The position numbers and the translations under genes are program-made. The notes beneath the pieces are model-generated. The model was given only the letters and a program-made list of their open reading frames with translations. It was not told where the DNA came from and ran no database searches. Below, one piece after another: positions 1-64,000 of a DNA stretch of 64,000 bases. The stretch spans positions 32,001 to 96,000 of the forward strand of contig CAVQMM010000001.1 of assembly GCA_963713615.1 (NCBI GenBank), given 5' to 3'. The DNA comes from an uncultured Chlamydiae bacterium. Lineage in GTDB: Bacteria > Chlamydiota > Chlamydiia > Chlamydiales > JAJFMA01. The first letter of the stretch is position 1; each line of letters starts with the position of its first letter.

Positions 1-1
1 A

Positions 2-637
2 TTTTCCATTAAAGGAAGTATTCCAGATCCGGCGACATTCTGCGCAGATTTGCTCACTCAAGAACTCCAGAAAAGAGGAGTTGTCGTTGAAAAGGGAGTA
101 AGAGAGCCAAAAGGCGACAGGACTAGCTTTCATATCACTTATTCCCCAACGATCGCCGATATAGTGCATTGGATCAATCAAAAGAGTATCAATCTCTATG
201 CTGAACATCTTTTAAAAAAAATGGGAGAGGTTGTGCATAACGATGGGTCCACTGCTGCTGGTACTAAAGTTGTCACTGACTTCTGGAGTGCGCAAGAGCT
301 GGATCTTGGAGGATTTCATATGGCTGATGGGTCTGGTCTCTCCAGAAAAAACCTGGTGACGACACGACAACTCGTTGAAATACTATTAAAGATGAAGAAA
401 TCCCATTTCTTTCCCACTTTTTTTGAGTCTTTGCCTCAAAAGGAGGCTACGATGAGGGCAAAGTCCGGTTCTATGTCTTTGATCAAAGGATTTGCTGGAT
501 ATACCGATAAAATAGCCTTTGCAGTGTTGGTCAATCAATGTCCGGACCATCAAATCATGAACGACAAAATAGATACATTACTGCTAAATCTTCGTAAGGG
601 AATTTATCCCTCTGTGACAATTCCCGAAAATTCATAA
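2..637 (+). CDS. dacB: D-alanyl-D-alanine carboxypeptidase/endopeptidase (PBP4, peptidase S13), 5'-truncated by window edge
   Basis: Frame open from base 2; SxN motif (KSINLYAE), DGSGLSR and KSG (KTG-like) motif. Confidence 0.9.
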   Translation, partial: FSIKGSIPDPATFCADLLTQELQKRGVVVEKGVREPKGDRTSFHITYSPTIADIVHWINQKSINLYAEHLLKKMGEVVHNDGSTAAGTKVVTDFWSAQELDLGGFHMADGSGLSRKNLVTTRQLVEILLKMKKSHFFPTFFESLPQKEATMRAKSGSMSLIKGFAGYTDKIAFAVLVNQCPDHQIMNDKIDTLLLNLRKGIYPSVTIPENS

Positions 638-1308
638 GGACGGCCTTCTTTTATATTCAGCCAGATTTGCCAGGGGCACATAAGCGGCCAGTCTTCCCAC
701 TGCTCCAAATATTGGTTGTATTGATTGTCGGGAATCCAATGAAGCACACCCTGTTTACCCACGCGATCGGGAAATCGAATGCCGTTAAGATGGTCAACTT
801 CATGTTGAAAGATTTTAGCAGTAAAGCCTGAAAAAGTTTTATCGATGGGCCTTCCTTCACGATCAAGAGCGACCACATGGACTTTCTCGGATCTAGGAAT
901 TTTGCCATCTATATGATCATCTACAGAATAGCAGCCCTCGGGTCCCCAGGAAATTTCATCCGAATACCAAATGATTTGAGGATTGATAAAAGCGACCAAA
1001 TTTCCAAGATCTTTTCTATCGGTTTCCACACCAACATCGACGATGATAATGCGTTTCAATATTCCAATTTGAGGGGCTGCTAGCCCGAGTAATACACCAT
1101 AACCCAGATCAATCTGGTTACCTTTTGCAACGTCAAGCATCAGGTCGATGATGGACTGAATGTCTTGCGAAGGAATGTCTTCAACACAAACTTCAGCAGC
1201 CCGCATTGTTAATGAGGGATCGTGAGGGGGTGTGAATAGTGACATGGCAATGATTTCGTTAAATAAAAAGATTGAAGATAGGCAAAAATTAAAAAGCAGG
1301 GATTTCAT
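604..1308 (-). CDS. def: Peptide deformylase (start at 1308 or 1245)
   Basis: All three PDF motifs: GLAAPQIG, EGCYS, HEVDHLNG. Confidence 0.93.
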   Translation of the reverse strand: MKSLLFNFCLSSIFLFNEIIAMSLFTPPHDPSLTMRAAEVCVEDIPSQDIQSIIDLMLDVAKGNQIDLGYGVLLGLAAPQIGILKRIIIVDVGVETDRKDLGNLVAFINPQIIWYSDEISWGPEGCYSVDDHIDGKIPRSEKVHVVALDREGRPIDKTFSGFTAKIFQHEVDHLNGIRFPDRVGKQGVLHWIPDNQYNQYLEQWEDWPLMCPWQIWLNIKEGRPYEFSGIVTEG

Positions 1309-1514
1309 GATTCTGCAAAAGTTGTTCGCTATCACGGTGGCGTTTTCTCCGATTGTTATAAAATATAAATTAAATTTTTTCGATACAATAATCGGAGTAT
1401 TGTTTTAAGTCAATCCAGCGCCCAAATTCTCTACAAGAACTCAAAAAAACTGGTGTCAAACGGGATTGCACAGCACTATCATTTTTGACTAAACATTGTA
1501 TGTGGGGGGATGAT

Positions 1515-2306
1515 ATGGAACTCAATCTCAAAGGTAAAAAAGCCCTTGTGACCGGCAGTAGTAGTGGAATAGGTGAAGGAATCGCCAAGTGCTTAGCTAA
1601 AGAAGGCGTTTGTGTGATGGTTCAGGGAAGAAAAAAAGCGGAACTCCAGCGCGTTGTGCAAGAAATTAAGGCGGCCGGAGGCATTGCTCATTCGGTTCAG
1701 GGAGATCTCACGATTGATGATGATGCAAAACACGTTATTGAGAAAACACTGCAAACTTTTCAGCAACTAGATATCTTGGTTAATAACGCAGGGGCCTTTC
1801 CGAAAAGAGAATGGCTTCAGGGATCTCCTCAGGACTGGCTCGATCTGTTCAATGTGAACGTTGTGGCAATGGTACGAATGATTCAAGGGTTTCTTCCTCA
1901 AATGAAGAATCTGGGATGGGGACGAATTATTCAGATATCTAGTGTGGCGGGCACAAACCCCTCATCAACGCTGCCGGAGTATGGGGCCACAAAAGCGGCC
2001 AACATCAATATGACGATAAGTTTGGCCAAAGAACTTGGTCGTACGGGCATTACTGTCAACACCGTGTCACCAGGACCCATTGCGACAACAGGAGCAATAG
2101 ATTTATTTCGGCAAGTCGCTTTGGAAAAGAACTGGGGGACAGACTGGAAGGAGATCGAAAAGAAAGTTACACAGGAGCTTCTAACTAACATGGTAGGACG
2201 TTTTGGTACACCCGAGGAGGTCGGTAACCTAGTTACGTTTTTAGCTAGCCCAGCAGCTGATTTCATCACAGGAGCTAATTATCAGATCTCTGGGGGGCGC
2301 TTCTAG
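1515..2306 (+). CDS. SDR family oxidoreductase
   Basis: TGSSSGIG, NNAG, YGATK motifs; ATG at 1515 after G-rich RBS. Confidence 0.92.
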   Translation: MELNLKGKKALVTGSSSGIGEGIAKCLAKEGVCVMVQGRKKAELQRVVQEIKAAGGIAHSVQGDLTIDDDAKHVIEKTLQTFQQLDILVNNAGAFPKREWLQGSPQDWLDLFNVNVVAMVRMIQGFLPQMKNLGWGRIIQISSVAGTNPSSTLPEYGATKAANINMTISLAKELGRTGITVNTVSPGPIATTGAIDLFRQVALEKNWGTDWKEIEKKVTQELLTNMVGRFGTPEEVGNLVTFLASPAADFITGANYQISGGRF

Positions 2307-2737
2307 CAATAAATTGAGGCCTATTCTTCAAAGAGATCGATTTTATTAAGCCGATGCGCCTAACCCTCGCATAAGAAGAATTGAGGGCGCTTGGGAATCA
2401 CAATCCTTGCGATCAGTCGCTCTTGGATGGATTAGAGGACATAAAAGACATAAAGGACTTGTAGAACAGTTCCCGCTCAGTCCTTTATCTGGACTTTGCA
2501 CATTTTTTCAAGCCCAAGTGCAAGCGTAGAATTTTCTTTTTGGATGTGCAGCCAAGCAGGCACGTCAAAATGCTGGTAAATTGCTAGACCTGGAAGTCAC
2601 TTATTGCGATATTGAAGCAAATGATGGTTCTAGACTGTGCGGATGCCGAGCATGCTCGATTAACTCCTATGAGGGTGGACATGAAATATAGAAAGATACA
2701 ACTCAGGTCCAAAGGCATTGGGAGTGAGTTTTAAATC

Positions 2738-3439
2738 ATGCAGGGATCGGCATTCCTATCCCTGCTTATTTTGGTAGCCATCCATCTGTTCGCCAATCAG
2801 AGCAAGGTGCTGGGGTGGATGTGGCATGGCCGATTTCTTTCCTTGGCAGCAGGTATCTCACTTGCCTATGTTTTTGTGGAGCTGCTTCCCACGCTGGAAA
2901 AAGGACAACCCTTCTTAAGGCAATCCATGGAAGGTGTTGTTCCTTACTTAGACCGCCATGCCTACCTGATAGCGCTTCTCGGGCTATTGTTTTTCTATGG
3001 TCTTGAGACGGGTACTGCGGAAGGTAGCAAGTCTGGCTTTTGGCTATCTATGGCGGGATATGTGCTGTTTAATTTTTTTGTCGGGGCCAGCTTGTCAGAC
3101 AGTTCCAATCCGGACATCCAGCCGATAGCGCTCTTTACTTGTGCGATGGGCATGCACTATTTTGTGCGGGACCACAATGCAGAGGAGGCCAATGTGGGCT
3201 TATATGAACAACGAGCGCGGTGGCTACTTGTAGGAGCACTTTTTTTGGGTTATGGGGTAGGGCGCATTCTTCATATCCCTGATGCCATTGTTGCCGCTTG
3301 TGTCTCTTTTGTGGGGGGAGGGGTGATTCTCAACGTGTTACATTATGAGCTACCTAAGCGCGAAAAAGTAGGCTATTGCTTTTTTGCCCTTGGAGCTCTC
3401 GTTTATGCAGCGGTTTCTCTGAGGGTTGGGGCACCTTAG
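2738..3439 (+). CDS. Multi-pass membrane protein, possibly ZIP-like metal transporter
   Basis: About 7 hydrophobic segments; FVELLP and HYELP motifs resemble ZIP transporters. Confidence 0.6.
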   Translation: MQGSAFLSLLILVAIHLFANQSKVLGWMWHGRFLSLAAGISLAYVFVELLPTLEKGQPFLRQSMEGVVPYLDRHAYLIALLGLLFFYGLETGTAEGSKSGFWLSMAGYVLFNFFVGASLSDSSNPDIQPIALFTCAMGMHYFVRDHNAEEANVGLYEQRARWLLVGALFLGYGVGRILHIPDAIVAACVSFVGGGVILNVLHYELPKREKVGYCFFALGALVYAAVSLRVGAP

Positions 3440-3563
3440 AGCTATCTTGGGAGAACATCTTCCGGCTCATCCATAGGTCCAAGAGTTATGTGAACATCAT
3501 TTGCACAAAAAATTGGTGGGTTGATACAGTGTTTGACTGGACTGCAAGTATGAGAGGAAAGAA

Positions 3564-3968
3564 ATGAAATTATCCGTTAATTATTGGGCCGTATTGGTGT
3601 GTGCGATTGTGAACATGCTGATCGGGATGTTTTGGTATTCACCCATGGCTTTTGGGGATGTATGGGCTAAGGCTGGCAGTTTTCCCATCGATCAGTTGGC
3701 TCCCACGCCATGGCACTTTTTGGGCGCGGCGATCGTCTCTCTAGTGATTGCTTGGGCATTGGCACAGGTTTTGGTGCGTGCTGAAGTAAAGGGTATAGGC
3801 GAAGGTATCGTTTTGGGCCTTATTATTTGGTTTGGTTTTATCGCAACAACGCATTTTTCAAGTGTCATCTGGGCTGGGAAACCCTTTCCCATTTTTCTGA
3901 TCGATACGGGTTGTTTATTGGCTTATATGGTTGTGGATAGCTCTATCCTATCCCTTTGGCGAAAATAA
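3564..3968 (+). CDS. DUF1761-type membrane protein
   Basis: NYWAVLV...GMFWYSPMAFG.W signature, 4 TM. Confidence 0.8.
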   Translation: MKLSVNYWAVLVCAIVNMLIGMFWYSPMAFGDVWAKAGSFPIDQLAPTPWHFLGAAIVSLVIAWALAQVLVRAEVKGIGEGIVLGLIIWFGFIATTHFSSVIWAGKPFPIFLIDTGCLLAYMVVDSSILSLWRK

Positions 3969-3977
3969 TTCATCTGA

Positions 3978-4002
3978 GGATTGGGGCCATCGGCCCCAAT
4001 CC
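3978..4002. terminator. Hairpin terminator between convergent genes
   Basis: GGATTGGGGCC-ATC-GGCCCCAATCC, perfect 11-bp stem. Confidence 0.7.
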
Positions 4003-4012
4003 ATATTTAGGG

Positions 4013-4996
4013 CTATCGAGCGCCGCTGAGAGCCGGTTGGCCCAAGAAGGCTCCCTTCAGTGTGGCGCAAGCCAGTGCGATGGCACTTTTTGCGGCTGGA
4101 GTATCTGCAAGGGCGTTAAGTAATACAAAATCATGGTATGTGCCTAGATAGCGCACTGCTGTGACTTTAACCCCTGCTTCTATGAGTTTATGCGCAAACG
4201 CCTCACCCTCATCGCGTAGAACATCATTTTCATCGGTGATGACCAAGGCTGGTGGCAATCCTTTAAGTTGTTCAAGGGATGCTTGTAAAGGGGATATAAG
4301 GTAATTTTTGCGGGCTTCAGGATTGCTCTCATAGGCATTCCAAAACCATTCCATGGCGGGTTTTGTAAGCCAAGGGCCTTCTGCAAACTGTTTGTAGGAT
4401 GGTGTATTGAAGTTCGCATCTGTCACAGGATAGAATAGGACCTGTTGGCTAATTTTTGGTCCACCTCTTTCCTTGGCCAATATTGTGACGACAGTGGCCA
4501 TATTGCCACCTACACTATCTCCTACAACGGCTATTTTTGAGCTATCGAGGTTAAAGTTCTCGCCGTGCGATGCTAGGTAGGCTGTGGCTGCATAAGCCTG
4601 CTCAATAGCCACAGGGAATTTGGCTTCAGGTGAAGGCGTAAAGTTGACGAAAACGACTGCGGCATTTGCCCCAATGGCTAAGTCTCGAACTAAACGGTCA
4701 TGCGTTTCTTTGTTGCCGAGGATCCATCCGCCACCGTGAAAGAACATGATGACTGGAAGGGTGCTTTGAGAGCCTTCAGGCCTAATAATGCGGATGGAGA
4801 TATCGCCCTTAGGAGTAGTGATTGTTTTGTCTTCAGAATCAACAGGAGGCTTATCTCCATTGCTTTGCAAGGAGTCTAGCACTTTGCGAGCCTCTTCGAT
4901 AGGTAGTTGGTAAAGGGGCTTACCGCCTTTGGCCACTAATCCCTCGATATATTTTCGTGTTTTTGGTTCTAGATAGTCGAAATTTGCCATACTCAC
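4013..4996 (-). CDS. Alpha/beta hydrolase, HSL-family esterase/lipase
   Basis: HGGGW, GDSVGG, DVLRDEG, HDF motifs. Confidence 0.93.
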   Translation of the reverse strand: MSMANFDYLEPKTRKYIEGLVAKGGKPLYQLPIEEARKVLDSLQSNGDKPPVDSEDKTITTPKGDISIRIIRPEGSQSTLPVIMFFHGGGWILGNKETHDRLVRDLAIGANAAVVFVNFTPSPEAKFPVAIEQAYAATAYLASHGENFNLDSSKIAVVGDSVGGNMATVVTILAKERGGPKISQQVLFYPVTDANFNTPSYKQFAEGPWLTKPAMEWFWNAYESNPEARKNYLISPLQASLEQLKGLPPALVITDENDVLRDEGEAFAHKLIEAGVKVTAVRYLGTYHDFVLLNALADTPAAKSAIALACATLKGAFLGQPALSGAR

Positions 4997-5224
4997 TCTC
5001 CTTAGGCTTTCTAAGATTTAGAAGAGGTCTGCACGATTCCTCAATATAGGAATATTCTGTTACTTCATTATTTGCAACCCACCCGCGCGTGGTATATTAG
5101 CGGACGTTGACCTCCTGTTTTTGATAGCAGTTTGCAATGAATCAGTCTAAATTCCAAATTAAGGCCCAAATTAATGACCGCGTGTTGTGTGGTTCTGCGA
5201 AGGACGTCAATAGAGGAGAATACG

Positions 5225-5479
5225 ATGGCCAAGTTGAAGCTCGATTTACATGACATTTTTAATAGCGGAGCGGCCATCGAAAAGGAGCTGAATCGCGTCG
5301 TTCATGAGGCTGTAGAAAAGAAAATTGCACTTGTGGAGATTATACCCGGTAAGGGCAGCGGACAGCTAAAGAAGAAGGTTCTGCGCTTCCTACAGCAGGA
5401 AAACATTAAATGCCTGTATCATCGCGTAGAAAAAGACAGCAAGAATTTCGGTAGAATTTTCATTCATTTTAAACACTAA
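5225..5479 (+). CDS. Stand-alone Smr/MutS2 C-terminal domain protein
   Basis: KLDLH, IIPGKGSGQLK, NFG motifs; GAGGAG RBS before ATG 5225. Confidence 0.85.
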   Translation: MAKLKLDLHDIFNSGAAIEKELNRVVHEAVEKKIALVEIIPGKGSGQLKKKVLRFLQQENIKCLYHRVEKDSKNFGRIFIHFKH

Positions 5480-5506
5480 TAGAAATTTACGATCAATAAA
5501 GATTGT

Positions 5507-6016
5507 CTAAACATTTTTGAGTAGTGTAGCGGCCCGTTTGTAGGGTGAGACAGTATTCACGGTGATCCATTTTTGGAGTGGCCATTGCTTGCCGGAAGGT
5601 AAAGTACACCAAGGCCACACACCAGTTTGGTATAGGTCGCCCGTCTGGTGTTCCTGTTCCACAATGGCGATAATGTCATTCACTATAAGACTAAAGGTCT
5701 GTAGCTGTTCCTGGAAGCTCTTGAGGTTGTACTTCTGATAGAAGTGCCTAGCCAATCCTACGTAGTCCCATTTTGTGAAACCTTCACCAGGTATTTGTGG
5801 GTTCTTCCCTTGGAGGCCAGCCTGGTACCATTGGATTAATAATGTACCCCAACCGATTTGATAGGCCAGTAGATCTCTCACACTGATCTTGCCGCCAGTG
5901 CCATCCATTCCTTTTATGTCTTGGAGTTGCTTGGGGATTTTGTCTGCAAGTTCTAGCAACCGGCTATATGCGGTATAAATGGCGTGGCTTAATGGAGTCG
6001 TTACCGTAGCGATCAT
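5507..6016 (-). CDS. ClbS/DfsB (DUF1706) four-helix bundle protein
   Basis: SVRDLLAYQIGW..L..WY and WITVNTVSPY signatures. Confidence 0.8.
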   Translation of the reverse strand: MIATVTTPLSHAIYTAYSRLLELADKIPKQLQDIKGMDGTGGKISVRDLLAYQIGWGTLLIQWYQAGLQGKNPQIPGEGFTKWDYVGLARHFYQKYNLKSFQEQLQTFSLIVNDIIAIVEQEHQTGDLYQTGVWPWCTLPSGKQWPLQKWITVNTVSPYKRAATLLKNV

Positions 6017-6047
6017 AGGACCTTGTTGTGGTCTATTATGAGGAATG

Positions 6048-6207
6048 GGCCTTATTCACCTTTGCGGTCAGTTTTCGGTCGACTGCAAAAGGATCGCCTG
6101 TCGCGTTTTGCTCCTCGGACATAGCTGGCGCTATGCCCTCGTCACAAACCACGACATCCGACCTTTTTCGTCCGACCGAAATTCTGACCGTAAAGGTGAA
6201 CAAGGCC
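6048..6207. mobile_element. 160-bp palindromic MITE, family B, copy 1
   Basis: GGCC-ended imperfect inverted repeat; 8-bp direct repeat GAGGAATG at 6040-6047 and 6208-6215; near-identical copy at 42230-42389. Confidence 0.9.
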
Positions 6208-6350
6208 GAGGAATGCATTTTAGCACATTTCCATTTTTTGTGAAGAAAGGGTCTGTACCAAAAAGATCATTTACATTCTTGAAACTTCCAATCAATGGCT
6301 GAGTAGTGTATAAGGTAAGGCCACCGCCTAACATAGGAGCGTTGAGGTCT

Positions 6351-6839
6351 ATGAACAAGAAGGTTTATAAGGCTCTAAACGAGCAAATCAAACATGAGCT
6401 CTACTCGTCGTTTATTTACTTGTCGATGGCTTCTTACTTTGAAAATATCCCTCTAGAGGGATTTGCTAAGTGGTTTCGCAAGCAGGCTGCTGAAGAGCAT
6501 GAACATGCGATGAAGATATATACTTATCTTCTGGATCGTAATGTCGAGGTTGATCTGCAAGCAATCGACAAACCACCAAATAAGTTCCACTCTATTCAAG
6601 AGATCATGGAAATGGCCCTTGAGCATGAAAAAAAGGTGACCCATTGGATTCATCAAATTTATGACTTGGCCATTGAAGAAAAAGACCATGGCACACACGT
6701 GTTTTTGCAGTGGTTTATTACTGAACAAGTGGAAGAAGAGAAGAACGCTCAAGATAATCTCGATCAGGTTGTATTGATCGGTGATGACAAGGCAGCTCTT
6801 TTTGTGCTGGATCAGAATTTTGCTAAGAAGGCTGGATAG
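6351..6839 (+). CDS. ftnA: Non-heme ferritin
   Basis: LNEQIKHELYSS, EEHEHA, FLQWFITEQVEEE ferroxidase motifs. Confidence 0.93.
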   Translation: MNKKVYKALNEQIKHELYSSFIYLSMASYFENIPLEGFAKWFRKQAAEEHEHAMKIYTYLLDRNVEVDLQAIDKPPNKFHSIQEIMEMALEHEKKVTHWIHQIYDLAIEEKDHGTHVFLQWFITEQVEEEKNAQDNLDQVVLIGDDKAALFVLDQNFAKKAG

Positions 6840-6875
6840 ATCTTTCTTGCCTTATGGTTCAGTATGGTATGGGTT

Positions 6876-6906
6876 AGCACTGCAACGCTGTGTGTGTGGC
6901 AGTGCT
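6876..6906. terminator. Possible terminator hairpin between convergent ftnA and mscL
   Basis: AGCACTGC...GCAGTGCT 8-bp stem. Confidence 0.45.
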
Positions 6907-6923
6907 GCCTAATTATTCTTCGT

Positions 6924-7349
6924 TTACCCTTTTATTTCCGTGCCGCAATGGCCGCAGCGCTTGGCGTGCACGGGTATTGTCATTAGACACTCAGGGCAGT
7001 CACGTGTTGTCGGTTCGACTGCATCGGTCCCACGCATCTTAGTCAGGTGGTTCATTCCTTTAACGACTAAGAAGATAACCCAGGCGACGATCATAAAATC
7101 AATGACTGTATTTAGGAATGCCCCATATTTGATAGCGACGGCGGGAGCAGTAGTTGTGGCCTGCTTTAAGGTGAGTGAGAGACTACTAAAATCCATGCCA
7201 CCTAAGAGATACCCAATAGGAGGCATCAGAACGTCATTGACCAATGAACTGACGATCTTGCCAAAAGAGGCACCTATAATCACGCCAATCGCTAGATCAA
7301 CCACACTGCCACGCATGGCAAATGTCTTAAATTCCTGCAGAATGGACAT
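6924..7349 (-). CDS. mscL: Large-conductance mechanosensitive channel with C-terminal CxxC...CxxC zinc ribbon
   Basis: EFKTFAMRGSVVDLAIGVIIG, YGAFL; CPEC...CGHC tail. Confidence 0.95.
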   Translation of the reverse strand: MSILQEFKTFAMRGSVVDLAIGVIIGASFGKIVSSLVNDVLMPPIGYLLGGMDFSSLSLTLKQATTTAPAVAIKYGAFLNTVIDFMIVAWVIFLVVKGMNHLTKMRGTDAVEPTTRDCPECLMTIPVHAKRCGHCGTEIKG

Positions 7350-7374
7350 GGGGTTCCTCCGGTTAGGTTAAGGA

Positions 7375-7404
7375 AATCCCATCCAGCATATACTGGATGG
7401 GATT
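7375..7404 (-). terminator. Hairpin downstream of ester cyclase gene
   Basis: AATCCCATCCAG-N6-CTGGATGGGATT perfect 12-bp stem. Confidence 0.6.
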
Positions 7405-7433
7405 CTTGAAATATACCGCGTGTGGTATAACGA

Positions 7434-7877
7434 CTAACCGTGAAGAGCAGCTACGTGTTCTTCGATGGCGCCAAGTTGCTCCAGTAGGGAAAGACGATCC
7501 CAGCATTGATGGATTTCAGTAATTTTATTATTTTTGCAGGAATAGATATCAACACCGGTCACCTTGCTGAAGGGTTTGCCACTTGAGGGCAGACCTGGTA
7601 GGTCACCTTTCTGCGTTCCCTGCGCAGTCCAACGAACAACCACTCGGTCATTGTCGGCTGTGAAGATGTCGTCGATTTTGACTGTATTTTTAGGGAATGC
7701 AGTTGCGTATTGTTTTTCTACCTGTTTGAAGGTGGTAAAGTTTGCCTTACCTTGGGGAAGAGCGGAGTCGAAAACCTTTACATCAGGAGAAATGAACTGG
7801 TCGAGAGCGGCAGTATTGCCATTGTTGTACACTTCTTCGAACAATTTTTTCACTAACGTGATATTTTGAGTGCTCAT
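7434..7877 (-). CDS. SnoaL-like ester cyclase (NTF2 fold)
   Basis: AFP...DRVVVRWTAQGTQKG.L.G.PSSGK, WDRLSLLEQLG. Confidence 0.88.
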   Translation of the reverse strand: MSTQNITLVKKLFEEVYNNGNTAALDQFISPDVKVFDSALPQGKANFTTFKQVEKQYATAFPKNTVKIDDIFTADNDRVVVRWTAQGTQKGDLPGLPSSGKPFSKVTGVDIYSCKNNKITEIHQCWDRLSLLEQLGAIEEHVAALHG

Positions 7878-8067
7878 CAGAACCTCCTAATCATTTTAGT
7901 TAGAACAGATGACAGAGTAGGGCAGCTTGCGAAAGTGAGGTGAAAACGGACAAACATCGGTTTGTCTAGCGTAGCATAGATAAATTGAATAACCCGTCAT
8001 CGAGTTCTACATATTGAATACTGGCGCTTTCTTGTCAAACTTATGCATCCAAAAAAGGAAAGGAAAA

Positions 8068-8982
8068 ATGTCGTATAGGTATACCACAGTATATTGTCTC
8101 TTACGTCTTTTATTCATTGTTTCTATGTCATTTACATCACTAGACGCATCCCAGGTGGTCTTGGTAACCGGAGCATCACGAGGCATTGGCCTAGCTATTG
8201 CCAAGCAGCTTGCCGCAGCTGGCTACACCGTATATGCCGGGTATCGTGCGGTTTCCGCTATGGACGAGCTTTGTGACCTGCAGCAGAGATTTCCCGATCA
8301 TTTAAAGCTGGTAACGCTTGATGTAACCGACCAGAACACGACTGACCAGGCAATCGCCGAGATCATTGCCAACGATGGGCATATTGATGTGTTGGTCAAT
8401 AATGCCGGGATAGGAATAAGTGGATCTGTGGAAAACATCACCATTGCTGAAGGACAGGCGATCTTTGACGTCAATTTCTTTGGTGCTATTCGTGTTACTC
8501 AGGCCGTTTTACCCTATATGCGGAAACAGGAAGGTGGTCGCATTATCCAGATTAGTTCCCGTAGCGGCTTTCGCCCAGTTCCATGGCTAAGTGTGTATGC
8601 CGCCAGCAAGTTTGCTTTAGAAGGTTTATCTGAAACCATGGCTGCGACTTTAAAACCATGGAATATTCATGTTTCTGTCATAGAACCAGGCGGTGTGACC
8701 ACGGATCTTGAACATGAACTGACGTATGGTTCCCGACTTCTCGCATGTGAAGATCCTTATATAGAGATTTTTACTAGGGGTGGTTGGGCAAACACGTTCA
8801 ATAATGCCCAACCAGCAAGTGTCATTGCAGCAATCGTCCAAGAGGTCGTCGAAGCAGAGATGCCCCTCTTTCGCTATCAGACATCGCCTCAAATTCGAGA
8901 TCAGGCAGCTCAGCGATTAGTTGATGTAACCGGCAGATCATCGATCGAGGAGTGGCATCAGATACTATTTGGTAGCGATTGA
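8068..8982 (+). CDS. SDR family oxidoreductase with hydrophobic N-terminal leader (start uncertain)
   Basis: TGASRGIG, NNAG, YAASK, IEPG motifs. Confidence 0.88.
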   Translation: MSYRYTTVYCLLRLLFIVSMSFTSLDASQVVLVTGASRGIGLAIAKQLAAAGYTVYAGYRAVSAMDELCDLQQRFPDHLKLVTLDVTDQNTTDQAIAEIIANDGHIDVLVNNAGIGISGSVENITIAEGQAIFDVNFFGAIRVTQAVLPYMRKQEGGRIIQISSRSGFRPVPWLSVYAASKFALEGLSETMAATLKPWNIHVSVIEPGGVTTDLEHELTYGSRLLACEDPYIEIFTRGGWANTFNNAQPASVIAAIVQEVVEAEMPLFRYQTSPQIRDQAAQRLVDVTGRSSIEEWHQILFGSD

Positions 8983-8983
8983 A

Positions 8984-9041
8984 AAAAAAAGATGACCTCC
9001 TATACCACGCACGCGTGGTATAGTGAAGAGGTCATCTTTTT
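8984..9041. terminator. Bidirectional terminator containing a small palindromic insertion
   Basis: A-run-GATGACCTC...GAGGTCATC-T-run; paralogous copy at 9984-10019. Confidence 0.75.
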
Positions 9042-9059
9042 AGAATCTAGTGCTTAAAG

Positions 9060-9803
9060 CTATGCGTATTGTTTAGCCTGTTGTTTTTTGAAGGCAAAGG
9101 CTCCGATGAGTAAGAAACTGCATAACATTATGTAAGTGCCTGGTTCAGGTGCGGTAACTCCTACGAGAGTTTGAACAACATGACCTGGAGAGTTACCGGA
9201 GTTGATCAGCAAGCGCCATTTTCCAAAGGAAGTATTGTATGTGTTGCTTGTCACGGCATTATTAGCAATCCCTAGAAAGTTAAGAGCGTCGGTTAGAGTC
9301 TGTCCAGTGACTCCTGGCGCTGAGAACACATTTGCTGCAGTTCCCAAAGTATTTGTGGGATGATTGGTGTTGGTCCAGTTATAGACAATACTCCAAACTG
9401 CCAACTGCAGCCCAGCATATTTGGCAGTGTCGTTGCCAAAAGAGGAAATATTTGCATTATTCAAGAGAGAGGTAGCTACTGATAAATTAAAAGGAGATGA
9501 GAGACCAAGGTATGCCGGTAGACCGGAAGTTTTGGGATTAACCATATTTACTGAATAGTTGCCAGGTACGAAGATTTCATCTCGCAAGTCTACGCAGAAG
9601 AAAAACTCAGTTGACCCTCCATTTAATGTTCCTGTGGTGGCTCCTGTGTAAGCGCTTTCCGAACTACCATTAAAGGTAATTGGTTCCGGAGTAATAAATG
9701 TGGAATTAATTCCATTCACATTCATTGGTACAGCAGCAAATGACGAAATTGTCATTAAAGCTGATACCGCTACGGTCCATATACTTATTTTATTTGTTTT
9801 CAT
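9060..9803 (-). CDS. PEP-CTERM surface protein with putative thioester domain, paralog 1
   Basis: Signal peptide; FCVD and LQLAVW motifs; C-terminal APEPGTY, TM helix and basic tail; AGGAGG RBS. Confidence 0.85.
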   Translation of the reverse strand: MKTNKISIWTVAVSALMTISSFAAVPMNVNGINSTFITPEPITFNGSSESAYTGATTGTLNGGSTEFFFCVDLRDEIFVPGNYSVNMVNPKTSGLPAYLGLSSPFNLSVATSLLNNANISSFGNDTAKYAGLQLAVWSIVYNWTNTNHPTNTLGTAANVFSAPGVTGQTLTDALNFLGIANNAVTSNTYNTSFGKWRLLINSGNSPGHVVQTLVGVTAPEPGTYIMLCSFLLIGAFAFKKQQAKQYA

Positions 9804-9874
9804 CAATGACCTCCTGTTCACTTCGACGATAGATACAGGAGCGCATGGATCGTCATTCCTATGCCATATCTATT

Positions 9875-9890
9875 AGCAAGTTCTATGCCA
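9875..9890 (-). promoter_or_regulatory. Sigma-54 (-24/-12) promoter
   Basis: Minus strand TGGCAT-AGAAC-TTGCT fits TGGCAC-N5-TTGCW; conserved upstream of paralog 2. Confidence 0.75.
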
Positions 9891-9939
9891 TATTTACCAT
9901 TAGCAAGTCCTATTTGCCTTTCAGACCCAAGTAACTCAA

Positions 9940-9984
9940 AAGGTTGGCTGGCGCAATTTCCTATGTGGCGCAGTCATTCCATGA
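9940..9984. repeat. Half copy of palindromic repeat family J
   Basis: Identical to left arm and loop of the palindrome at 49427-49505. Confidence 0.85.
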
Positions 9985-10039
9985 AAAAAAGATGACCTCC
10001 TGGTGAAGAGGTCATCTTTATAGAATCTAGTGCTTAAAG

Positions 10040-10786
10040 CTATGCGTATTGCTTAGCCTTTTGTCTTTTGAAAGCAAAGGCTCCGATGAGTAAGAAACTG
10101 CATAGCGTTGCGTAAGTGCCTGGTTCAGGTGCTGTAACCCCTACGAGAGTTTGAACAACATGACCTGGAGAATTGCCGGAGTTGATCAGTAAGCGCCATT
10201 TTCCAAAGGCAGTATTGTATGTGTTGTTTGTCACGAGACTATCAGCAATCCCTAAAAAGCTCAGAGCGTCGGTTAGAGTCTGTCCAGTGACCCCTGGCGC
10301 TGAGAACAAGTTTGCTGCAGTTCCCAAAGTATTTGTGGGATGATTGGTGCTGGTCCAGTTATAGACAATACTCCAAACTGCTAACTGCAGACCAGCATAT
10401 TTAGCAGTGTCGTTGCCAAAAGAGGGCACATTTGCATTATTCAAGAGAGAAGTAGCTACTGTTAGGTTAAAAGGCGATGAAAGACCAAGGAATGCTGGTA
10501 GACCGGAAGTTTTGGGATTAACCATATTTACTGAATAATTACCGGGCACGAAGATTTCATTTCGTAAGTCTACGCAGAAGAAAAATTCAGTTGACCCACC
10601 ATTTAATGTTCCTGTGGTGGCTCCCGAATAAGCGCTTTCCGAATTACCATTAAAGATAATTGGTTCCGGAGTAATAATCGTGGGATTAATTCCGTTCACA
10701 TTCATTGGTACAGAAGCAAATGACGAAATTGTCATTAATGCTGACACCGCTGCGGTGCATATACTTGTTTTATTCATTATTTTCAT
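10040..10786 (-). CDS. PEP-CTERM surface protein with putative thioester domain, paralog 2
   Basis: Highly similar to 9060-9803; same FCVD, LQLAVW and APEPGTY motifs. Confidence 0.85.
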   Translation of the reverse strand: MKIMNKTSICTAAVSALMTISSFASVPMNVNGINPTIITPEPIIFNGNSESAYSGATTGTLNGGSTEFFFCVDLRNEIFVPGNYSVNMVNPKTSGLPAFLGLSSPFNLTVATSLLNNANVPSFGNDTAKYAGLQLAVWSIVYNWTSTNHPTNTLGTAANLFSAPGVTGQTLTDALSFLGIADSLVTNNTYNTAFGKWRLLINSGNSPGHVVQTLVGVTAPEPGTYATLCSFLLIGAFAFKRQKAKQYA

Positions 10787-10872
10787 CAAGGACCTCCTGT
10801 TTATTTCGACGATTGATATATAGGAGAATCGATCGTCAAATTAAGAAATTGCTAAATATTATTGTTACTGTT

Positions 10873-10888
10873 AGCAATTCCTATGCCA
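10873..10888 (-). promoter_or_regulatory. Sigma-54 (-24/-12) promoter
   Basis: Minus strand TGGCAT-AGGAA-TTGCT. Confidence 0.75.
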
Positions 10889-10914
10889 TATAAATAAAAA
10901 AAACATGATTTTAT

Positions 10915-12699
10915 TTAAAAACGAGGGGAGGTCAATATTAAATCAGAGAATCTCCATGCTTTCTGAAAGTCGTTATTTTCTTGGGCGTTCTTAGAAAATT
11001 TATTTTCCGAATGGAGTGTTTTAGTTAATCCGAATAATGACCATCCATTATTTGGATGTCGTTTAAGATCTTCTTCAAAAACCTTTAATGCCTCTGGGAA
11101 TTGGCCTGCTGTTAGAAGCTCTGTCGCCAGAGCTTGGCGCATGGGTAGATACCAAGGAAGCATTGAGGTATCTAGATTGTCTTCTATAGTTACAGCCATT
11201 TTAAGATTTTGGATAGCCTTGGCATGATTTCCCTGCGAGGCGGCGATCTGGGCTTCAAGGTCTAGTCCCATGAGGTCAAAAAGATGGGAGAGGTCAGCGG
11301 CCCTGGTCGGATCATCGACTTTTTGAGCGTCAAATAGTTGCTTGTTTTTTTTGAGTTCAACAAGACTTGCTTGGGCATTCTTGCTATGGCCGCTGCGAAT
11401 ATCCGCAAGACCTTGGCTATAGATCATTGCTCCTTTGGCAAAAAAAAGATCTGAAGGAGGGGGGGACGCTTTTATAACGTCTTCCCACTTTCCAAAGCGA
11501 GCCATTAGCAGATAGGGAACGCTGAAAAACACATCTTGCAGGTAAGGGTTCGAGGGCAGATCGCCCGAGATCAGCCTACCGATCAATTTGTTAGAAGTGG
11601 ACAAGGCATCGCTGGAACGTCCCTCCATGGTCAATGAGGCGAAGAGGTAGAAATAGTTGTGAAGATAGAATCCTGCAAATTCGGGGATTTTGAGAGCCCC
11701 CTCGCGGAAGAGTTTATCGTCTGCTGCGATGCCCCTCTGATTAGCTGCAGAGGCATCATGGTAGCGGCCAAGGTGCATGTAGATGTGTGCTGGCATGTGC
11801 TGGAGATGTCCGGAACCCGGCACTAATTTGCCTAACAGATCGGCTGACTGTAGAGCCTCGCCAGGCTTGCCAATGGCTTCCGCCACGTGGATATTTAGAT
11901 GATTGAGGCCAACATGGTTCGGATTTTTTTTCAACGCATCAGCCAGAATCTGCAGCAAGGTATTTTGAATAGCGATGTTTTCGTGCCGGTCCGAGCCAAG
12001 AGCCTCCATAGCACTCTTAGCGTATAATGCGGTGATGTCGGGGTCATTGGGGTATTTCTGATGGAGGACCTTCATCGTTGCAGCATATTTTTGAAGCGCA
12101 GGAGTTGGCTGGTTTTGGATAATCTGAAACTTCTCTAAAAGAGACTGAACGAGTGCTTTATCTTTTGCTGATGCTGCATTGGCAAGAACCTGTGCTCTAA
12201 GAGCTGCTGTAGATGCCTGCATAGCCCATGGGTCACCCGCACCTTGAGCACACTCCGATAGGGCTAGCGCCTCTCCCCAATAGCACAAGGCACACTGAGG
12301 ATCATATTGTTCAGCCTGTCGAAAAGACCTGGCGGCTTCAGCAAAATTGTAGCCATAGAATAGGATCAATCCCTGATCAAAGTAGCGCTGTGCTGTCGGA
12401 TCTGAAGTATGAATCTCCCTATGAAACCCCTCAAAGCCTGGATATAATGGAGGTGGTGTCGCAATATCTTTGCCTTCCAGCAAGCTAAACAAAGGGAGGA
12501 TGGTCAGCAGAAGCACATAAATAAAGAGGTAGCTAGTAACACGGATGCACACGGATCTAGGAGGATTTAGGAGGATAGGATTAGGAGTAGGAGTAACACG
12601 GGTGCATGCGGATTTGGGAGGATTAATTTTTCCAGATCCCTGATTCATATCCAATTCTAAATTCCTAATCCTCCTAAATCCTCCTAAATCCGTGTGCAT
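10915..12699 (-). CDS. Secreted TPR-repeat protein; 5' end overlaps a palindromic repeat, true start uncertain
   Basis: AQRYFDQGL..YGYN..EAARSF, HLQHMPAHIY, PNNGWSLFGL, typical of a conserved TPR family. Confidence 0.8.
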   Translation of the reverse strand: MHTDLGGFRRIRNLELDMNQGSGKINPPKSACTRVTPTPNPILLNPPRSVCIRVTSYLFIYVLLLTILPLFSLLEGKDIATPPPLYPGFEGFHREIHTSDPTAQRYFDQGLILFYGYNFAEAARSFRQAEQYDPQCALCYWGEALALSECAQGAGDPWAMQASTAALRAQVLANAASAKDKALVQSLLEKFQIIQNQPTPALQKYAATMKVLHQKYPNDPDITALYAKSAMEALGSDRHENIAIQNTLLQILADALKKNPNHVGLNHLNIHVAEAIGKPGEALQSADLLGKLVPGSGHLQHMPAHIYMHLGRYHDASAANQRGIAADDKLFREGALKIPEFAGFYLHNYFYLFASLTMEGRSSDALSTSNKLIGRLISGDLPSNPYLQDVFFSVPYLLMARFGKWEDVIKASPPPSDLFFAKGAMIYSQGLADIRSGHSKNAQASLVELKKNKQLFDAQKVDDPTRAADLSHLFDLMGLDLEAQIAASQGNHAKAIQNLKMAVTIEDNLDTSMLPWYLPMRQALATELLTAGQFPEALKVFEEDLKRHPNNGWSLFGLTKTLHSENKFSKNAQENNDFQKAWRFSDLILTSPRF

Positions 12700-12730
12700 C
12701 CGTGTTACTCCTAAATCCGTATTACTACTA
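12534..12730. repeat. Palindromic repeat family H (CACGGATGCACACGGAT type), copy 1
   Basis: GTAACACGGATGCACACGGATCTAGGAGGATTTAGGAGG and its reverse complement; second copy at 47738-47952. Confidence 0.85.
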
Positions 12731-12773
12731 AAACCGTTTGCATCCGAGTGACTTCTAGGCTCGTTGTGAACCT

Positions 12774-14183
12774 TTATTGCGGAGTGAGTATGACTTCAAA
12801 AACATAGGGTGATGCACTGGAGTCAGCCTGGGTATTCGTATTTGGTAGTTTACTCTGTATTCCGCCAACGACATAGCCAAGCAGAGTAGGTTTATTCATC
12901 TTATCCAAAATGCCGACGCCATTGGTAAAAGTGGGAAGGTTACTTTGCGGCATAAACTGAGCGCCAGCCCCAAACAGGAGTGGATTGGATCCTGCCAAGA
13001 TGACAGGGTATTCCGCTGACATGAGATATTGTTGATAGACCCCTTGAGGATTGATCTGGATGGTAGTGACCTGGTTGATGAAAGGTAACTCCGAGTCTGT
13101 TTGGAAAGTGCCACTTTGAAAGAATCCAAAGCTGATCCCACCTAAGACCACGATGTACATATTGTTGGTGGTACGCGAAAATAGTTCTACCGTAGCAGAC
13201 GTGTAGTTATTCATGCCTTGCTTGAACGTACTGGCTGCTGTAGGATCTGCCATTGATGATTGCCCATTCGGCGTAATCTCTACGGGTACCGTCCATGCTC
13301 CGCTGGACTCTGTGAAGACACCTGACAAGGCTACAAGGCCAGGAACGAATCCGTTATAGGATTTCTTCATGATCGGAACAACATTGAGATCACGTCGGCG
13401 ATAATTAGGATTTGGGGCATCAGCTTGCCCAGGAATAAGGACAAGGTTGACGCCATTATCGATAATGCCAAAGCGGCGCACTTGTTGCGTATAGGCACCA
13501 TTGGAATCACTGTGATAGAACCCGGAAAAATTCTGACCGAATACGAGCAACATCGGAGAATGGCCAGTCACCTGGGTCATATATCCACCTGATACCTGTA
13601 CCAAGGGGTGAAAGATCTGGCGAATAGACTGAGCTGCCGTTTGTCCTGGAGAGGGGTTAGTGACCCATTTTATCAAACCAGGGATGTTGATTGCCGATAG
13701 AGCATCTTTAGTGGCAAAGGTTCCAGTAGCAGTATCGACGCCATAGCCACCCGTGATGTAGAGCGTTTTGTCATTCTGAAAGCCTTGTGCACTGGTTACC
13801 GACAACAGGTCGATTTGGTATTGAGAAAGGCCTGAGGTAATATCGGTCAAATCCTTGGACCATGTAGTCCCAGTACTGGGGTCAACGACATAGACGACGG
13901 TATTTTGCCTTGAAGGTGGAAAGTTGTCGTTGCCGGCATCAAAGCCATGCAATCCATTTGTGCGACCCGTCAGAAAAAGCCATTTGCCTTTGTAGATAGC
14001 AGAAACATAGGAGTGAATACCTTGTGGTAGAGACCAACTCGCCTGCTGGATGGAAATGGAGAATGGCAACGAACTGCCAGGAAGTATGGTGCTTACCGTG
14101 GCAGTTTGGTTATCGGCTACGAGTCCACTCGAGTAGGCACAAGTGAATAGACATAGGAGGAATCTAAAAAACGTTACCTGCAT
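12774..14183 (-). CDS. Secreted protein with Kelch-like beta-propeller features
   Basis: Signal peptide from ATG 14183; LYITGGYG, GRTNGLHG, RRRDLN motifs. Confidence 0.7.
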   Translation of the reverse strand: MQVTFFRFLLCLFTCAYSSGLVADNQTATVSTILPGSSLPFSISIQQASWSLPQGIHSYVSAIYKGKWLFLTGRTNGLHGFDAGNDNFPPSRQNTVVYVVDPSTGTTWSKDLTDITSGLSQYQIDLLSVTSAQGFQNDKTLYITGGYGVDTATGTFATKDALSAINIPGLIKWVTNPSPGQTAAQSIRQIFHPLVQVSGGYMTQVTGHSPMLLVFGQNFSGFYHSDSNGAYTQQVRRFGIIDNGVNLVLIPGQADAPNPNYRRRDLNVVPIMKKSYNGFVPGLVALSGVFTESSGAWTVPVEITPNGQSSMADPTAASTFKQGMNNYTSATVELFSRTTNNMYIVVLGGISFGFFQSGTFQTDSELPFINQVTTIQINPQGVYQQYLMSAEYPVILAGSNPLLFGAGAQFMPQSNLPTFTNGVGILDKMNKPTLLGYVVGGIQSKLPNTNTQADSSASPYVFEVILTPQ

Positions 14184-14191
14184 AGTACACC

Positions 14192-15211
14192 TTATTGAAG
14201 TTCGGAGGGCATTGCAAAGTCGGCGATAAAAATTTGGCAAGTGTTGCCTTGACCCCGCTTGGACGTCCACATCAATTTCGTCCCCTCTCGATTAAAAACG
14301 GGTAGACCATCAAATGTAGGGTTATTGGTGAGCCGGTATTGTGTTCCTGACTCGATATTTAACAAATAGATTTCATAGCGATGATGTCCATGTAACGATG
14401 TTGTAAAGGCGATGACCTTCCCATTAGGGTGCCAATAAGGAGCCCAATTGACCGCATTGTTACAAGTAAGTTGCCGTTCATTTGTGCCATCGCTATTAAC
14501 GGCAAAAATCTGCAGGTAGTCAGGGCGTTGCCTGTCGGCGCGAAAGATGATCTGAGAATCGTCGGGAGAAAAAAAGGGACCACCGTTGTAACAGTGATTT
14601 GTGTGGGTAATCTGTTGCACATCGGATCCATCGGTACACATCGTATAGATGTTCATGCTGCCATCTTCATTGCTGGCATAAACAATACGTGATCCATCAG
14701 ACGAGTAAGCGCATTCTGCATGATATGCAGGGCCGAACGTGAGGGCGGTTAATTCAGAGCCATCAGGGTTGGCCTCGTAGATATTCATATAAGGGGTCAG
14801 GTCCCATTTGTACTTCCCATTGCTGGTACTATTCTGCTCAGGAGCAGTTGAAGCGCTGGAAATATTAGGATCTGAGTGGCTCGAAGCGAAGATAATTTTT
14901 TTGCCATCTGGTCTAAAATAGGCGCAGGTACAAGCGCCCAAGCCTGTGCTGACAATAGTAGGGATCGCTTTATCGAGGCGCATGGTATAAATTTGATAGT
15001 GCCTACAACTCGTAGGAACAGCCTGGAAGATGATCGTTTCACCGTCGGGGGAAAAATAGGCCTCACCTGCTTTCTCAAAGTGCATCGATGGAAAGGTTAT
15101 CTGCTTAATGTTTTGGAGCGAGCAGGGATTGGCAGCCTGATCGCTGCTAGCATCTAATGCTCCAGCCATGGAGAGGCAGAGATTCAATAAGACGGATAAT
15201 GTCAGCTTCAC
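14192..15211 (-). CDS. TolB-like PD40 beta-propeller protein
   Basis: GEAYFSPDG, YFRPDGKKIIF, GGPFFSPD, WAPYWHPNG repeats; signal peptide. Confidence 0.88.
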   Translation of the reverse strand: MKLTLSVLLNLCLSMAGALDASSDQAANPCSLQNIKQITFPSMHFEKAGEAYFSPDGETIIFQAVPTSCRHYQIYTMRLDKAIPTIVSTGLGACTCAYFRPDGKKIIFASSHSDPNISSASTAPEQNSTSNGKYKWDLTPYMNIYEANPDGSELTALTFGPAYHAECAYSSDGSRIVYASNEDGSMNIYTMCTDGSDVQQITHTNHCYNGGPFFSPDDSQIIFRADRQRPDYLQIFAVNSDGTNERQLTCNNAVNWAPYWHPNGKVIAFTTSLHGHHRYEIYLLNIESGTQYRLTNNPTFDGLPVFNREGTKLMWTSKRGQGNTCQIFIADFAMPSELQ

Positions 15212-15332
15212 GATATATCCTAGGCTAGAAATGAAAAATGATCATTTGTCAAAAAATATATTCCTGTCAAGCAGCAGAGTTTTTTGGAGTGTCATTCAAA
15301 CTTGTACTATCCGCAGCTACCATATCTCATTA

Positions 15333-15673
15333 AATAGTAGCTTGTTAAAATCTAGAAGATGTTGTAGATACGTCTAAAATGGACTTTAACAAGATATGCA
15401 GGATCGCTTCGCGGCATGATAGGCAGGATACTCCTACCTTCTAAATACAAATAGGGCTGACAACGTGTTTAAAGGGGAGTGAGGTGGGAGTGGAGAGGAC
15501 TAGAGGTAAACCTGGTTCAATTTTATCTCATTAATTTAAAATAGAGTTAACTCTATGAATTTGAAGATGATGGGAGTATCCTGCCTATCATGCCGCGCAG
15601 CGATCCTGCATATCCTGTTAATGTCCATTTTAGCCGTGTCTACAGCATCTTTTAGATTTAATAGACTACTATT
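15333..15673. repeat. About 340-bp palindromic element, family C
   Basis: About 100-bp imperfect inverted arms (15333-15433 vs 15572-15673); related arms at 42081-42163 and 43217-43245. Confidence 0.85.
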
Positions 15674-15769
15674 GATAGCAATCTCAACCATGTAAAAGAA
15701 GGTTTATACGTAGCTGAAAACCGAGTTGACAAGATGCTCACAAACTATTCCATTAAACAAAGAGATAAG

Positions 15770-16390
15770 CAGGGCGATCGCATCTAAATTTTTGACTAGG
15801 TATTATATCTCCTCGCCATCACACTATAGAGGAGATAACAATGTCAGCAGCAGAGCGTCTTAAGATTGTTTTTCAGCAAATTGAAGATCCCAGAATTGAT
15901 CGCACAAAAAAACATCCCTTAATGAGCATTATCTTCATCGCCATCTGTTCAGCTATGGCTGGTATTGATGAATGGGTGGGAATGCACGATTATTGTGAAG
16001 CTAATTTTGATCTTTTTGCAGCGGTTGTCCCTCTGCCTAATGGTGTACCATCCCATGAGAACCATCAAAGGCAAAACCACGGTTGAGCAACGCTTCTACA
16101 TTTCATCTCTCGAAGCAAATGCAGGACAGCTCGCTCAAGCAATCCGAGCGCACTGGGAAGTAGAAAATAAGCTCCATTGGGTTCTTGATCTCACGTTCAA
16201 TGAAGACGCTTCAAGGATATATAAGGACAATGGTCCCGAGATAATGACACAAGCACGAAAACTTGGATTAAACCTTATCAACCAGGCGCGAGGAAAGCTT
16301 AGTGTGCGAAGAATGCAGAACAAGATGAAAATGTCGGCTGAGTTCCTGTTTCGACTCGTTAGTCAAGGAAATTAAGATGCGATCGCCCTG
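15770..16390 (+). mobile_element. Internally deleted ISAs1-family element, 621 bp
   Basis: IRs CAGGGCGATCGCATCT / AGATGCGATCGCCCTG; 10-bp DR AAGAGATAAG at 15760-15769 and 16391-16400. Confidence 0.93.
15841..16375 (+). pseudogene. ISAs1 transposase remnant
   Basis: N-terminus (DPR...KHPL...GVPSH) joined out of frame near 16058 to C-terminus (RFYISSL, IRAHWEVENKLHWVLD); central region missing. Confidence 0.9.
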
Positions 16391-16409
16391 AAGAGATAAG
16401 GGCAATGGC

Positions 16410-16439
16410 TTGCTAAAATTGAGGGATTAGGAGTAGCTT
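16410..16439 (+). promoter_or_regulatory. Putative sigma-70/66 promoter duplicated with the gene
   Basis: TTGCTA-N18-TAGCTT; paralog TTGCTA-N18-TAACTT at 17487-17516. Confidence 0.45.
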
Positions 16440-16469
16440 AACAAGTCCAAAATAACTTTTTACACGGGT

Positions 16470-17471
16470 GTGACTATGAGTAATTTTCAGAGTTGGTTGT
16501 GCACTGCAGTAGCAGCTATTGCGTTTGTTGGATCTTCAGAGGCCTTCTCTGAAGAGGACTACGGCAATTATGATTGGAACAATGACAGTTGCGGTAACGG
16601 CTTCCAAGAAGATGCGTGCTGCAATGATCAGTGGGGATCGTTTGAATTAGGTGGCGAGGCATTCTTTGACTATGAGACCTTTAGAAGTCTTCCTGAAGGT
16701 AGCTGGGAAGGTAACACCGGCGCAGTGATCGGTGTGAATCTTGGCATGCCATTACCTTTTTCTTTTTGCGAATGCTGGGGAGTGCAGTTTGGCACCAGCT
16801 TCGGTGTGTATGATTGGGCAGGACGTGGCAATCCCTTCGGCCTCGTTAATACAGGTTCAACGCAGAATGAGACCTTTGTGACTCTTGGTATTTACAGGAA
16901 AGCTCCATGGTGCGATGCCTTTAATTATGGTTTTGTGTGGGACTGGCAGTTCAATAAAAATGCTGGCGTGTTTGCGTTAGATCCAAATTTATCTCAATTC
17001 CGTTTTCAGTTTGCTTATGAGCTGTCATGTGATGAGATAGGTCTTTGGGGGACAGTTCATACGCATTCGTCCACCAAGAACTTTGCTGGCGTCCCTGTTA
17101 AGTTTCGTGCGATCGACCAAATCAACTTCTTCTGGAGGCATGATTTTGGTTGCTACGCTCGTACCAATTTATGGGTTGGCGTACCTTATGGCAAAAGCCT
17201 GATGGTGAGTGGTCACAGACCCGGTCAGTATACTTTAGGGGCTAACGTTAAAGTTCCTCTGATCGACTGCTGGGCTATTGAAGGACGTGCCTTGTACATG
17301 GGCGCCAAACGGCAATCAGGTGGTTTTGCTTCCCGTAACTATGCGGCGAACGTTTGCGTTGGCTTGACCTATGCGTTTGGCAATGGCAGGGGAGATTGCT
17401 GTGATCTACAGCCTTACTTACCGATGGCTAACAACAGCAACTTCATCGTTGATACAAACCTAAGCGACTAG
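16470..17471 (+). CDS. Cys-rich putative outer-membrane beta-barrel protein (DUF6666-like), paralog 1
   Basis: Signal peptide, Cys/Asp-rich N-terminus, alternating aromatic beta strands, PYLPMANNSNFIVD tail. Confidence 0.65.
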   Translation: MTMSNFQSWLCTAVAAIAFVGSSEAFSEEDYGNYDWNNDSCGNGFQEDACCNDQWGSFELGGEAFFDYETFRSLPEGSWEGNTGAVIGVNLGMPLPFSFCECWGVQFGTSFGVYDWAGRGNPFGLVNTGSTQNETFVTLGIYRKAPWCDAFNYGFVWDWQFNKNAGVFALDPNLSQFRFQFAYELSCDEIGLWGTVHTHSSTKNFAGVPVKFRAIDQINFFWRHDFGCYARTNLWVGVPYGKSLMVSGHRPGQYTLGANVKVPLIDCWAIEGRALYMGAKRQSGGFASRNYAANVCVGLTYAFGNGRGDCCDLQPYLPMANNSNFIVDTNLSD

Positions 17472-17546
17472 GTTTGTAATTTCGACTTGCTAAAATTATA
17501 GGTTTAGGAGTAACTTGGCAGATCCCAAATAACTCTTTACACGGGT

Positions 17547-18578
17547 ATGACTATGAGTAATTTTCAGAGTTGGTTGTGCGCTGCAGTAGCAGCCATTGCG
17601 TTTGTTGGATCTTCAGAGGCTTTTTCTGAAGAAGACTATGGTAATTGGAACAATGACGGTTGCGGTAACGACATCCAGGAAGATGTGTGCTGTAACAATC
17701 AGTGGAACTTTGATTTTGGTGGCGAGGCCTTTCTTGACTATGAATTCTTCAGAAGCGTTCCAGAAGGTGACCATGAGGGTAACCTTGGTGCGGTGATTGG
17801 AGCAAACCTCGGTATGCCATTACCTTTCTCGTTTTGCGATTGCTGGGGTGTACAGCTTGGTGCCAGCTTCGGTGTCTATGACTGGGCAGGACGTGGCCCT
17901 GGTTTGCTGGTCGGTTCATCCAATCCGGGCGCAACGCAGAAAGAAACCTTTGTGACTCTTGGTATTTATAGAAAATCACCATGGAGTGACGACTTCAATT
18001 ATGGCTTTGCCTACGACTGGCAGTTTAATAAGCATGCGGGCTTGTATGGGTTAAATCCAAATTTATCTCAGTTCCGCTTTCAGTTTGCTTATGAAATGCC
18101 ATGTGATGAGCTAGGCCTCTGGGGGACGGTTCATACGCATTCTACCACAAAGAGCATTGCTGGTTTTGCAGTGAAGTTTCGTGCGGTCAACCAGATTAAT
18201 TTCTTCTGGAGACATGATTTTGGTTGCTGCGCTCGCACCAATTTCTGGGTTGGCGTACCTTATGGCAAGAGTCTGAGAGTCTCTGGTCACAGACCAGGTC
18301 AGTATACTTTAGGGGCCAACTTTAAAGTGCCTCTGGTCGATTGCTGGGCTGTTGAAGGACGTGCCCTATACATGGGTGCAAGACGTCAATCAGGTGGCTT
18401 GGGTGCAAACAACTATGCAGCCAACGTTTGCCTTGGTTTGACTTATGCATTCGGTAATGGAAGAGGAGACGGCTGCGATCTACAGCCTTACTTGCCCATG
18501 GGTAACAACAGTAACTTTATTGTTGATGCTAGCTCGAACAACTTCATTGTTGACCCCCGACCACTACCACCAAGCTAG
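17547..18578 (+). CDS. Cys-rich putative outer-membrane beta-barrel protein (DUF6666-like), paralog 2
   Basis: Colinear and highly similar to 16470-17471. Confidence 0.65.
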   Translation: MTMSNFQSWLCAAVAAIAFVGSSEAFSEEDYGNWNNDGCGNDIQEDVCCNNQWNFDFGGEAFLDYEFFRSVPEGDHEGNLGAVIGANLGMPLPFSFCDCWGVQLGASFGVYDWAGRGPGLLVGSSNPGATQKETFVTLGIYRKSPWSDDFNYGFAYDWQFNKHAGLYGLNPNLSQFRFQFAYEMPCDELGLWGTVHTHSTTKSIAGFAVKFRAVNQINFFWRHDFGCCARTNFWVGVPYGKSLRVSGHRPGQYTLGANFKVPLVDCWAVEGRALYMGARRQSGGLGANNYAANVCLGLTYAFGNGRGDGCDLQPYLPMGNNSNFIVDASSNNFIVDPRPLPPS

Positions 18579-18590
18579 TTTCCCTTCATG

Positions 18591-18658
18591 AAGGAGTATG
18601 ACATCTCAAGACTCGTTGCAGCTAGATGCTGCAGCGACGATGGAGATGTCATCTCCTT
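18591..18658. terminator. Long imperfect hairpin between convergent genes
   Basis: AAGGAG-T-ATGACATCTC...GAGATGTCAT-CTCCTT followed by T-run. Confidence 0.55.
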
Positions 18659-18669
18659 TTTCTCCTTAT

Positions 18670-19779
18670 TTACCCTACTGGCTCAAGAACCCTGGTTTCG
18701 GCTTGTGCAATTTTAGCCATAGGGGTCAGACTTGAGCCTGTCATCGCTGTGAGAACACGGCGTGGACCTTTAAAGGTGGCGCGTCCATGCATTGCCAATA
18801 CATTATCCAGTATTAGGACATCACCTTTTTTCCACGGGAAATAGATCGTATTAGCATCTAGGACATCCAGGATATGATAGAGATCAGCTTTGGGTATTTT
18901 GGTGCCATCAGCAAAGAAGATTTCGTGGAGCCTGGTGTGTTTTTGGCAATAAAGAGCCTTCAAGATGGCATGACGCCACCATCCTATCATCTTAGGGTTG
19001 AAATCGAAGAGATGAGCCTGGTTGAACCATACAAGTTCGTTTGTTTGTGGATGTGAGATCACCGCCGGGCGCGTTTGACTAATTTGTATCCATCCGTTTT
19101 GATTCCATTTAAACCCAAATTCATTTTCGCGGCATTTTTGCTCGACCTCTTGTTTGTCTTCGGTCTCAAACACATTCACCCAAGATTTGTGGCTCTTGAT
19201 GATTCTGTTGATCAACCCGCCGTTCTGGTGATAGCAGGAGACATATTTTAGCCCTTTATTGATAAAGCGAGCTTTCACATCCTCATCAATGGCCCTATAG
19301 ACTTTTCGTGCATCTGCGATAATTGTCTCTCCCCCCTCCGCCGGTGCGATGGTGCAGTGGAAGTAGATATGTGTGGGAAAATGCTTCACGAAGGAGAGTT
19401 CATTATGAAGCGCTAATTTTATTGAGGGTGGCGCCTCTGTCGACGTATATACGCCTTCACGAATCTTTGTGCGTGGGCTGTCTCCCCCTATGTAATTTAG
19501 GAAATCCCCTGTTTGCAGCGCTTCGATGACTGCAGCAAAGTCGTTCTCTCCGTTTATAGGAAAGTTGCGCAGTAGGATTCCTCCATATTTCAGAAGATTT
19601 TCCCTAAAGAAGGCATTATGAGTTCTGAGGAATTCCAGAAGTTCTGTGAACTGCACCCCGCCAGCCTGTGGTTCTATAACTAGGGGTAACTGTTCCGAAT
19701 TAACAAATTTTGAAGTAATCCTATGCATGCACATTCTCCAATATCGCGATGTTTTAGTGGGACAATACTCACCGACCAA
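18670..19779 (-). CDS. TauD/TfdA Fe(II)/2-oxoglutarate dioxygenase, SyrP-like (start may be 19734 or 19728)
   Basis: GILLRNF, VYTSTEAP, LHNELS (HxE), GGET, WFNQAHLF, DN..AMHGR. Confidence 0.9.
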   Translation of the reverse strand: MVGEYCPTKTSRYWRMCMHRITSKFVNSEQLPLVIEPQAGGVQFTELLEFLRTHNAFFRENLLKYGGILLRNFPINGENDFAAVIEALQTGDFLNYIGGDSPRTKIREGVYTSTEAPPSIKLALHNELSFVKHFPTHIYFHCTIAPAEGGETIIADARKVYRAIDEDVKARFINKGLKYVSCYHQNGGLINRIIKSHKSWVNVFETEDKQEVEQKCRENEFGFKWNQNGWIQISQTRPAVISHPQTNELVWFNQAHLFDFNPKMIGWWRHAILKALYCQKHTRLHEIFFADGTKIPKADLYHILDVLDANTIYFPWKKGDVLILDNVLAMHGRATFKGPRRVLTAMTGSSLTPMAKIAQAETRVLEPVG

Positions 19780-19783
19780 AGCT

Positions 19784-20806
19784 CTATAGGCTAACGTTTA
19801 GGGCTCGGCGTAATCCGAGCAGTTCTCGTATGCCTATGCGCGCTCTAGCAAATACCAAATAAGCCGGCTCTTCGTTGGGATGAAACTTCTCCCAAAACTT
19901 CCCAGGGCCACTTAGTCGAAGGCTCTTAGAGGCTATTTTAAAGATGCTACGGGCCAGCCAGGTCGATGTACGACTTAATCCGATGACCTCGCCCAGCTCA
20001 TCCTGTGGAACGAAGCTAAAGCTGACAGTTTGACATCCCTCGGCACGTAGGATGTCCAAAGCGGTGATCACAAGCAGCTCAGGAGTGCCTCCTGGGGAAT
20101 CCGGGGTGACCATCAGACGATTTAGAAGCCATCCTTGACGGGCTTCTAGCCTATTAAGCTGAAGTACACCGATGACCCTGTCACCATGTGTGGCATAGAA
20201 CCAGCGCTTTCCAGATCTATCTGAAAATAGGCGAATGCCGGCAATATAGACTTGGGGACCACGCCGTGCTTTCAGCCACGCATGGCCTACCAGGGTCATT
20301 GCATGCTCTAAGTCCGGGTCATAGCCCAAGTACTCCTGCGCTAATGTGCCCTCTTTATTTGCATGTCGAACTTTGCGGCGCACTAAGCTGGCGTTAACAC
20401 CTGTTTTAGCTCTAGGGTCATCCTGAGCATTCACTGTCAGTTGATTTCCATAACGCAAGATAGCGCCACAGCCGTTCTGAATTGCCCATGTAGCAAAGGG
20501 TTCTGAGGTTGAAAGATAGGCGAGGCGCCATTTTTGTTCGTCGCAATGCTGCTGAAAAGCACCTACCAGAGCGGGCATATCGGCTGGAGAACAGACTGGA
20601 TCACCAAAAACCACAGCACAACCAGATACGGCACGGTAGCCAATTAAGCCATCGATACTAGGGGCCATAAACGTTTGGCAAGCTGGGTCCAGCACAGCGG
20701 CAGAGCAGGCCCCGCCCCAACGACGTACTCTCTCGATAATTAACAGGCGTTCATCATCTAGTTTTTCGGCTAGAGGACTAGCGGCCATTGTCATTTGTGC
20801 TTCCAT
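19784..20806 (-). CDS. Stand-alone DUF2156 (MprF/LysX synthase-like) tRNA-dependent aminoacyl transferase, no membrane domain
   Basis: IGYR...AVVFGDPVCS, RRKVRHA, PGGTPELL, KFWEKFHP..EPAYL. Confidence 0.8.
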   Translation of the reverse strand: MEAQMTMAASPLAEKLDDERLLIIERVRRWGGACSAAVLDPACQTFMAPSIDGLIGYRAVSGCAVVFGDPVCSPADMPALVGAFQQHCDEQKWRLAYLSTSEPFATWAIQNGCGAILRYGNQLTVNAQDDPRAKTGVNASLVRRKVRHANKEGTLAQEYLGYDPDLEHAMTLVGHAWLKARRGPQVYIAGIRLFSDRSGKRWFYATHGDRVIGVLQLNRLEARQGWLLNRLMVTPDSPGGTPELLVITALDILRAEGCQTVSFSFVPQDELGEVIGLSRTSTWLARSIFKIASKSLRLSGPGKFWEKFHPNEEPAYLVFARARIGIRELLGLRRALNVSL

Positions 20807-21075
20807 TCGTTGATCCTGTGATCAAGGGTTATTGTCGAGGGTATACCCGCACTTAGTCACAACCGTGGTGTCAATTTCAATTGATAGAAATATTTGTACT
20901 TTGGGGCAAGAGAATATTCAGACTTTGACAGCGTTTTAGCGCGCCAAATCTTCACAAAATCCCTGTTACGTCACAATCTGAGATCTTGATACTGCTATTG
21001 ACTAGAATAGACGATGTGATTATATTTTCTTGTTACTAATGTTTTGCATGTTATCAATAAATTAAAGGTGAAGAT

Positions 21076-21468
21076 GTGGAAGCACTATTCAATTTATCAG
21101 AAACGTTAAGGCACTCCGGTTTATTACGAGAGGTTGTAGTAGCAGACGATCAAGACGTTTTTGAATGGTGTAAAGCCGAGACTAAGGTCTGGGCCTTTCG
21201 AATAGCAAAAATTTCAGCTGTGGCGCTTACCGTAACCCTCCTTATTGACAATTATGCCCCCGCAATGCCTCGGACATTAAGGTTCTTAGCTGTGGTTCTT
21301 AATCAAAACATGAGGGTTTTCGTCGTGGCCGAGATGTTGCATCTAATTGTTCTGCTCACTTCGGTTGTCAGTAGTGGGCGCCCACACATTCCTACTGGCT
21401 GGGGAATGACATTTATTTACTTGAGTGTGGTGCAGCTGCTAGGGACGGGTTTGGATTTCGGTCCATAG
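21076..21468 (+). CDS. Hypothetical membrane protein
   Basis: 130-aa ORF with 2-3 hydrophobic segments, AAGGTG RBS. Confidence 0.5.
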   Translation: MEALFNLSETLRHSGLLREVVVADDQDVFEWCKAETKVWAFRIAKISAVALTVTLLIDNYAPAMPRTLRFLAVVLNQNMRVFVVAEMLHLIVLLTSVVSSGRPHIPTGWGMTFIYLSVVQLLGTGLDFGP

Positions 21469-21528
21469 TGTCCATGCTGTCCATTAGAGATGATTGCAGA
21501 ATTCGTTCGAGATGTCAGATGATTGATA

Positions 21529-21765
21529 AAGCCCACACAATCGTGTCTCGGCGCGAAGCGCTTTGGAGTGCGTGTCGCTCGCGACCGCTTTGGATTTGGG
21601 CGAGCCTATTGAATCGCGCACCGTTCTTTGGAGGCTTAAACCCCCACAGTTACCCCTAGAGCGAAAGGTTACGTTTCTTGCAATGCCTAGTTCACCCAAA
21701 TCCAAAGCGGTCGCGAGCGACCGCACTCCAAAGCGCTTCGCGCCGAAATACGATTGTGAGGGCTT
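21529..21765. repeat. REP-like palindromic element family A, copy 1
   Basis: About 70-bp arms CACAATCG..TCGGCGCG.AGCGCTTTGGAGTGCG...CGCACTCCAAAGCGCT.CGCGCCGA..CGATTGTG. Confidence 0.9.
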
Positions 21766-21805
21766 GTTAGGTTTATGTGGCGGGCCATGGCCTGTTGCAA
21801 TTGCC

Positions 21806-24800
21806 TTAGTCAGGCGGATTGAGACGTCTTTGTCTTCTCAGGAGTAATTTTTCGCGAAGTTCTTCTAGGTAGAGATAGATGACTGGAGTCAGAAATAGGG
21901 TGATTACCTGCGATACCATCATGCCCCCAATGATCACATAGCCCAGTGGACGACGTGATTCGGCTCCGGCCCCAAAAGCTAAAGCTATGGGCACCGCCCC
22001 CATGATTGCGGCAATAGTGGTCATCATAATGGGACGGAAGCGGATGATGCAGGCGTCGTAGATGGACTTTTCAGCGCTTTCGCCTTTGCTTCGGACATTA
22101 TCAAGCGCGAAGTCAACCATCAATATGCCATTTTTCTTGACGATACCGATCAGCAAGATGATACCAAGATAAGCATAAAGCGATAGAGGCCGTCCGGTAA
22201 AGTAGAGAGTAAGTAAAGCCCCGACAATGGCAGGAGGAATAGTGGACAGGATGGTGATGGGATGGATGAAGCTCTCATAGAGAATGCCAAGGATAATGTA
22301 GATGCAGAAGAGAGTGATGATTAGGAGGAATCCCACACTTGTCATCGCTTCCTCAAAGGTTTCCGCAGCACCTTTGACGTCACCTGTTACCCGTGGACTG
22401 AAGGATTCGCTGGCCAGTTTACGCAAGCGACCAAGTCCATCGCTAAGGGGTACCCCTTGAGCAATACTGAAGGTGATGGTCACAGCGGGGAACTGCGCGA
22501 AGTGGTTGATGCTGGCGGGACCGACACCTTCAGAGATGTTTGCAATGGCCTCCAAAGGGACTAGCTGTCCAGTGAGACTAGATTTTAGGTAGATGTAGTT
22601 CAATGAAGAGGGGGTACGTTGCATATTTCGCTGTTGTTCAAGGATGAGGTCGTACTGGTCGATGGGGGTCTGAATGCGCGAAATCCTGTTTCCGGAGTAG
22701 GACAGAGATAGGCTTTGCTCCAGATCGCTCGCGTTGATTCCCGTTGAGGAGGCCAGGTCGCGTTGAATATCGACGTTGATTTGTGGCGTTTTGATTTCTA
22801 GATCTGTGGTTATGCCTACAAAGATCGGGTCGTCTCTCATTTTATCGATCAGCGCTTGTGCAGCCTTATACAATTCCTGGGCATCGAGGCTTTGCATCAA
22901 GTACTGGTATGCACCACGCACTTGGGATCCTACGTTCAGATCAATCAGAGGAACATTTTTGAAATAGACGTTAAGGCCTGCGATATTGCCCACTTTGGTC
23001 ATGTAGTCTGGGATTAGGTCATTGATGGCTTTACGTTGATCTCTGGGTTTGAGAGCTATAAAGACCAATCCTTGACGGTACTGTGGAGTAGCTGAGTTAG
23101 AGATTAGCGAGGCCACAGCCGGTTCTTTGCGGAGAATATTAACAACCTGATCTTGATAGGTGTGCATAAGATCCGATGAGGTGCCCTGCTCTGCTTCGGT
23201 GTATGCAATCAGGAACCCGATATCTTCGTCGGGAATGAAGTCCTGAGGTAGTGTTTTAAATAGATATGCACTTAATAGCACGCTGCCTACGCCTACCAAC
23301 AAGGCGAATATGCGGTGTTTTAGAATCCATATTAGCCCTCTTTTATAATGCTCAAGCATCCATTCATTAAGATGTCTAGAAAAACGCTCAACGCGTGTTT
23401 CTTCGTCATCATTGCGAGGAGGAATGAACCGGCTGCATAGCATTGGCGTTAGTGTCAGAGAGATAATGCCTGATGCCACGGTAACGATGGTGAGGGTAAT
23501 GGAAAACTCCTGAAACAGCTTACCAATCAGCCCAGCCATAAAAATCAACGGGATAAATACCGCTAATAGAGATAGCGTCATCGATACGATGGTAAACCCG
23601 ATCTGCTTGGACCCTTTGATTGAGGCCTCTAGAGGCGTTTCTCCGGTCTCTACACGCCTCACAATATTCTCTAGGACGACGATAGCATCATCGATGATGA
23701 AGCCGATGGCTAACGTTAGCGCAAGTAGTGAGAGATTGTCCAATGTGTAGCCGATCTGGTAGATCACTGCGAAGGTAGCAATGATAGACATCGGCATCAC
23801 CAGCGAGGGAATAATCGTTTCTTTGATTTTTCCGAGATAAACAAAAATCACGAGAACGACCAAAATAAAGGCCACCAGCAAGGTAAGCTGAACCTCTTTG
23901 ATAGAGTCTCGGATGGATTCTGACCTATCAAAAACTACAATAAGATCTAACGCACCAGGTAGTTGCGACTTAATAGAATCTAGCAAAGCATGCACGGCAT
24001 CGGCCACTTCAACGGCATTTGCACCTGGTTGGCCCTGTACAGCGAGGGTGACGGCGGGCTGACTAACATTAGCATTGATATATTTTCGATAGCTTCGGTC
24101 ATTTTGTAGGCTATCTAGGACTGTGGCAACATCCTCCAGCCTGACTGGAGCGCCGTTTTGATAGGCCATGATGATGGGGTTGTAGGCATCTGCATTTAAA
24201 ACAGCTCCATTGTCATAAATTGTGGAAGCTCCATGATCGCCGTCAAATTGACCTAAAGGCTGGTATTGATTGGAATTTGCCATGGCGTTGGAGATATCGG
24301 CGGAGGTGAGGCCTAGATAGGCCAAACGGCCAGGATCGACCTGTGCTCGTACGGCTGTTGGAGACCCATAGACAAAGACTTGGGCTACTCCTTCGATGAT
24401 GGATATACGTTGACCTACAAAGGTGTTGGCGTAGTCATATAGTTGTCCTAGCGTCATCGTCGGAGAGGTTACAGAAATATAAACAATCGGTGTTGAAGAG
24501 GGATTGACCTTCTTGTAGGTCGGTTGCTGAGGTAAATTCGGTGGTAATTGTGGCTGGGCAGCTACGATGGCGGCATCGACATCCACGGCGGCAAGGTCGA
24601 TGTTTCTATTGATCTCAAACTGAAGAATAACATTAGTTGATCCCAATGTATTTGAAGAAGTCACATAGCGGACGCCCGGAATAGTCATGAATTGCTTTTC
24701 AAGAGGCGTGGCAACAGTGTTAGCCATCGTTTGGGGGTTAGCGCCTGGAAAGGGGACTGTAACAGTGATCGTTGGGTAGTTGACATCTGGCAGGTTGGCG

Positions 24801-24934
24801 ACAGGGATTCGATGGTATGCCCAAGCACCGAGTACAAAAATGGCGACCATGACAAGCGTGGTCATTACAGGACGCAAGATAAAGGGGGCCGAAAGATTAA
24901 GCGAATGGTCCTCTTGCGGTTGCGGGGGGCTCAT
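21806..24934 (-). CDS. RND efflux permease, MdtB/MdtC-like
   Basis: FILRPV, VATPLE, GFIIDDAIVVLENI, GIVKKNGIL, RFRPIMMT. Confidence 0.95.
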   Translation of the reverse strand: MSPPQPQEDHSLNLSAPFILRPVMTTLVMVAIFVLGAWAYHRIPVANLPDVNYPTITVTVPFPGANPQTMANTVATPLEKQFMTIPGVRYVTSSNTLGSTNVILQFEINRNIDLAAVDVDAAIVAAQPQLPPNLPQQPTYKKVNPSSTPIVYISVTSPTMTLGQLYDYANTFVGQRISIIEGVAQVFVYGSPTAVRAQVDPGRLAYLGLTSADISNAMANSNQYQPLGQFDGDHGASTIYDNGAVLNADAYNPIIMAYQNGAPVRLEDVATVLDSLQNDRSYRKYINANVSQPAVTLAVQGQPGANAVEVADAVHALLDSIKSQLPGALDLIVVFDRSESIRDSIKEVQLTLLVAFILVVLVIFVYLGKIKETIIPSLVMPMSIIATFAVIYQIGYTLDNLSLLALTLAIGFIIDDAIVVLENIVRRVETGETPLEASIKGSKQIGFTIVSMTLSLLAVFIPLIFMAGLIGKLFQEFSITLTIVTVASGIISLTLTPMLCSRFIPPRNDDEETRVERFSRHLNEWMLEHYKRGLIWILKHRIFALLVGVGSVLLSAYLFKTLPQDFIPDEDIGFLIAYTEAEQGTSSDLMHTYQDQVVNILRKEPAVASLISNSATPQYRQGLVFIALKPRDQRKAINDLIPDYMTKVGNIAGLNVYFKNVPLIDLNVGSQVRGAYQYLMQSLDAQELYKAAQALIDKMRDDPIFVGITTDLEIKTPQINVDIQRDLASSTGINASDLEQSLSLSYSGNRISRIQTPIDQYDLILEQQRNMQRTPSSLNYIYLKSSLTGQLVPLEAIANISEGVGPASINHFAQFPAVTITFSIAQGVPLSDGLGRLRKLASESFSPRVTGDVKGAAETFEEAMTSVGFLLIITLFCIYIILGILYESFIHPITILSTIPPAIVGALLTLYFTGRPLSLYAYLGIILLIGIVKKNGILMVDFALDNVRSKGESAEKSIYDACIIRFRPIMMTTIAAIMGAVPIALAFGAGAESRRPLGYVIIGGMMVSQVITLFLTPVIYLYLEELREKLLLRRQRRLNPPD

Positions 24935-26061
24935 GTCTTCCCCTTATCCGTGGTCTGCTTGCTATCGGTTAGAAAGACTTTGCTGCCAGGGCGAAGGTTG
25001 ATAGTGCCTCTGGTGACCACCTTATCCCCCTTTTTGATTCCCTTTTCGATGAGGATTTTATGGTCGATCGCTTCTCCTTTGACCACAGGATGATAGGATA
25101 CTGTAGATGTGTCGGGCTCATAGACGTAGACAAAGGCACCTTCTTGTCCCACTTGAACAGCTTCTTCAGGGACTAGCAGGCCATCTTTTTGAACCCTGAG
25201 TTGCAAGCGGATTCTGACATACTCTCCTGGCCATAGAAGCTCGTCGTCATTAGCCACCCTTCCCTTTAGCAGGATAGTGTTGGTGGCGGGATCTACATGG
25301 TTATCGACGAAATAGAGATGACCCTCGCGTGGTGTGTTGGGTCGCTCAGGCAAAATGGCAAAGACTTTTAAAGTGCCGGCCTTGTTGGCATCCTGTACAA
25401 CGACAAAGTTTTTCTGAGGAATATTGAACTCGATGTCAATGGGGTTAATCTGTCTGACGTTTGTCAAAAAGGCGGTGTCATTGCTGATGACGAGATTGCC
25501 AGGATCAATGTTATACTGGCTTATCTTGCCGTCGATTGGAGAAACGGGCTTGCTCCATTCCAGATTGAGCTGTGCTAACTCAATATCAGCCTGGTCGGAA
25601 AGAACCTGTCCTTTGGCTGCTTTGACGTTAGCTTGATATTGCTCATAGGTCAGCTTAGAGATGTAGTCTCGTTTTACCAATTCCTGGTTGCGTGACACTG
25701 TGATTTCAGCGATTGCCAGGGCTGCTTGGTCCTTTTCTAAGGTGGCCTGGGCTCTATCTAAAGCCGCTTGGTATGGACGTGGATCGATCTGGTACAGAGG
25801 GTCACCTTTCTTCACGTACTGACCCTGTTTTACAAAAGCCTTCTGAACAATTCCACCGACCTGAGGACGTATCTGCACATCCAGAGGTGATAGTACAGTT
25901 CCGAAGGTTTCGATAAAGATAGGGACATCTTGTTCTGTCACATCGGCCACAAGAATTGGCATAGCGGGAGGAGGTGGCTTGGGCTTTTGTCCACATCCAC
26001 TGGTGAGAAGCAAGCTCACAGTACACATGGAGGTGAATGAGAAAATGAGAAAGTGCTTCAT
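24931..26061 (-). CDS. RND periplasmic adaptor lipoprotein, MdtA-like
   Basis: Lipobox LTSGC; IRPQVGG, IDPRPYQA, SPIDG, LWPGEYV; ATGA overlap with permease. Confidence 0.93.
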   Translation of the reverse strand: MKHFLIFSFTSMCTVSLLLTSGCGQKPKPPPPAMPILVADVTEQDVPIFIETFGTVLSPLDVQIRPQVGGIVQKAFVKQGQYVKKGDPLYQIDPRPYQAALDRAQATLEKDQAALAIAEITVSRNQELVKRDYISKLTYEQYQANVKAAKGQVLSDQADIELAQLNLEWSKPVSPIDGKISQYNIDPGNLVISNDTAFLTNVRQINPIDIEFNIPQKNFVVVQDANKAGTLKVFAILPERPNTPREGHLYFVDNHVDPATNTILLKGRVANDDELLWPGEYVRIRLQLRVQKDGLLVPEEAVQVGQEGAFVYVYEPDTSTVSYHPVVKGEAIDHKILIEKGIKKGDKVVTRGTINLRPGSKVFLTDSKQTTDKGKT

Positions 26062-26122
26062 AGGATCTATACCCAAGTGGCGTTAAGTATCCCGATTGTA
26101 GGGACGAGCGATCTAATGTCAA

Positions 26123-26250
26123 GAGGAGAGGGAAGCGGAGAGGGAGAGGGAGGGGGCGGAGAGGGAGAGATGAGGAAAGGAGATTAGGATTTCACCACAG
26201 AGAACGCCGAGACGCCGAGATAGGAGAGAGAGGAGGGGAAGAAAGAAAAG
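26123..26250. repeat. Polypurine tract plus half copy of repeat family I
   Basis: GA-rich tract followed by CACAGAGAACGCCGAGACGCCGAGATAGGAGAGAGAGG. Confidence 0.75.
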
Positions 26251-26564
26251 AGTGAAGGTTTTTTGTTTTATGAATGTGTATTATTGTCCATTACACCCTC
26301 ACAATCGTGCCTCGGCGCGTAGCGCTTTGGAGTGCGTGTCGCTCGCGACCGCTTTGGATTTGGGCGAGCCTATTGAATAGCGCACCGTCCTACGGAGGCT
26401 GCCCCCCCCCCACAGTTACCCCTAGAGAGAAGGGTTACGTTTCTTGCAATGCCAACTTCGCCCAAATCCAAAGCGGTCGCGAGGTAAGCGTCAATTGAAG
26501 CCATCTTTTTCGTAATTCCGCGAGGTTCTAAGTTTTCTCCATGACCCTAACCATGGAGATACTA

Positions 26565-27128
26565 ATGGATTTCAAAAGGAAGCGTTCTGAGTGGGCTCGA
26601 CGCATAGACCAATGGATGGCGAGCGGTCAGAGTGGCCGCAGGTGGTGCCTAGAGAACAATATAAGCTACCAGCAGCTCTTGTACTGGTACCAACGCTTTA
26701 AAGTTAGCCCGCCCGACCACATTTCCTCGACGGGTTGGATAGACATTACCCTGCCCGAGCTCAAGCTTTCGCTTGATCAGAAGAGCGTCTATCTAACCCT
26801 AAAGTCTGCGAGCAAAACTCTGAGGTCGTCATATCAGAAAAACAAGGGTGTCTTTCTCTATCAAGAGCCGATCGATATGCGAAAGGGATTTGAGTGCTTG
26901 AGCAATCTTGTTGACAGTTCGTTCTCGGGCGAATTTACCTGCGGGGCCTACTTCGTTTTTTTAAATCGTCGTAGAAATCTAGTGAAGGTCTTTTACTGGG
27001 ATGGTAATGGTCATGCCGTCTGGTACAAGCGACTTGAAAAAGGAAGTTTTCGCAATGGAAGCATTCCAGATTCCGCTATCGATCGTCGAGAATTTCTAAT
27101 GTTGTTGGAGAGTAGTCATCGAGCCTAA
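26565..27128 (+). CDS. tnpB: IS66 accessory protein, TnpA-TnpB fusion
   Basis: N-terminal W...SGQS...WC...YW helix-turn-helix followed in frame by DMRKGF, FVFLNRRR..K.FYWDGNG, KRLEKGSF. Confidence 0.88.
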   Translation: MDFKRKRSEWARRIDQWMASGQSGRRWCLENNISYQQLLYWYQRFKVSPPDHISSTGWIDITLPELKLSLDQKSVYLTLKSASKTLRSSYQKNKGVFLYQEPIDMRKGFECLSNLVDSSFSGEFTCGAYFVFLNRRRNLVKVFYWDGNGHAVWYKRLEKGSFRNGSIPDSAIDRREFLMLLESSHRA

Positions 27129-27204
27129 AATCCTAAAAACAATGTGTATTTTATTAGATAAAATACTTGATAATAGAGGGGGTCTGTGATATGATTTAGA
27201 GCAT

Positions 27205-28749
27205 ATGGAAACCTCAACACTATCACTAGAACATCTTCAATCGGAAATTTATTCCCTGCGAAATGAGAATAGCTTTCTCAAGGAGCAGCTTGAATGGTTT
27301 AGGCGTCAGATTTTTGGGAAACGTTCGGAAAAAGTAGTCGACGATGGCGGTCAACAACTCTACCTGGAAGGTTTCGAAAATCTTGGTTCCGAAGAGCAAA
27401 AAGAGACAATAAATGTGCCTGCTCATCGACGGGTTAAGCAGGGGCGCAATGGCAAAGATAAAATTACGCTTCCAGACAATATTCCCGTTCAACGCTGTAT
27501 TTTAGATTTGCCAGAGGATCAAAAAGTTTGCCCTACAACGGGTGAAGCCCTCGTCAAAATTGGCGAAGAAGTCACTCACAAAATAGCGCATACGCCAGGT
27601 AGCTACTACGTCAAGGAGCTAGTACGTCCCAAGTATGCATGTAGAGCACATAGTGAAGAGGGCGTTTTTATCGCAGATTTACCAGATAGCATTTTTCCTC
27701 GCTGTCAAGCCGATGAAAGTCTTTTAGCCAGTGTGATCGTGAAAAAATTCGCCGATCACCTTCCTTTATTTCGTCAATCGGAAATCTTAGCTCGCGAGGG
27801 CATTCTCATCAGCCGACAAATACTTTGCAAGTGGGTAATGCGCTGTGGATATGCCTTAAAGGCGCTATATGAAGAAATGATTGCTCGCGTGCTCAGCAGC
27901 AACAATGTTTTTGTGGACGAATCTCCTGTGGACATGCTTGTCCCTGGTAAGGGAAAGGTGCACCAGGCTTTTATGTGGGTGATCGTTGGAGGGCAGGAAA
28001 AAAATCCGCCTTATCGAGTCTATCATTTTCGCACGGACCGCTGCCACAAGCATGCTGTGGAAATACTAGCTGGATATAAAGGTGTTGTCCATTCGGATAA
28101 ATATGGAGCCTATGAAGCACTGGCTAATAAGAAGCAATTCACTTGGTGTCCATGCTGGAGTCACATTCGGCGCAAGTTTTTCGACGCTGTAGGTGGCGAT
28201 AAAAAATTTGTTAGCTGGGTACTGCGCAAGATAAAATATCTATTTATGTTAGAGAGAGTTGCTTGGGAACGTTCTCCAGAGGAACGTCTGCGGATAAGAC
28301 AAGAGAAAGAAGCTCCAATAATAGATGAGCTGACTGCACGCATCAAGGACCGGCTGGTTAATGGCAAGGCTCTTCCCAAATCGAATCTAAGGGAGGCTCT
28401 AGGCTATTATTGCAGCTTAATTCCCCATCTGAAAAACTACACCCAACATGCATTTGCGCGTCTCGACAACAATGTAGCGGAGCGAGCGATACGCCCTCTA
28501 GCTATTGGCCGCAAGAACTGGATGTTTATTGGAAGCGAGGAGGGTGGGGAAGCTTCCGCCGTACTGCTAAGCCTGGTACAGACCTGCCGCGCGATAGGAG
28601 TCAACCCCCACGAATACCTAGAGGATGTGATGAGGCGCCTGCCAGCCCATAATTCTCAAAAACTTCACGAGCTTCTGCCCGACGCTTGGGCTGCCGCCAG
28701 GCGACAAGCAAAGGCCTCATCCACCTCATCAGCCCCCACTGCCGAATAA
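27205..28749 (+). CDS. tnpC: IS66 transposase
   Basis: FGKRSEK, KFADHLPLFRQ, VDES, HSDKY, CWSHIRRKF, DNNVAERAIR. Confidence 0.96.
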   Translation: METSTLSLEHLQSEIYSLRNENSFLKEQLEWFRRQIFGKRSEKVVDDGGQQLYLEGFENLGSEEQKETINVPAHRRVKQGRNGKDKITLPDNIPVQRCILDLPEDQKVCPTTGEALVKIGEEVTHKIAHTPGSYYVKELVRPKYACRAHSEEGVFIADLPDSIFPRCQADESLLASVIVKKFADHLPLFRQSEILAREGILISRQILCKWVMRCGYALKALYEEMIARVLSSNNVFVDESPVDMLVPGKGKVHQAFMWVIVGGQEKNPPYRVYHFRTDRCHKHAVEILAGYKGVVHSDKYGAYEALANKKQFTWCPCWSHIRRKFFDAVGGDKKFVSWVLRKIKYLFMLERVAWERSPEERLRIRQEKEAPIIDELTARIKDRLVNGKALPKSNLREALGYYCSLIPHLKNYTQHAFARLDNNVAERAIRPLAIGRKNWMFIGSEEGGEASAVLLSLVQTCRAIGVNPHEYLEDVMRRLPAHNSQKLHELLPDAWAAARRQAKASSTSSAPTAE

Positions 28750-28900
28750 ATCGCCAGATGGCCTCAATTGACGCTTACGTCGCGAGCGACACGCACTCCA
28801 AAGCGCTGCGCGCCTATTTACGAAGTTAGTTGCTTAAGTTGATGCCTATGACTCCAAAGCACTACGCGCCGAGGCACTATTGTGAGGGGTTTATGCAACG

Positions 28901-28941
28901 AAAAAAAATCGACCATCTGGCGAGGCCAGATGGTCGATTTT
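28901..28941 (-). terminator. Rho-independent terminator of BTB gene
   Basis: AAAATCGACCATCTGGC-GAG-GCCAGATGGTCGATTTT with A-run on the left (U-tail on minus strand). Confidence 0.8.
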
Positions 28942-28950
28942 AAGGAGAAA

Positions 28951-30237
28951 TTATGCTTGAACTGTGCGTGGCTTCAATAAAACATCTGAATAGGCATCCA
29001 GCACTTCTGGGTTTTGCTCAATCAAATCATTCAGGGGCTGCTCGCGTCCAACTTTACAAACTTCCTTGAGACGTTTGTATAAGGGGTTACGCTCTCCTAG
29101 ACGATTTCCAATCCTTACCGTATATTTGCACAAAGCCAAAAAGTCATCGGCATTGTCCACTTTCTCCAACTGTTGGCAAAACAGCTCTTGCAGGCTATCC
29201 ACGTCATGGCGACGGGCTACCTTGTCAGGATGGCTAATAGCCCCGATCGCCTCAGTAAGATCGATGAATTGAAGGAGATCATCTATGGATAAGTCTTCAG
29301 ATGCGTCGAACTCTTCGTGGAGATTTGGATGAGTCCGTACAAACCAGCTACATTGTGCTAGTAACGGCTGATCACCACATTCAAAGGCCGCGCTAGCGGT
29401 TTGCAAGAGGGATTCGGAACTGAGGGCTTTGGCCAATTCTATGCTGCACAGGAGCTGTAGCTCCTTCGTTTCAGTAGCATTTGCCAGAGAATACAGTGCT
29501 AAACAGTATTTGGGGTTCGCTATTTTGCTCTTGGAATTTTGAGAAAGCTCTCCTGTATAGATAAAGTACAAAAAATCCATTAAGAGGTCAGGGTCATTGG
29601 TAAGACCAAATTCCTCTTCGTTTCCTTGAGGAGCCATAGGTCCTGCAAACTGTCTGTTGAAGAACTCCGACCGTGGAAGAAGCACCATCTTGCTTATAGG
29701 AAATTTAACCACCTTACTATCTTCACCTTGTTTCAGAGTAATCGTAAAGGTGAAATCTGCGAACTGTCCGGCCTGATTCATTTCCCAAAATTTTGTTCCC
29801 ATGAGATTCAAGATGGGTGTATAGACCGGCAGTGCAGGTCGTGGGATGAGGAGCGGATCATCTGGCTGCCAGGAAAGGCTAACACCGTATCTTAGACTAT
29901 TTCTGCTATCGTCAAGCATGTATGTGGCTTGAGGCTCTCTAACCTCCTTAAGGTCTCGAATCTTCCATTTCAAGGAATCAAATGCAGATGAAAGAAATAC
30001 CATCGCTGTGTGGGGGGTTCTTGCGCATAAATCCTGTGAAATATGGACTGAGCTGCAAAAACGATCGTTATGGGCAGCTTGCCGCGCCTCTTGAAAGATA
30101 TCATATAATGATGTGGCAAGAGCTGTTTGTATATTTTGATTGCGCGCACTGTATGGTCTAGGTTGATTTGGCGTAGGTTGGCTTTTCCTCAAATATGCAG
30201 CAACGTCATCTACGTTGCCAAAGTTAAGCTTTTCCAT
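28951..30237 (-). CDS. BTB/POZ-domain protein, candidate effector, paralog 1
   Basis: ADFTF...FPISKMVL..RSEFF...F, FLYFIYTG, L..LA...L..LC. Confidence 0.85.
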   Translation of the reverse strand: MEKLNFGNVDDVAAYLRKSQPTPNQPRPYSARNQNIQTALATSLYDIFQEARQAAHNDRFCSSVHISQDLCARTPHTAMVFLSSAFDSLKWKIRDLKEVREPQATYMLDDSRNSLRYGVSLSWQPDDPLLIPRPALPVYTPILNLMGTKFWEMNQAGQFADFTFTITLKQGEDSKVVKFPISKMVLLPRSEFFNRQFAGPMAPQGNEEEFGLTNDPDLLMDFLYFIYTGELSQNSKSKIANPKYCLALYSLANATETKELQLLCSIELAKALSSESLLQTASAAFECGDQPLLAQCSWFVRTHPNLHEEFDASEDLSIDDLLQFIDLTEAIGAISHPDKVARRHDVDSLQELFCQQLEKVDNADDFLALCKYTVRIGNRLGERNPLYKRLKEVCKVGREQPLNDLIEQNPEVLDAYSDVLLKPRTVQA

Positions 30238-30260
30238 GAAAATATCCTCTTTGTGATGAA

Positions 30261-31499
30261 TTAATTAATAATAATATTGGAATTAGTACGCTCTTTCAGC
30301 AGGAGTTCTTGGAATACCTCCCAAGCCTCTTTATTCTGTTCAAGTTTATTATTCATCTCATGCTCACGTCCGCGCGTGCGACAGATTTGCTTGAGGCGTC
30401 TGTAGAGAAGGTCGCGATTCCCGTTATTGTTCCCTCTAGCAATTGTGTACTCGCATAATGCCCTAAAATCTTCGACAGTCTCGACCTTTTCTATCTGCTG
30501 GCAGATCAATTCTTGTGCGCTATCAATCTCATGAGGGTGGGCTGCCTTGGCTGGGGGGCTTACAGCGTTAATGCTTTGTGCTGCGTTAGCAAAGATGAGC
30601 AGTTCTTCCATGAAAAGGCCTTCTAAGCTCATCAGATTATTGTAATAATCAGGATTTGCTCTGACATACCACCTACAAACGTTTAAAAGTTGTTGATCGT
30701 CACGTTCTACTGCTGCAGTAGCGATGGGTAGTAGGGACACTGAATTCAGGGCCTTATTAAGCTTATGACGACAGACTTCAACCAGCTTTGTCACTTCGGT
30801 AGATTCTGCCAGGCGATAAAGGCCTAGACAGTATTCTAGATTTGATAAGCCCTTCTCGGCATCTTCAGAGATCTTTCCTGTATAGATGAAATACAAGAGA
30901 GTTTTGAAGAGGTCTGCATCGTTTGTAAGTTCTTCTATAGCCTTTTGTGGATTCGCATTTTTATTTTCGAATAGCCTATCAAAAAAAGGACTATAGGTAG
31001 CCAAGGTTAGTATATGAACAGGAAATCTCTCCACGCGTACACGCTCACCAGGCAACGGCTTATGGCGAATGCCAAAACAGTAATCCGTGTGTTTTTGTTT
31101 TTGAGCGAATTCCCAAGCCCTATCGCTTCCAGGGATGGGCGCTGGTTGGTAGGTAGGCAGAGCAGGTCTTGGAACAATGAATGGGTTGTCAGGCTTCCAG
31201 GAAAGGGTTAGAGATTGATGATCGAGCTGCATGTCCCAATCAAGGTGTTTTTTGACTAACCTAGATGTGGTTTCACCTGGGAAAGAGCTGTTTAGTTTAA
31301 GGGTGGTACGCCTAATAATGATTTGATTGCATGGTGTATCTTGTTGAGCAGTTTTTTTTGCCTCTATATATAATGCTGAGATTAATTCAGATATTTCTGA
31401 ATTCCAACTATTATTTGGATTTAGTTGATTCACCTTTTGACAAACATTATTGGGCACACTGAGGTCTAATGCAGCAAAAGCACTTGTAAGATTTTCCAT
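30261..31499 (-). CDS. BTB/POZ-domain protein, candidate effector, paralog 2
   Basis: TDY.F...FPVHILTLATYSPFFDRLF, LLYFIYTG; colinear with neighbour. Confidence 0.85.
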   Translation of the reverse strand: MENLTSAFAALDLSVPNNVCQKVNQLNPNNSWNSEISELISALYIEAKKTAQQDTPCNQIIIRRTTLKLNSSFPGETTSRLVKKHLDWDMQLDHQSLTLSWKPDNPFIVPRPALPTYQPAPIPGSDRAWEFAQKQKHTDYCFGIRHKPLPGERVRVERFPVHILTLATYSPFFDRLFENKNANPQKAIEELTNDADLFKTLLYFIYTGKISEDAEKGLSNLEYCLGLYRLAESTEVTKLVEVCRHKLNKALNSVSLLPIATAAVERDDQQLLNVCRWYVRANPDYYNNLMSLEGLFMEELLIFANAAQSINAVSPPAKAAHPHEIDSAQELICQQIEKVETVEDFRALCEYTIARGNNNGNRDLLYRRLKQICRTRGREHEMNNKLEQNKEAWEVFQELLLKERTNSNIIIN

Positions 31500-31719
31500 A
31501 TTTAATCTCCTTGTAATATTCTATGATTACAATTATTGCTGTACGTAATATTTAGAGAACGTCAACGATCTAGTTTTCTATGCTTTTCAGTATAATCAGT
31601 TTGCCTTTGAACTGAATTTCAGTCAACGGTAAAGAAGTTGTCATATAAAATATTTTACTAGTTTACACAAAAACACTGTGATAATACAATTGTATATAAA
31701 ACATAACTGGCTTATTATA

Positions 31720-34700
31720 ATGAAATATGTAAATGTCATGCTTTTTTGGTTGTCAGTTCTATTGTTGCCATCGATAGCTGATGCCTCGCAGGCATCATTT
31801 AATGTGGGTAGATCATTAGATTTGTCTGACCATGATAAAGCTGTTTTATCTCAAGCTTTGAAAGAGTTTCGTTCTATTCAGGTGACTGCCCAGCCTGATG
31901 GATGGCTTGTTTTAATAGACGGCGAGATGAACGCGTTCGCCTTTCTGAAGGAATTACTTATCAAGAATGCGTTGGATGAGTCACTAGCGAAGGCTTCGAT
32001 TGACTATGGCTTGAAGGCGCCCTATTCAGATGAGGTGGGTCAGATGCTGCGTCAGGCCATAGCAAATGTTTACGACGTTGACCCCTCGGTATTTGAAGAA
32101 GAGCCTGCTTTAGAGCGTTTTATCTTGGCTAATCGACTCCACGACAGCAACTTTGAGATGCGCTTGGGTCGTTTTTCTACTCCACAAATCTATTTAAAGG
32201 GGCAGTGGCGAGCTTGGAAAGATCTGATAGGTAGTATTCCTATGGATGCCGAGAGGGGCAAGCTAAAAGCATATACGTTTACCCCGGAGGGATTCATAAA
32301 GGTTAACGAGGAGCCAAAGAAGGTCTCTAAGAAGACTGAGGAATCGAAGAAGGCCGAAGAGAAAGAGACAGTTCCCCCTCCCAGAGATAAGCCTCAGCAG
32401 AAGCAGAGTGTAACAAAAACTGCTGATGAGACTACGCAGCAGGTTCCCAATCGAAATGTCGCTCACGATGATCTAAGGCGCTTTATCGTCGAGTCCAAGG
32501 CCATCCCTATTGATGACAGGCTGCTTTTTCATATTTTAACTGATGTGTATGGCCGTGGTTTGGATCTCGAAGGAGGATTTCCACCCACATTTCTGCGCTA
32601 TGTTCAGGCAGTGTTGGAACAAAGAAAGCAGTTTTCTCATGCTCAAGAGGCCAAGGTTCTCAATGATGTTCTTGAGATGTTTCCGGCAGCTATTGAACTC
32701 ACACAATTGCTTTATGCTCGGCAGGATCCGGAAAAATTGCAGGCATGCTTGAAAGGCTATCTGAGCAGGCTAAGCAAAGGACAAGCGCTGTTTTTTTTCG
32801 GAGGGTGGAAGGGGCATGCCGTCGTTTATGAAATGCTTAAGCAAACGAATGGAAAATTTCGTTTTCGTGTCTTTAATACTGGTGAAGGCATTGAATACCA
32901 CCAACGCTTTACTGTAGGGACGCAAGAACTTGTTATTCCTTATTACGAATTGGTGGATATCTCTGAGACTAGACTCTCGCACATCGTCTTTTTGAAGGCT
33001 TTGCAGGAGCTATACACACCGGATGTCTCTCCTGTCATGGGTCCCTCGGACCTATATGGCGCTATCTTGCCCATATTAAAAGGTGAAGTTAGCAAGGCAA
33101 CAGTGAGCCAGGCTCATCTTCAACGTGCGCAGCGGTCAGGGACCTGTGCCTACGCATCCTTGATGGCATACCTTACCGAAGTGATGGGTAATCGTTACGG
33201 AGGGACACGTTTAAGCCTTGAAATTCAGACAAAAGCTATCCACAACTATTTTCGGGAGCATCACACTCGCTTAGCAAAGGATCCAAAGGCTAGGAAATTA
33301 CTGCAAAAGGCTGCGACAGCTTATGCAGTGGCGAGTGAAAGGGCCTATCAAGAAGGAGAGATCACTGCGGAGGAGCTGCAGTTATCCGCCGAGTTAGCGC
33401 AACATCTTGATGAGGCGATACTTGAGGTCCGCCAAACTGCCAAGAAGGAGGCTGCATCAGCGGCGCCACAGGTGGTTGCGAATGCACGTCTTGACAAGCC
33501 GGTGGCCCTCGAAGCCGTCTTGGTATCCCCTTCGGTCACCGCTCGTGATCAGCTCATTCAAAAGTTCAACAAGCCTACTGTAGTCCCCACGACATCAATA
33601 GATGAGCTCGCTGTGTCTTCCGATCTGGCCTTGTGTGCCCAGCGTTTACATTTAGCCAACGACCAAGAGCAGGTGGATAGTGTCATTACTGCTGTACAGC
33701 TTTTGGCGGTAGAGCTTTCGCTCGATGCTACGCATGCCATGTGGAGTACAGTTACCAGCGACAATCTTGAAGAGACTCTGGCCAATTTAGTTGAAATCGG
33801 CCGACAATACCTACGAGCCCATATTATGCGAGGGTTTTTGCATACGCATTCTAAGGCTGGTGTCTCGATTTCGGAATATCTGGCTCTGATTAAGTTGCAG
33901 GCTGTCGCTGAGAGCTTAGTTCGCCACAAGCAGCCGCAGGTGGGAAGTACGCTGCCAAACTTACGTCCATTTGCGCTTAACATCTGGATTCGGCCTGACC
34001 GGCTGGGCAATGCCTACTATGCCACTTTTGATCCGGTATGGGACGATCAGATCAGGCAGTTGGCGACATTTTGGGATTCAGAAGCCAAGGACTTCTTCGG
34101 CTTCTATAGATATATGGCAGGTCATCAATCGGGCCATGTTAAGCATGTCGTCGAAGACCACTACGATGGTAGCTCCAATAAAAAGCACATTAATGCTTGG
34201 GATGCAGACTTGCATTGGGGTGATGTTCAGTGGGCTACAGACTGGGTTCAACGAAAGGATGTGCGCTCTACCATCAAGAAACAGTACCCTGAGATGGCGC
34301 TGAAGAGCCCTACCTATCAAGCGATGATGGCTTTATCCGATGCCGGTCATAAAGACCTTCTTCCCGCCGCATTTTTTGCTTTGCGAGATCTGGCTTTCTA
34401 TGCCGACTACCTCACTGGGGGACCTATATCGGCAGAGTCAGGGGTAAAGCTTAGCGACTTTGACTTCGTTAAGGGCCTCGAATTTCATGCGCAACGCAAG
34501 CAAGTGTCTGAAATCTATTCTGAACCTATCTGGAAAGCCCACTACCAGGTCTTCGGTGGTTGGAGTCGTAAAGGTGGATTGTGGAAAGAGATTCCCAATC
34601 TTAGAAACGGGATCGTGAAGGATACTCGAGATATTTGGGAGCCTCCTTATCGGTTTATGCAAGAGAAGGTTCTTGGAGGACTCCTTAGAGGCGAACGGCG

Positions 34701-37700
34701 TTGGATTCTTGGGCCTCTCCAAGAATATGCGGCCAATCCTCAGGATGTGACGGGTTTTGCAGATATCAGACTTAAGGCGCTTGACGAACTACTGGCCGAG
34801 AATCCCTTGGACAGTTTGCGTCAGCATCATGCCCTAACCAGTGTTCCTAGCCTGCAAGCTGTTGAGGTCCTCGGAACCTATCTATCATCGTCGCATCTTC
34901 TTACTAGCCAGGAACACCGGCAGACCTTTTTGAGGCTGATCTTTAGCCCAGATCTCTTTGCATTTTTGGACAAGGATCCAAGAAGGGCCTCTGAATTTGC
35001 CCAGCAGGCGATCACCTTGACAATCGAGCAATTTTGCAATTATAGAGACCTTGGAGATGCCCCTACGGCATTTTTCTTTTTAGAGGCCGCACGACTATTC
35101 CAGGATTACTTCAGCTTTTACGAACAAAGTGCAGGTAAGGATCTAGAGTTATCCTACAGTAACTTGAGGCAAGAGCTGCGAGACATAATCAAGTCATCCA
35201 AGGTAGAGGAAAAATACATTCATCAAGCCTACTTGGTGTTTGCTAGAACCTATTTATACCAGGATCCAAGCAAGCTTACACGTGAGGGCCTCATTGAGCT
35301 TCTTGAAGCAGTTATCCGCGCTAAAGAGAGTAAGGGGCTCGATCGTAGGGCTCGACAAGACCTTCAAGACGTCTTATTTCGTCATCGCCACATCATCAGA
35401 TTTCAACTTAGCTCGCTAGAACGAGACGAAATTCTAAACGCCGTTGTACAGGCAATTCATCCGACTATCAGTATCACTTGGGATACCTCTGCAAGCTTTC
35501 CTGTCTATTCTGGAGGCGGTGAAAAGCCCGTCTTGTTCGATGTGCTTGAGGGAAGCCTGGTCATTCCAGGCACGGTGACCAAATTGCCTGAAGTGATCAG
35601 GCTATCAGGTCCTTTTAAGAGCCTATTTCCAAAGGATTTCAACCCACAGGTGTATCAGTCCAGTGTGGATCTATTGGAGTTCCTAGGACCCGATGGCCGG
35701 TCCTATTTTGTTCGAAAGGGCTCTACAGGGGGATGGAATGGCGCTGTCGAATGGCTTTGTGAGTTCGATGAGGGGCTATTTCGATTGCAGAATAGTCAGA
35801 CCGTTGCTAACAGCGTCCCACAACCTAGCCTGGCGACGACCAGTCACATTTGGTATCGCAAACAACCCATGCAGGAAGTGCTCTTTGTAAACCGTAAATC
35901 GGGCAAGCCACACTATGTGTCTACCGGTGACCTTCGTGAGATTCATCGAGCCAGTGATCAAGGGCAAGCGCTGAATGAGGTTCTGTACCAAGTCAAGGGG
36001 CAGGGACCGGCATTTCGCTTTTTATCTAATCTCGAAGATGATTCCCAGATTCTCCTGTGGAGTCATCCGAACGATGGAAAGGTGACAGCTGAACTGCCGC
36101 GGTTGGGGTTAACGTTACAAACCGATAAGGAGTTAGGGTGGGTAGTCGATCAATTTCCAGGCTATCGCCTAAGCAGCCATCAATATGCTGCACAACTAGG
36201 AGATGCCAGTCACTATCTTGTATTGGAAAAAAGTACGGCGCCATCCGAGCGCATTGTGGTCATGCCACTTCAAAAACTGCAACCCATCCAGGGAGGAAGT
36301 GGGCTTGTTCCAGCAGTCATTCCTGTAAGGGATCTTAAGCATAGAAAGACAAAGACATTTCCTCTGGTCATTTTCGACTTACAGGAGGATAGACTGCTCC
36401 CTAGGAATCTGGAGGCACGTTTTTATCTCACTAAGCTCCTGCTGTGGCAGCATGACTATGAACTAGCTGCTGAGGCCCTTAGAGGGACAGGACCCTTGTT
36501 GCGTTCCCTCACTGTAGATGAAGCAATGCTATTGGAAGAAATTTGCGCTATTCAAGCTGAAAACGGTGATGGTGACCCGCGCTCGAGGGCGGTTTGTTTA
36601 TTGGCCCATTACCTACGTATGCGGGTGCATGTCGATTTTCCTAATCATCATAGCTGTCCCAACGCAGAAACCCTATACTTAAGCCATTTACAAGATGCCG
36701 GTTGGGTAGGTGATTATCTATTGCATCCTGAAGAAGAACTTTTCTTAGCCAAGATCGTAGCGTCATCTGCAACTCCGATTTCGCTCAACCTCATCCTGGA
36801 ACGCATCGAGCAGTTAGAGACGCACATAAAGAACGGGCAACCGATTGTTGAGGGAAAGAGCGATTTACCCGCTGTGGCTATTCCGACAGCGGAGCGTTGT
36901 CAGGCGAATGCACCTCAGTTCAATGACTTCCACGGCATTGCATGGAGCCCGCAAAAGCAGGGAACTTTGGATCTTTCCCGAATTATGCTTCGACCAGACC
37001 TCAAAGATGATTTTGGAATGCTTTATCGGGCAGCTAGGATGGAGGGTGGACTTCCCCTTCTAAGAAAAGCTATCTGGAGGCTTACCGGACTCCCTAGAGA
37101 GCATTCAGTTAAACAATCCAATTGGTGGAGTCTCGAAATTCCGGAAAATATGAGTGGCATATTAGGAACTACCAAGGAGGAATTGCTGGAGAGTTGGTTG
37201 TTAGCCGTTGGGGCAGGCTTCAACGGGAAAGATGCGGCCCTTATGCGGGTTCTTTGGGCGGTGACTCTTAATCCCGACCGTTTTCCGGCGTTTAGCGAGC
37301 TTGAAAACAATGCTGATGAAGCCAAGCGCAAGCAGGTCATAGAGAAGGCTCTCTCCGGTGTGGCGCAGTCATTCCATGACTGCGAATCAGAGCAACAATC
37401 TGTGCTGGAAACCTCTAGGGAGTGCCCGGTACGGTCTCCAGGGACTTATGACAATGACCCAACCTTTAATCAATGCATTCTACCGACAGAGGTTGGTAGC
37501 CAACCGATCGTCGCGCATGTCGAGGACTATGTGGTGGCATTGCCCTTAAGTAATCAGGAGCAGCATGAGATTTGTGATGCTACACAAAGACTGAAAGACC
37601 TTTTTGACTTTCACGATCATGACGGAGTACCCGAATTTGCCAGTCGGAATCTGCAGCGTGGCATCAGTGATTTTGGTGCCAAGGTTGAAGGAGAAGGCAA

Positions 37701-40700
37701 AAATTACCAAGTCATGGGCTTGAGTAAGCTCAAAGAGTTGAAGAAGGAGCTCGTCGAACGCATTAGCAAGATTCGCGAGGAGCTTGATCGAAAGAGAACC
37801 GAGATAGAGGAAATCCTCGCCCTGCTTCCTGCCGAAGAAAACATGGGTGCCTATGAGCAGCTCCGTCGCACAGGAGGTCTAGAACGACTTTTTAGCCTAG
37901 ATGACGTTGCTAGACTATATGCAACACAGGATGTGGAATTGATTCATAGGCTTCACCCGGGCTTAAGTTTGGAAGGGATTGCTGATCTCTTTAGCAAGAT
38001 GGGAGCTTATATGCTTGATACCGTCGATGAGCAGCATTTACTGCGAGTCGTCGCTGTTATAGAACGCTGTCAATTACAAATCAGAGCACTTTGCTCCTGG
38101 GTAGAGATGGCACAAACCGCAGCGGAACTGTATCTAGAATTGAGTAGTCGGCGCGCCTATGATCTCGGTAAACACCCTGAGTACTTATCTTTCGAATATT
38201 TTATGCAGATTCTCTTGCGTCCGGAGCAGCTCGCTATTTTGGAACAATTGCAAATTCAAGACGGCAAGATAGGCGCACCAGAACACCTCGGCAGCGTCAT
38301 GGAGATGATTATGGCGGCCGGCAAAACTTCCGTTTTGTTACCTCTCCTGGGGCAGCTGATTGCGGATGGACAAAGGCTCGCTCTGATTGTTATGCCCGAG
38401 ACACTACTGCCCTCGATGTCTGATGGCTTGCAGCAAACCGCCGCGAAGAGTTTTGGTCAGGATGTCGAGGTGCTGCATATAGACCGTGCGATAGGACACA
38501 GCGAGACACAGCTGCAGCACCTTCTGGAAAAGTTGCAGGATGCCAGAACCAATCGACGAATGATTTTAACAACCAATAGCAGCATTCAAAGTCTGTTCCT
38601 TAACTTTATCTTACAGCTTCGGCAGTATGACGAGTTAGTTGAAGCCGGTTTTGATGGTAATGAGACCGCGCAGTCAGAAACCTCTATTCAGCAGTATCAG
38701 GAGATCTTTCGCTTTCTAAGAACCTACGCCACAGCAGTAGTAGACGAGATTGATACGATCATGGATGTACTCAAAGCACATTATTATGCTTTGGGAGAAA
38801 GGCGAGGGGTTCATCCAGATGTTCGAGCTGCAGTGGTAGGGCTTTATGAGCTGATGCTAGACGATACCGTCAGGAGCACCGGGATTAACATACCCTTTTT
38901 ACCACAGACAGGTCAGGCCCCTTTTACCGCTGAGAGCTATGCATTCGTTTTTAAGAAAAGCCTCATTGATGCCGTTCTAGAGGGCAAATACCTGGTGAGT
39001 TCCGGTCCTTTTACTCGGTTTATGAATTTACTGAATAAAGCATCATGGGCAGACTTGCAGCCAGAGCTGAAGTGTAAGTGGCAGAGCACTTATAGCCCAA
39101 GAGCGCTTCTTGAAGCATATCTAGCTAATGAAGGCAATTCCGAAGCCTGGGCCTTCGTGGAGCAGATCAAAAATATTCAGGTGAGAAACATCTTGGCAGT
39201 ACTTCAAGAAGAACTGACGATCGTTCTTCCTCTTACCGCCCCGAAGCTACTGCATACACATTATGGTCCAGGGATCGCCTCGTGGGCAGTACCCTATCAC
39301 CTGGGCAGTCACGTCTCTAAGGCAGAATTTGGTACCGAACTGGAGGTACTCAACTACACGTTGCAAATGTTTTTGGAGATGGGCGTTTCAGCAGAGATAC
39401 TGAAGCAAGAGGTCGTGCGGCTCAAAGCCTTGGTTCAGAACAATGCCACTAGAGCCGAAGCCATTGAGCAGTTTCAAGAACTCGTTGGCAATCACAGCAT
39501 CACATTGCTATCTATCCAGGAAAGCGATTACGACGTTATGGCCGCGCACATTCGCGCCAAGCCCAAGGTTCTTTTACGTTTAGCTGAGACGTTTGCTTTA
39601 CCTAGAATAGGCACTTTCTCGAAACAGATAAGTACTAATGCGCAGATCTATGCGTTTTTATTCCACGTTGTGCACGGTTTTAGTGGAACGTTGTGGAACG
39701 TCGACACCTTCCCACGCACCTTTAAAGCGCCATCGCTATCAGATACGCAAGAGCGTACCCTTCATGTTCTTTGGCAAACCACTCCACAACATATTGACTT
39801 GGTGGAGGAAACAGCCGACGTAACGAAGATGGTAGGCCTAATCATGTCTCCAACCGACGGCAAAGCAGAGGCTCTCATTGATGCTGCCGGCCTGTTCCGC
39901 GGAATGGACAACTTCAAAGTTGCTCAAGCGATGCTGGAGCTTCGTCCGGAGACAAGAATTCAAGGAGTCATCTATTACAATCAAATGGGCGATCTTATGG
40001 TCGCGGAAAAGGCAGTACTGAATCCCGTGTCGTTGGCGATGAGCCGTTTATCCAAAGACCAGCTACTGGCTTTTTGGGATCAGGCGCACACTACAGGCTC
40101 GGATGTAAGACTGGGAGGTCAGACGAAGGCCGTTGTGACTGTTGGACGGCACACTATCTTAAGAGATTTGCTTCAGGCAGTCTGGCGTCTTCGCTCTTTG
40201 GGTAACGGCCAATCCGTACGAATAGTCGTTCCCAGTAACGACGCTAAGGTCATTGCTGAGGCTTTGAGCCGTATTCTAGGAAAACCTGTGAGTACTGCGC
40301 TTCAATTGGGGCACATCCTACAGTATACCTTCTATAACCAGGTGTTGAAGTTGAGTGACCACTGTCGTCGCGGTGTCAAGCACCAGATGCAGAGCGTTCT
40401 TATCCGAGACATTTTCGCACAGCTAATCGATGAATCCTCGACACCATCTGCGGTTATCGGTATCTATCGGCAGGCTAAAAATTTATTCGAACAGGATTTG
40501 CACGAACAAGCACATGAGGTATATGGCAAGCCTAGCGGTGAACAGCCTAGTGACATAGTCCTAGCCAGTGAACTAGACGCTTTGCTTGCGAGTCCAGCGG
40601 CAGCGGCTATTCCGCACCAAGAACTTTTAAGTTCTAAACTGAATGAGATTCTGGCCAATATGTTGCCTCTGGTCCCTCGGAACATACGTGTTGAAGAGCG

Positions 40701-41517
40701 TTATCAGCGTGAGGTAGCTGTCGAGATGGAAATAGATACCAATCAACAGCAAGACCAGCAGCAGGAGGAACAGCAAAAGCTGCAAAATCTCAAAGTAGGC
40801 GATTTCGGTAAAATGTGGCCTCAAGATCCCTGGAATGCACAAGAATTATTTAGCCTTAAACATTATCGGTCGCTTGCTAAGGGGGCTTCGGGGTTGAAGG
40901 TGCGTTCTCTGAAAGACTGTTTGAAAGTTGCCAAGTCTCCCGCGCAGGCAGTTGCCTTTGCTGACGAGTTGTTAACCACTTCGAATCTGCATCAGACCAC
41001 CTGGTTTAAAAAGAATCCGGAATTGTACGCGCCTTTTGGATGGTTTCAAGAGGAAGTATCGCAAGTCTTGGTCGTTCAGGATAAATCGACACAAGCCTTG
41101 GCGATGGTACTGATGACACATTATGATGCCCAGATGGTGGAGGAACTTATTGTGGCCGAGCGCAAAGCTCCGGGATCCAAACAGGCGAAGGAAGTGTGTT
41201 TGGCTCTTTATAACCTGGACACAGGTATAGCGCTTTATGGAAGTGAAGGCGTGACTTCAGAAGTGTTCGAGAGCGAAGCCTTCTTACGGCTTAAGGTTCA
41301 GGCTAAGTTTTATCGTGGTGATATGGCCTACAGTAAGCTTGAGAGAATTATATTAGAACAGTGGTTAGCAGAAAGTGGTGATCCACAGGCGATTTATGAC
41401 GCTTTTCATCACACAATGTTGAAGTGGAAGCCTGCCAAGAGACAGTTATTTAAAGGGGGCGTTCTTGATCGCGTTTTTAAGTGGCTAGGCGTTAATAGCG
41501 ACAGTCGTACAACGTGA
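31720..41517 (+). CDS. Giant (about 3265 aa) DUF3638-like protein with signal peptide, putative Cys-protease domain and SF2 helicase-like motifs
   Basis: Uninterrupted 9.8-kb ORF; MAAGKTS, VDEID, GFSGT, LIDAAGL, DQAHTTGSD, QAVWRLR; GHAV...FNTG...QRSGTC. Confidence 0.85.
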   Translation: MKYVNVMLFWLSVLLLPSIADASQASFNVGRSLDLSDHDKAVLSQALKEFRSIQVTAQPDGWLVLIDGEMNAFAFLKELLIKNALDESLAKASIDYGLKAPYSDEVGQMLRQAIANVYDVDPSVFEEEPALERFILANRLHDSNFEMRLGRFSTPQIYLKGQWRAWKDLIGSIPMDAERGKLKAYTFTPEGFIKVNEEPKKVSKKTEESKKAEEKETVPPPRDKPQQKQSVTKTADETTQQVPNRNVAHDDLRRFIVESKAIPIDDRLLFHILTDVYGRGLDLEGGFPPTFLRYVQAVLEQRKQFSHAQEAKVLNDVLEMFPAAIELTQLLYARQDPEKLQACLKGYLSRLSKGQALFFFGGWKGHAVVYEMLKQTNGKFRFRVFNTGEGIEYHQRFTVGTQELVIPYYELVDISETRLSHIVFLKALQELYTPDVSPVMGPSDLYGAILPILKGEVSKATVSQAHLQRAQRSGTCAYASLMAYLTEVMGNRYGGTRLSLEIQTKAIHNYFREHHTRLAKDPKARKLLQKAATAYAVASERAYQEGEITAEELQLSAELAQHLDEAILEVRQTAKKEAASAAPQVVANARLDKPVALEAVLVSPSVTARDQLIQKFNKPTVVPTTSIDELAVSSDLALCAQRLHLANDQEQVDSVITAVQLLAVELSLDATHAMWSTVTSDNLEETLANLVEIGRQYLRAHIMRGFLHTHSKAGVSISEYLALIKLQAVAESLVRHKQPQVGSTLPNLRPFALNIWIRPDRLGNAYYATFDPVWDDQIRQLATFWDSEAKDFFGFYRYMAGHQSGHVKHVVEDHYDGSSNKKHINAWDADLHWGDVQWATDWVQRKDVRSTIKKQYPEMALKSPTYQAMMALSDAGHKDLLPAAFFALRDLAFYADYLTGGPISAESGVKLSDFDFVKGLEFHAQRKQVSEIYSEPIWKAHYQVFGGWSRKGGLWKEIPNLRNGIVKDTRDIWEPPYRFMQEKVLGGLLRGERRWILGPLQEYAANPQDVTGFADIRLKALDELLAENPLDSLRQHHALTSVPSLQAVEVLGTYLSSSHLLTSQEHRQTFLRLIFSPDLFAFLDKDPRRASEFAQQAITLTIEQFCNYRDLGDAPTAFFFLEAARLFQDYFSFYEQSAGKDLELSYSNLRQELRDIIKSSKVEEKYIHQAYLVFARTYLYQDPSKLTREGLIELLEAVIRAKESKGLDRRARQDLQDVLFRHRHIIRFQLSSLERDEILNAVVQAIHPTISITWDTSASFPVYSGGGEKPVLFDVLEGSLVIPGTVTKLPEVIRLSGPFKSLFPKDFNPQVYQSSVDLLEFLGPDGRSYFVRKGSTGGWNGAVEWLCEFDEGLFRLQNSQTVANSVPQPSLATTSHIWYRKQPMQEVLFVNRKSGKPHYVSTGDLREIHRASDQGQALNEVLYQVKGQGPAFRFLSNLEDDSQILLWSHPNDGKVTAELPRLGLTLQTDKELGWVVDQFPGYRLSSHQYAAQLGDASHYLVLEKSTAPSERIVVMPLQKLQPIQGGSGLVPAVIPVRDLKHRKTKTFPLVIFDLQEDRLLPRNLEARFYLTKLLLWQHDYELAAEALRGTGPLLRSLTVDEAMLLEEICAIQAENGDGDPRSRAVCLLAHYLRMRVHVDFPNHHSCPNAETLYLSHLQDAGWVGDYLLHPEEELFLAKIVASSATPISLNLILERIEQLETHIKNGQPIVEGKSDLPAVAIPTAERCQANAPQFNDFHGIAWSPQKQGTLDLSRIMLRPDLKDDFGMLYRAARMEGGLPLLRKAIWRLTGLPREHSVKQSNWWSLEIPENMSGILGTTKEELLESWLLAVGAGFNGKDAALMRVLWAVTLNPDRFPAFSELENNADEAKRKQVIEKALSGVAQSFHDCESEQQSVLETSRECPVRSPGTYDNDPTFNQCILPTEVGSQPIVAHVEDYVVALPLSNQEQHEICDATQRLKDLFDFHDHDGVPEFASRNLQRGISDFGAKVEGEGKNYQVMGLSKLKELKKELVERISKIREELDRKRTEIEEILALLPAEENMGAYEQLRRTGGLERLFSLDDVARLYATQDVELIHRLHPGLSLEGIADLFSKMGAYMLDTVDEQHLLRVVAVIERCQLQIRALCSWVEMAQTAAELYLELSSRRAYDLGKHPEYLSFEYFMQILLRPEQLAILEQLQIQDGKIGAPEHLGSVMEMIMAAGKTSVLLPLLGQLIADGQRLALIVMPETLLPSMSDGLQQTAAKSFGQDVEVLHIDRAIGHSETQLQHLLEKLQDARTNRRMILTTNSSIQSLFLNFILQLRQYDELVEAGFDGNETAQSETSIQQYQEIFRFLRTYATAVVDEIDTIMDVLKAHYYALGERRGVHPDVRAAVVGLYELMLDDTVRSTGINIPFLPQTGQAPFTAESYAFVFKKSLIDAVLEGKYLVSSGPFTRFMNLLNKASWADLQPELKCKWQSTYSPRALLEAYLANEGNSEAWAFVEQIKNIQVRNILAVLQEELTIVLPLTAPKLLHTHYGPGIASWAVPYHLGSHVSKAEFGTELEVLNYTLQMFLEMGVSAEILKQEVVRLKALVQNNATRAEAIEQFQELVGNHSITLLSIQESDYDVMAAHIRAKPKVLLRLAETFALPRIGTFSKQISTNAQIYAFLFHVVHGFSGTLWNVDTFPRTFKAPSLSDTQERTLHVLWQTTPQHIDLVEETADVTKMVGLIMSPTDGKAEALIDAAGLFRGMDNFKVAQAMLELRPETRIQGVIYYNQMGDLMVAEKAVLNPVSLAMSRLSKDQLLAFWDQAHTTGSDVRLGGQTKAVVTVGRHTILRDLLQAVWRLRSLGNGQSVRIVVPSNDAKVIAEALSRILGKPVSTALQLGHILQYTFYNQVLKLSDHCRRGVKHQMQSVLIRDIFAQLIDESSTPSAVIGIYRQAKNLFEQDLHEQAHEVYGKPSGEQPSDIVLASELDALLASPAAAAIPHQELLSSKLNEILANMLPLVPRNIRVEERYQREVAVEMEIDTNQQQDQQQEEQQKLQNLKVGDFGKMWPQDPWNAQELFSLKHYRSLAKGASGLKVRSLKDCLKVAKSPAQAVAFADELLTTSNLHQTTWFKKNPELYAPFGWFQEEVSQVLVVQDKSTQALAMVLMTHYDAQMVEELIVAERKAPGSKQAKEVCLALYNLDTGIALYGSEGVTSEVFESEAFLRLKVQAKFYRGDMAYSKLERIILEQWLAESGDPQAIYDAFHHTMLKWKPAKRQLFKGGVLDRVFKWLGVNSDSRTT

Positions 41518-41561
41518 AGCAATCGCTTTGGATGGTCCGTAGAACCCTTTGCGCGTATAAA

Positions 41562-41990
41562 TCAAAGGTTCTGATGGAGGTTATTCCTGTTTCTCTGTGG
41601 GCCTTCGCGGGTTTGCGGGCGAATACCCCCTTCGGGTGGCACTGAATCCATAAGATGGTTGAGGTTAAGTCTCATCCTGAGCTGAGTCAGCTTGTCAGAC
41701 GGATGGGTGTAGGGATGGAAACGGTTGGAAGCCGGTGAAGGTTTCTCCTGTAGGCGGCTTGTGGAAACTTGAGGGACTAGGCTATATTTATGATTTTGAG
41801 CCATGGGAGGGCTAGAAGCTATTCCGGTAAGGTGCATTACCGTGCGATCGACCTTATTACCAGGTCTAAAGGGAACTTCAGGCATGCGAGGTAAGGGCAC
41901 CGGTTGGCTTAACGGAGTGTTTGTTTGCTCTTGAAGTGTGGTTAACGTTTTCAAGCAGGACCACTTGTCTCCGAATTGCACGTCTTCCAT
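41562..41990 (-). CDS. Hypothetical Pro-rich low-complexity protein
   Basis: 142-aa ORF with AT-rich upstream region; no family recognised. Confidence 0.5.
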   Translation of the reverse strand: MEDVQFGDKWSCLKTLTTLQEQTNTPLSQPVPLPRMPEVPFRPGNKVDRTVMHLTGIASSPPMAQNHKYSLVPQVSTSRLQEKPSPASNRFHPYTHPSDKLTQLRMRLNLNHLMDSVPPEGGIRPQTREGPQRNRNNLHQNL

Positions 41991-42080
41991 AATACTAGGT
42001 CAATTTATATTGTTCTGTTCGTTCTGAAGTCTACAAATTTAGCAGAATTGTATCAGATGATTGTATAATAGACCAGCGGC

Positions 42081-43245
42081 TAAAATGGACCTTTACAGGA
42101 TGTGCGGGCATACGCATCAACCTAACACAGAAAATCAATCCATATCCTGTTAAAGTCCATTTTGAGGTAATTGCAAAATTATTTGAGCCCTTGAGAATCG
42201 ATTCTCGGGAAAAAAGGTTACCTTTTTTTGGCCTTATTCACCTTTGCGGTCAGTTTTCGGTCGACTGCAAAAGGATCGTCTGTCGCGTTTTGCTCCTCGG
42301 ACATAGCTGGCGCTATGCCCTCGTCACAAACCACGACATCCGACCTTTTTCGTCCGACCGAAATTCTGACCGTAAAGGTGAACAAGGCCCTTTTTTTGAA
42401 GGCGATTCTAGAGAGCTTAAGTGGTATGGCACTATCCAGTCTGGAAAGACAGGCTTTTCTCCCTTCCCAGGCCCGAAGGGTCGATATTGCAACAGGCCAT
42501 GGCATCGCCATGGTATATGCCAGGAAGGGATTTCGCAGTCTGAAGGACTGCTACAAGACGCCAGTTTACAAACACCATTTATGCATGCGCTTTATGGCAG
42601 CCCTACAGGCTGCTAAAACCGTTTTGGCATATACCATGGCGATGCCACATAGGCCTCAACCTAAGCCTAACAATCGTATCTCGGCGCGCAGCGCTTTGGA
42701 GTGCGGTCGCTTGCGACCGCTTTGGGTTCCTTGCGACGGTCGTGTGCAACGGCATCACTATAATTCCCTAAGGGTAAAATAGTTAGTACATGCAGCCTTC
42801 GACGAATCCATACAATGCCGTTTAGCATTGCCGTCCCAAGGAACGAAAAGCGGTCGCAAGCGACCGCACTCCAAAGCGCTGCGCGCCGAGATACGATTGT
42901 GAAGTCCTAAGTCATTGAGATATAAGCTCAAAAGACCTGTTAGGTTGAGGCCTATGTGGCATCGCCATGGTATATGCCAGGAAGGGATTTCGCAGTCTGA
43001 AGGACTGCTACAAGACGCCAGTTTACAAACACCATTTATGCATGCGCTTTATGGCAGCCCTACAGGCTGCTAAAACCGTTTTGGCATATACCATGGCGAT
43101 GCCATGGCCTGTTGCAATATCGACCCTTCGGGCCTGGGAAGGGAATGACTCTCTCTTCACCGGCATCCGATTTTTAGGAAATTGACTTCGGAGAATCGGA
43201 CTTCTGCAATTACCTCCTTTTAGACGTATCTACAACATCTTTTAG
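42081..43245. mobile_element. Nested cluster of palindromic non-autonomous elements (C > D > B, E > F x2, A)
   Basis: Successive inverted-repeat pairs: C 42081-43245, D 42164-43216, B 42230-42389, E 42460-43144, F 42500-42647 and 42957-43104, A 42670-42900. Confidence 0.85.
42230..42389. mobile_element. 160-bp palindromic MITE, family B, copy 2
   Basis: One substitution versus 6048-6207; 8-bp DR CTTTTTTT at 42222-42229 and 42390-42397. Confidence 0.9.
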
Positions 43246-43299
43246 GCGAATTGGTATTTAGACGATAGGAAACGAAGAGTTTCGAAGGGGATTTTGAAG

Positions 43300-43330
43300 A
43301 AGTTCCCACCAACAGATGTGGTGGGAACTT
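43300..43330. terminator. Terminator hairpin
   Basis: AAGTTCCCACCA-N7-TGGTGGGAACTT just past the stop of 43344-43769. Confidence 0.65.
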
Positions 43331-43343
43331 TTCGAAAGATTAA

Positions 43344-43742
43344 CTATGAATCTCGGAGATCAAGCATATTATTGAATGCTTTTACCGCATAACGCCACAG
43401 AAGGGCATAGACGATAGGAGCGATTAATAAGGGCCAATAGTAGAAGTTCTCTGGGAGACCCATCGTTGTTGGCAAATGAAGCCAAAAAACGCCAACCAAC
43501 GCTACAATAAAACCCAAGACAGCTCCTGTGATCAAAAGTCGAAAATTCATGCGCATGTGAAGAAATTCTTTGAAGAACGCAAAGTAGAGTATGTTCCATA
43601 TCCCCCATATCACGGGTAGGAAATGGATAAAAGGCACAGAAAGGATGGCGCCCCTTCCAGTTGCCATAGCGACAAGCAGCACAATAGGTAGAATGATGCC
43701 AGGCAGGACAAGTCCTGCTACAAAAGCTCTAAAGTGATACAT
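43344..43742 (-). CDS. Hypothetical 4-TM membrane protein
   Basis: Hydrophobic ORF, GGAGG RBS before MYHFRAF. Confidence 0.7.
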   Translation of the reverse strand: MYHFRAFVAGLVLPGIILPIVLLVAMATGRGAILSVPFIHFLPVIWGIWNILYFAFFKEFLHMRMNFRLLITGAVLGFIVALVGVFWLHLPTTMGLPENFYYWPLLIAPIVYALLWRYAVKAFNNMLDLRDS

Positions 43743-44064
43743 AAACCCTCCAATGCGAACCACTCGCATCTCAATAAATTCATATTAACATAGCCGCGCA
43801 TAAAATACATCGTCTTCACAGTGAACTACTTTGAATCAATTGATTCTTTTGAAGAATTGGGGGCGCTTTTTGCTTCCACAAACCATCGAATAGAAGCGTA
43901 CCAAATTCTTCCCAAGAACCCGTTGAACGTCACGTGGCTTTCATTTGTCTTTTCAAAAGTCCGTTACTTGACAGATAAGCCCATAAAATACGAAGGTCAG
44001 ACATATACCACACTCGAGTGTGGTATAACCTTAACCTAAGGGGGGTTATATGTTAGGAGGAGTG

Positions 44065-45099
44065 ATGAATCAAGACAAGGCGACTAAGCCATCACCTCAC
44101 CGCTTTTCTTTTGTATCGCGAACCCCTAACAAAAGTTATCCAGGGGGAACTCGGACTGATGCTACGGTTAAGGATTTTCCAGTCTTAGCGGGGATGTCGC
44201 TGTCAATGCTCACCCTACAGGCAAGAGGTGTTCGAGAGCCGCACTGGCATCCAAACGCTCATGAGCTAGGCTACTGCATATCGGGAAATGGTCTGATGAC
44301 TGTGTTTAGTCCTGGAGCAGGCCATGATACCTTTACAATCTCTCCGGGTGATATCGCATTTGTGCCGATGGGATATTTACATCATATCGAAAATACTGGC
44401 ACAGAGCCTTTACAGTTGGCCATCTGCTTTAATCATGAAGAACCCGAAGATATTGGCCTTTCGGCGGGCGTCGCCGTCATGCCTCATCACATCATGGGAG
44501 AGACCTTCAACTTGAGGCCATCATTTTTTCAAGGTCTTAAAGGTGATAGCAAGGGTGCCTTTATCGTCCAGCGGGATAGAGCGGCGGTTCCTCCGTTTCC
44601 TCTGACGCCTGGACGGTTTAGGATGGGTTTAGAGTCTACCCAGCCGCAGATACACACACAAGGTGGAACGGTCAAAATGAGTAATAGCTTCCTCTTGCCA
44701 ACGCTGGAGGGGCTTGCCATCTATTGCGTGGCATTAGAGAAAGGTGGCGCAAGAGAACCGCATTGGCATCCTAATGCTCATGAACTCAATTATCTGATCA
44801 GTGGAACAGCACGTATCACACTGTTGTCTCCAGGTGGTGATGTCGATACATTTGACATGAAGGCGGGAGACATGAGCTTTCTCCCTAGAGGATACCTACA
44901 CCACATTGAAAATACCGGCCAGGATCCCGCACATTTTGCTATCTTCTTTAATCATACGAGTCCATCGGATATCGGTGTATCGGGGTGCTTAGGCGCTTAT
45001 AGCAATGAAGTGTTGGCGGCTCTATTTGGAGTTCCGGTAGGTTATCTGGATTCGCTGCCCAAGTACCAGCAGGACTTATTTGTGGTTGGGGGCGGCTAA
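44065..45099 (+). CDS. Oxalate decarboxylase-family bicupin
   Basis: Two REPHWHPNAHE motifs, each followed by HHIENTG; AGGAGG RBS. Confidence 0.85.
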   Translation: MNQDKATKPSPHRFSFVSRTPNKSYPGGTRTDATVKDFPVLAGMSLSMLTLQARGVREPHWHPNAHELGYCISGNGLMTVFSPGAGHDTFTISPGDIAFVPMGYLHHIENTGTEPLQLAICFNHEEPEDIGLSAGVAVMPHHIMGETFNLRPSFFQGLKGDSKGAFIVQRDRAAVPPFPLTPGRFRMGLESTQPQIHTQGGTVKMSNSFLLPTLEGLAIYCVALEKGGAREPHWHPNAHELNYLISGTARITLLSPGGDVDTFDMKAGDMSFLPRGYLHHIENTGQDPAHFAIFFNHTSPSDIGVSGCLGAYSNEVLAALFGVPVGYLDSLPKYQQDLFVVGGG

Positions 45100-45101
45100 A
45101 A

Positions 45102-45965
45102 ATGCCCGTTCAGCCCAATCTTTTGAAGGGCAGTCTGTATGCCCTAACAGCCTTCTTATGTATGGCCATCTTTGGAGTATTTACAAAGGCTGCTTCAGCG
45201 CATGGGGGAGATCTATGGGTTAGCTTTGGGACCTATCTGACAGGCTTGTTAGTTCTTTTGCCCTTCGTCTATAACAGCGGGTTAGTTTTTTTTAAGACAC
45301 AGCACTTTTCCTATCACTTTGGACGAGCTGCTTTTGGTCTATCTGCAAGCCTGCTCTATATGTTTTCGATGCACACGATCCCGATTGTTAACGCCACGCT
45401 TTTGTTTAATACCGTGCCCATATTTCTTCCTATACTGGCCATGTTGTTTCTTAAAGCGACGGTCTCCAAGCAAACCTGGTACGCTATTGGTTTGGGTTTT
45501 CTGGGGATTATCATCATCATTAGGCCAACTGAAGCCATCGTTACGCAAGCAGGGGACCTATTAGGGTTGACGTCAGGTGTATTTCTTGCCGTGGCCTATC
45601 TTTTGATCAAACAGCTTACCCCAACCGATCCAGCGATGCGCATCACTTTTTACTTTTTCCTGCTGGCTACTTGTATGCAAGTTTTCCTGCTTCCTTTTGC
45701 CGGCCCTCTACCTGAGTGGTCTGCTTTAGGGTTTGCGGCTTTGGCCGGACTCGCTTTTGTTTTGGCTCAGGCCTGCTTGGCTAAAGGATATTTATTTGCT
45801 AAAGCTTCACAGGTAGGTGTTTACCAATATACGTCGCTAGTTTATGTCGGCATCATCGATTGGGTTGTATGGGACGTAGTTCCACCCACCGTTGACCTCT
45901 TGGGTGTATTGTTGGTGCTTGTCGCTGCCGTTATCATCATTCGCAGCAGAGGAAAGGAGAATTAG
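45102..45965 (+). CDS. DMT/EamA family transporter
   Basis: About 10 TM; ATLLFNTVPIF, GFLGIIIIIRP, YQYTSL. Confidence 0.88.
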   Translation: MPVQPNLLKGSLYALTAFLCMAIFGVFTKAASAHGGDLWVSFGTYLTGLLVLLPFVYNSGLVFFKTQHFSYHFGRAAFGLSASLLYMFSMHTIPIVNATLLFNTVPIFLPILAMLFLKATVSKQTWYAIGLGFLGIIIIIRPTEAIVTQAGDLLGLTSGVFLAVAYLLIKQLTPTDPAMRITFYFFLLATCMQVFLLPFAGPLPEWSALGFAALAGLAFVLAQACLAKGYLFAKASQVGVYQYTSLVYVGIIDWVVWDVVPPTVDLLGVLLVLVAAVIIIRSRGKEN

Positions 45966-45994
45966 GGAATTTTTATGGAGGTACGATACTCATC

Positions 45995-47053
45995 ATGCAG
46001 AATCCACTCGTAGCGATCATTGGGGCTGGGCCTATTGGTCTTGAGCTGGCTATAGGACTAAAGACCGCTGGGATCTCCTATATTCAGTTTGAAGCCGAGC
46101 AAGTTGCCCAGATGATCTGCAACTTTCCACCTCAGACGCACTTCTTTAGTTCGTCTGAGAGGATCGGAATTGCAGGAATACCTATCCAAACATTAGATCA
46201 ACAAAAATGCTCTCGAGAGACCTATTTGGCGTATATTCGCGCTGTCGTTTTGCATTTTGGTTTACACGTACATACCGGTGAGGAAGTCGTAACAACTGCT
46301 CATCAGGAGCAGGGCTTTCATCTGACCACGCGTGTTGCAGGAAGTCAACGCTCATACGATGTACGTTATGTGGTGATTGCTACAGGGGGTACCTCTCGGC
46401 CTAGAATGTTAGGGGTGCCAGGGGAAGATTTTAGTCATGTAGCCACGAAAATGGGGGACCCACACCAGTATTTCAAAAAACGTGTGCTTATCATAGGTGG
46501 GCGAAATTCGGCCGCTGAAACAGCCTTACGCTGCTTTCATGCAAGCGCTTATGTCTCCCTTGCCGTACGCGGGGCGGAGCTTGATCCCCAGTCGATCAAG
46601 TATTGGATTTTTCCAGAATTAGCTAGCCGATTAGACAAAGGCGACATGAGGATTTATTATCAGACTGATTTAGAGGAGATCCTGCCCGACCGGGTGGTTC
46701 TTAGGCATGAGGGAAAAACCAGTGAAATATTCGCTGATTTTGTCATCAAAGCAATTGGCTTTGAGGCTGATATGAGCTTATGTTTACAGGCCGGAGTGGC
46801 TTTATCGGGAGACAATGACAACCCCGTCTTTGATCCTGAGACCTTAGAAACCAATATTCCTGGCATCTTTGTAGCCGGGACTGTGGTAGGAGGAACGCAG
46901 AGGAAGTATCGGGTTTTTATCGAGAATTGTCACCAACACGTAGGGAAAATAGTAAACGCTCTTTGCACTCGAATCGGGATTAATGTACCATCGTTGACGT
47001 TAGGGGGAGGATATGGCTTTAGGCCTGATTCCCTTGGCCCACTTGAGGAATAA
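45995..47053 (+). CDS. FAD/NAD(P)-dependent oxidoreductase, YpdA (bacillithiol disulfide reductase)-like
   Basis: GAGPIG, FFSSSE, ATG, GGRNSA, ETNIPGIFVAG, FIEN..H; no CxxC. Confidence 0.8.
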   Translation: MQNPLVAIIGAGPIGLELAIGLKTAGISYIQFEAEQVAQMICNFPPQTHFFSSSERIGIAGIPIQTLDQQKCSRETYLAYIRAVVLHFGLHVHTGEEVVTTAHQEQGFHLTTRVAGSQRSYDVRYVVIATGGTSRPRMLGVPGEDFSHVATKMGDPHQYFKKRVLIIGGRNSAAETALRCFHASAYVSLAVRGAELDPQSIKYWIFPELASRLDKGDMRIYYQTDLEEILPDRVVLRHEGKTSEIFADFVIKAIGFEADMSLCLQAGVALSGDNDNPVFDPETLETNIPGIFVAGTVVGGTQRKYRVFIENCHQHVGKIVNALCTRIGINVPSLTLGGGYGFRPDSLGPLEE

Positions 47054-47059
47054 AGGACT

Positions 47060-47737
47060 ATGGCAATGATGACTGGCCAGATTCAATGTCCAGTATCCGG
47101 CGAATCTCCGCTTGAAGAACACGTAAACCACTTGACACACCTGGCTGGGCTTGTTCTCAGTATTGCTGGCTGGATGGTTTTGCTGTTTTACGCTTATCAG
47201 GCGGATAGTATTAGTCACATGGTCAGTTGCTCAGTGTATGGAGCTACTCTTGTGTCTTTGTATGCAGCCTCTGCCTACTACCATGTGTGTAAGCGGTTAG
47301 ACCAAAAACAGCTGCTTCGAGTGGTTGATCATGCCTGCATTTACCTACTGATTGCTGGCACCTATACGCCGTTTAGCCTGGGTCCCCTTCGCGATGTAGG
47401 CGGGTGGGATTTGTTGTGGATAGAATGGACCATTGCCCTAGTTGGTATAGTGATCAAAGTCCTCGCGATCAATCGATTTCAAATGCTCTCGATGATCGCC
47501 TACTTGGCGATGGGATGGCTGATCATCTTTAGCTGGCCCACGCTAAAAGATGAACTACCCTATACCGCCATTATCTGGTTAGTCACAGGAGGCATTATTT
47601 ACAGCCTCGGCGTCCTCTTTTACCTTTGGGAAGCCCTGCCCTTTAATCACGCCATCTGGCATGGCTTTGTCTTGGCAGGGAGTATCTGTCACTATTTCTC
47701 CATCCTTAGCATGATCCAACAAGGGATCATCGTCTAG
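47060..47737 (+). CDS. Hemolysin III/PAQR family membrane protein
   Basis: EE.VN..TH, SAYYH, DHACIYLLIAGTYTP, HAIWHGFVL. Confidence 0.92.
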   Translation: MAMMTGQIQCPVSGESPLEEHVNHLTHLAGLVLSIAGWMVLLFYAYQADSISHMVSCSVYGATLVSLYAASAYYHVCKRLDQKQLLRVVDHACIYLLIAGTYTPFSLGPLRDVGGWDLLWIEWTIALVGIVIKVLAINRFQMLSMIAYLAMGWLIIFSWPTLKDELPYTAIIWLVTGGIIYSLGVLFYLWEALPFNHAIWHGFVLAGSICHYFSILSMIQQGIIV

Positions 47738-47952
47738 TTAGGAATAACACGGATTTAGGAGTAACACGGGTGCACACGGATCTAGGAGGATTTAGGAGGA
47801 TTAGGATGGAAAAACTAGTTCACCACCATTCGGAACCCATCCTACACCAGTTTTAATTGTTTTAATTTCGTGGGAAAAAATTCATTCTAATTTCCTAAAA
47901 TCCTATCCTCCTAAATCCTCCTAGATCCGTGTGCATCCGTGTTGCTCCTAAA
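47738..47952. repeat. Palindromic repeat family H, copy 2
   Basis: Same arms as 12534-12730. Confidence 0.85.
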
Positions 47953-48096
47953 AACGACACGAATCGTTGCTATGCTCTAACCTAGATCCGTCCTGTAACT
48001 GCGCCTGAGAGATTCGCGTTATTTTCTTATTGCCAAACCCAATCGGGTAGACTAGCCTAAAAATGTAGACCCCAAACTGTCAAAGAGGGATTAGAT

Positions 48097-48720
48097 GTGC
48101 CAAAAGTAGATACCCTTTTTGTAGATCTTGGTGGAGTTCTTCTCACGAATGGTTGGGATCGTGTCGCACGCAAGAATGCGGCCCAGCAATTTGAGTTGGA
48201 TTGGGAAGACTTCGAAGACCGCCATAAGCGGGTGTACGACGACCATGAAAAGGATAAAATCACCCTTAACGAGTATTTGAATGCGGTTATATTCTGGAAG
48301 GAACGACCATTTACTCTAGAACAATTTCGAGCTTTCGTTTTTGCACAATCCAAGCCCTTTCCCGAAATGCTTAATTTTGTCAGTAGCCTCAAAAAAGACC
48401 ATCAGCTTAAGGTGATTGCTATTAGCAATGAGGGACGCGACTTGGCTGAATACCGTATTAAGACATTTCGGTTAGATTCCGTTATTGATACTTTCTTTGT
48501 ATCTTGTTTTGTGCATTACCAGAAACCTGACCCACATATTTACCAAATGGCATTAGATGTTCTACAAATGGCCAAGGACAGAATCATTTATGTCGATGAC
48601 CGTCCAAACCTTATTGAGGCAGGGGCTAAGTTAGGGATTCGCGGTATTGTTCACACATCTTTTGAAAGTACTCGTTCACAACTATTATCACTCTGGGAAC
48701 CTTCCGGAGTCATTCACTAG
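48097..48720 (+). CDS. HAD family phosphatase (YihX-like)
   Basis: DLGGVL, ISNE, KPDPHIY, VDDR. Confidence 0.9.
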   Translation: MPKVDTLFVDLGGVLLTNGWDRVARKNAAQQFELDWEDFEDRHKRVYDDHEKDKITLNEYLNAVIFWKERPFTLEQFRAFVFAQSKPFPEMLNFVSSLKKDHQLKVIAISNEGRDLAEYRIKTFRLDSVIDTFFVSCFVHYQKPDPHIYQMALDVLQMAKDRIIYVDDRPNLIEAGAKLGIRGIVHTSFESTRSQLLSLWEPSGVIH

Positions 48721-48730
48721 ACAGGGAGAC

Positions 48731-49354
48731 ATGTTTATGAATTCGAAGTTTTTGGCAACCTTTGCCGTAGCAGCCGCCCTTAGCACGAATGTGATGGGTA
48801 TAGGCCTAGGAGTCCAGCTAGGACCATTTGAGCTGGGTTTGGGTTTAGGAGTTAACGATAATGGTGGCGATGTGGATAACCGCCTCTATAGGTTTGAAGA
48901 CCCCATTTGCTATGCTATCGGAAACCGACGCCTCTTAGAGATGGACGTGGAATGGAAGGAGCGTGTTAGTAAAACGGAAACGACGTCGACTCTGAAGCGC
49001 ATCACTATTGAGCCCTATTTGTTTGGTCGGGCGGAGAATGGTCAGCCAGTCCTACGAGGCAATATCGTTGCAGAAAGAGTGTTGCGAGAGATCTCTGTTA
49101 AGTATGGCGATGAAGCTCAGGGGCAGTTTGATGAAGAACAGGACGTTTCAGGACCGTTGTCAGGCACCTATCGCACTCCACCCAAGGGCAAGAGCGGTAG
49201 AGGTGTACAGACAGTGAATATTCGACGCGTTGCAAGTATTCGAGTCGTAGAAGGCGGCCACTTTGTACCGCCAAAAGATTATAATCAAATCTTCCAAGGC
49301 GATGTTGCCGAGGTGATTTGTACAGTGACACCTTCTAATGGGCCTCGTTCTTAG
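48731..49354 (+). CDS. Signal-peptide protein with WYL-like domain
   Basis: Sec-type leader; ICYAI..RRLL...R.TIEPY.FG....G..VL...NIRRVASIRV....F.PP.DY. Confidence 0.6.
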   Translation: MFMNSKFLATFAVAAALSTNVMGIGLGVQLGPFELGLGLGVNDNGGDVDNRLYRFEDPICYAIGNRRLLEMDVEWKERVSKTETTSTLKRITIEPYLFGRAENGQPVLRGNIVAERVLREISVKYGDEAQGQFDEEQDVSGPLSGTYRTPPKGKSGRGVQTVNIRRVASIRVVEGGHFVPPKDYNQIFQGDVAEVICTVTPSNGPRS

Positions 49355-49386
49355 CGGGCGAATAACAAGTTTATACCGTTCTTGAC

Positions 49387-49505
49387 TCACAATCGTATCT
49401 CGGCGCGCAGCGCTCCCAATAACTTAAAGGTTGGCTGGCGCAATTTCCTATGTGGCGCAGTCATTCCATGACTGCGCCACATAGGAAATTGCGCCAGCCA
49501 ACCTT
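49387..49505. repeat. Family A terminus fragment followed by family J palindrome
   Basis: TCACAATCGTATCTCGGCGCGCAGCGCT, then a perfect 38-bp-arm inverted repeat at 49427-49505. Confidence 0.85.
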
Positions 49506-49529
49506 GGGGAAACCGTATCACTACGCTTA

Positions 49530-50312
49530 TCACTCATCCAATAGTGTTTTTCGCTTCGTAGAACTGGACTCAGGGACCCTGAACACAACCGGTTGATGCT
49601 GTATTTGCGATGATTCCAAAGGTCTATTGGAGTTGTTAACCATTTGCATGGAGTGTTCGTAACCAAACTGTTGGCGAAGGATTGGATTCTCAGTGACAAG
49701 ATGTTTGCAAGACTCTGCAAGAGTAATAATAACCTCTTTGGCAACCATCGTGTCGGAGCGGATAATGTGAACACAACGCTGGCATCTAAGGCAAGGCAAG
49801 AGACGGTTCAGGAATATAACACCCTCGTTTCCAGGCTCATTGCTACGCTCGATATAAAGGGTGCGTAACCGTTTGCATGCTGCTATTTCTCTATATAGTT
49901 CACGAACAGGCGAATAATCAGATAGGTAGATCTCTTCCAAATGTTCTCCATGCTTTATGATTAAAGCTTGGATTACGGAGTGGTCGATATGAGTAGATCT
50001 AAAATCCACCCCTTTTAGAATGGAATATTGCCATAAAATTTGAATGAGTGTTGCGACAATCGAAACATGGTGGCCCTTGAAATTGACATATTGCGCAGAT
50101 CTGTCGATAACTATACTGGGGTTGTCGGAAATCACAACGTCAGAATATTTGCTTCGCAGGTGCATGGTAGGCACTACAATAGGCGAAACAGCTGAATTGG
50201 GTCTGAGGGCTAATGCTGATGAACCCACTGATGCTACCGGAGTTGCACTGATGTTTCCTGATACAGGAATAACTGGAACTGAAGATCTAGGTCCTACAGA
50301 CGGAAATTCCAT
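49530..50312 (-). CDS. Degenerate LRR (RNI-like) protein, candidate effector
   Basis: LKGVDFR, HLEEIYLS, LRTLYIE; Ser/Pro-rich N-terminus. Confidence 0.6.
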   Translation of the reverse strand: MEFPSVGPRSSVPVIPVSGNISATPVASVGSSALALRPNSAVSPIVVPTMHLRSKYSDVVISDNPSIVIDRSAQYVNFKGHHVSIVATLIQILWQYSILKGVDFRSTHIDHSVIQALIIKHGEHLEEIYLSDYSPVRELYREIAACKRLRTLYIERSNEPGNEGVIFLNRLLPCLRCQRCVHIIRSDTMVAKEVIITLAESCKHLVTENPILRQQFGYEHSMQMVNNSNRPLESSQIQHQPVVFRVPESSSTKRKTLLDE

Positions 50313-50446
50313 ATTATAATCTATATTTTACGATGTGGTTAATTTTACTATTCGTTTTAAATAAGTATAAATGTAACATGTCTTATAATCCTTGTCAAGG
50401 AAGTACATGTCAGTATCAGGCAATCGCATTATATAAAACTATTGAG

Positions 50447-50481
50447 CCAACTTCGTCCAGTGGTGCACGGGACGAAGTTGG
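50447..50481. terminator. Hairpin downstream of 50538-51560
   Basis: CCAACTTCGTCC-N11-GGACGAAGTTGG. Confidence 0.6.
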
Positions 50482-50537
50482 GTTGAGTATTCAAACTGTG
50501 ACTATCGTAACCCTTAGAGGACTCTGATGTCGATGCA

Positions 50538-51560
50538 TCAGAGGGCTTCGGGGTTTTGCAGGAGTTGTCGAATTCGATCTGAGGAGGTAAGACTATTGCA
50601 GCCCCTTAGATCAATTAATGCAGGTTTATTGTTGCGCGATCCTATAGCTCCAACTACGTTTTCAGATAGATTGGGTACATGAAGAGCGACCTGTTGCAAC
50701 TTAGGTAGATAATATTTGAGAGCGTTAGATAGATGAATTTGCCTTGCAGGGGCTGTGTCAGGCATACTAATGTGGAGAACACGTAACTTCGAACAATTGT
50801 ATAAAATCTCATTAGTAATGCCTATTAGGGTACGACCATCTAAATAAAGTTCTTCCAGTTGGCTATAGGAGCGGTATGATAAGCTTCTGAAGCCCGCAAT
50901 GTTAGCGTTACAACCCCTTAAGTCCAATCCCTTTAGATTCGTAAAATGCGACAAGGTCATATAATGCACTTCGGGAAGCTTCTCGCCATTTGTACGAACC
51001 TTGATGTATTGAGTTGATTTGTTAAGAACGGATATTCCAGCAGGATCGATCTCTTGATAAGGAATTCCATCAATACTTGTGAGTGGCTGATTCACAGGCT
51101 CTTCAAAGACCTGTGACCACATAAACTGGCCTAGGACTGGAGGGGGTGTGTTTGTCAGGTTCATCTCGGGATTGGCTATGGGCTGTGGTGCTGGAGCTGG
51201 GGAGAGAATTGGTGCTATCACTTGTGGTGGTAGGTCTAGCGGACTCGGAAAATTGTTCGATAATGTGTTAAATGGGGGCACAGGAGACTGGATTTGGAGC
51301 GAAGTGGGTGCGTTTGTCAGGTTCATCACAGGAGTAATTATGGGCTGTGGCTGTGGTGCTGGGGAGAGAATTGGTGCTATCAGTTGTGGTGGAAGGTCTT
51401 GCGGACTCGGAAAATTGTGCGATAATGTGTTAAATGAGGGCACTGGAGAGAAGACTGGTGGCATAGTCGGTGATGGAGTATTAGGAAATGTAGGAAGAGA
51501 GTTAATTGATGGCAATGAATTGTTATTATTATTGTTATAGCCTATAGGATAAGAATACAT
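50538..51560 (-). CDS. Pro-rich repeat plus LRR protein, candidate effector
   Basis: Duplicated Pro-rich unit; LKGLDLRGC, LEELYLDG, LRVLHIS, IDLRGC. Confidence 0.7.
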   Translation of the reverse strand: MYSYPIGYNNNNNNSLPSINSLPTFPNTPSPTMPPVFSPVPSFNTLSHNFPSPQDLPPQLIAPILSPAPQPQPIITPVMNLTNAPTSLQIQSPVPPFNTLSNNFPSPLDLPPQVIAPILSPAPAPQPIANPEMNLTNTPPPVLGQFMWSQVFEEPVNQPLTSIDGIPYQEIDPAGISVLNKSTQYIKVRTNGEKLPEVHYMTLSHFTNLKGLDLRGCNANIAGFRSLSYRSYSQLEELYLDGRTLIGITNEILYNCSKLRVLHISMPDTAPARQIHLSNALKYYLPKLQQVALHVPNLSENVVGAIGSRNNKPALIDLRGCNSLTSSDRIRQLLQNPEAL

Positions 51561-51680
51561 GAAAGATCCTTGATTGTTTTGTTAGGTTGTTGTTCTAAAG
51601 TAATAACAATATAGAAGGTTATCTAACTTTAATGAAAGTGTCAAGTCAAAAGCAATCATGGACCATTTCATCTGTAGGGT

Positions 51681-51746
51681 TATACCATGCGCGGGTAGGT
51701 TTTGCACATTTCGACTGCACCAAAGAACCTACCCGCGTGTGGTATA
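51681..51746. repeat. Longest TATACC...GGTATA palindromic element (family G)
   Basis: TATACCATGCGCGGGTAGGTT...AACCTACCCGCGTGTGGTATA; shorter relatives at 5077, 7412, 9001 and 44004. Confidence 0.8.
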
Positions 51747-51758
51747 AAGACTAAGCTC

Positions 51759-52328
51759 TTACAAGAGTCTATGAGCCGAGACGGGAAGTTGAGCTTTAAG
51801 CTCTGGAATAGCATCTACGAAGGCTCTGACATTAGCATCGCGCTCATAGAGACTTTGCAGAACTTGGGGATTGCGAGCTGTCCAAACAGATGCTAAAACG
51901 ACGTCAGAACGAAAATAGGGAATAAAGAGATCAGGCCAACGCATCAGTAGGTCATTGGTTAGTAGGTCTTCAGACTTACTGAGTAGGCGAGGATTGTTTT
52001 TGATGTAGGCATGGGTCTCCTCAGAAGTGAACCACTTCTTAGCGGTTACATTGTCCCTTTTGAGCCAGAGGTTAAGGAGATAAGGACGAATACTTACAAG
52101 TTGATTGAAGAGCTTCGGATCTTCCTGGTACAGCGTTGTAATACGCGTGGTGTCATCGGTCATCCAATGTAGACCCCAGTCTGGATACTTTTGAAAGACA
52201 ACTTCCCGCTGGTCAGGGTGAGCCGCCCAATATTTTGTAAACTCAGGATAGTCCTTTATCGTCGGAGCAGCCGACACAAAAGCAGCTCCTACTAAGACTG
52301 GAAATAACCAAGACCTGGGGATCTTCAT
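51759..52328 (-). CDS. Secreted hypothetical protein
   Basis: Signal peptide MKIPRSWLFPVLVGAAFVSA; Trp/Pro-spaced helical segments. Confidence 0.7.
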   Translation of the reverse strand: MKIPRSWLFPVLVGAAFVSAAPTIKDYPEFTKYWAAHPDQREVVFQKYPDWGLHWMTDDTTRITTLYQEDPKLFNQLVSIRPYLLNLWLKRDNVTAKKWFTSEETHAYIKNNPRLLSKSEDLLTNDLLMRWPDLFIPYFRSDVVLASVWTARNPQVLQSLYERDANVRAFVDAIPELKAQLPVSAHRLL

Positions 52329-52421
52329 CGCCTACCTATTTTTGGGTGTATCGTAGCTTGATTGGTCTTTATCAGGCAATTTTATCGATTGGAAAAAGGA
52401 ATGTGAGGAAAGAGTTAAGGA

Positions 52422-52862
52422 GAGGGAGAAGGGGAGGTTTGTGAGGGATTTTTTTACCACAGAGGCCGCAGGAGACGCCGAGATAGGAGAGAGAGGATTG
52501 GGAAAGAGGAGAAGAGAATGTCCCGTTTATGAAACCTTGGGCAAATCCTGTCTAAGGGCCCCCTGAAGAGAGCATCGTTTTGGTAAAGCCCTTAGACAGG
52601 ATTTGCCCAAGGTTTCATAAACGGGACAGGCGCTCAATCTAACTTTTTTTGTTAAATTGAGGACCTGTCCATTTTGGCTCGTACAATCCTGTCTGAGGTT
52701 TCTAAAGGGCTGTATCCTTGCGAGAACCCCTCAGACGGAATTGTGTACAGAGCCAGTAAATGGACATTCTCTTCTCCTCTTTCCCAATCCTCTCTCTCCT
52801 ATCTCGGCGTCTCTGCGGCCTCTGTGGTAAAAAAATCCCTCACAGACCTTCCCCTCTCCCTC
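52422..52862. repeat. Family I palindromic element with three internal hairpins
   Basis: About 100-bp purine/pyrimidine outer arms; inner perfect 41-bp stem at 52519-52628. Confidence 0.88.
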
Positions 52863-52886
52863 TTCTTATCTTCTTCCTTCTCTCTT

Positions 52887-53771
52887 CTATTTCGGCGTCT
52901 GGGCCTCTTTAGCTGGCGGAGCGTGGAGTTCTTTAAAAATAGGTCTAGGCTGGTGAGTGACATAGGCAGCCACATCGAGAGCTTGTTCGATGGTTAGGTG
53001 GGGATCTTGATAGGGCATATTGTGATAGACAAATGAAGCCATCTTATCCAGCTTATTGATACCTGCGGCATTGTTAAAAGATTCATTTCCCCATAAGGGA
53101 GGATAGCTCAAATCGTAGAGACGAGCCTGACCCTCGCCATTTCCTCCGTGGCACTTGGCGCATTCTACGGCAAAGACTTTGCCACCATTTTCGATATTTG
53201 GAACATGGTGGCTGCGAAGTTCTTTTAAGCCTAGCCAGTTTTCTTCAGGAACAGAGGTTACACCGCTAGAAATCCAGTCGAGGTAAGCAATCATGGCGGC
53301 CATCTCGTGGCTACCTGGGGGGAGAGGACGCCCATTGAGACTGCGCAGAAAGCAGCCGTTGATGCGTCCTTCTAGGGTGATCGAATTGCCATTAGGAAGC
53401 TTACGGGGATAGACCTTTGAGACACCCACCAGTGAGATGCCTCCATTTCTTCCACCCATCGTAGCGCCACCGCAGAAGTGGCAGTTATTGCAGCTGATGA
53501 TATCGCCAGCATATTCAGGGCAGTGTGCTTTGGTTTCCAACATGCATCTAAAGCCATGCATGACAAGTGGCTTGATCTCATCTGGAGCCATTTGAGGGTC
53601 TAGGAGAGCAATTTGGCCAAAGGAAGCTGCTTTCTCGTCAGGGCGAAATGCTTCGCCGGTATTAACCTCAGATTTTCCTCCAGGGAGGATAGCTTTATAG
53701 CATATCGTACCAGCTATCCCAAGCCCAATGAGGAGCCCAAATACGCCTGTCAGAATGCGGCTCTTTAGCAT
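52887..53771 (-). CDS. tsdA: Diheme cytochrome c, thiosulfate dehydrogenase/tetrathionate reductase-like
   Basis: CNNCH and CAKCH; RINGCFLRSLNG (active-site Cys); PPLWG.ESFN; NMP; N-terminal TM. Confidence 0.8.
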   Translation of the reverse strand: MLKSRILTGVFGLLIGLGIAGTICYKAILPGGKSEVNTGEAFRPDEKAASFGQIALLDPQMAPDEIKPLVMHGFRCMLETKAHCPEYAGDIISCNNCHFCGGATMGGRNGGISLVGVSKVYPRKLPNGNSITLEGRINGCFLRSLNGRPLPPGSHEMAAMIAYLDWISSGVTSVPEENWLGLKELRSHHVPNIENGGKVFAVECAKCHGGNGEGQARLYDLSYPPLWGNESFNNAAGINKLDKMASFVYHNMPYQDPHLTIEQALDVAAYVTHQPRPIFKELHAPPAKEAQTPK

Positions 53772-53803
53772 AGTGCTCCCTATCTAGATGTATGAAACCT
53801 GTA

Positions 53804-55615
53804 CTAAAGCAGTCCTTGCTGCTTTTTGTCCAGCTCATCCCAGCGTAGATAGAGTTGTTCGATCTGATTTTCAGCTAATGCTACAGCAGAACAGATTTCC
53901 TGCAAGCGGACTGGATTTTGGGCTATGGCACTGTCTTCTAGGAGACGATTGAGGCTCTGGACCTCTTCTTCCAGCTTGCCTATCTTTTCCTCGATCTGGT
54001 CATACTCTCGCTTTTCGCCATAGGAAAGCTTGCCTTTAGACGAAGAACTTTCACTACGTTTTTCTTTCTCTTTGGGCTTCGGAGGCGAAGCAACAGCCTC
54101 GCGAGATTTTTGTGAGGCTTCCCACTGGGAATATTCGGCGTATAGGTCGGTGTTGTCAGGATCACCCAGCGCTAAAAAGCCATTACAAATGCGGTCTAGC
54201 ATGCAGCGGTCGTGGGTGATAAGGACGACGGCTCCAGGAAACTCCAGGAGGCTTTCTTCAAGAGTCTCCAGAGTTGGAATATCGAGATCATTGGTTGGTT
54301 CATCCAATAAGAGCACATCAGCCGGCTGGAGCATGAGATGAGCGATAGAGATACGGGCTCTCTCGCCTCCGGAAAGCTTTCCAAGAGGCATGTCGAGAAC
54401 TTCTGGCGCAAACAGAAAGCGCTTACACCAGCCATTGACGTGAATGGGTTGTCCTCGAAACATCACATAGTCGCCATTAGGGGCAAGCGCTTGACGCAAG
54501 GGGATATTGTCTGGAAGCTTGGTGCGGTGCTGATCGAAGTAGACAATTTGAAGGCCATCAGCCCTTTTGATCGTGCCTTGTTCAGGCAAGATCTCTTCGT
54601 TGAGCAGGCGCAATAAAGTCGTTTTGCCTGATCCATTAGGACCCATCAGGCCTATACGTGTGCCAGGCGTCAGCGAGAGGTCGAGATTACGAAAAAGAGT
54701 GCGTTCACCTGCTGTCCTGCACAGGTTCTTGCCAACGAGAAGTTTTTGCGTCTCCCTTTCAGTAGCAACAAAATCGATGTTTGCTGTGCGCTGACGGTTG
54801 CGCCCTTGAACCTGAGAAAGTTCCTCTAATAGTTCGTGGGCGTCATCAACACGGGATTGCGCTTTGGTTGTGCGAGCCTTGGGTGACCTTCTAAGCCATT
54901 CAGTTTCCTTGCGTGCCTTTGATGCCAGCCCTCGTTCCTGCTGGAGTTGGCCAGCTAAAAATTCACCTTTGAGTTGCAAAAACTGAGAGTAGGAGCCATC
55001 GATGGAAAAGAGGCCCTCCGGATAGACCTTATCGATCTCAATGATTTTATTGGTGGCATTTTGTAGAAAATAGCGGTCGTGGCTGACAAGGAGGTAGGTA
55101 GGGGCCTCTCTGGCCAGAAATTTTTCCAGCCATAGAATTCCTTCCAAATCCAAGTGGTTAGTGGGTTCATCCAGCAAAAGTAGGTCGGGCGACAGGATGA
55201 GCTCGCGGGCCAAGGCCAGACGCTTTTTCCATCCACCGGATAGGATCGCTGCCGAAGATTCCATTCCAGTAAAGCCTAGCTTGCTGAGCCACGTGCTCGC
55301 CAACCTTTCTTTTTCGTATTCTGGGGTGTCGCTGTCACCTTTTAAAGCTTCTACAAGAATGGTCTGAGGGGACAGATCTGGAAATTCGCACGTCTGCGGA
55401 ACGTATCCGATGCGAAGGCCACGGCGTGGAGACAGGATCCCTTCGTCGGGTTTATCAAGACCTGCTAGAATTTTCAAGAGCGTGGTTTTGCCTGATCCAT
55501 TGGGACCGATCAAGCCGACGTGATCATCTTGAAATAGGCTTAAGGACAAATTCCGAAATAAATTTCGGGTTCCGATGGATTTGGATACTGATTGGCAATT
55601 ATAGAGTAAGCTCAT
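53804..55615 (-). CDS. uup: ABC-F family ATPase, Uup-like
   Basis: Two GPNGSGKTT / LSGG / LLDEPTN cassettes, KARTTKAQSR linker, KLSY.EKRE coiled-coil tail. Confidence 0.88.
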   Translation of the reverse strand: MSLLYNCQSVSKSIGTRNLFRNLSLSLFQDDHVGLIGPNGSGKTTLLKILAGLDKPDEGILSPRRGLRIGYVPQTCEFPDLSPQTILVEALKGDSDTPEYEKERLASTWLSKLGFTGMESSAAILSGGWKKRLALARELILSPDLLLLDEPTNHLDLEGILWLEKFLAREAPTYLLVSHDRYFLQNATNKIIEIDKVYPEGLFSIDGSYSQFLQLKGEFLAGQLQQERGLASKARKETEWLRRSPKARTTKAQSRVDDAHELLEELSQVQGRNRQRTANIDFVATERETQKLLVGKNLCRTAGERTLFRNLDLSLTPGTRIGLMGPNGSGKTTLLRLLNEEILPEQGTIKRADGLQIVYFDQHRTKLPDNIPLRQALAPNGDYVMFRGQPIHVNGWCKRFLFAPEVLDMPLGKLSGGERARISIAHLMLQPADVLLLDEPTNDLDIPTLETLEESLLEFPGAVVLITHDRCMLDRICNGFLALGDPDNTDLYAEYSQWEASQKSREAVASPPKPKEKEKRSESSSSKGKLSYGEKREYDQIEEKIGKLEEEVQSLNRLLEDSAIAQNPVRLQEICSAVALAENQIEQLYLRWDELDKKQQGLL

Positions 55616-55761
55616 GGAAACATGTTAACACGTCTGGCATGGTTCGTGTAGCTCTTTTAGCTCTGAGGGACAAAAAGCACCACTTTTGTCTTTGTCTCGA
55701 TTTAGGAATGTTCACTGCAGAGACGCCTAGAAGCTGAAGTCGTTAAGTCTTGGTTCTTTAT

Positions 55762-57021
55762 TTAGATGGGGGAGGTGTTGTCTATGTTATCAGGAGAGCT
55801 GCGCTTTAAACGATTGACGCTGCTCAAATCTACGCTGTTCTCAAATATTTCCTGTACTTTTACCCTCGTCAAATTGTCTTTACCTGGTTGCTGAGTGATG
55901 TCTAGGTTTAGCTCGATGATTTGAAAGTCTTGTTGACGCAATGCTAGAGTTTTTAGCCCCTCCGCAGATAGCTGTGAAGCAGAAATTTTAAGCCGAGGAA
56001 CCTTTGGCAGATGGCTCAACAAAGGATTTATATCACCATTCGTGTCAATTCCGAGGAATTGAAGGTCGGGGCAATCAGAGAGAGCATTAAAAACTGAGCG
56101 GTTTACGGCATATCCATCTAAATAGAGCTCGCGAAGATGACGTCCATATTTGTCGATTAACGTTTCGACAAGCGTGGTATTTCCGTAGCGTCCTCGAAGA
56201 TCCATACCATAAATTGTTTCTCGCATCTGAAATAAATGGAAAAAAAGGTTTTGCGACACCCAATGTCCTGTTCTACCACCAAACTGAAGGTAACAGTCTT
56301 GTCGATTCAGGGGTTTTGGGTTCACCAGGTCCACTCTCGTATAGGGGATGCCTTCTTGACTTAAGGTAGTTGCGCATGGATCCGTGGCTTGGGACGATAG
56401 AATCAACTTTAGGAAGGAAGCTGGATCTGCTGAATTTACGTGTATAGCGATGTTCGAAGATGGATTTGTGGAGAACTGATGAGGCAAAAAGATGATAGTA
56501 GAAGGATTGTGATTAAGAAATGACTGAAAAAAACCAGGTTCGTTAACGATTTTACAGCCTCTTAAATCGACAAACTGAAGCTTTTTACAGTTTTTTGCAA
56601 GGATGTCGAGTAACTCCGAGTCCAAAAGATGAGGCGCATGAAACTCAAAATTTCGAAGATTAGTGAGTTTAGGTAATCGTTCCTTCAGACTTGGGAAACA
56701 CGTTGCTTCAGTTTTAATGTATAGAGTATGAAGATTTGAACAACTAGCTAATGCGTCAAGTATTTTCTTGCATTTGTTATGAGATGTGTAGTACAACTCT
56801 TGCAGGCTATAATCGTTATTTTTTATCAATCTTACAACAATGGCCTGGATATGCTTTTGTTGTGCATTGGCCGCAATGCCCTTGAGAGATCGCGTTTTAA
56901 AATCTTCCATACGATGACGTGATGATAGAGATTCTGATCCAATTAATTGAACATATTTTTGTTCGGGATTTGCATTGTTCGGTTGTTTAATGTTTACTTT
57001 CGAATATATAGAACCTTCCAT
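55762..57021 (-). CDS. LRR protein with two modules related to the 49530 and 50538 proteins, candidate effector
   Basis: LQELYY, LHTLYI, LQFVDLRGC, GIPY..VD, GMDLRG, HLRELYLDG. Confidence 0.7.
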   Translation of the reverse strand: MEGSIYSKVNIKQPNNANPEQKYVQLIGSESLSSRHRMEDFKTRSLKGIAANAQQKHIQAIVVRLIKNNDYSLQELYYTSHNKCKKILDALASCSNLHTLYIKTEATCFPSLKERLPKLTNLRNFEFHAPHLLDSELLDILAKNCKKLQFVDLRGCKIVNEPGFFQSFLNHNPSTIIFLPHQFSTNPSSNIAIHVNSADPASFLKLILSSQATDPCATTLSQEGIPYTRVDLVNPKPLNRQDCYLQFGGRTGHWVSQNLFFHLFQMRETIYGMDLRGRYGNTTLVETLIDKYGRHLRELYLDGYAVNRSVFNALSDCPDLQFLGIDTNGDINPLLSHLPKVPRLKISASQLSAEGLKTLALRQQDFQIIELNLDITQQPGKDNLTRVKVQEIFENSVDLSSVNRLKRSSPDNIDNTSPI

Positions 57022-57113
57022 ACTAAGTAACTTTACTTATTAATTAATTTGATGTCAAGGAGCGGAGCATTCCTTTATAAAGTGGCTAATTCGGAGTCTT
57101 GGGGAAGAATTGG

Positions 57114-57526
57114 GGTTCATCCGGTTTTGTAGGACTTGACAACACAGGCAGGAGCGAGGAGGGAAAGAAGAGGAGGATTAGGAATTAGGATTTACACAGA
57201 GAACGCCGAGACGCCGAGGTAGGAGAGAGAGGATTAGGAGAGAACGTGCCATTTGTGGAGCCTCAGGCAAAACTCTGTCTAAGGGCCGTTTGAGAGGTAT
57301 TGTTTTGATGAAAGCCCTTAGACAGAGTTTTGCCTGAGGCTCCACAAATGGCTCAGGTGCTCAATCTAACTTTTTTGTTAAATTGAGTAGCTGAATGTGC
57401 TTTCCTCTTCCTCTCTCTCCTACCTCGGCGTCTCGGCGTTCTCTGTGTAAATCCTAATTCCTAATCCTCCTCTTTCCCTCCTCGCTCTCTGCCTGCGTAG
57501 TCAAGTCCTACAAAACCGGATGAGCC
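57114..57526. mobile_element. 413-bp family I palindromic MITE with target-site duplication
   Basis: Termini GG(T/C)TCATCCGGTTTTGTAGGACTTGAC; 8-bp DR AGAATTGG at 57106-57113 and 57527-57534. Confidence 0.88.
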
Positions 57527-57592
57527 AGAATTGGGAGGGCTGGCTGAAAAAGAACTACACCAATGGCCTATACCTATGCTAACATATCGCGC

Positions 57593-58327
57593 ATGACAGA
57601 CGAACTCGTAAGATTATCAAAGCTAATGACCGAACGGGGCATCTGCTCACGTCGCGAGGCTGACCGCTATATTGAGCAAGGCCTGGTTCAGGTGGATGGA
57701 GAAATTGTCTCTGTCCTCGGGACGAAAGTATCGCCAAATGCGACCATCGAGCTATTGCCGCGTGCGCAACGTAGCCAGGAGCGCAAGGTAACGATTCTGC
57801 TCAATAAGCCCATAGGCTATGTTTCCACCCAACCGGAAAAGGGTTACCCTCCAGCTATTGATCTTATTTATGAACAAACCCAGGTAGAGGATGATTCAGG
57901 ACCAATGTTTCATCCCTCGCACCTCGTAAAGCTTGCTGTAGCAGGACGTTTAGACATCGATTCTAAAGGGCTGCTGGTTTTCACCCAAGACGGCGTCTTG
58001 GTTCGAAAGCTCATCGGGCCAGGTTCTGATATGGAGAAGGAATACCTTGTTTACGTGGTCGGTGAGGTTACGGACCAGGTATTGCGGAGGCTACGCTATG
58101 GATTATCGTTAGACGATAAACCCCTCAAGCGAGCCAAAATTGATGTGTTACAGCCACACGTCCTACGATTTGTTTTGCGCGAAGGGAGAAAGCGGCAGAT
58201 CCGACGCATGTGCGAAGCCGTAGGATTGGAAGTCACGGGTTTGAAGCGTGTGCGCATCGGAAGAGTACGCTTAGGCACCTTGCCGGAGGGGCAATGGCGT
58301 TATCTCGGCCCCGACGAGCAGTTCTGA
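57593..58327 (+). CDS. rRNA pseudouridine synthase, RsuA/RluB/RluF family
   Basis: S4 domain CSRREAD, LNKP.GY, GRLD, EG.KRQIRRM, LKRVRIG. Confidence 0.93.
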
Positions 58328-59175
58328 ACGAAGTTGATGAATGCACGTACCTTCGGTGGTGTTAGTTTAGCCTCCCGATAGCACACATAAAGTGGAACAT
58401 CTCTTTTCGCCGATAGTTCCGGTAAAATTTCGACCAGGGCGCCAGATTTCAGTTCTTTCGTAGCGAGATATTCGTGAATCCAGGTCATCCCAATACCCTC
58501 CACAGCCAGATCTTTGAGGGCCTGTGCATCGTTAACGTACAAAAAAGGATTCAAAACAACCTCTTTACCATTCAGTTGAATGCTGTAGTTCGGCTGACGC
58601 ATGGTGTGGGCCAGGTAGCGATGAGACTTCAAATCCGCCACTTTTTTTGGTTTTCCAAAGCTTTCGAGATAGCTCGGAGCAGCACATAAAACGTAGCGTG
58701 TGGTCCCAATTTTTTTCTGAATGGCGTTGGGCGGTCCAGGAATCGACAGGCCAACCATGACATCAAGCCCCTCTTTTTCAAGGTCTGGAATTCGCTCACT
58801 TAAATCAAGCTCAAGGGTGACTTTAGGATAACGGTCGGTCCATTCCTTCAGGTAGGGAATGATGTAACGTTCCGCAAAGTGACGTCCTGAAAAGACTTTA
58901 AGATGCCCTTGAGGGATTTTTTTGTAGCCAGATAAAAAATTCTGAATCCCTTTTAGAGACTCTCTAATGCTCTGGCTTTCCTGAAATATCTGCGCACCAG
59001 CATCTGTCAGTTCGATGGAGCGTGTGGTTCGATTAAGAAGGCGAAGTCCACATGCCTCTTCAAGGGAAGAAATTTGTTTGCTGATAGCAGCCTTGGTAAG
59101 ACCCCGCTTTTTTGCCGCTGAGGTGAAGCCACCACTCTCTACCACATCTATAAAAACCAGTAGACGTTCGATCAT
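58300..59175 (-). CDS. LysR family regulator (CrgA-like)
   Basis: GGFTSAA...AISKQI..LE...LLNRTTR..LTDAG; CAAPSYL. Confidence 0.93.
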
Positions 59176-59261
59176 CGTTCCTCGATTGTTAATAATTGTT
59201 CAACTAATGTTGACACTTACGCATATTGTATACCAAAGCGATTTGTGCTACAATGATGTGT

Positions 59262-60593
59262 ATGAAAAATTATTCATTTATCCTACTTCTGTACATTGTG
59301 TTGCTGGCGTTTCCACAAATGAGCGAGACCATCATATCTCCTTCTTTACCGGGAATTGCAGCCTCTTTGCAATCTGACCATCAGGTTGTCGAACTTTCCC
59401 TAAGTATCTTCTTTGCGGGCTTTGCTGCGGGTGTATCCTTTTGGGGGATAGGCGCTGATTGGTGGGGCAGACGTCGCGCTCTACTTTATGGTCTGGTCGT
59501 GTTCTCACTGGGTTCTGTAGCCTGCACGCTATCACAGAGCATTGGTCAATTGTTGACGGCTACTTTCCTACAAGCTATCGGAGCAAGTTGCGGATCGGTG
59601 GTGACACAAACGATTTTACGCGATGTTTATAAACCGGAACAACGCGGACAGGTTTTTGCCATTATCGGTATGGCTTTGGCTTTTAGTCCAGCTTTGGGGC
59701 CTTTCATAGGTAGTTTGTTGGATGTTTCTTTTGGCTGGCGAGCAAATTATGTTTTTTGTGCTGGTCTGGGGCTGTTACTGTTTGTAGTTAGTGCCGTAGG
59801 AATCAAAGAGACACGTCCTGAAGGCTTACCAAAGCAGACCTTAGGATCTCTTGCACAGATTGCGAAAGTGATGATTCGCGATCCGTTCATCTGGGCGTGT
59901 GCGTTGCTAATTGGTATCTGCAATGGTGTGCTGTTCTGTTTTTTTGGAGAAGGGCCTTTTATCTTTATAGAAAAACTTGGCCTCGATGCTAATCAGTATG
60001 GTTGGATTGGAATCGTCGTGTCCTTATCTGTCTTTTTGGCTGGCAGCATCAGCCACAGACAGGTCGCTAAGATTGGTCCTGAGGCTCTGACGAAACGAGG
60101 GACTATTATACTGGCGTTGGGAGCATTGGCATATCTAGGAGCGTCAGCACTTGTAGAAATGAGCAATGGGTCGGGCCTGATCGCTGCTCTGGCATTGGTA
60201 CCTTCTTTGCTCGTTCTATTCTTAGGGATGGGATTAATCATCTCCAATGTATTGAGCATGGCTTTAAAGAATTATCAAGCTTGTGTGGGGTCTGCTGGCT
60301 CTCTATTTGGTCTGCTTTACTACATGATCATCGCATTGCTGACAGCGGGTATGAGTGCCTTGCATGGCGATACCATTCTTGCGCTACCTATCTATCTGGT
60401 TGGGTTGAGTCTGTTAGGATGCATCATTGCGATGGGGCTGACTCAAAGAGAGGCTGTAAAGACCTCGACTTCGGTCTCCGTTGGTTCGAGCCCAACAAGC
60501 AAGTTTTTGGGTTCATCCGGTTTTGTAGGCCTTAGGTATAGAGGGGAGCGAGGAATAGGATTGACTAGAGAGAACACCGAGACGCCGAGATAG
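59262..60593 (+). CDS. MFS drug efflux transporter, Bcr/CflA-like; tail derived from a repeat
   Basis: SETIISPSLP, ADWWGRR, SPALGPFIG; divergent from LysR. Confidence 0.9.
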   Translation: MKNYSFILLLYIVLLAFPQMSETIISPSLPGIAASLQSDHQVVELSLSIFFAGFAAGVSFWGIGADWWGRRRALLYGLVVFSLGSVACTLSQSIGQLLTATFLQAIGASCGSVVTQTILRDVYKPEQRGQVFAIIGMALAFSPALGPFIGSLLDVSFGWRANYVFCAGLGLLLFVVSAVGIKETRPEGLPKQTLGSLAQIAKVMIRDPFIWACALLIGICNGVLFCFFGEGPFIFIEKLGLDANQYGWIGIVVSLSVFLAGSISHRQVAKIGPEALTKRGTIILALGALAYLGASALVEMSNGSGLIAALALVPSLLVLFLGMGLIISNVLSMALKNYQACVGSAGSLFGLLYYMIIALLTAGMSALHGDTILALPIYLVGLSLLGCIIAMGLTQREAVKTSTSVSVGSSPTSKFLGSSGFVGLRYRGERGIGLTRENTETPR

Positions 60594-60603
60594 GAGAGAG
60601 AGG
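60510..60603. repeat. Half copy of family I overlapping MFS 3' end
   Basis: GGTTCATCCGGTTTTGTAGG...CCGAGACGCCGAGATAGGAGAGAGAGG matches left arm of 57114-57526. Confidence 0.8.
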
Positions 60604-60677
60604 AAAAATCCTGATCCTTTCCGTGCTGTTCCATTTCAAGTTCCGAAATAAAAATTCATAAAATTACCGTTTATCAT

Positions 60678-60733
60678 GGGGTCAGGCTTCACATTTGACA
60701 ATTTGGAAATTGTGAAATGTGAAGCTTGAGCCC
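60678..60733. repeat. GGGGTCAG-type REP-like hairpin
   Basis: GGGGTCAGGCTTCACATTTGACAATTT-GG-AAATTGTGAAATGTGAAGCTTGAGCCC. Confidence 0.6.
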
Positions 60734-60946
60734 TTTAATTCGCTCGACAGTCTGCTGCCAAAAAACAGGGCTGACGAAAGCTCTCTTGTACAGACGTGTC
60801 AAATTAAATATTTATTATTATAGCGCTTGTGTGATAAATTTGTAGATCAATGAGTTTCTGCATCAAATTTGTCCTAAGGTGCTATCTCGAAAGAATCAAA
60901 ACCAATCAAAGTTTTGTTTTTAAACATTAACGATTCTAGGAGAAAG

Positions 60947-62359
60947 ATGAAATTTACACCAATCTACGTGCTCTTTGTTTTTTTATGTCATTTACCCTTC
61001 CTGAATACACATGCAGATGAGCCTGGAACCTTTGAACAAATTACAGGTTCACCGTTTGGAGCGGGCACTGCACCTGCATCCGTAGCTTATTCTCCACTAG
61101 CATCGGGCAATTTATTTTCCGCTGTTCCTAATTTTCGCGATAACACGGTATCGGTGTATCAGGTAGCTCAAATAACAGGAACATTTACTGAAGTCAGTGG
61201 CTCTCCTTTTGCTACGGGTGGTCTGCCGGCTTGGCAAGCATTTTCACCACTAGTATCAGGAATCCTATTTTCTGCTGTTGCTAATTTCAATGACAATACA
61301 GTGTCTGTGTATGAGGTGAATCAAACTACGGGTGTATTTACCGAGGTTTTGGGCTCGCCCTTTGCGACGGGAGTAGGACCTGCTAGTATAGAATTTTCAC
61401 CACCGATCTCAGGCAATCTATATGCTGCTGTCCCTAATACCAGCGACGATACCGTGTCAGTGTATAAGGTGAATCACACAACTGGTGTATTTACCGAAGT
61501 TGTAGGTTCGCCTTTTGCAGCCGGGGCAGAGCCCAATTTCGCAGTATTTTCGCCGGTAGTATCAGGAAATCTATTTGCTACTGTGGCTAATGCCAGTGGC
61601 AATACAGTATCAGTATATAAAGTCAATCCAACTACAGGAGTATTTAGCGAGGTTGTCGGCTCTCCTTTTGCAACGGGATCAAGACCTCTTAATGTAAAAT
61701 TTTCCCCACTCGTCTCAGGAAATTTATTTGCGGCTGTTGCTAACTTAAATGACAATAACGTGTCAGTGTACGACGTTAATATCACCACAGGCGCATTTAC
61801 AGAAATTTCAACCTCTCCCTTTGCTGCTGGATCTGGGGCTAATGTGCTAGCATTTTCGCCTCACGCATCTGGACAGCTATTTGCCGCTGTTGGCAATTTC
61901 AACAGCAATAACGTCTCAGTATATGATGTTAATCCGACTTCCGGTGAATTTACAGAAGTGACAGGTTCTCCTTTTGCGACGGGCGGCGAACCCGATGGAA
62001 TCGCATTCTCTCCAATCCTATCAGAAAAGTTATTTGCTGCAGTCGCAAATTTTTCTGACAACACAGTATCTGTTTTTCAAGTGATTGTCGTTTCTACCAC
62101 GCCAAAAATTGATAGTGTTGTTCCAGATCATGGACTAATCACCGGGGGAACCTCTGTGACGATTACCGGTAAAAACTTTGCTGGAGCGAATGCTGTCAAT
62201 TTTGGAACGAATGCAGCCACCTCTTTCACGTTTGATAGTGATGTTCAGATTACAGCGGTTTCTCCATCTGGAACTGGAACCGTAGATGTCACCATCACAA
62301 CACCCGACGGAACCTCTCCGATATCTCCGAAGGATCGCTTTACCTACAGAATCCATTGA
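60947..62359 (+). CDS. Secreted 7-bladed beta-propeller (lactonase-like) plus IPT/TIG domain, paralog 1
   Basis: Signal peptide; seven 51-aa repeats (GSPFATG..P..V.FSP..SGNLFAAVAN..DNTVSVY.V); GGTSVTITGKNF. Confidence 0.88.
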   Translation: MKFTPIYVLFVFLCHLPFLNTHADEPGTFEQITGSPFGAGTAPASVAYSPLASGNLFSAVPNFRDNTVSVYQVAQITGTFTEVSGSPFATGGLPAWQAFSPLVSGILFSAVANFNDNTVSVYEVNQTTGVFTEVLGSPFATGVGPASIEFSPPISGNLYAAVPNTSDDTVSVYKVNHTTGVFTEVVGSPFAAGAEPNFAVFSPVVSGNLFATVANASGNTVSVYKVNPTTGVFSEVVGSPFATGSRPLNVKFSPLVSGNLFAAVANLNDNNVSVYDVNITTGAFTEISTSPFAAGSGANVLAFSPHASGQLFAAVGNFNSNNVSVYDVNPTSGEFTEVTGSPFATGGEPDGIAFSPILSEKLFAAVANFSDNTVSVFQVIVVSTTPKIDSVVPDHGLITGGTSVTITGKNFAGANAVNFGTNAATSFTFDSDVQITAVSPSGTGTVDVTITTPDGTSPISPKDRFTYRIH

Positions 62360-62450
62360 AATTGAAAGATGGGTTCATAAGCCAATGTTATTCTAAGGGG
62401 CGAAACCGTAATGCGGATATCATATTAAAATAATTGGTGAAAACTTCAAT

Positions 62451-64000
62451 ATGGAAAGAATTTTGAAAATTGCGAAAATATTTACGTTCTTTGTTTTTTT
62501 GTGGCATTCGTTTTTTATTATTGCGGATGTTCCAGGAACTTTTGAACAAATTACAGGTTCACCATTTGCAACGGGAGTCGCTCCTTCATCTTCATCCTAT
62601 TCCCCCTTAGCTTCAGGAAATTTATTTGCTGCAACACCGAATTTTCGCGATGGTACAGTATCGGTGTATCAGGTTGACCAAACAACCGGAGCATTTACTC
62701 AAGTAAGTGGTTCCCCTTTTGCAACAGGTGGACTTCCGGCTTGGCAATCATTTTCACCCCTAGCAGGAGGAAATTTATTTTCCGCTGTTGCTAATTTCAA
62801 TGACCATACAGTATCCGTGTATGAGGTGAACCAAACTACGGGTGTGTTTACTGAGGTTTTGGGTTCCCCTTTTGCAACGGGAGGAGGACCTGCTAGCGTA
62901 GAGTTTTCACCACTAGCTTCAGGAAATTTATTTGCTGCTGTCGCTAATACCAGCGACAATACAGTGTCAGTGTATAGCGTGAATCAGACTACTGGCGTAT
63001 TTACCGAGGTTGTAGGTTCGCCTTTTGCAGCTGGGGCAGAGTCTAATTTCGCAGTATTTTCTCCAGTAGTATCAGGAAACCTATTTGCTGCTGTAGCTAA
63101 TGCCAGTGGCAACACGGTTTCAGTCTATGAGGTAAATCCCACTACAGGCGCATTTACAGAGGTTGTAGGGTCACCTTTTGCAACGGGATCACGGCCTCTT
63201 AATATTGCATTTTCTCCACTAGTTTCAGGAAATTTATTTGCAGCTGTTGTTAATTTAAATGACAATAACATGTCAGTATATCAAGTCAATCTAATTACAG
63301 GTGCATTTACGCCAATTCCAACTTCTCCGGTTAATACAGGCTCGGGGCCTAATGTGATGGCATTCTCTCCTCTTGTTTCAGGAGATTTATTTGCAGGGGT
63401 TGTTAACTTCAATGACAATAGCGTATCTGTCTATGAGGTAAATCAAAGCAATGGAGCATTTACACAAATTGTGGGCTCTCCCTTTGCCACAGGAGGACAG
63501 CCTAGCGGAATAGCTTTCTCTCCCTTTGTATCGGGAAATCTATTTGCCATGGTTGCTAATTTTGCTGACAATACGGCCTCTGTTTATCACGTTGTTACCC
63601 CCACTCTTCCTATAGTGACGGGCATCGCCCCACCCACAGGACCCAACAACGGCGGCAATGCAGTTACGATTACTGGCACAAACTTTACAGGGACAACTGC
63701 TGTCGCTTTTGGGGCTAACCCAGCGACCTCTTTCGTTGTCAACAGCGATACGCAGATTACTTCTGTTTCACCCTCTGGGAGTGGCACTGTGGATATTACT
63801 GTAACAACACCACGCGGAACTTCTCTAACGTCTTCGGCAGATCAATACACTTATGTCTCAGCAGCCCCTCCACTCCCACCTTCTAATTTTGTGGGAGTGA
63901 TCAGGAAAAGTATATTTTTAAACCAAACCGACTATGTCATAAAAGCAAGGTGGACAGCAAGCCCTTCGCCAGATGTGATCTTGTATAGAATTTATCAAAA
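62451..64000 (+). CDS. Secreted beta-propeller plus IPT/TIG plus Fn3-like domain, paralog 2; runs off the window and is absent from the ORF track
   Basis: ATG 62451 gives MERILKIAKIFTFFVFLWHSFFIIADVPGTFEQITGSPF; same frame reads PPLPPSNFVG...WTASPSPDVILYRIY at the window end. Confidence 0.85.
   Translation, partial: MERILKIAKIFTFFVFLWHSFFIIADVPGTFEQITGSPFATGVAPSSSSYSPLASGNLFAATPNFRDGTVSVYQVDQTTGAFTQVSGSPFATGGLPAWQSFSPLAGGNLFSAVANFNDHTVSVYEVNQTTGVFTEVLGSPFATGGGPASVEFSPLASGNLFAAVANTSDNTVSVYSVNQTTGVFTEVVGSPFAAGAESNFAVFSPVVSGNLFAAVANASGNTVSVYEVNPTTGAFTEVVGSPFATGSRPLNIAFSPLVSGNLFAAVVNLNDNNMSVYQVNLITGAFTPIPTSPVNTGSGPNVMAFSPLVSGDLFAGVVNFNDNSVSVYEVNQSNGAFTQIVGSPFATGGQPSGIAFSPFVSGNLFAMVANFADNTASVYHVVTPTLPIVTGIAPPTGPNNGGNAVTITGTNFTGTTAVAFGANPATSFVVNSDTQITSVSPSGSGTVDITVTTPRGTSLTSSADQYTYVSAAPPLPPSNFVGVIRKSIFLNQTDYVIKARWTASPSPDVILYRIYQ

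Follow-up and report, generated by a model that had tools for sequence, protein, structure and literature searches.

Tandem PEP-CTERM-like proteins with a predicted thioester-domain fold in an uncultured chlamydial bacterium

The window analysed here, a 64-kb stretch of DNA from an uncultured bacterium whose presumed chlamydial affiliation was borne out, carries two tandem genes on the minus strand (Table 1). Both open reading frames reported by a first-pass annotation are present, each with an AGGAGG ribosome-binding site upstream. The two copies, A and B, are 89% identical and, judging from their sequences, both are intact and under purifying selection. A pseudogene copy was ruled out, as both frames are open and dN/dS between the paralogs is 0.23, a value that also gives no sign of diversifying selection. 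A domain-only HMM found no third copy in the genome. Given the terminator-like hairpin that follows copy B, the copies would be separate transcription units. A related hairpin lies between copy A and a convergent dehydrogenase gene; its loop holds a 20-nt insert, and the terminator scanner gave no call there. Contigs from five peat RNA runs, themselves found using the 64-kb stretch, lie on both genes, mostly at identities of at least 99%, and one spans most of copy A. Because the runs were picked with this stretch and three DNA runs share the contigs' bias toward copy B, these contigs reveal neither expression, strand nor timing.

Table 1. Features of the two paralogous genes and their products (nucleotide positions refer to the window; residues refer to copy A)
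Feature	Position	Strand	Basis
Copy A gene, P0001, 247 aa	9060..9803	minus	intact open frame
Copy B gene, P0003, 248 aa	10040..10786	minus	copy A's architecture
Ribosome-binding site AGGAGG, copy A	9810..9815	minus	sequence
Ribosome-binding site AGGAGG, copy B	10793..10798	minus	sequence
Intrinsic-terminator-like hairpin 3' of copy B	9988..10019	minus	14 pairs, T-rich tail
Hairpin 3' of copy A, related to that of copy B	8982..9041	minus	by eye
Sigma-54 (-24/-12) promoter-like site, copy A	9876..9890	minus	starts 87 nt before ATG
Sigma-54 (-24/-12) promoter-like site, copy B	10874..10888	minus	starts 102 nt before ATG
Signal-like region, copy A	residues about 1-23	minus	basic start and hydropathy
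Thioester-domain-fold region, copy A	residues about 24-217	minus	predicted fold
PEP-CTERM-like tail, copy A	residues 218-247	minus	APEP, hydrophobic stretch and basic residues
Cys70 of copy A (FCVD), predicted thioester Cys	9594..9596	minus	ends strand 65-70
Gln133-Trp137 of copy A (LQLAVW), TQxx-phi-W-like	9393..9407	minus	helix 126-142
Gln211 of copy A (VQTLV), predicted bond-forming Gln	9171..9173	minus	register and conservation
Cys71 of copy B (FCVD)	10574..10576	minus	sequence
Gln212 of copy B (VQTLV), predicted bond-forming Gln	10151..10153	minus	sequence

Each paralog consists of a signal-like N-terminus, one domain of about 190 residues and a PEP-CTERM-like tail. The signal peptides annotated earlier are present in both as signal-like regions, recognized by their basic beginning and by hydropathy that peaks at 1.6-1.7. 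Likewise, the PEP motif (APEP), transmembrane hydrophobic stretch and C-terminal basic cluster claimed for the tails all appear in both sequences. The tails score slightly short of the PEP-CTERM Pfam cut-off of 20.7 bits (18.5 for copy A and 14.6 for copy B; E values of 0.0021 and 0.036 for the two tails), and TIGR02595 gives 14.3 against a cut-off of 16 for copy A and no match for copy B; the close homologs P0006 and P0007 exceed the PEP-CTERM cut-off. The FCVD cysteine, said to be alone in the mature domain, is indeed the sole Cys between the signal region and the tail, the remaining ones being Cys228 in the tail of copy A and Cys10 and Cys229 in copy B. The domain is rich in Asn (12.9%), Thr (12.4%) and Ser (9.8%) and low in Cys. 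The tail follows it directly, consistent with the stalkless architecture proposed at the outset; the LPXTG anchor and the isopeptide or ester stalk of Gram-positive TIE adhesins are absent from both paralogs.

An AlphaFold2 model constructed with 50 homologs had a mean pLDDT of 91.5 and a pTM of 0.85. All seven Foldseek matches at E<=0.001 were Cpa or SfbI thioester domain (TED) chains, and in a structural comparison against 48,161 chains the best eight all contained a TED (Z 13.0-7.2; next chain 5.2), the best being BaTIE (Z 13.0, rmsd 2.8, 147 residues aligned). The model and both comparisons agree with the suspected TED relationship, and the domain almost certainly adopts this fold, with each of the three TED motifs placed as expected in both sequence order and secondary structure. 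At the sequence level the relationship is faint. Solved TEDs share just 8-15% identity with the domain, and when the homolog alignment served as a profile against PDB sequences, nothing matched at E<=10. The Pfam TED model (PF08341) gives 12.7 bits for copy A, against a cut-off of 22, and no match for copy B; 16 of the 50 homologs match it at E<=0.05. Three of 32 rescanned homologs (P0044, P0045 and P0056) exceed the cut-offs of both the TED and the PEP-CTERM models, with the TED match beginning at the Cys motif. NCBIfam contained no TED-type family for either protein or the 50 homologs, the only matches being to tail models. Folding the mature domain from its own sequence alone gave a pLDDT of 30.4, which carries no meaning, and a homodimer prediction for residues 24-217 (score 0.00) weighs neither way.

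The predicted domain resembles class I TEDs (CpTIE-TED 5a0g, SfbI-TED 5a0l, PnTIE-TED 5a0n, the Cpa TEDs 4c0z/2xi9 and FNE 5dcq; PF08341) in its beta-barrel and three-helix bundle (Z 7.2-10.3), in the order of its motifs, and in the 10-residue linker (186-195) from helix 3 to strand P of the last hairpin, which is free of a beta-sandwich insert. Unlike class I TEDs, the paralogs have a PEP-CTERM-like tail in place of LPXTG, belong to a diderm, lack an isopeptide, ester or fibronectin-binding stalk, share only the 8-15% identity given above, and have a thioester that is so far a prediction. They also seem to lack a clear alpha-0 helix: between strand D and helix 1, the 15-residue connector holds a helical turn of just 3 residues. 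In this last respect they may be like the class II TEDs BaTIE 6fwv, EfmTIE86-TED 6fwy and SaTIE-TED 6fx6, which also give the best head-domain Z scores (13.0, 11.4 and 10.1). However, the beta-sandwich insertion of about 75 residues that defines class II is absent and, given also the short linker and the domain size of about 190 residues, membership of this class was ruled out. The same insertion is missing from the intermediate TED clusters 19 and 21, according to the accessible part of Monzon and Bateman (2022).

The first-pass annotation drew attention to FFCVD and LQLAVW, and both copies contain FFFCVD and LQLAVW, the Gln of the latter lying 63 residues past the Cys. A third motif, VQTLV, which includes Gln211, was missing from that annotation. 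Of 96 aligned homologs, with fragment gaps scored as misses, 93 retain Cys70, 93 Gln133, 95 Trp137 and 92 Gln211, at a mean column identity of about 20% (65-row subset); Gln168 is not conserved. Chance occurrence of the motifs was ruled out by this conservation together with the fold. FCVD fits the pattern [YFL]C-phi-zeta on a beta-strand, and LQLAVW has Leu in the Thr position of TQxx-phi-W while retaining the Gln and Trp.

The earlier reading of [YF]C and TQxAxW as the Cys-Gln bond pair did not hold: comparison with known TEDs indicates that the bond-forming residue is probably Gln211 of VQTLV, with LQLAVW corresponding to what is a helper motif in those domains. Counted back from the last aligned pair, Gln211 corresponds to the bond-forming Gln of CpTIE (267) and PnTIE (247), and is off by one for SfbI (262, published 261), a register that presumes a gap-free final eight residues and uses the numbering given for three structures in the portions of the publications at hand. 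Gln211 closely precedes the last DSSP strand (213-216) rather than lying inside it. A bond between Cys70 and Gln133 is extremely improbable, even though Gln133 is among the well-kept residues (93 of 96 rows, with Asn replacing it in two): it sits on a helix, whereas the bond-forming Gln stems from the last strand, and in solved TEDs, as far as the consulted portions of the literature describe them, the bond can form without the equivalent Gln, which is hydrogen-bonded to the backbone of the Cys. Measuring the distance from Cys70 to Gln133 would therefore probe the wrong pair.

By analogy with characterized TEDs, the Cys70-Gln211 bond would very likely arise on folding, with loss of ammonia. 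We considered instead that the fold is kept while the reactive thioester is absent, the protein serving as a non-covalent adhesin or structural component with its Cys buried or in a disulfide. The bond is a prediction, identity to solved TEDs is 8-15%, and infectious chlamydial cells are described in the available excerpts as rich in disulfide cross-links. However, Cys70 and Gln211 occur together in 90 of the 91 homologs that span all key columns despite the low column identity, relatives outside the chlamydiae retain the lone Cys too, and a 17-Da loss was reported for 12 of 12 TEDs tested in the accessible part of Walden 2015. This alternative thus appears quite improbable.

The search for an exosortase, implied by the tails, identified one elsewhere in the genome (G000:C1:2584699-2585433), scoring 90.1 bits where the cut-off is 25.7, in which CAG, NTFR and HQWG match the Cys/Arg/His triad motifs of Haft 2006. 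It fits no named subfamily above cut-off. Its neighbours include two genes that score under cut-off, one EpsI-like and the other a TPR gene like PrsT; by eye, a sugar-transferase-like gene also adjoins it. Exosortases occur in all six chlamydial genomes with a full-length TED gene, compared with 18 of 300 in a sample of the phylum, a count that includes kin and hence non-independent genomes. The arrangement is like the PEP-CTERM/exosortase system (Haft 2006; PF07589, TIGR02595, PF09721, TIGR04178) in the signal region, the Ser/Thr/Asn-rich low-Cys body, the PEP-TM-basic tail, the organization as single genes, each with a sigma-54 site lying 70-90 nt upstream, and the triad-motif exosortase with EpsI-like and TPR neighbours. 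It differs in the chlamydial genome ('Chlamyd' occurs 0 times in Haft 2006), in the unassigned exosortase subfamily, in having a CtcB/CtcC-like pair member as the only clear enhancer-binding protein, and in a cargo that is a TED rather than an unknown domain.

Two matches to a sigma-54-type pattern, applied once the sites had been spotted by eye, occur in the window, against 0.17 expected, and both lie upstream of the paralogs. Each copy is thus preceded by its own promoter-like site, a feature that is new here. Genome-wide, such sites lie upstream of 8 of 2,133 long ORFs, both paralogs among them. At seven orthologous loci the strict pattern was found at two and a looser one at one more, leaving four with neither; the same holds for the other 10 of the genome's 12 PEP-CTERM-like genes. 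A sigma-70 scan was uninformative (8 sites against 4.8 +/- 2.0 in shuffles). The genome encodes rpoN and one clear enhancer-binding protein, which by eye belongs to a chlamydial CtcB/CtcC-like pair, so that the -24/-12 pattern, rpoN and the kinase-activator pair are all like the chlamydial late regulon (Soules 2020; Rizvi 2025). ChIP in C. trachomatis identified just two sigma-54 targets; unlike these, the TED genes would count as additions specific to their lineage, of the kind that the ChIP paper predicts for Protochlamydia. Since chlamydial sigma-54 acts late, the promoter-like sites suggest, by analogy, that TED proteins are loaded onto infectious cells.

Few genomes of Chlamydiota carry the gene (5 of 400, each with an exosortase), and look-alike clusters occur most often in Verrucomicrobiota, Pseudomonadota, Acidobacteriota and Armatimonadota. 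The family, on sequence grounds, is not special to chlamydiae and has relatives in other diderm phyla. Because these phyla are largely free-living, a protist-host target cannot be the general role of the family. One longer fused form matched among 7,992 scored candidates, which argues weakly that stalked forms are rare; the longer relative P0100 bears Ig-like repeats, typical of adhesins. A plasmid collection queried with two distant homologs gave no match.

Together, these observations point to a single TED-fold domain with a Cys70-Gln211 thioester that is cut by exosortase, placed in the envelope and binds amines covalently outside the cell, a reading to which we give a probability of roughly 60%. 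It begins with two intact paralogs, each with its own ribosome-binding site, terminator-like hairpin and sigma-54-like site, whose products would be expected with near certainty to take up the TED fold with its motifs in place. Sec export and cleavage by exosortase at the PEP motif would very probably follow, and transfer onto the outer face is somewhat favoured; some PEP-CTERM proteins have been linked to periplasmic steps (PMC12188702, available portion). There, the thioester would be opened by a lysine or other amine of a partner, which would end up joined to Gln211 through an amide. In the case of a chlamydia, the host-cell surface or the extracellular matrix would be the most probable partner outside the cell. 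Late-cycle expression would plausibly be driven by sigma-54 and a CtcC-like activator, judging from the promoter-like sites and the C. trachomatis data.

Just 8 residues (family median, 10) and no stalk separate Gln211 from the PEP motif, and the reactive site may therefore hug the anchor and miss a host. This geometry favours a thioester that forms but targets the cell's own envelope or matrix, cross-linking envelope proteins, peptidoglycan or extracellular polymer, which would stiffen the envelope or keep matrix on the cell. The relatives in largely free-living phyla, the sugar-transferase-like gene at the exosortase locus and the dN/dS of 0.23, with no signal of diversifying selection, point the same way, as do the associations, in the partial sources consulted, of PEP-CTERM proteins with retaining polysaccharide on the cell surface and of chlamydial sigma-54 with envelope remodelling. 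However, characterized TEDs bind outside partners, namely fibrinogen (from the accessible part of the source) or a conjugation recipient cell, and a gene that just 5 of 400 Chlamydiota genomes carry does not belong to the core of the envelope; we regard an own-envelope target as unlikely. By analogy with bacterial alpha-2-macroglobulins, which trap proteases, the protein might instead be a periplasmic or shed decoy that covalently traps incoming amine-bearing molecules, for example antimicrobial peptides or enzymes of the host. The fold, however, is that of an adhesin TED, without the bait region and cage of alpha-2-macroglobulin, and P0100 carries adhesin-typical repeats, making a decoy very improbable. 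Within the favoured reading of outward covalent binding, a narrower version, in which some environmental chlamydiae carry on the surface of their infectious cells late, sigma-54/CtcC-driven, exosortase-sorted harpoons that bind an amine of a protist host, is offered tentatively, as less likely than not.

To our knowledge, little is known of how environmental chlamydiae attach to their hosts. Thioester adhesin domains are treated as Gram-positive in the portions of the literature consulted up to October 2026; searches judged by title and the start of the abstract yielded no description of a PEP-CTERM TED, and the available part of PMC12617251 describes none. The TED domain and the sorting system are each known already, and some homologs pass both Pfam models. 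If correct, the proposed host-binding version would extend covalent host attachment beyond Gram-positive bacteria and give exosortase a role in Chlamydiota. A compact TED joined to an exosortase tail would carry the chemistry of covalent adhesion into several phyla of double-membraned bacteria. One widespread family of PEP-CTERM cargo proteins, mostly unnamed in databases, would gain a chemical function in the form of one specific reaction. A single-Cys TED of about 190 residues could also be a minimal protein-ligation scaffold, and the sigma-54-like promoters would provide a testable tie to the chlamydial developmental cycle.

The two tandem genes encode proteins of closely similar layout, copies A and B being 89% identical. 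In both, a basic and then hydrophobic N-terminus (hydropathy peak 1.6-1.7) precedes FFFCVD, LQLAVW lies 63 residues further on, VVQTLVG falls close to the domain end, and the C-terminus carries APEP, then a hydrophobic stretch and basic residues. The first-pass annotation had described these motifs apart from VVQTLVG, with LQLAVW about 60 residues away, and a lone cysteine; both descriptions hold, the FCVD Cys being the only one in either mature part, while the proposed signal peptide is best termed signal-like by sequence. DNA alignment of the copies showed that the duplicated unit comprises a promoter-like site, ribosome-binding site, gene and terminator-like hairpin. Because the dN/dS ratio is 0.23 (dS 0.23, dN 0.051; 227 codons), selection appears to keep both copies. 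No third copy was found in searches of the genome, including one with a domain-only HMM. Judged by eye, synteny with three orthologous loci appears partial. A gene resembling the TPR gene upstream of copy B adjoins the ortholog in locus L029 and lies near that in L025; in L024, genes resembling the dioxygenase-like, acyltransferase-like and RND genes that stand 8-14 kb upstream in the window immediately precede the ortholog.

The AlphaFold2 model (50 rows; mean pLDDT 91.5, pTM 0.85) places strands at residues 25-88, of which strand 65-70 ends in Cys70, then helices at 104-116, 126-142 (bearing Gln133 and Trp137) and 167-185, and, after a 10-residue linker, strands 196-201 and 213-216. All seven Foldseek matches at E<=0.001 were thioester domain (TED) chains of Cpa or SfbI. 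In an independent wide structure search, the first eight chains all contained TEDs: BaTIE (Z 13.0, rmsd 2.8 over 147), EfmTIE86 (11.4), SaTIE (10.1), Cpa (10.1), CpTIE (9.4), FNE (9.2), SfbI (8.2) and PnTIE (7.2), the next chain scoring 5.2; a second structural look agreed with this ranking. The structural comparison proposed in the first-pass annotation filled the top eight ranks with TED-containing chains. By sequence, both copies fell below the Pfam TED cut-off, 16 of 50 homologs matched at E<=0.05, and 3 of 32 rescanned homologs passed the TED and PEP-CTERM cut-offs together. By the criteria of Miller 2018 (PMC6194298), the predicted domain resembles class I TEDs in having no beta-sandwich, although a clear alpha-0 helix is missing too; its highest scores are against class II heads. 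It recalls the intermediate clusters outlined by Monzon and Bateman 2022 (PMC9210967).

TED motifs, as summarized in Walden 2015 (PMC4450167) and Miller 2018 (PMC6194298), are [YFL]C-phi-zeta, holding the Cys; phi-Q-zeta-phi-phi in the last strand, with the bond-forming Gln; and, in the central helix, TQxx-phi-W, of which neither the Gln nor the Trp is essential. FCVD, VQTLV and LQLAVW match these one to one. The Cys had earlier been paired with the Gln of LQLAVW; that Gln is the non-essential one in the TED literature, whereas VQTLV fits the bond-forming motif, and the thioester would most likely pair Cys70 with Gln211 (copy A numbering). A bond to Gln133 instead is extremely improbable. Counted back from the last aligned pair in the structural alignments, Gln211 is in register with Gln267 of CpTIE, Gln247 of PnTIE and residue 262 of SfbI, the reported bond-forming residues being 267, 247 and 261 (PMC4450167); this is a weak check that presumes the final 8 residues to be gap-free.

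A word-indexed search returned 7 proteins (5 beyond copies A and B), an exhaustive search 49, and a profile search that scored 7,998 candidates likewise 49, at E<=1e-12. In the pooled 96-row alignment, Cys70 was conserved in 93 rows, Gln133 in 93, Trp137 in 95, Gln211 in 92 and Pro219 in 91, the misses being mostly gaps from fragments, and Cys70 and Gln211 occurred together in 90 of the 91 rows covering all key columns. That no bond forms in such a domain seems to us very improbable. In these 91 rows the PEP motif follows the Gln by a median of 10 residues (range 5-21); therefore the stalkless architecture claimed for the two copies is, judging from the alignment, a trait of the family. In a midpoint-rooted tree built from 65 rows of near-full length, with fragments and 30-odd redundant sequences excluded and no donor inferred, the 22 rows nearest the query form a clade (support 99/90) that takes in every row seen in chlamydial loci. 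Other members belong to Verrucomicrobiota, Armatimonadota, Pseudomonadota and Acidobacteriota, according to source names and an Atlas query with homolog P0007. In P0100, a partial 901-aa Pirellulales protein, the Cys motif and the helix motif are both present (hhalign probability 96.9), the latter as QLAIY, together with a candidate later Gln; the TED-like domain that holds them lies between SdrD-B/SpaA and Big_1 domains. It is a possible stalked thioester adhesin of a planctomycete, and from this layout stalked forms therefore seem to exist in diderms.

The APEP, hydrophobic and basic layout agrees with the PEP-CTERM tail claimed earlier, but both tails score just below the family cut-offs. 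Reading of 24 pattern hits left 12 PEP-CTERM-like ORFs in the genome, and a family search gave 11 matches, 6 above cut-off. Labelled by eye, the other ten ORFs include three in tandem, a protein rich in Gly, one ORF bearing an HExxHxxGxxH metalloprotease-like motif and a short fragment. The suggested search for an exosortase found one, which passes the exosortase/archaeosortase signature and matches no named subfamily; its CAG, NTFR and HQWG match the Cys-x-Gly, Asn-x-x-Arg and His-x-x-x-Gly motifs reported in Haft 2006 (PMC1569441). Its neighbours include an EpsI-like gene and a TPR gene of PrsT-like type, each below cut-off. In its locus, L041, rpoN is divergent from a gene run that begins with a response-regulator/phosphatase/anti-sigma fusion and continues with a gene resembling sugar transferases, a pair of large TPR genes, the exosortase, a small membrane protein and the EpsI-like gene; the sugar-transferase-like gene and the second TPR gene were read by eye. 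Nearby ORFs resemble cas1, cas4 and cas7 of a type I-C CRISPR system. Among the papers listed on PEP-CTERM and Chlamydiae, no description of a chlamydial exosortase was found.

Coordinates of features (window positions unless prefixed L041, exosortase locus, or G000:C1, contig of the source genome)
Feature	Position	Strand	Length
Copy A ORF	9060-9803	minus	247 aa
Copy B ORF	10040-10786	minus	248 aa
Sigma-54 -24/-12-type site, copy A	9876-9890		
Sigma-54 -24/-12-type site, copy B	10874-10888		
Direct repeat, TGCGCCA x2	9959-9976		
TPR gene	10915-12699		
Intergenic repeat candidate	12537-12718		
IS66-like element and ISAs1-like transposase fragments	26541-28749, 15841-16375		
Tandem paralogs	16470-18578		
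Dioxygenase-like, acyltransferase-like, RND genes	18670-24934		
Eukaryote-like ORFs	28951-31499, 49530-51560, 55762-57021		
Giant ORF	31678-41517		3,279 aa
rpoN and divergent gene run	L041:2045-14535		
cas-like ORFs	L041:17607-19989		
Ten other PEP-CTERM-like ORFs	G000:C1 101354-102013, 655297-655971, 1165507-1166172, 1343042-1343986, 3270797-3271741, 3328003-3330510, 3670763-3670996, 3796661-3797731		
Two further genes with strict sigma-54-type sites	G000:C1 near 3425025 and 3260169 (minus)		

The sites ahead of copies A and B are the only sigma-54-type matches in the 64-kb window, against 0.17 expected; a count of 2 was reached in 2 of 100 shuffles. Just 8 of the 2,133 long ORFs are preceded by a strict site within 300 nt, and of 70 strict sites no more than 8 both lie between genes and are oriented towards one. 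Among seven orthologous loci, a strict site precedes the ortholog in L024 and in L032, and a looser one that in L030; none was found upstream of the orthologs in L025, L026, L029 and L031 (start coordinate approximate in L031, where the TED gene stands after another PEP-like gene), nor upstream of the genome's 10 other PEP-CTERM-like genes. Proteobacterial PEP-CTERM genes are described as having sigma-54 sites ahead, driven by PrsK/PrsR (Haft 2006, PMC1569441), whereas the candidate activator here is CtcB/CtcC-like: an enhancer-binding protein search gave 8 matches, and the gene for the one strong match follows a histidine kinase gene, the two reading as the chlamydial CtcB/CtcC pair. Sigma-54 of C. 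trachomatis is reported as late-acting, with a 64-gene regulon including envelope genes (Soules 2020, PMC7482065); Rizvi 2025 (PMC12282069) gives no more than two targets by ChIP and predicts additional ones for Protochlamydia. Because it acts late there, the TED genes may be expressed late in the cycle. The TGCGCCA repeat, ~70-85 nt upstream of the copy A site and not seen ahead of copy B, sits where an activator-binding site might be. Strict sites 55-62 nt upstream of two further genes make these candidates for the sigma-54 regulon of this genome.

The genome (3.97 Mb, 99.1% complete) is treated as that of an environmental chlamydia, with a protist-dwelling life presumed from knowledge of the group. 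By eye, two eukaryote-like ORFs in the window are BTB/POZ-like and three have leucine-rich-repeat-like stretches, features typical of the proteins that environmental chlamydiae direct at their hosts. The C-terminal half of the giant ORF appears to resemble DUF3638/DUF3645-type giant proteins. Another tandem pair of paralogs looks like outer-membrane barrels; both members have a signal-like N-terminus and a Cys-rich acidic leader, and the first matches DUF6666 (75.5 bits). Transposase-related elements were recognized by eye. Contigs from several runs align to both strands of one intergenic stretch and have loose ends, a pattern suggestive of a dispersed inverted repeat. Near-identical DNA is present in peat sequencing runs (best share 0.41, identity mostly >=99%). 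A full TED gene occurs in 5 of 400 genomes of a phylum sample; a search of relatives gave full-length matches in 5 of 61 genomes, the remaining 6 positives being tail only, and supplied a sixth genome (61% complete). Exosortase matches occur in 18 of 300 sampled genomes (one further genome unscored) and in all six with a full TED gene, which are kin and not independent.

We consider it most likely, at a probability of roughly 60%, that the protein would be exported, the Cys70-Gln211 thioester would form spontaneously, exosortase would process the tail, the domain would be displayed in the envelope, and the displayed thioester would capture an outside amine covalently. Known TEDs are reported to bind fibrinogen (PMC4450167) and to aid mating-pair formation (PMC8092201), and a covalent link that pH can reverse is also described (PMC13685950). 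The main rival, that the thioester cross-links the cell's own envelope or matrix, draws on the stalkless domain, free-living relatives and the reported tie between PEP-CTERM proteins and polysaccharide retention (PMC12188702); we judge it unlikely, and a decoy trap very improbable. No description of a TED in chlamydiae, or of one borne by a PEP-CTERM protein, was found in literature represented mostly by titles and abstract openings, with few subscription papers. The feature is real. TED and exosortase anchor are each known, their combination appears to be new, and the specific additions here are the chlamydial setting and the sigma-54-like promoters.
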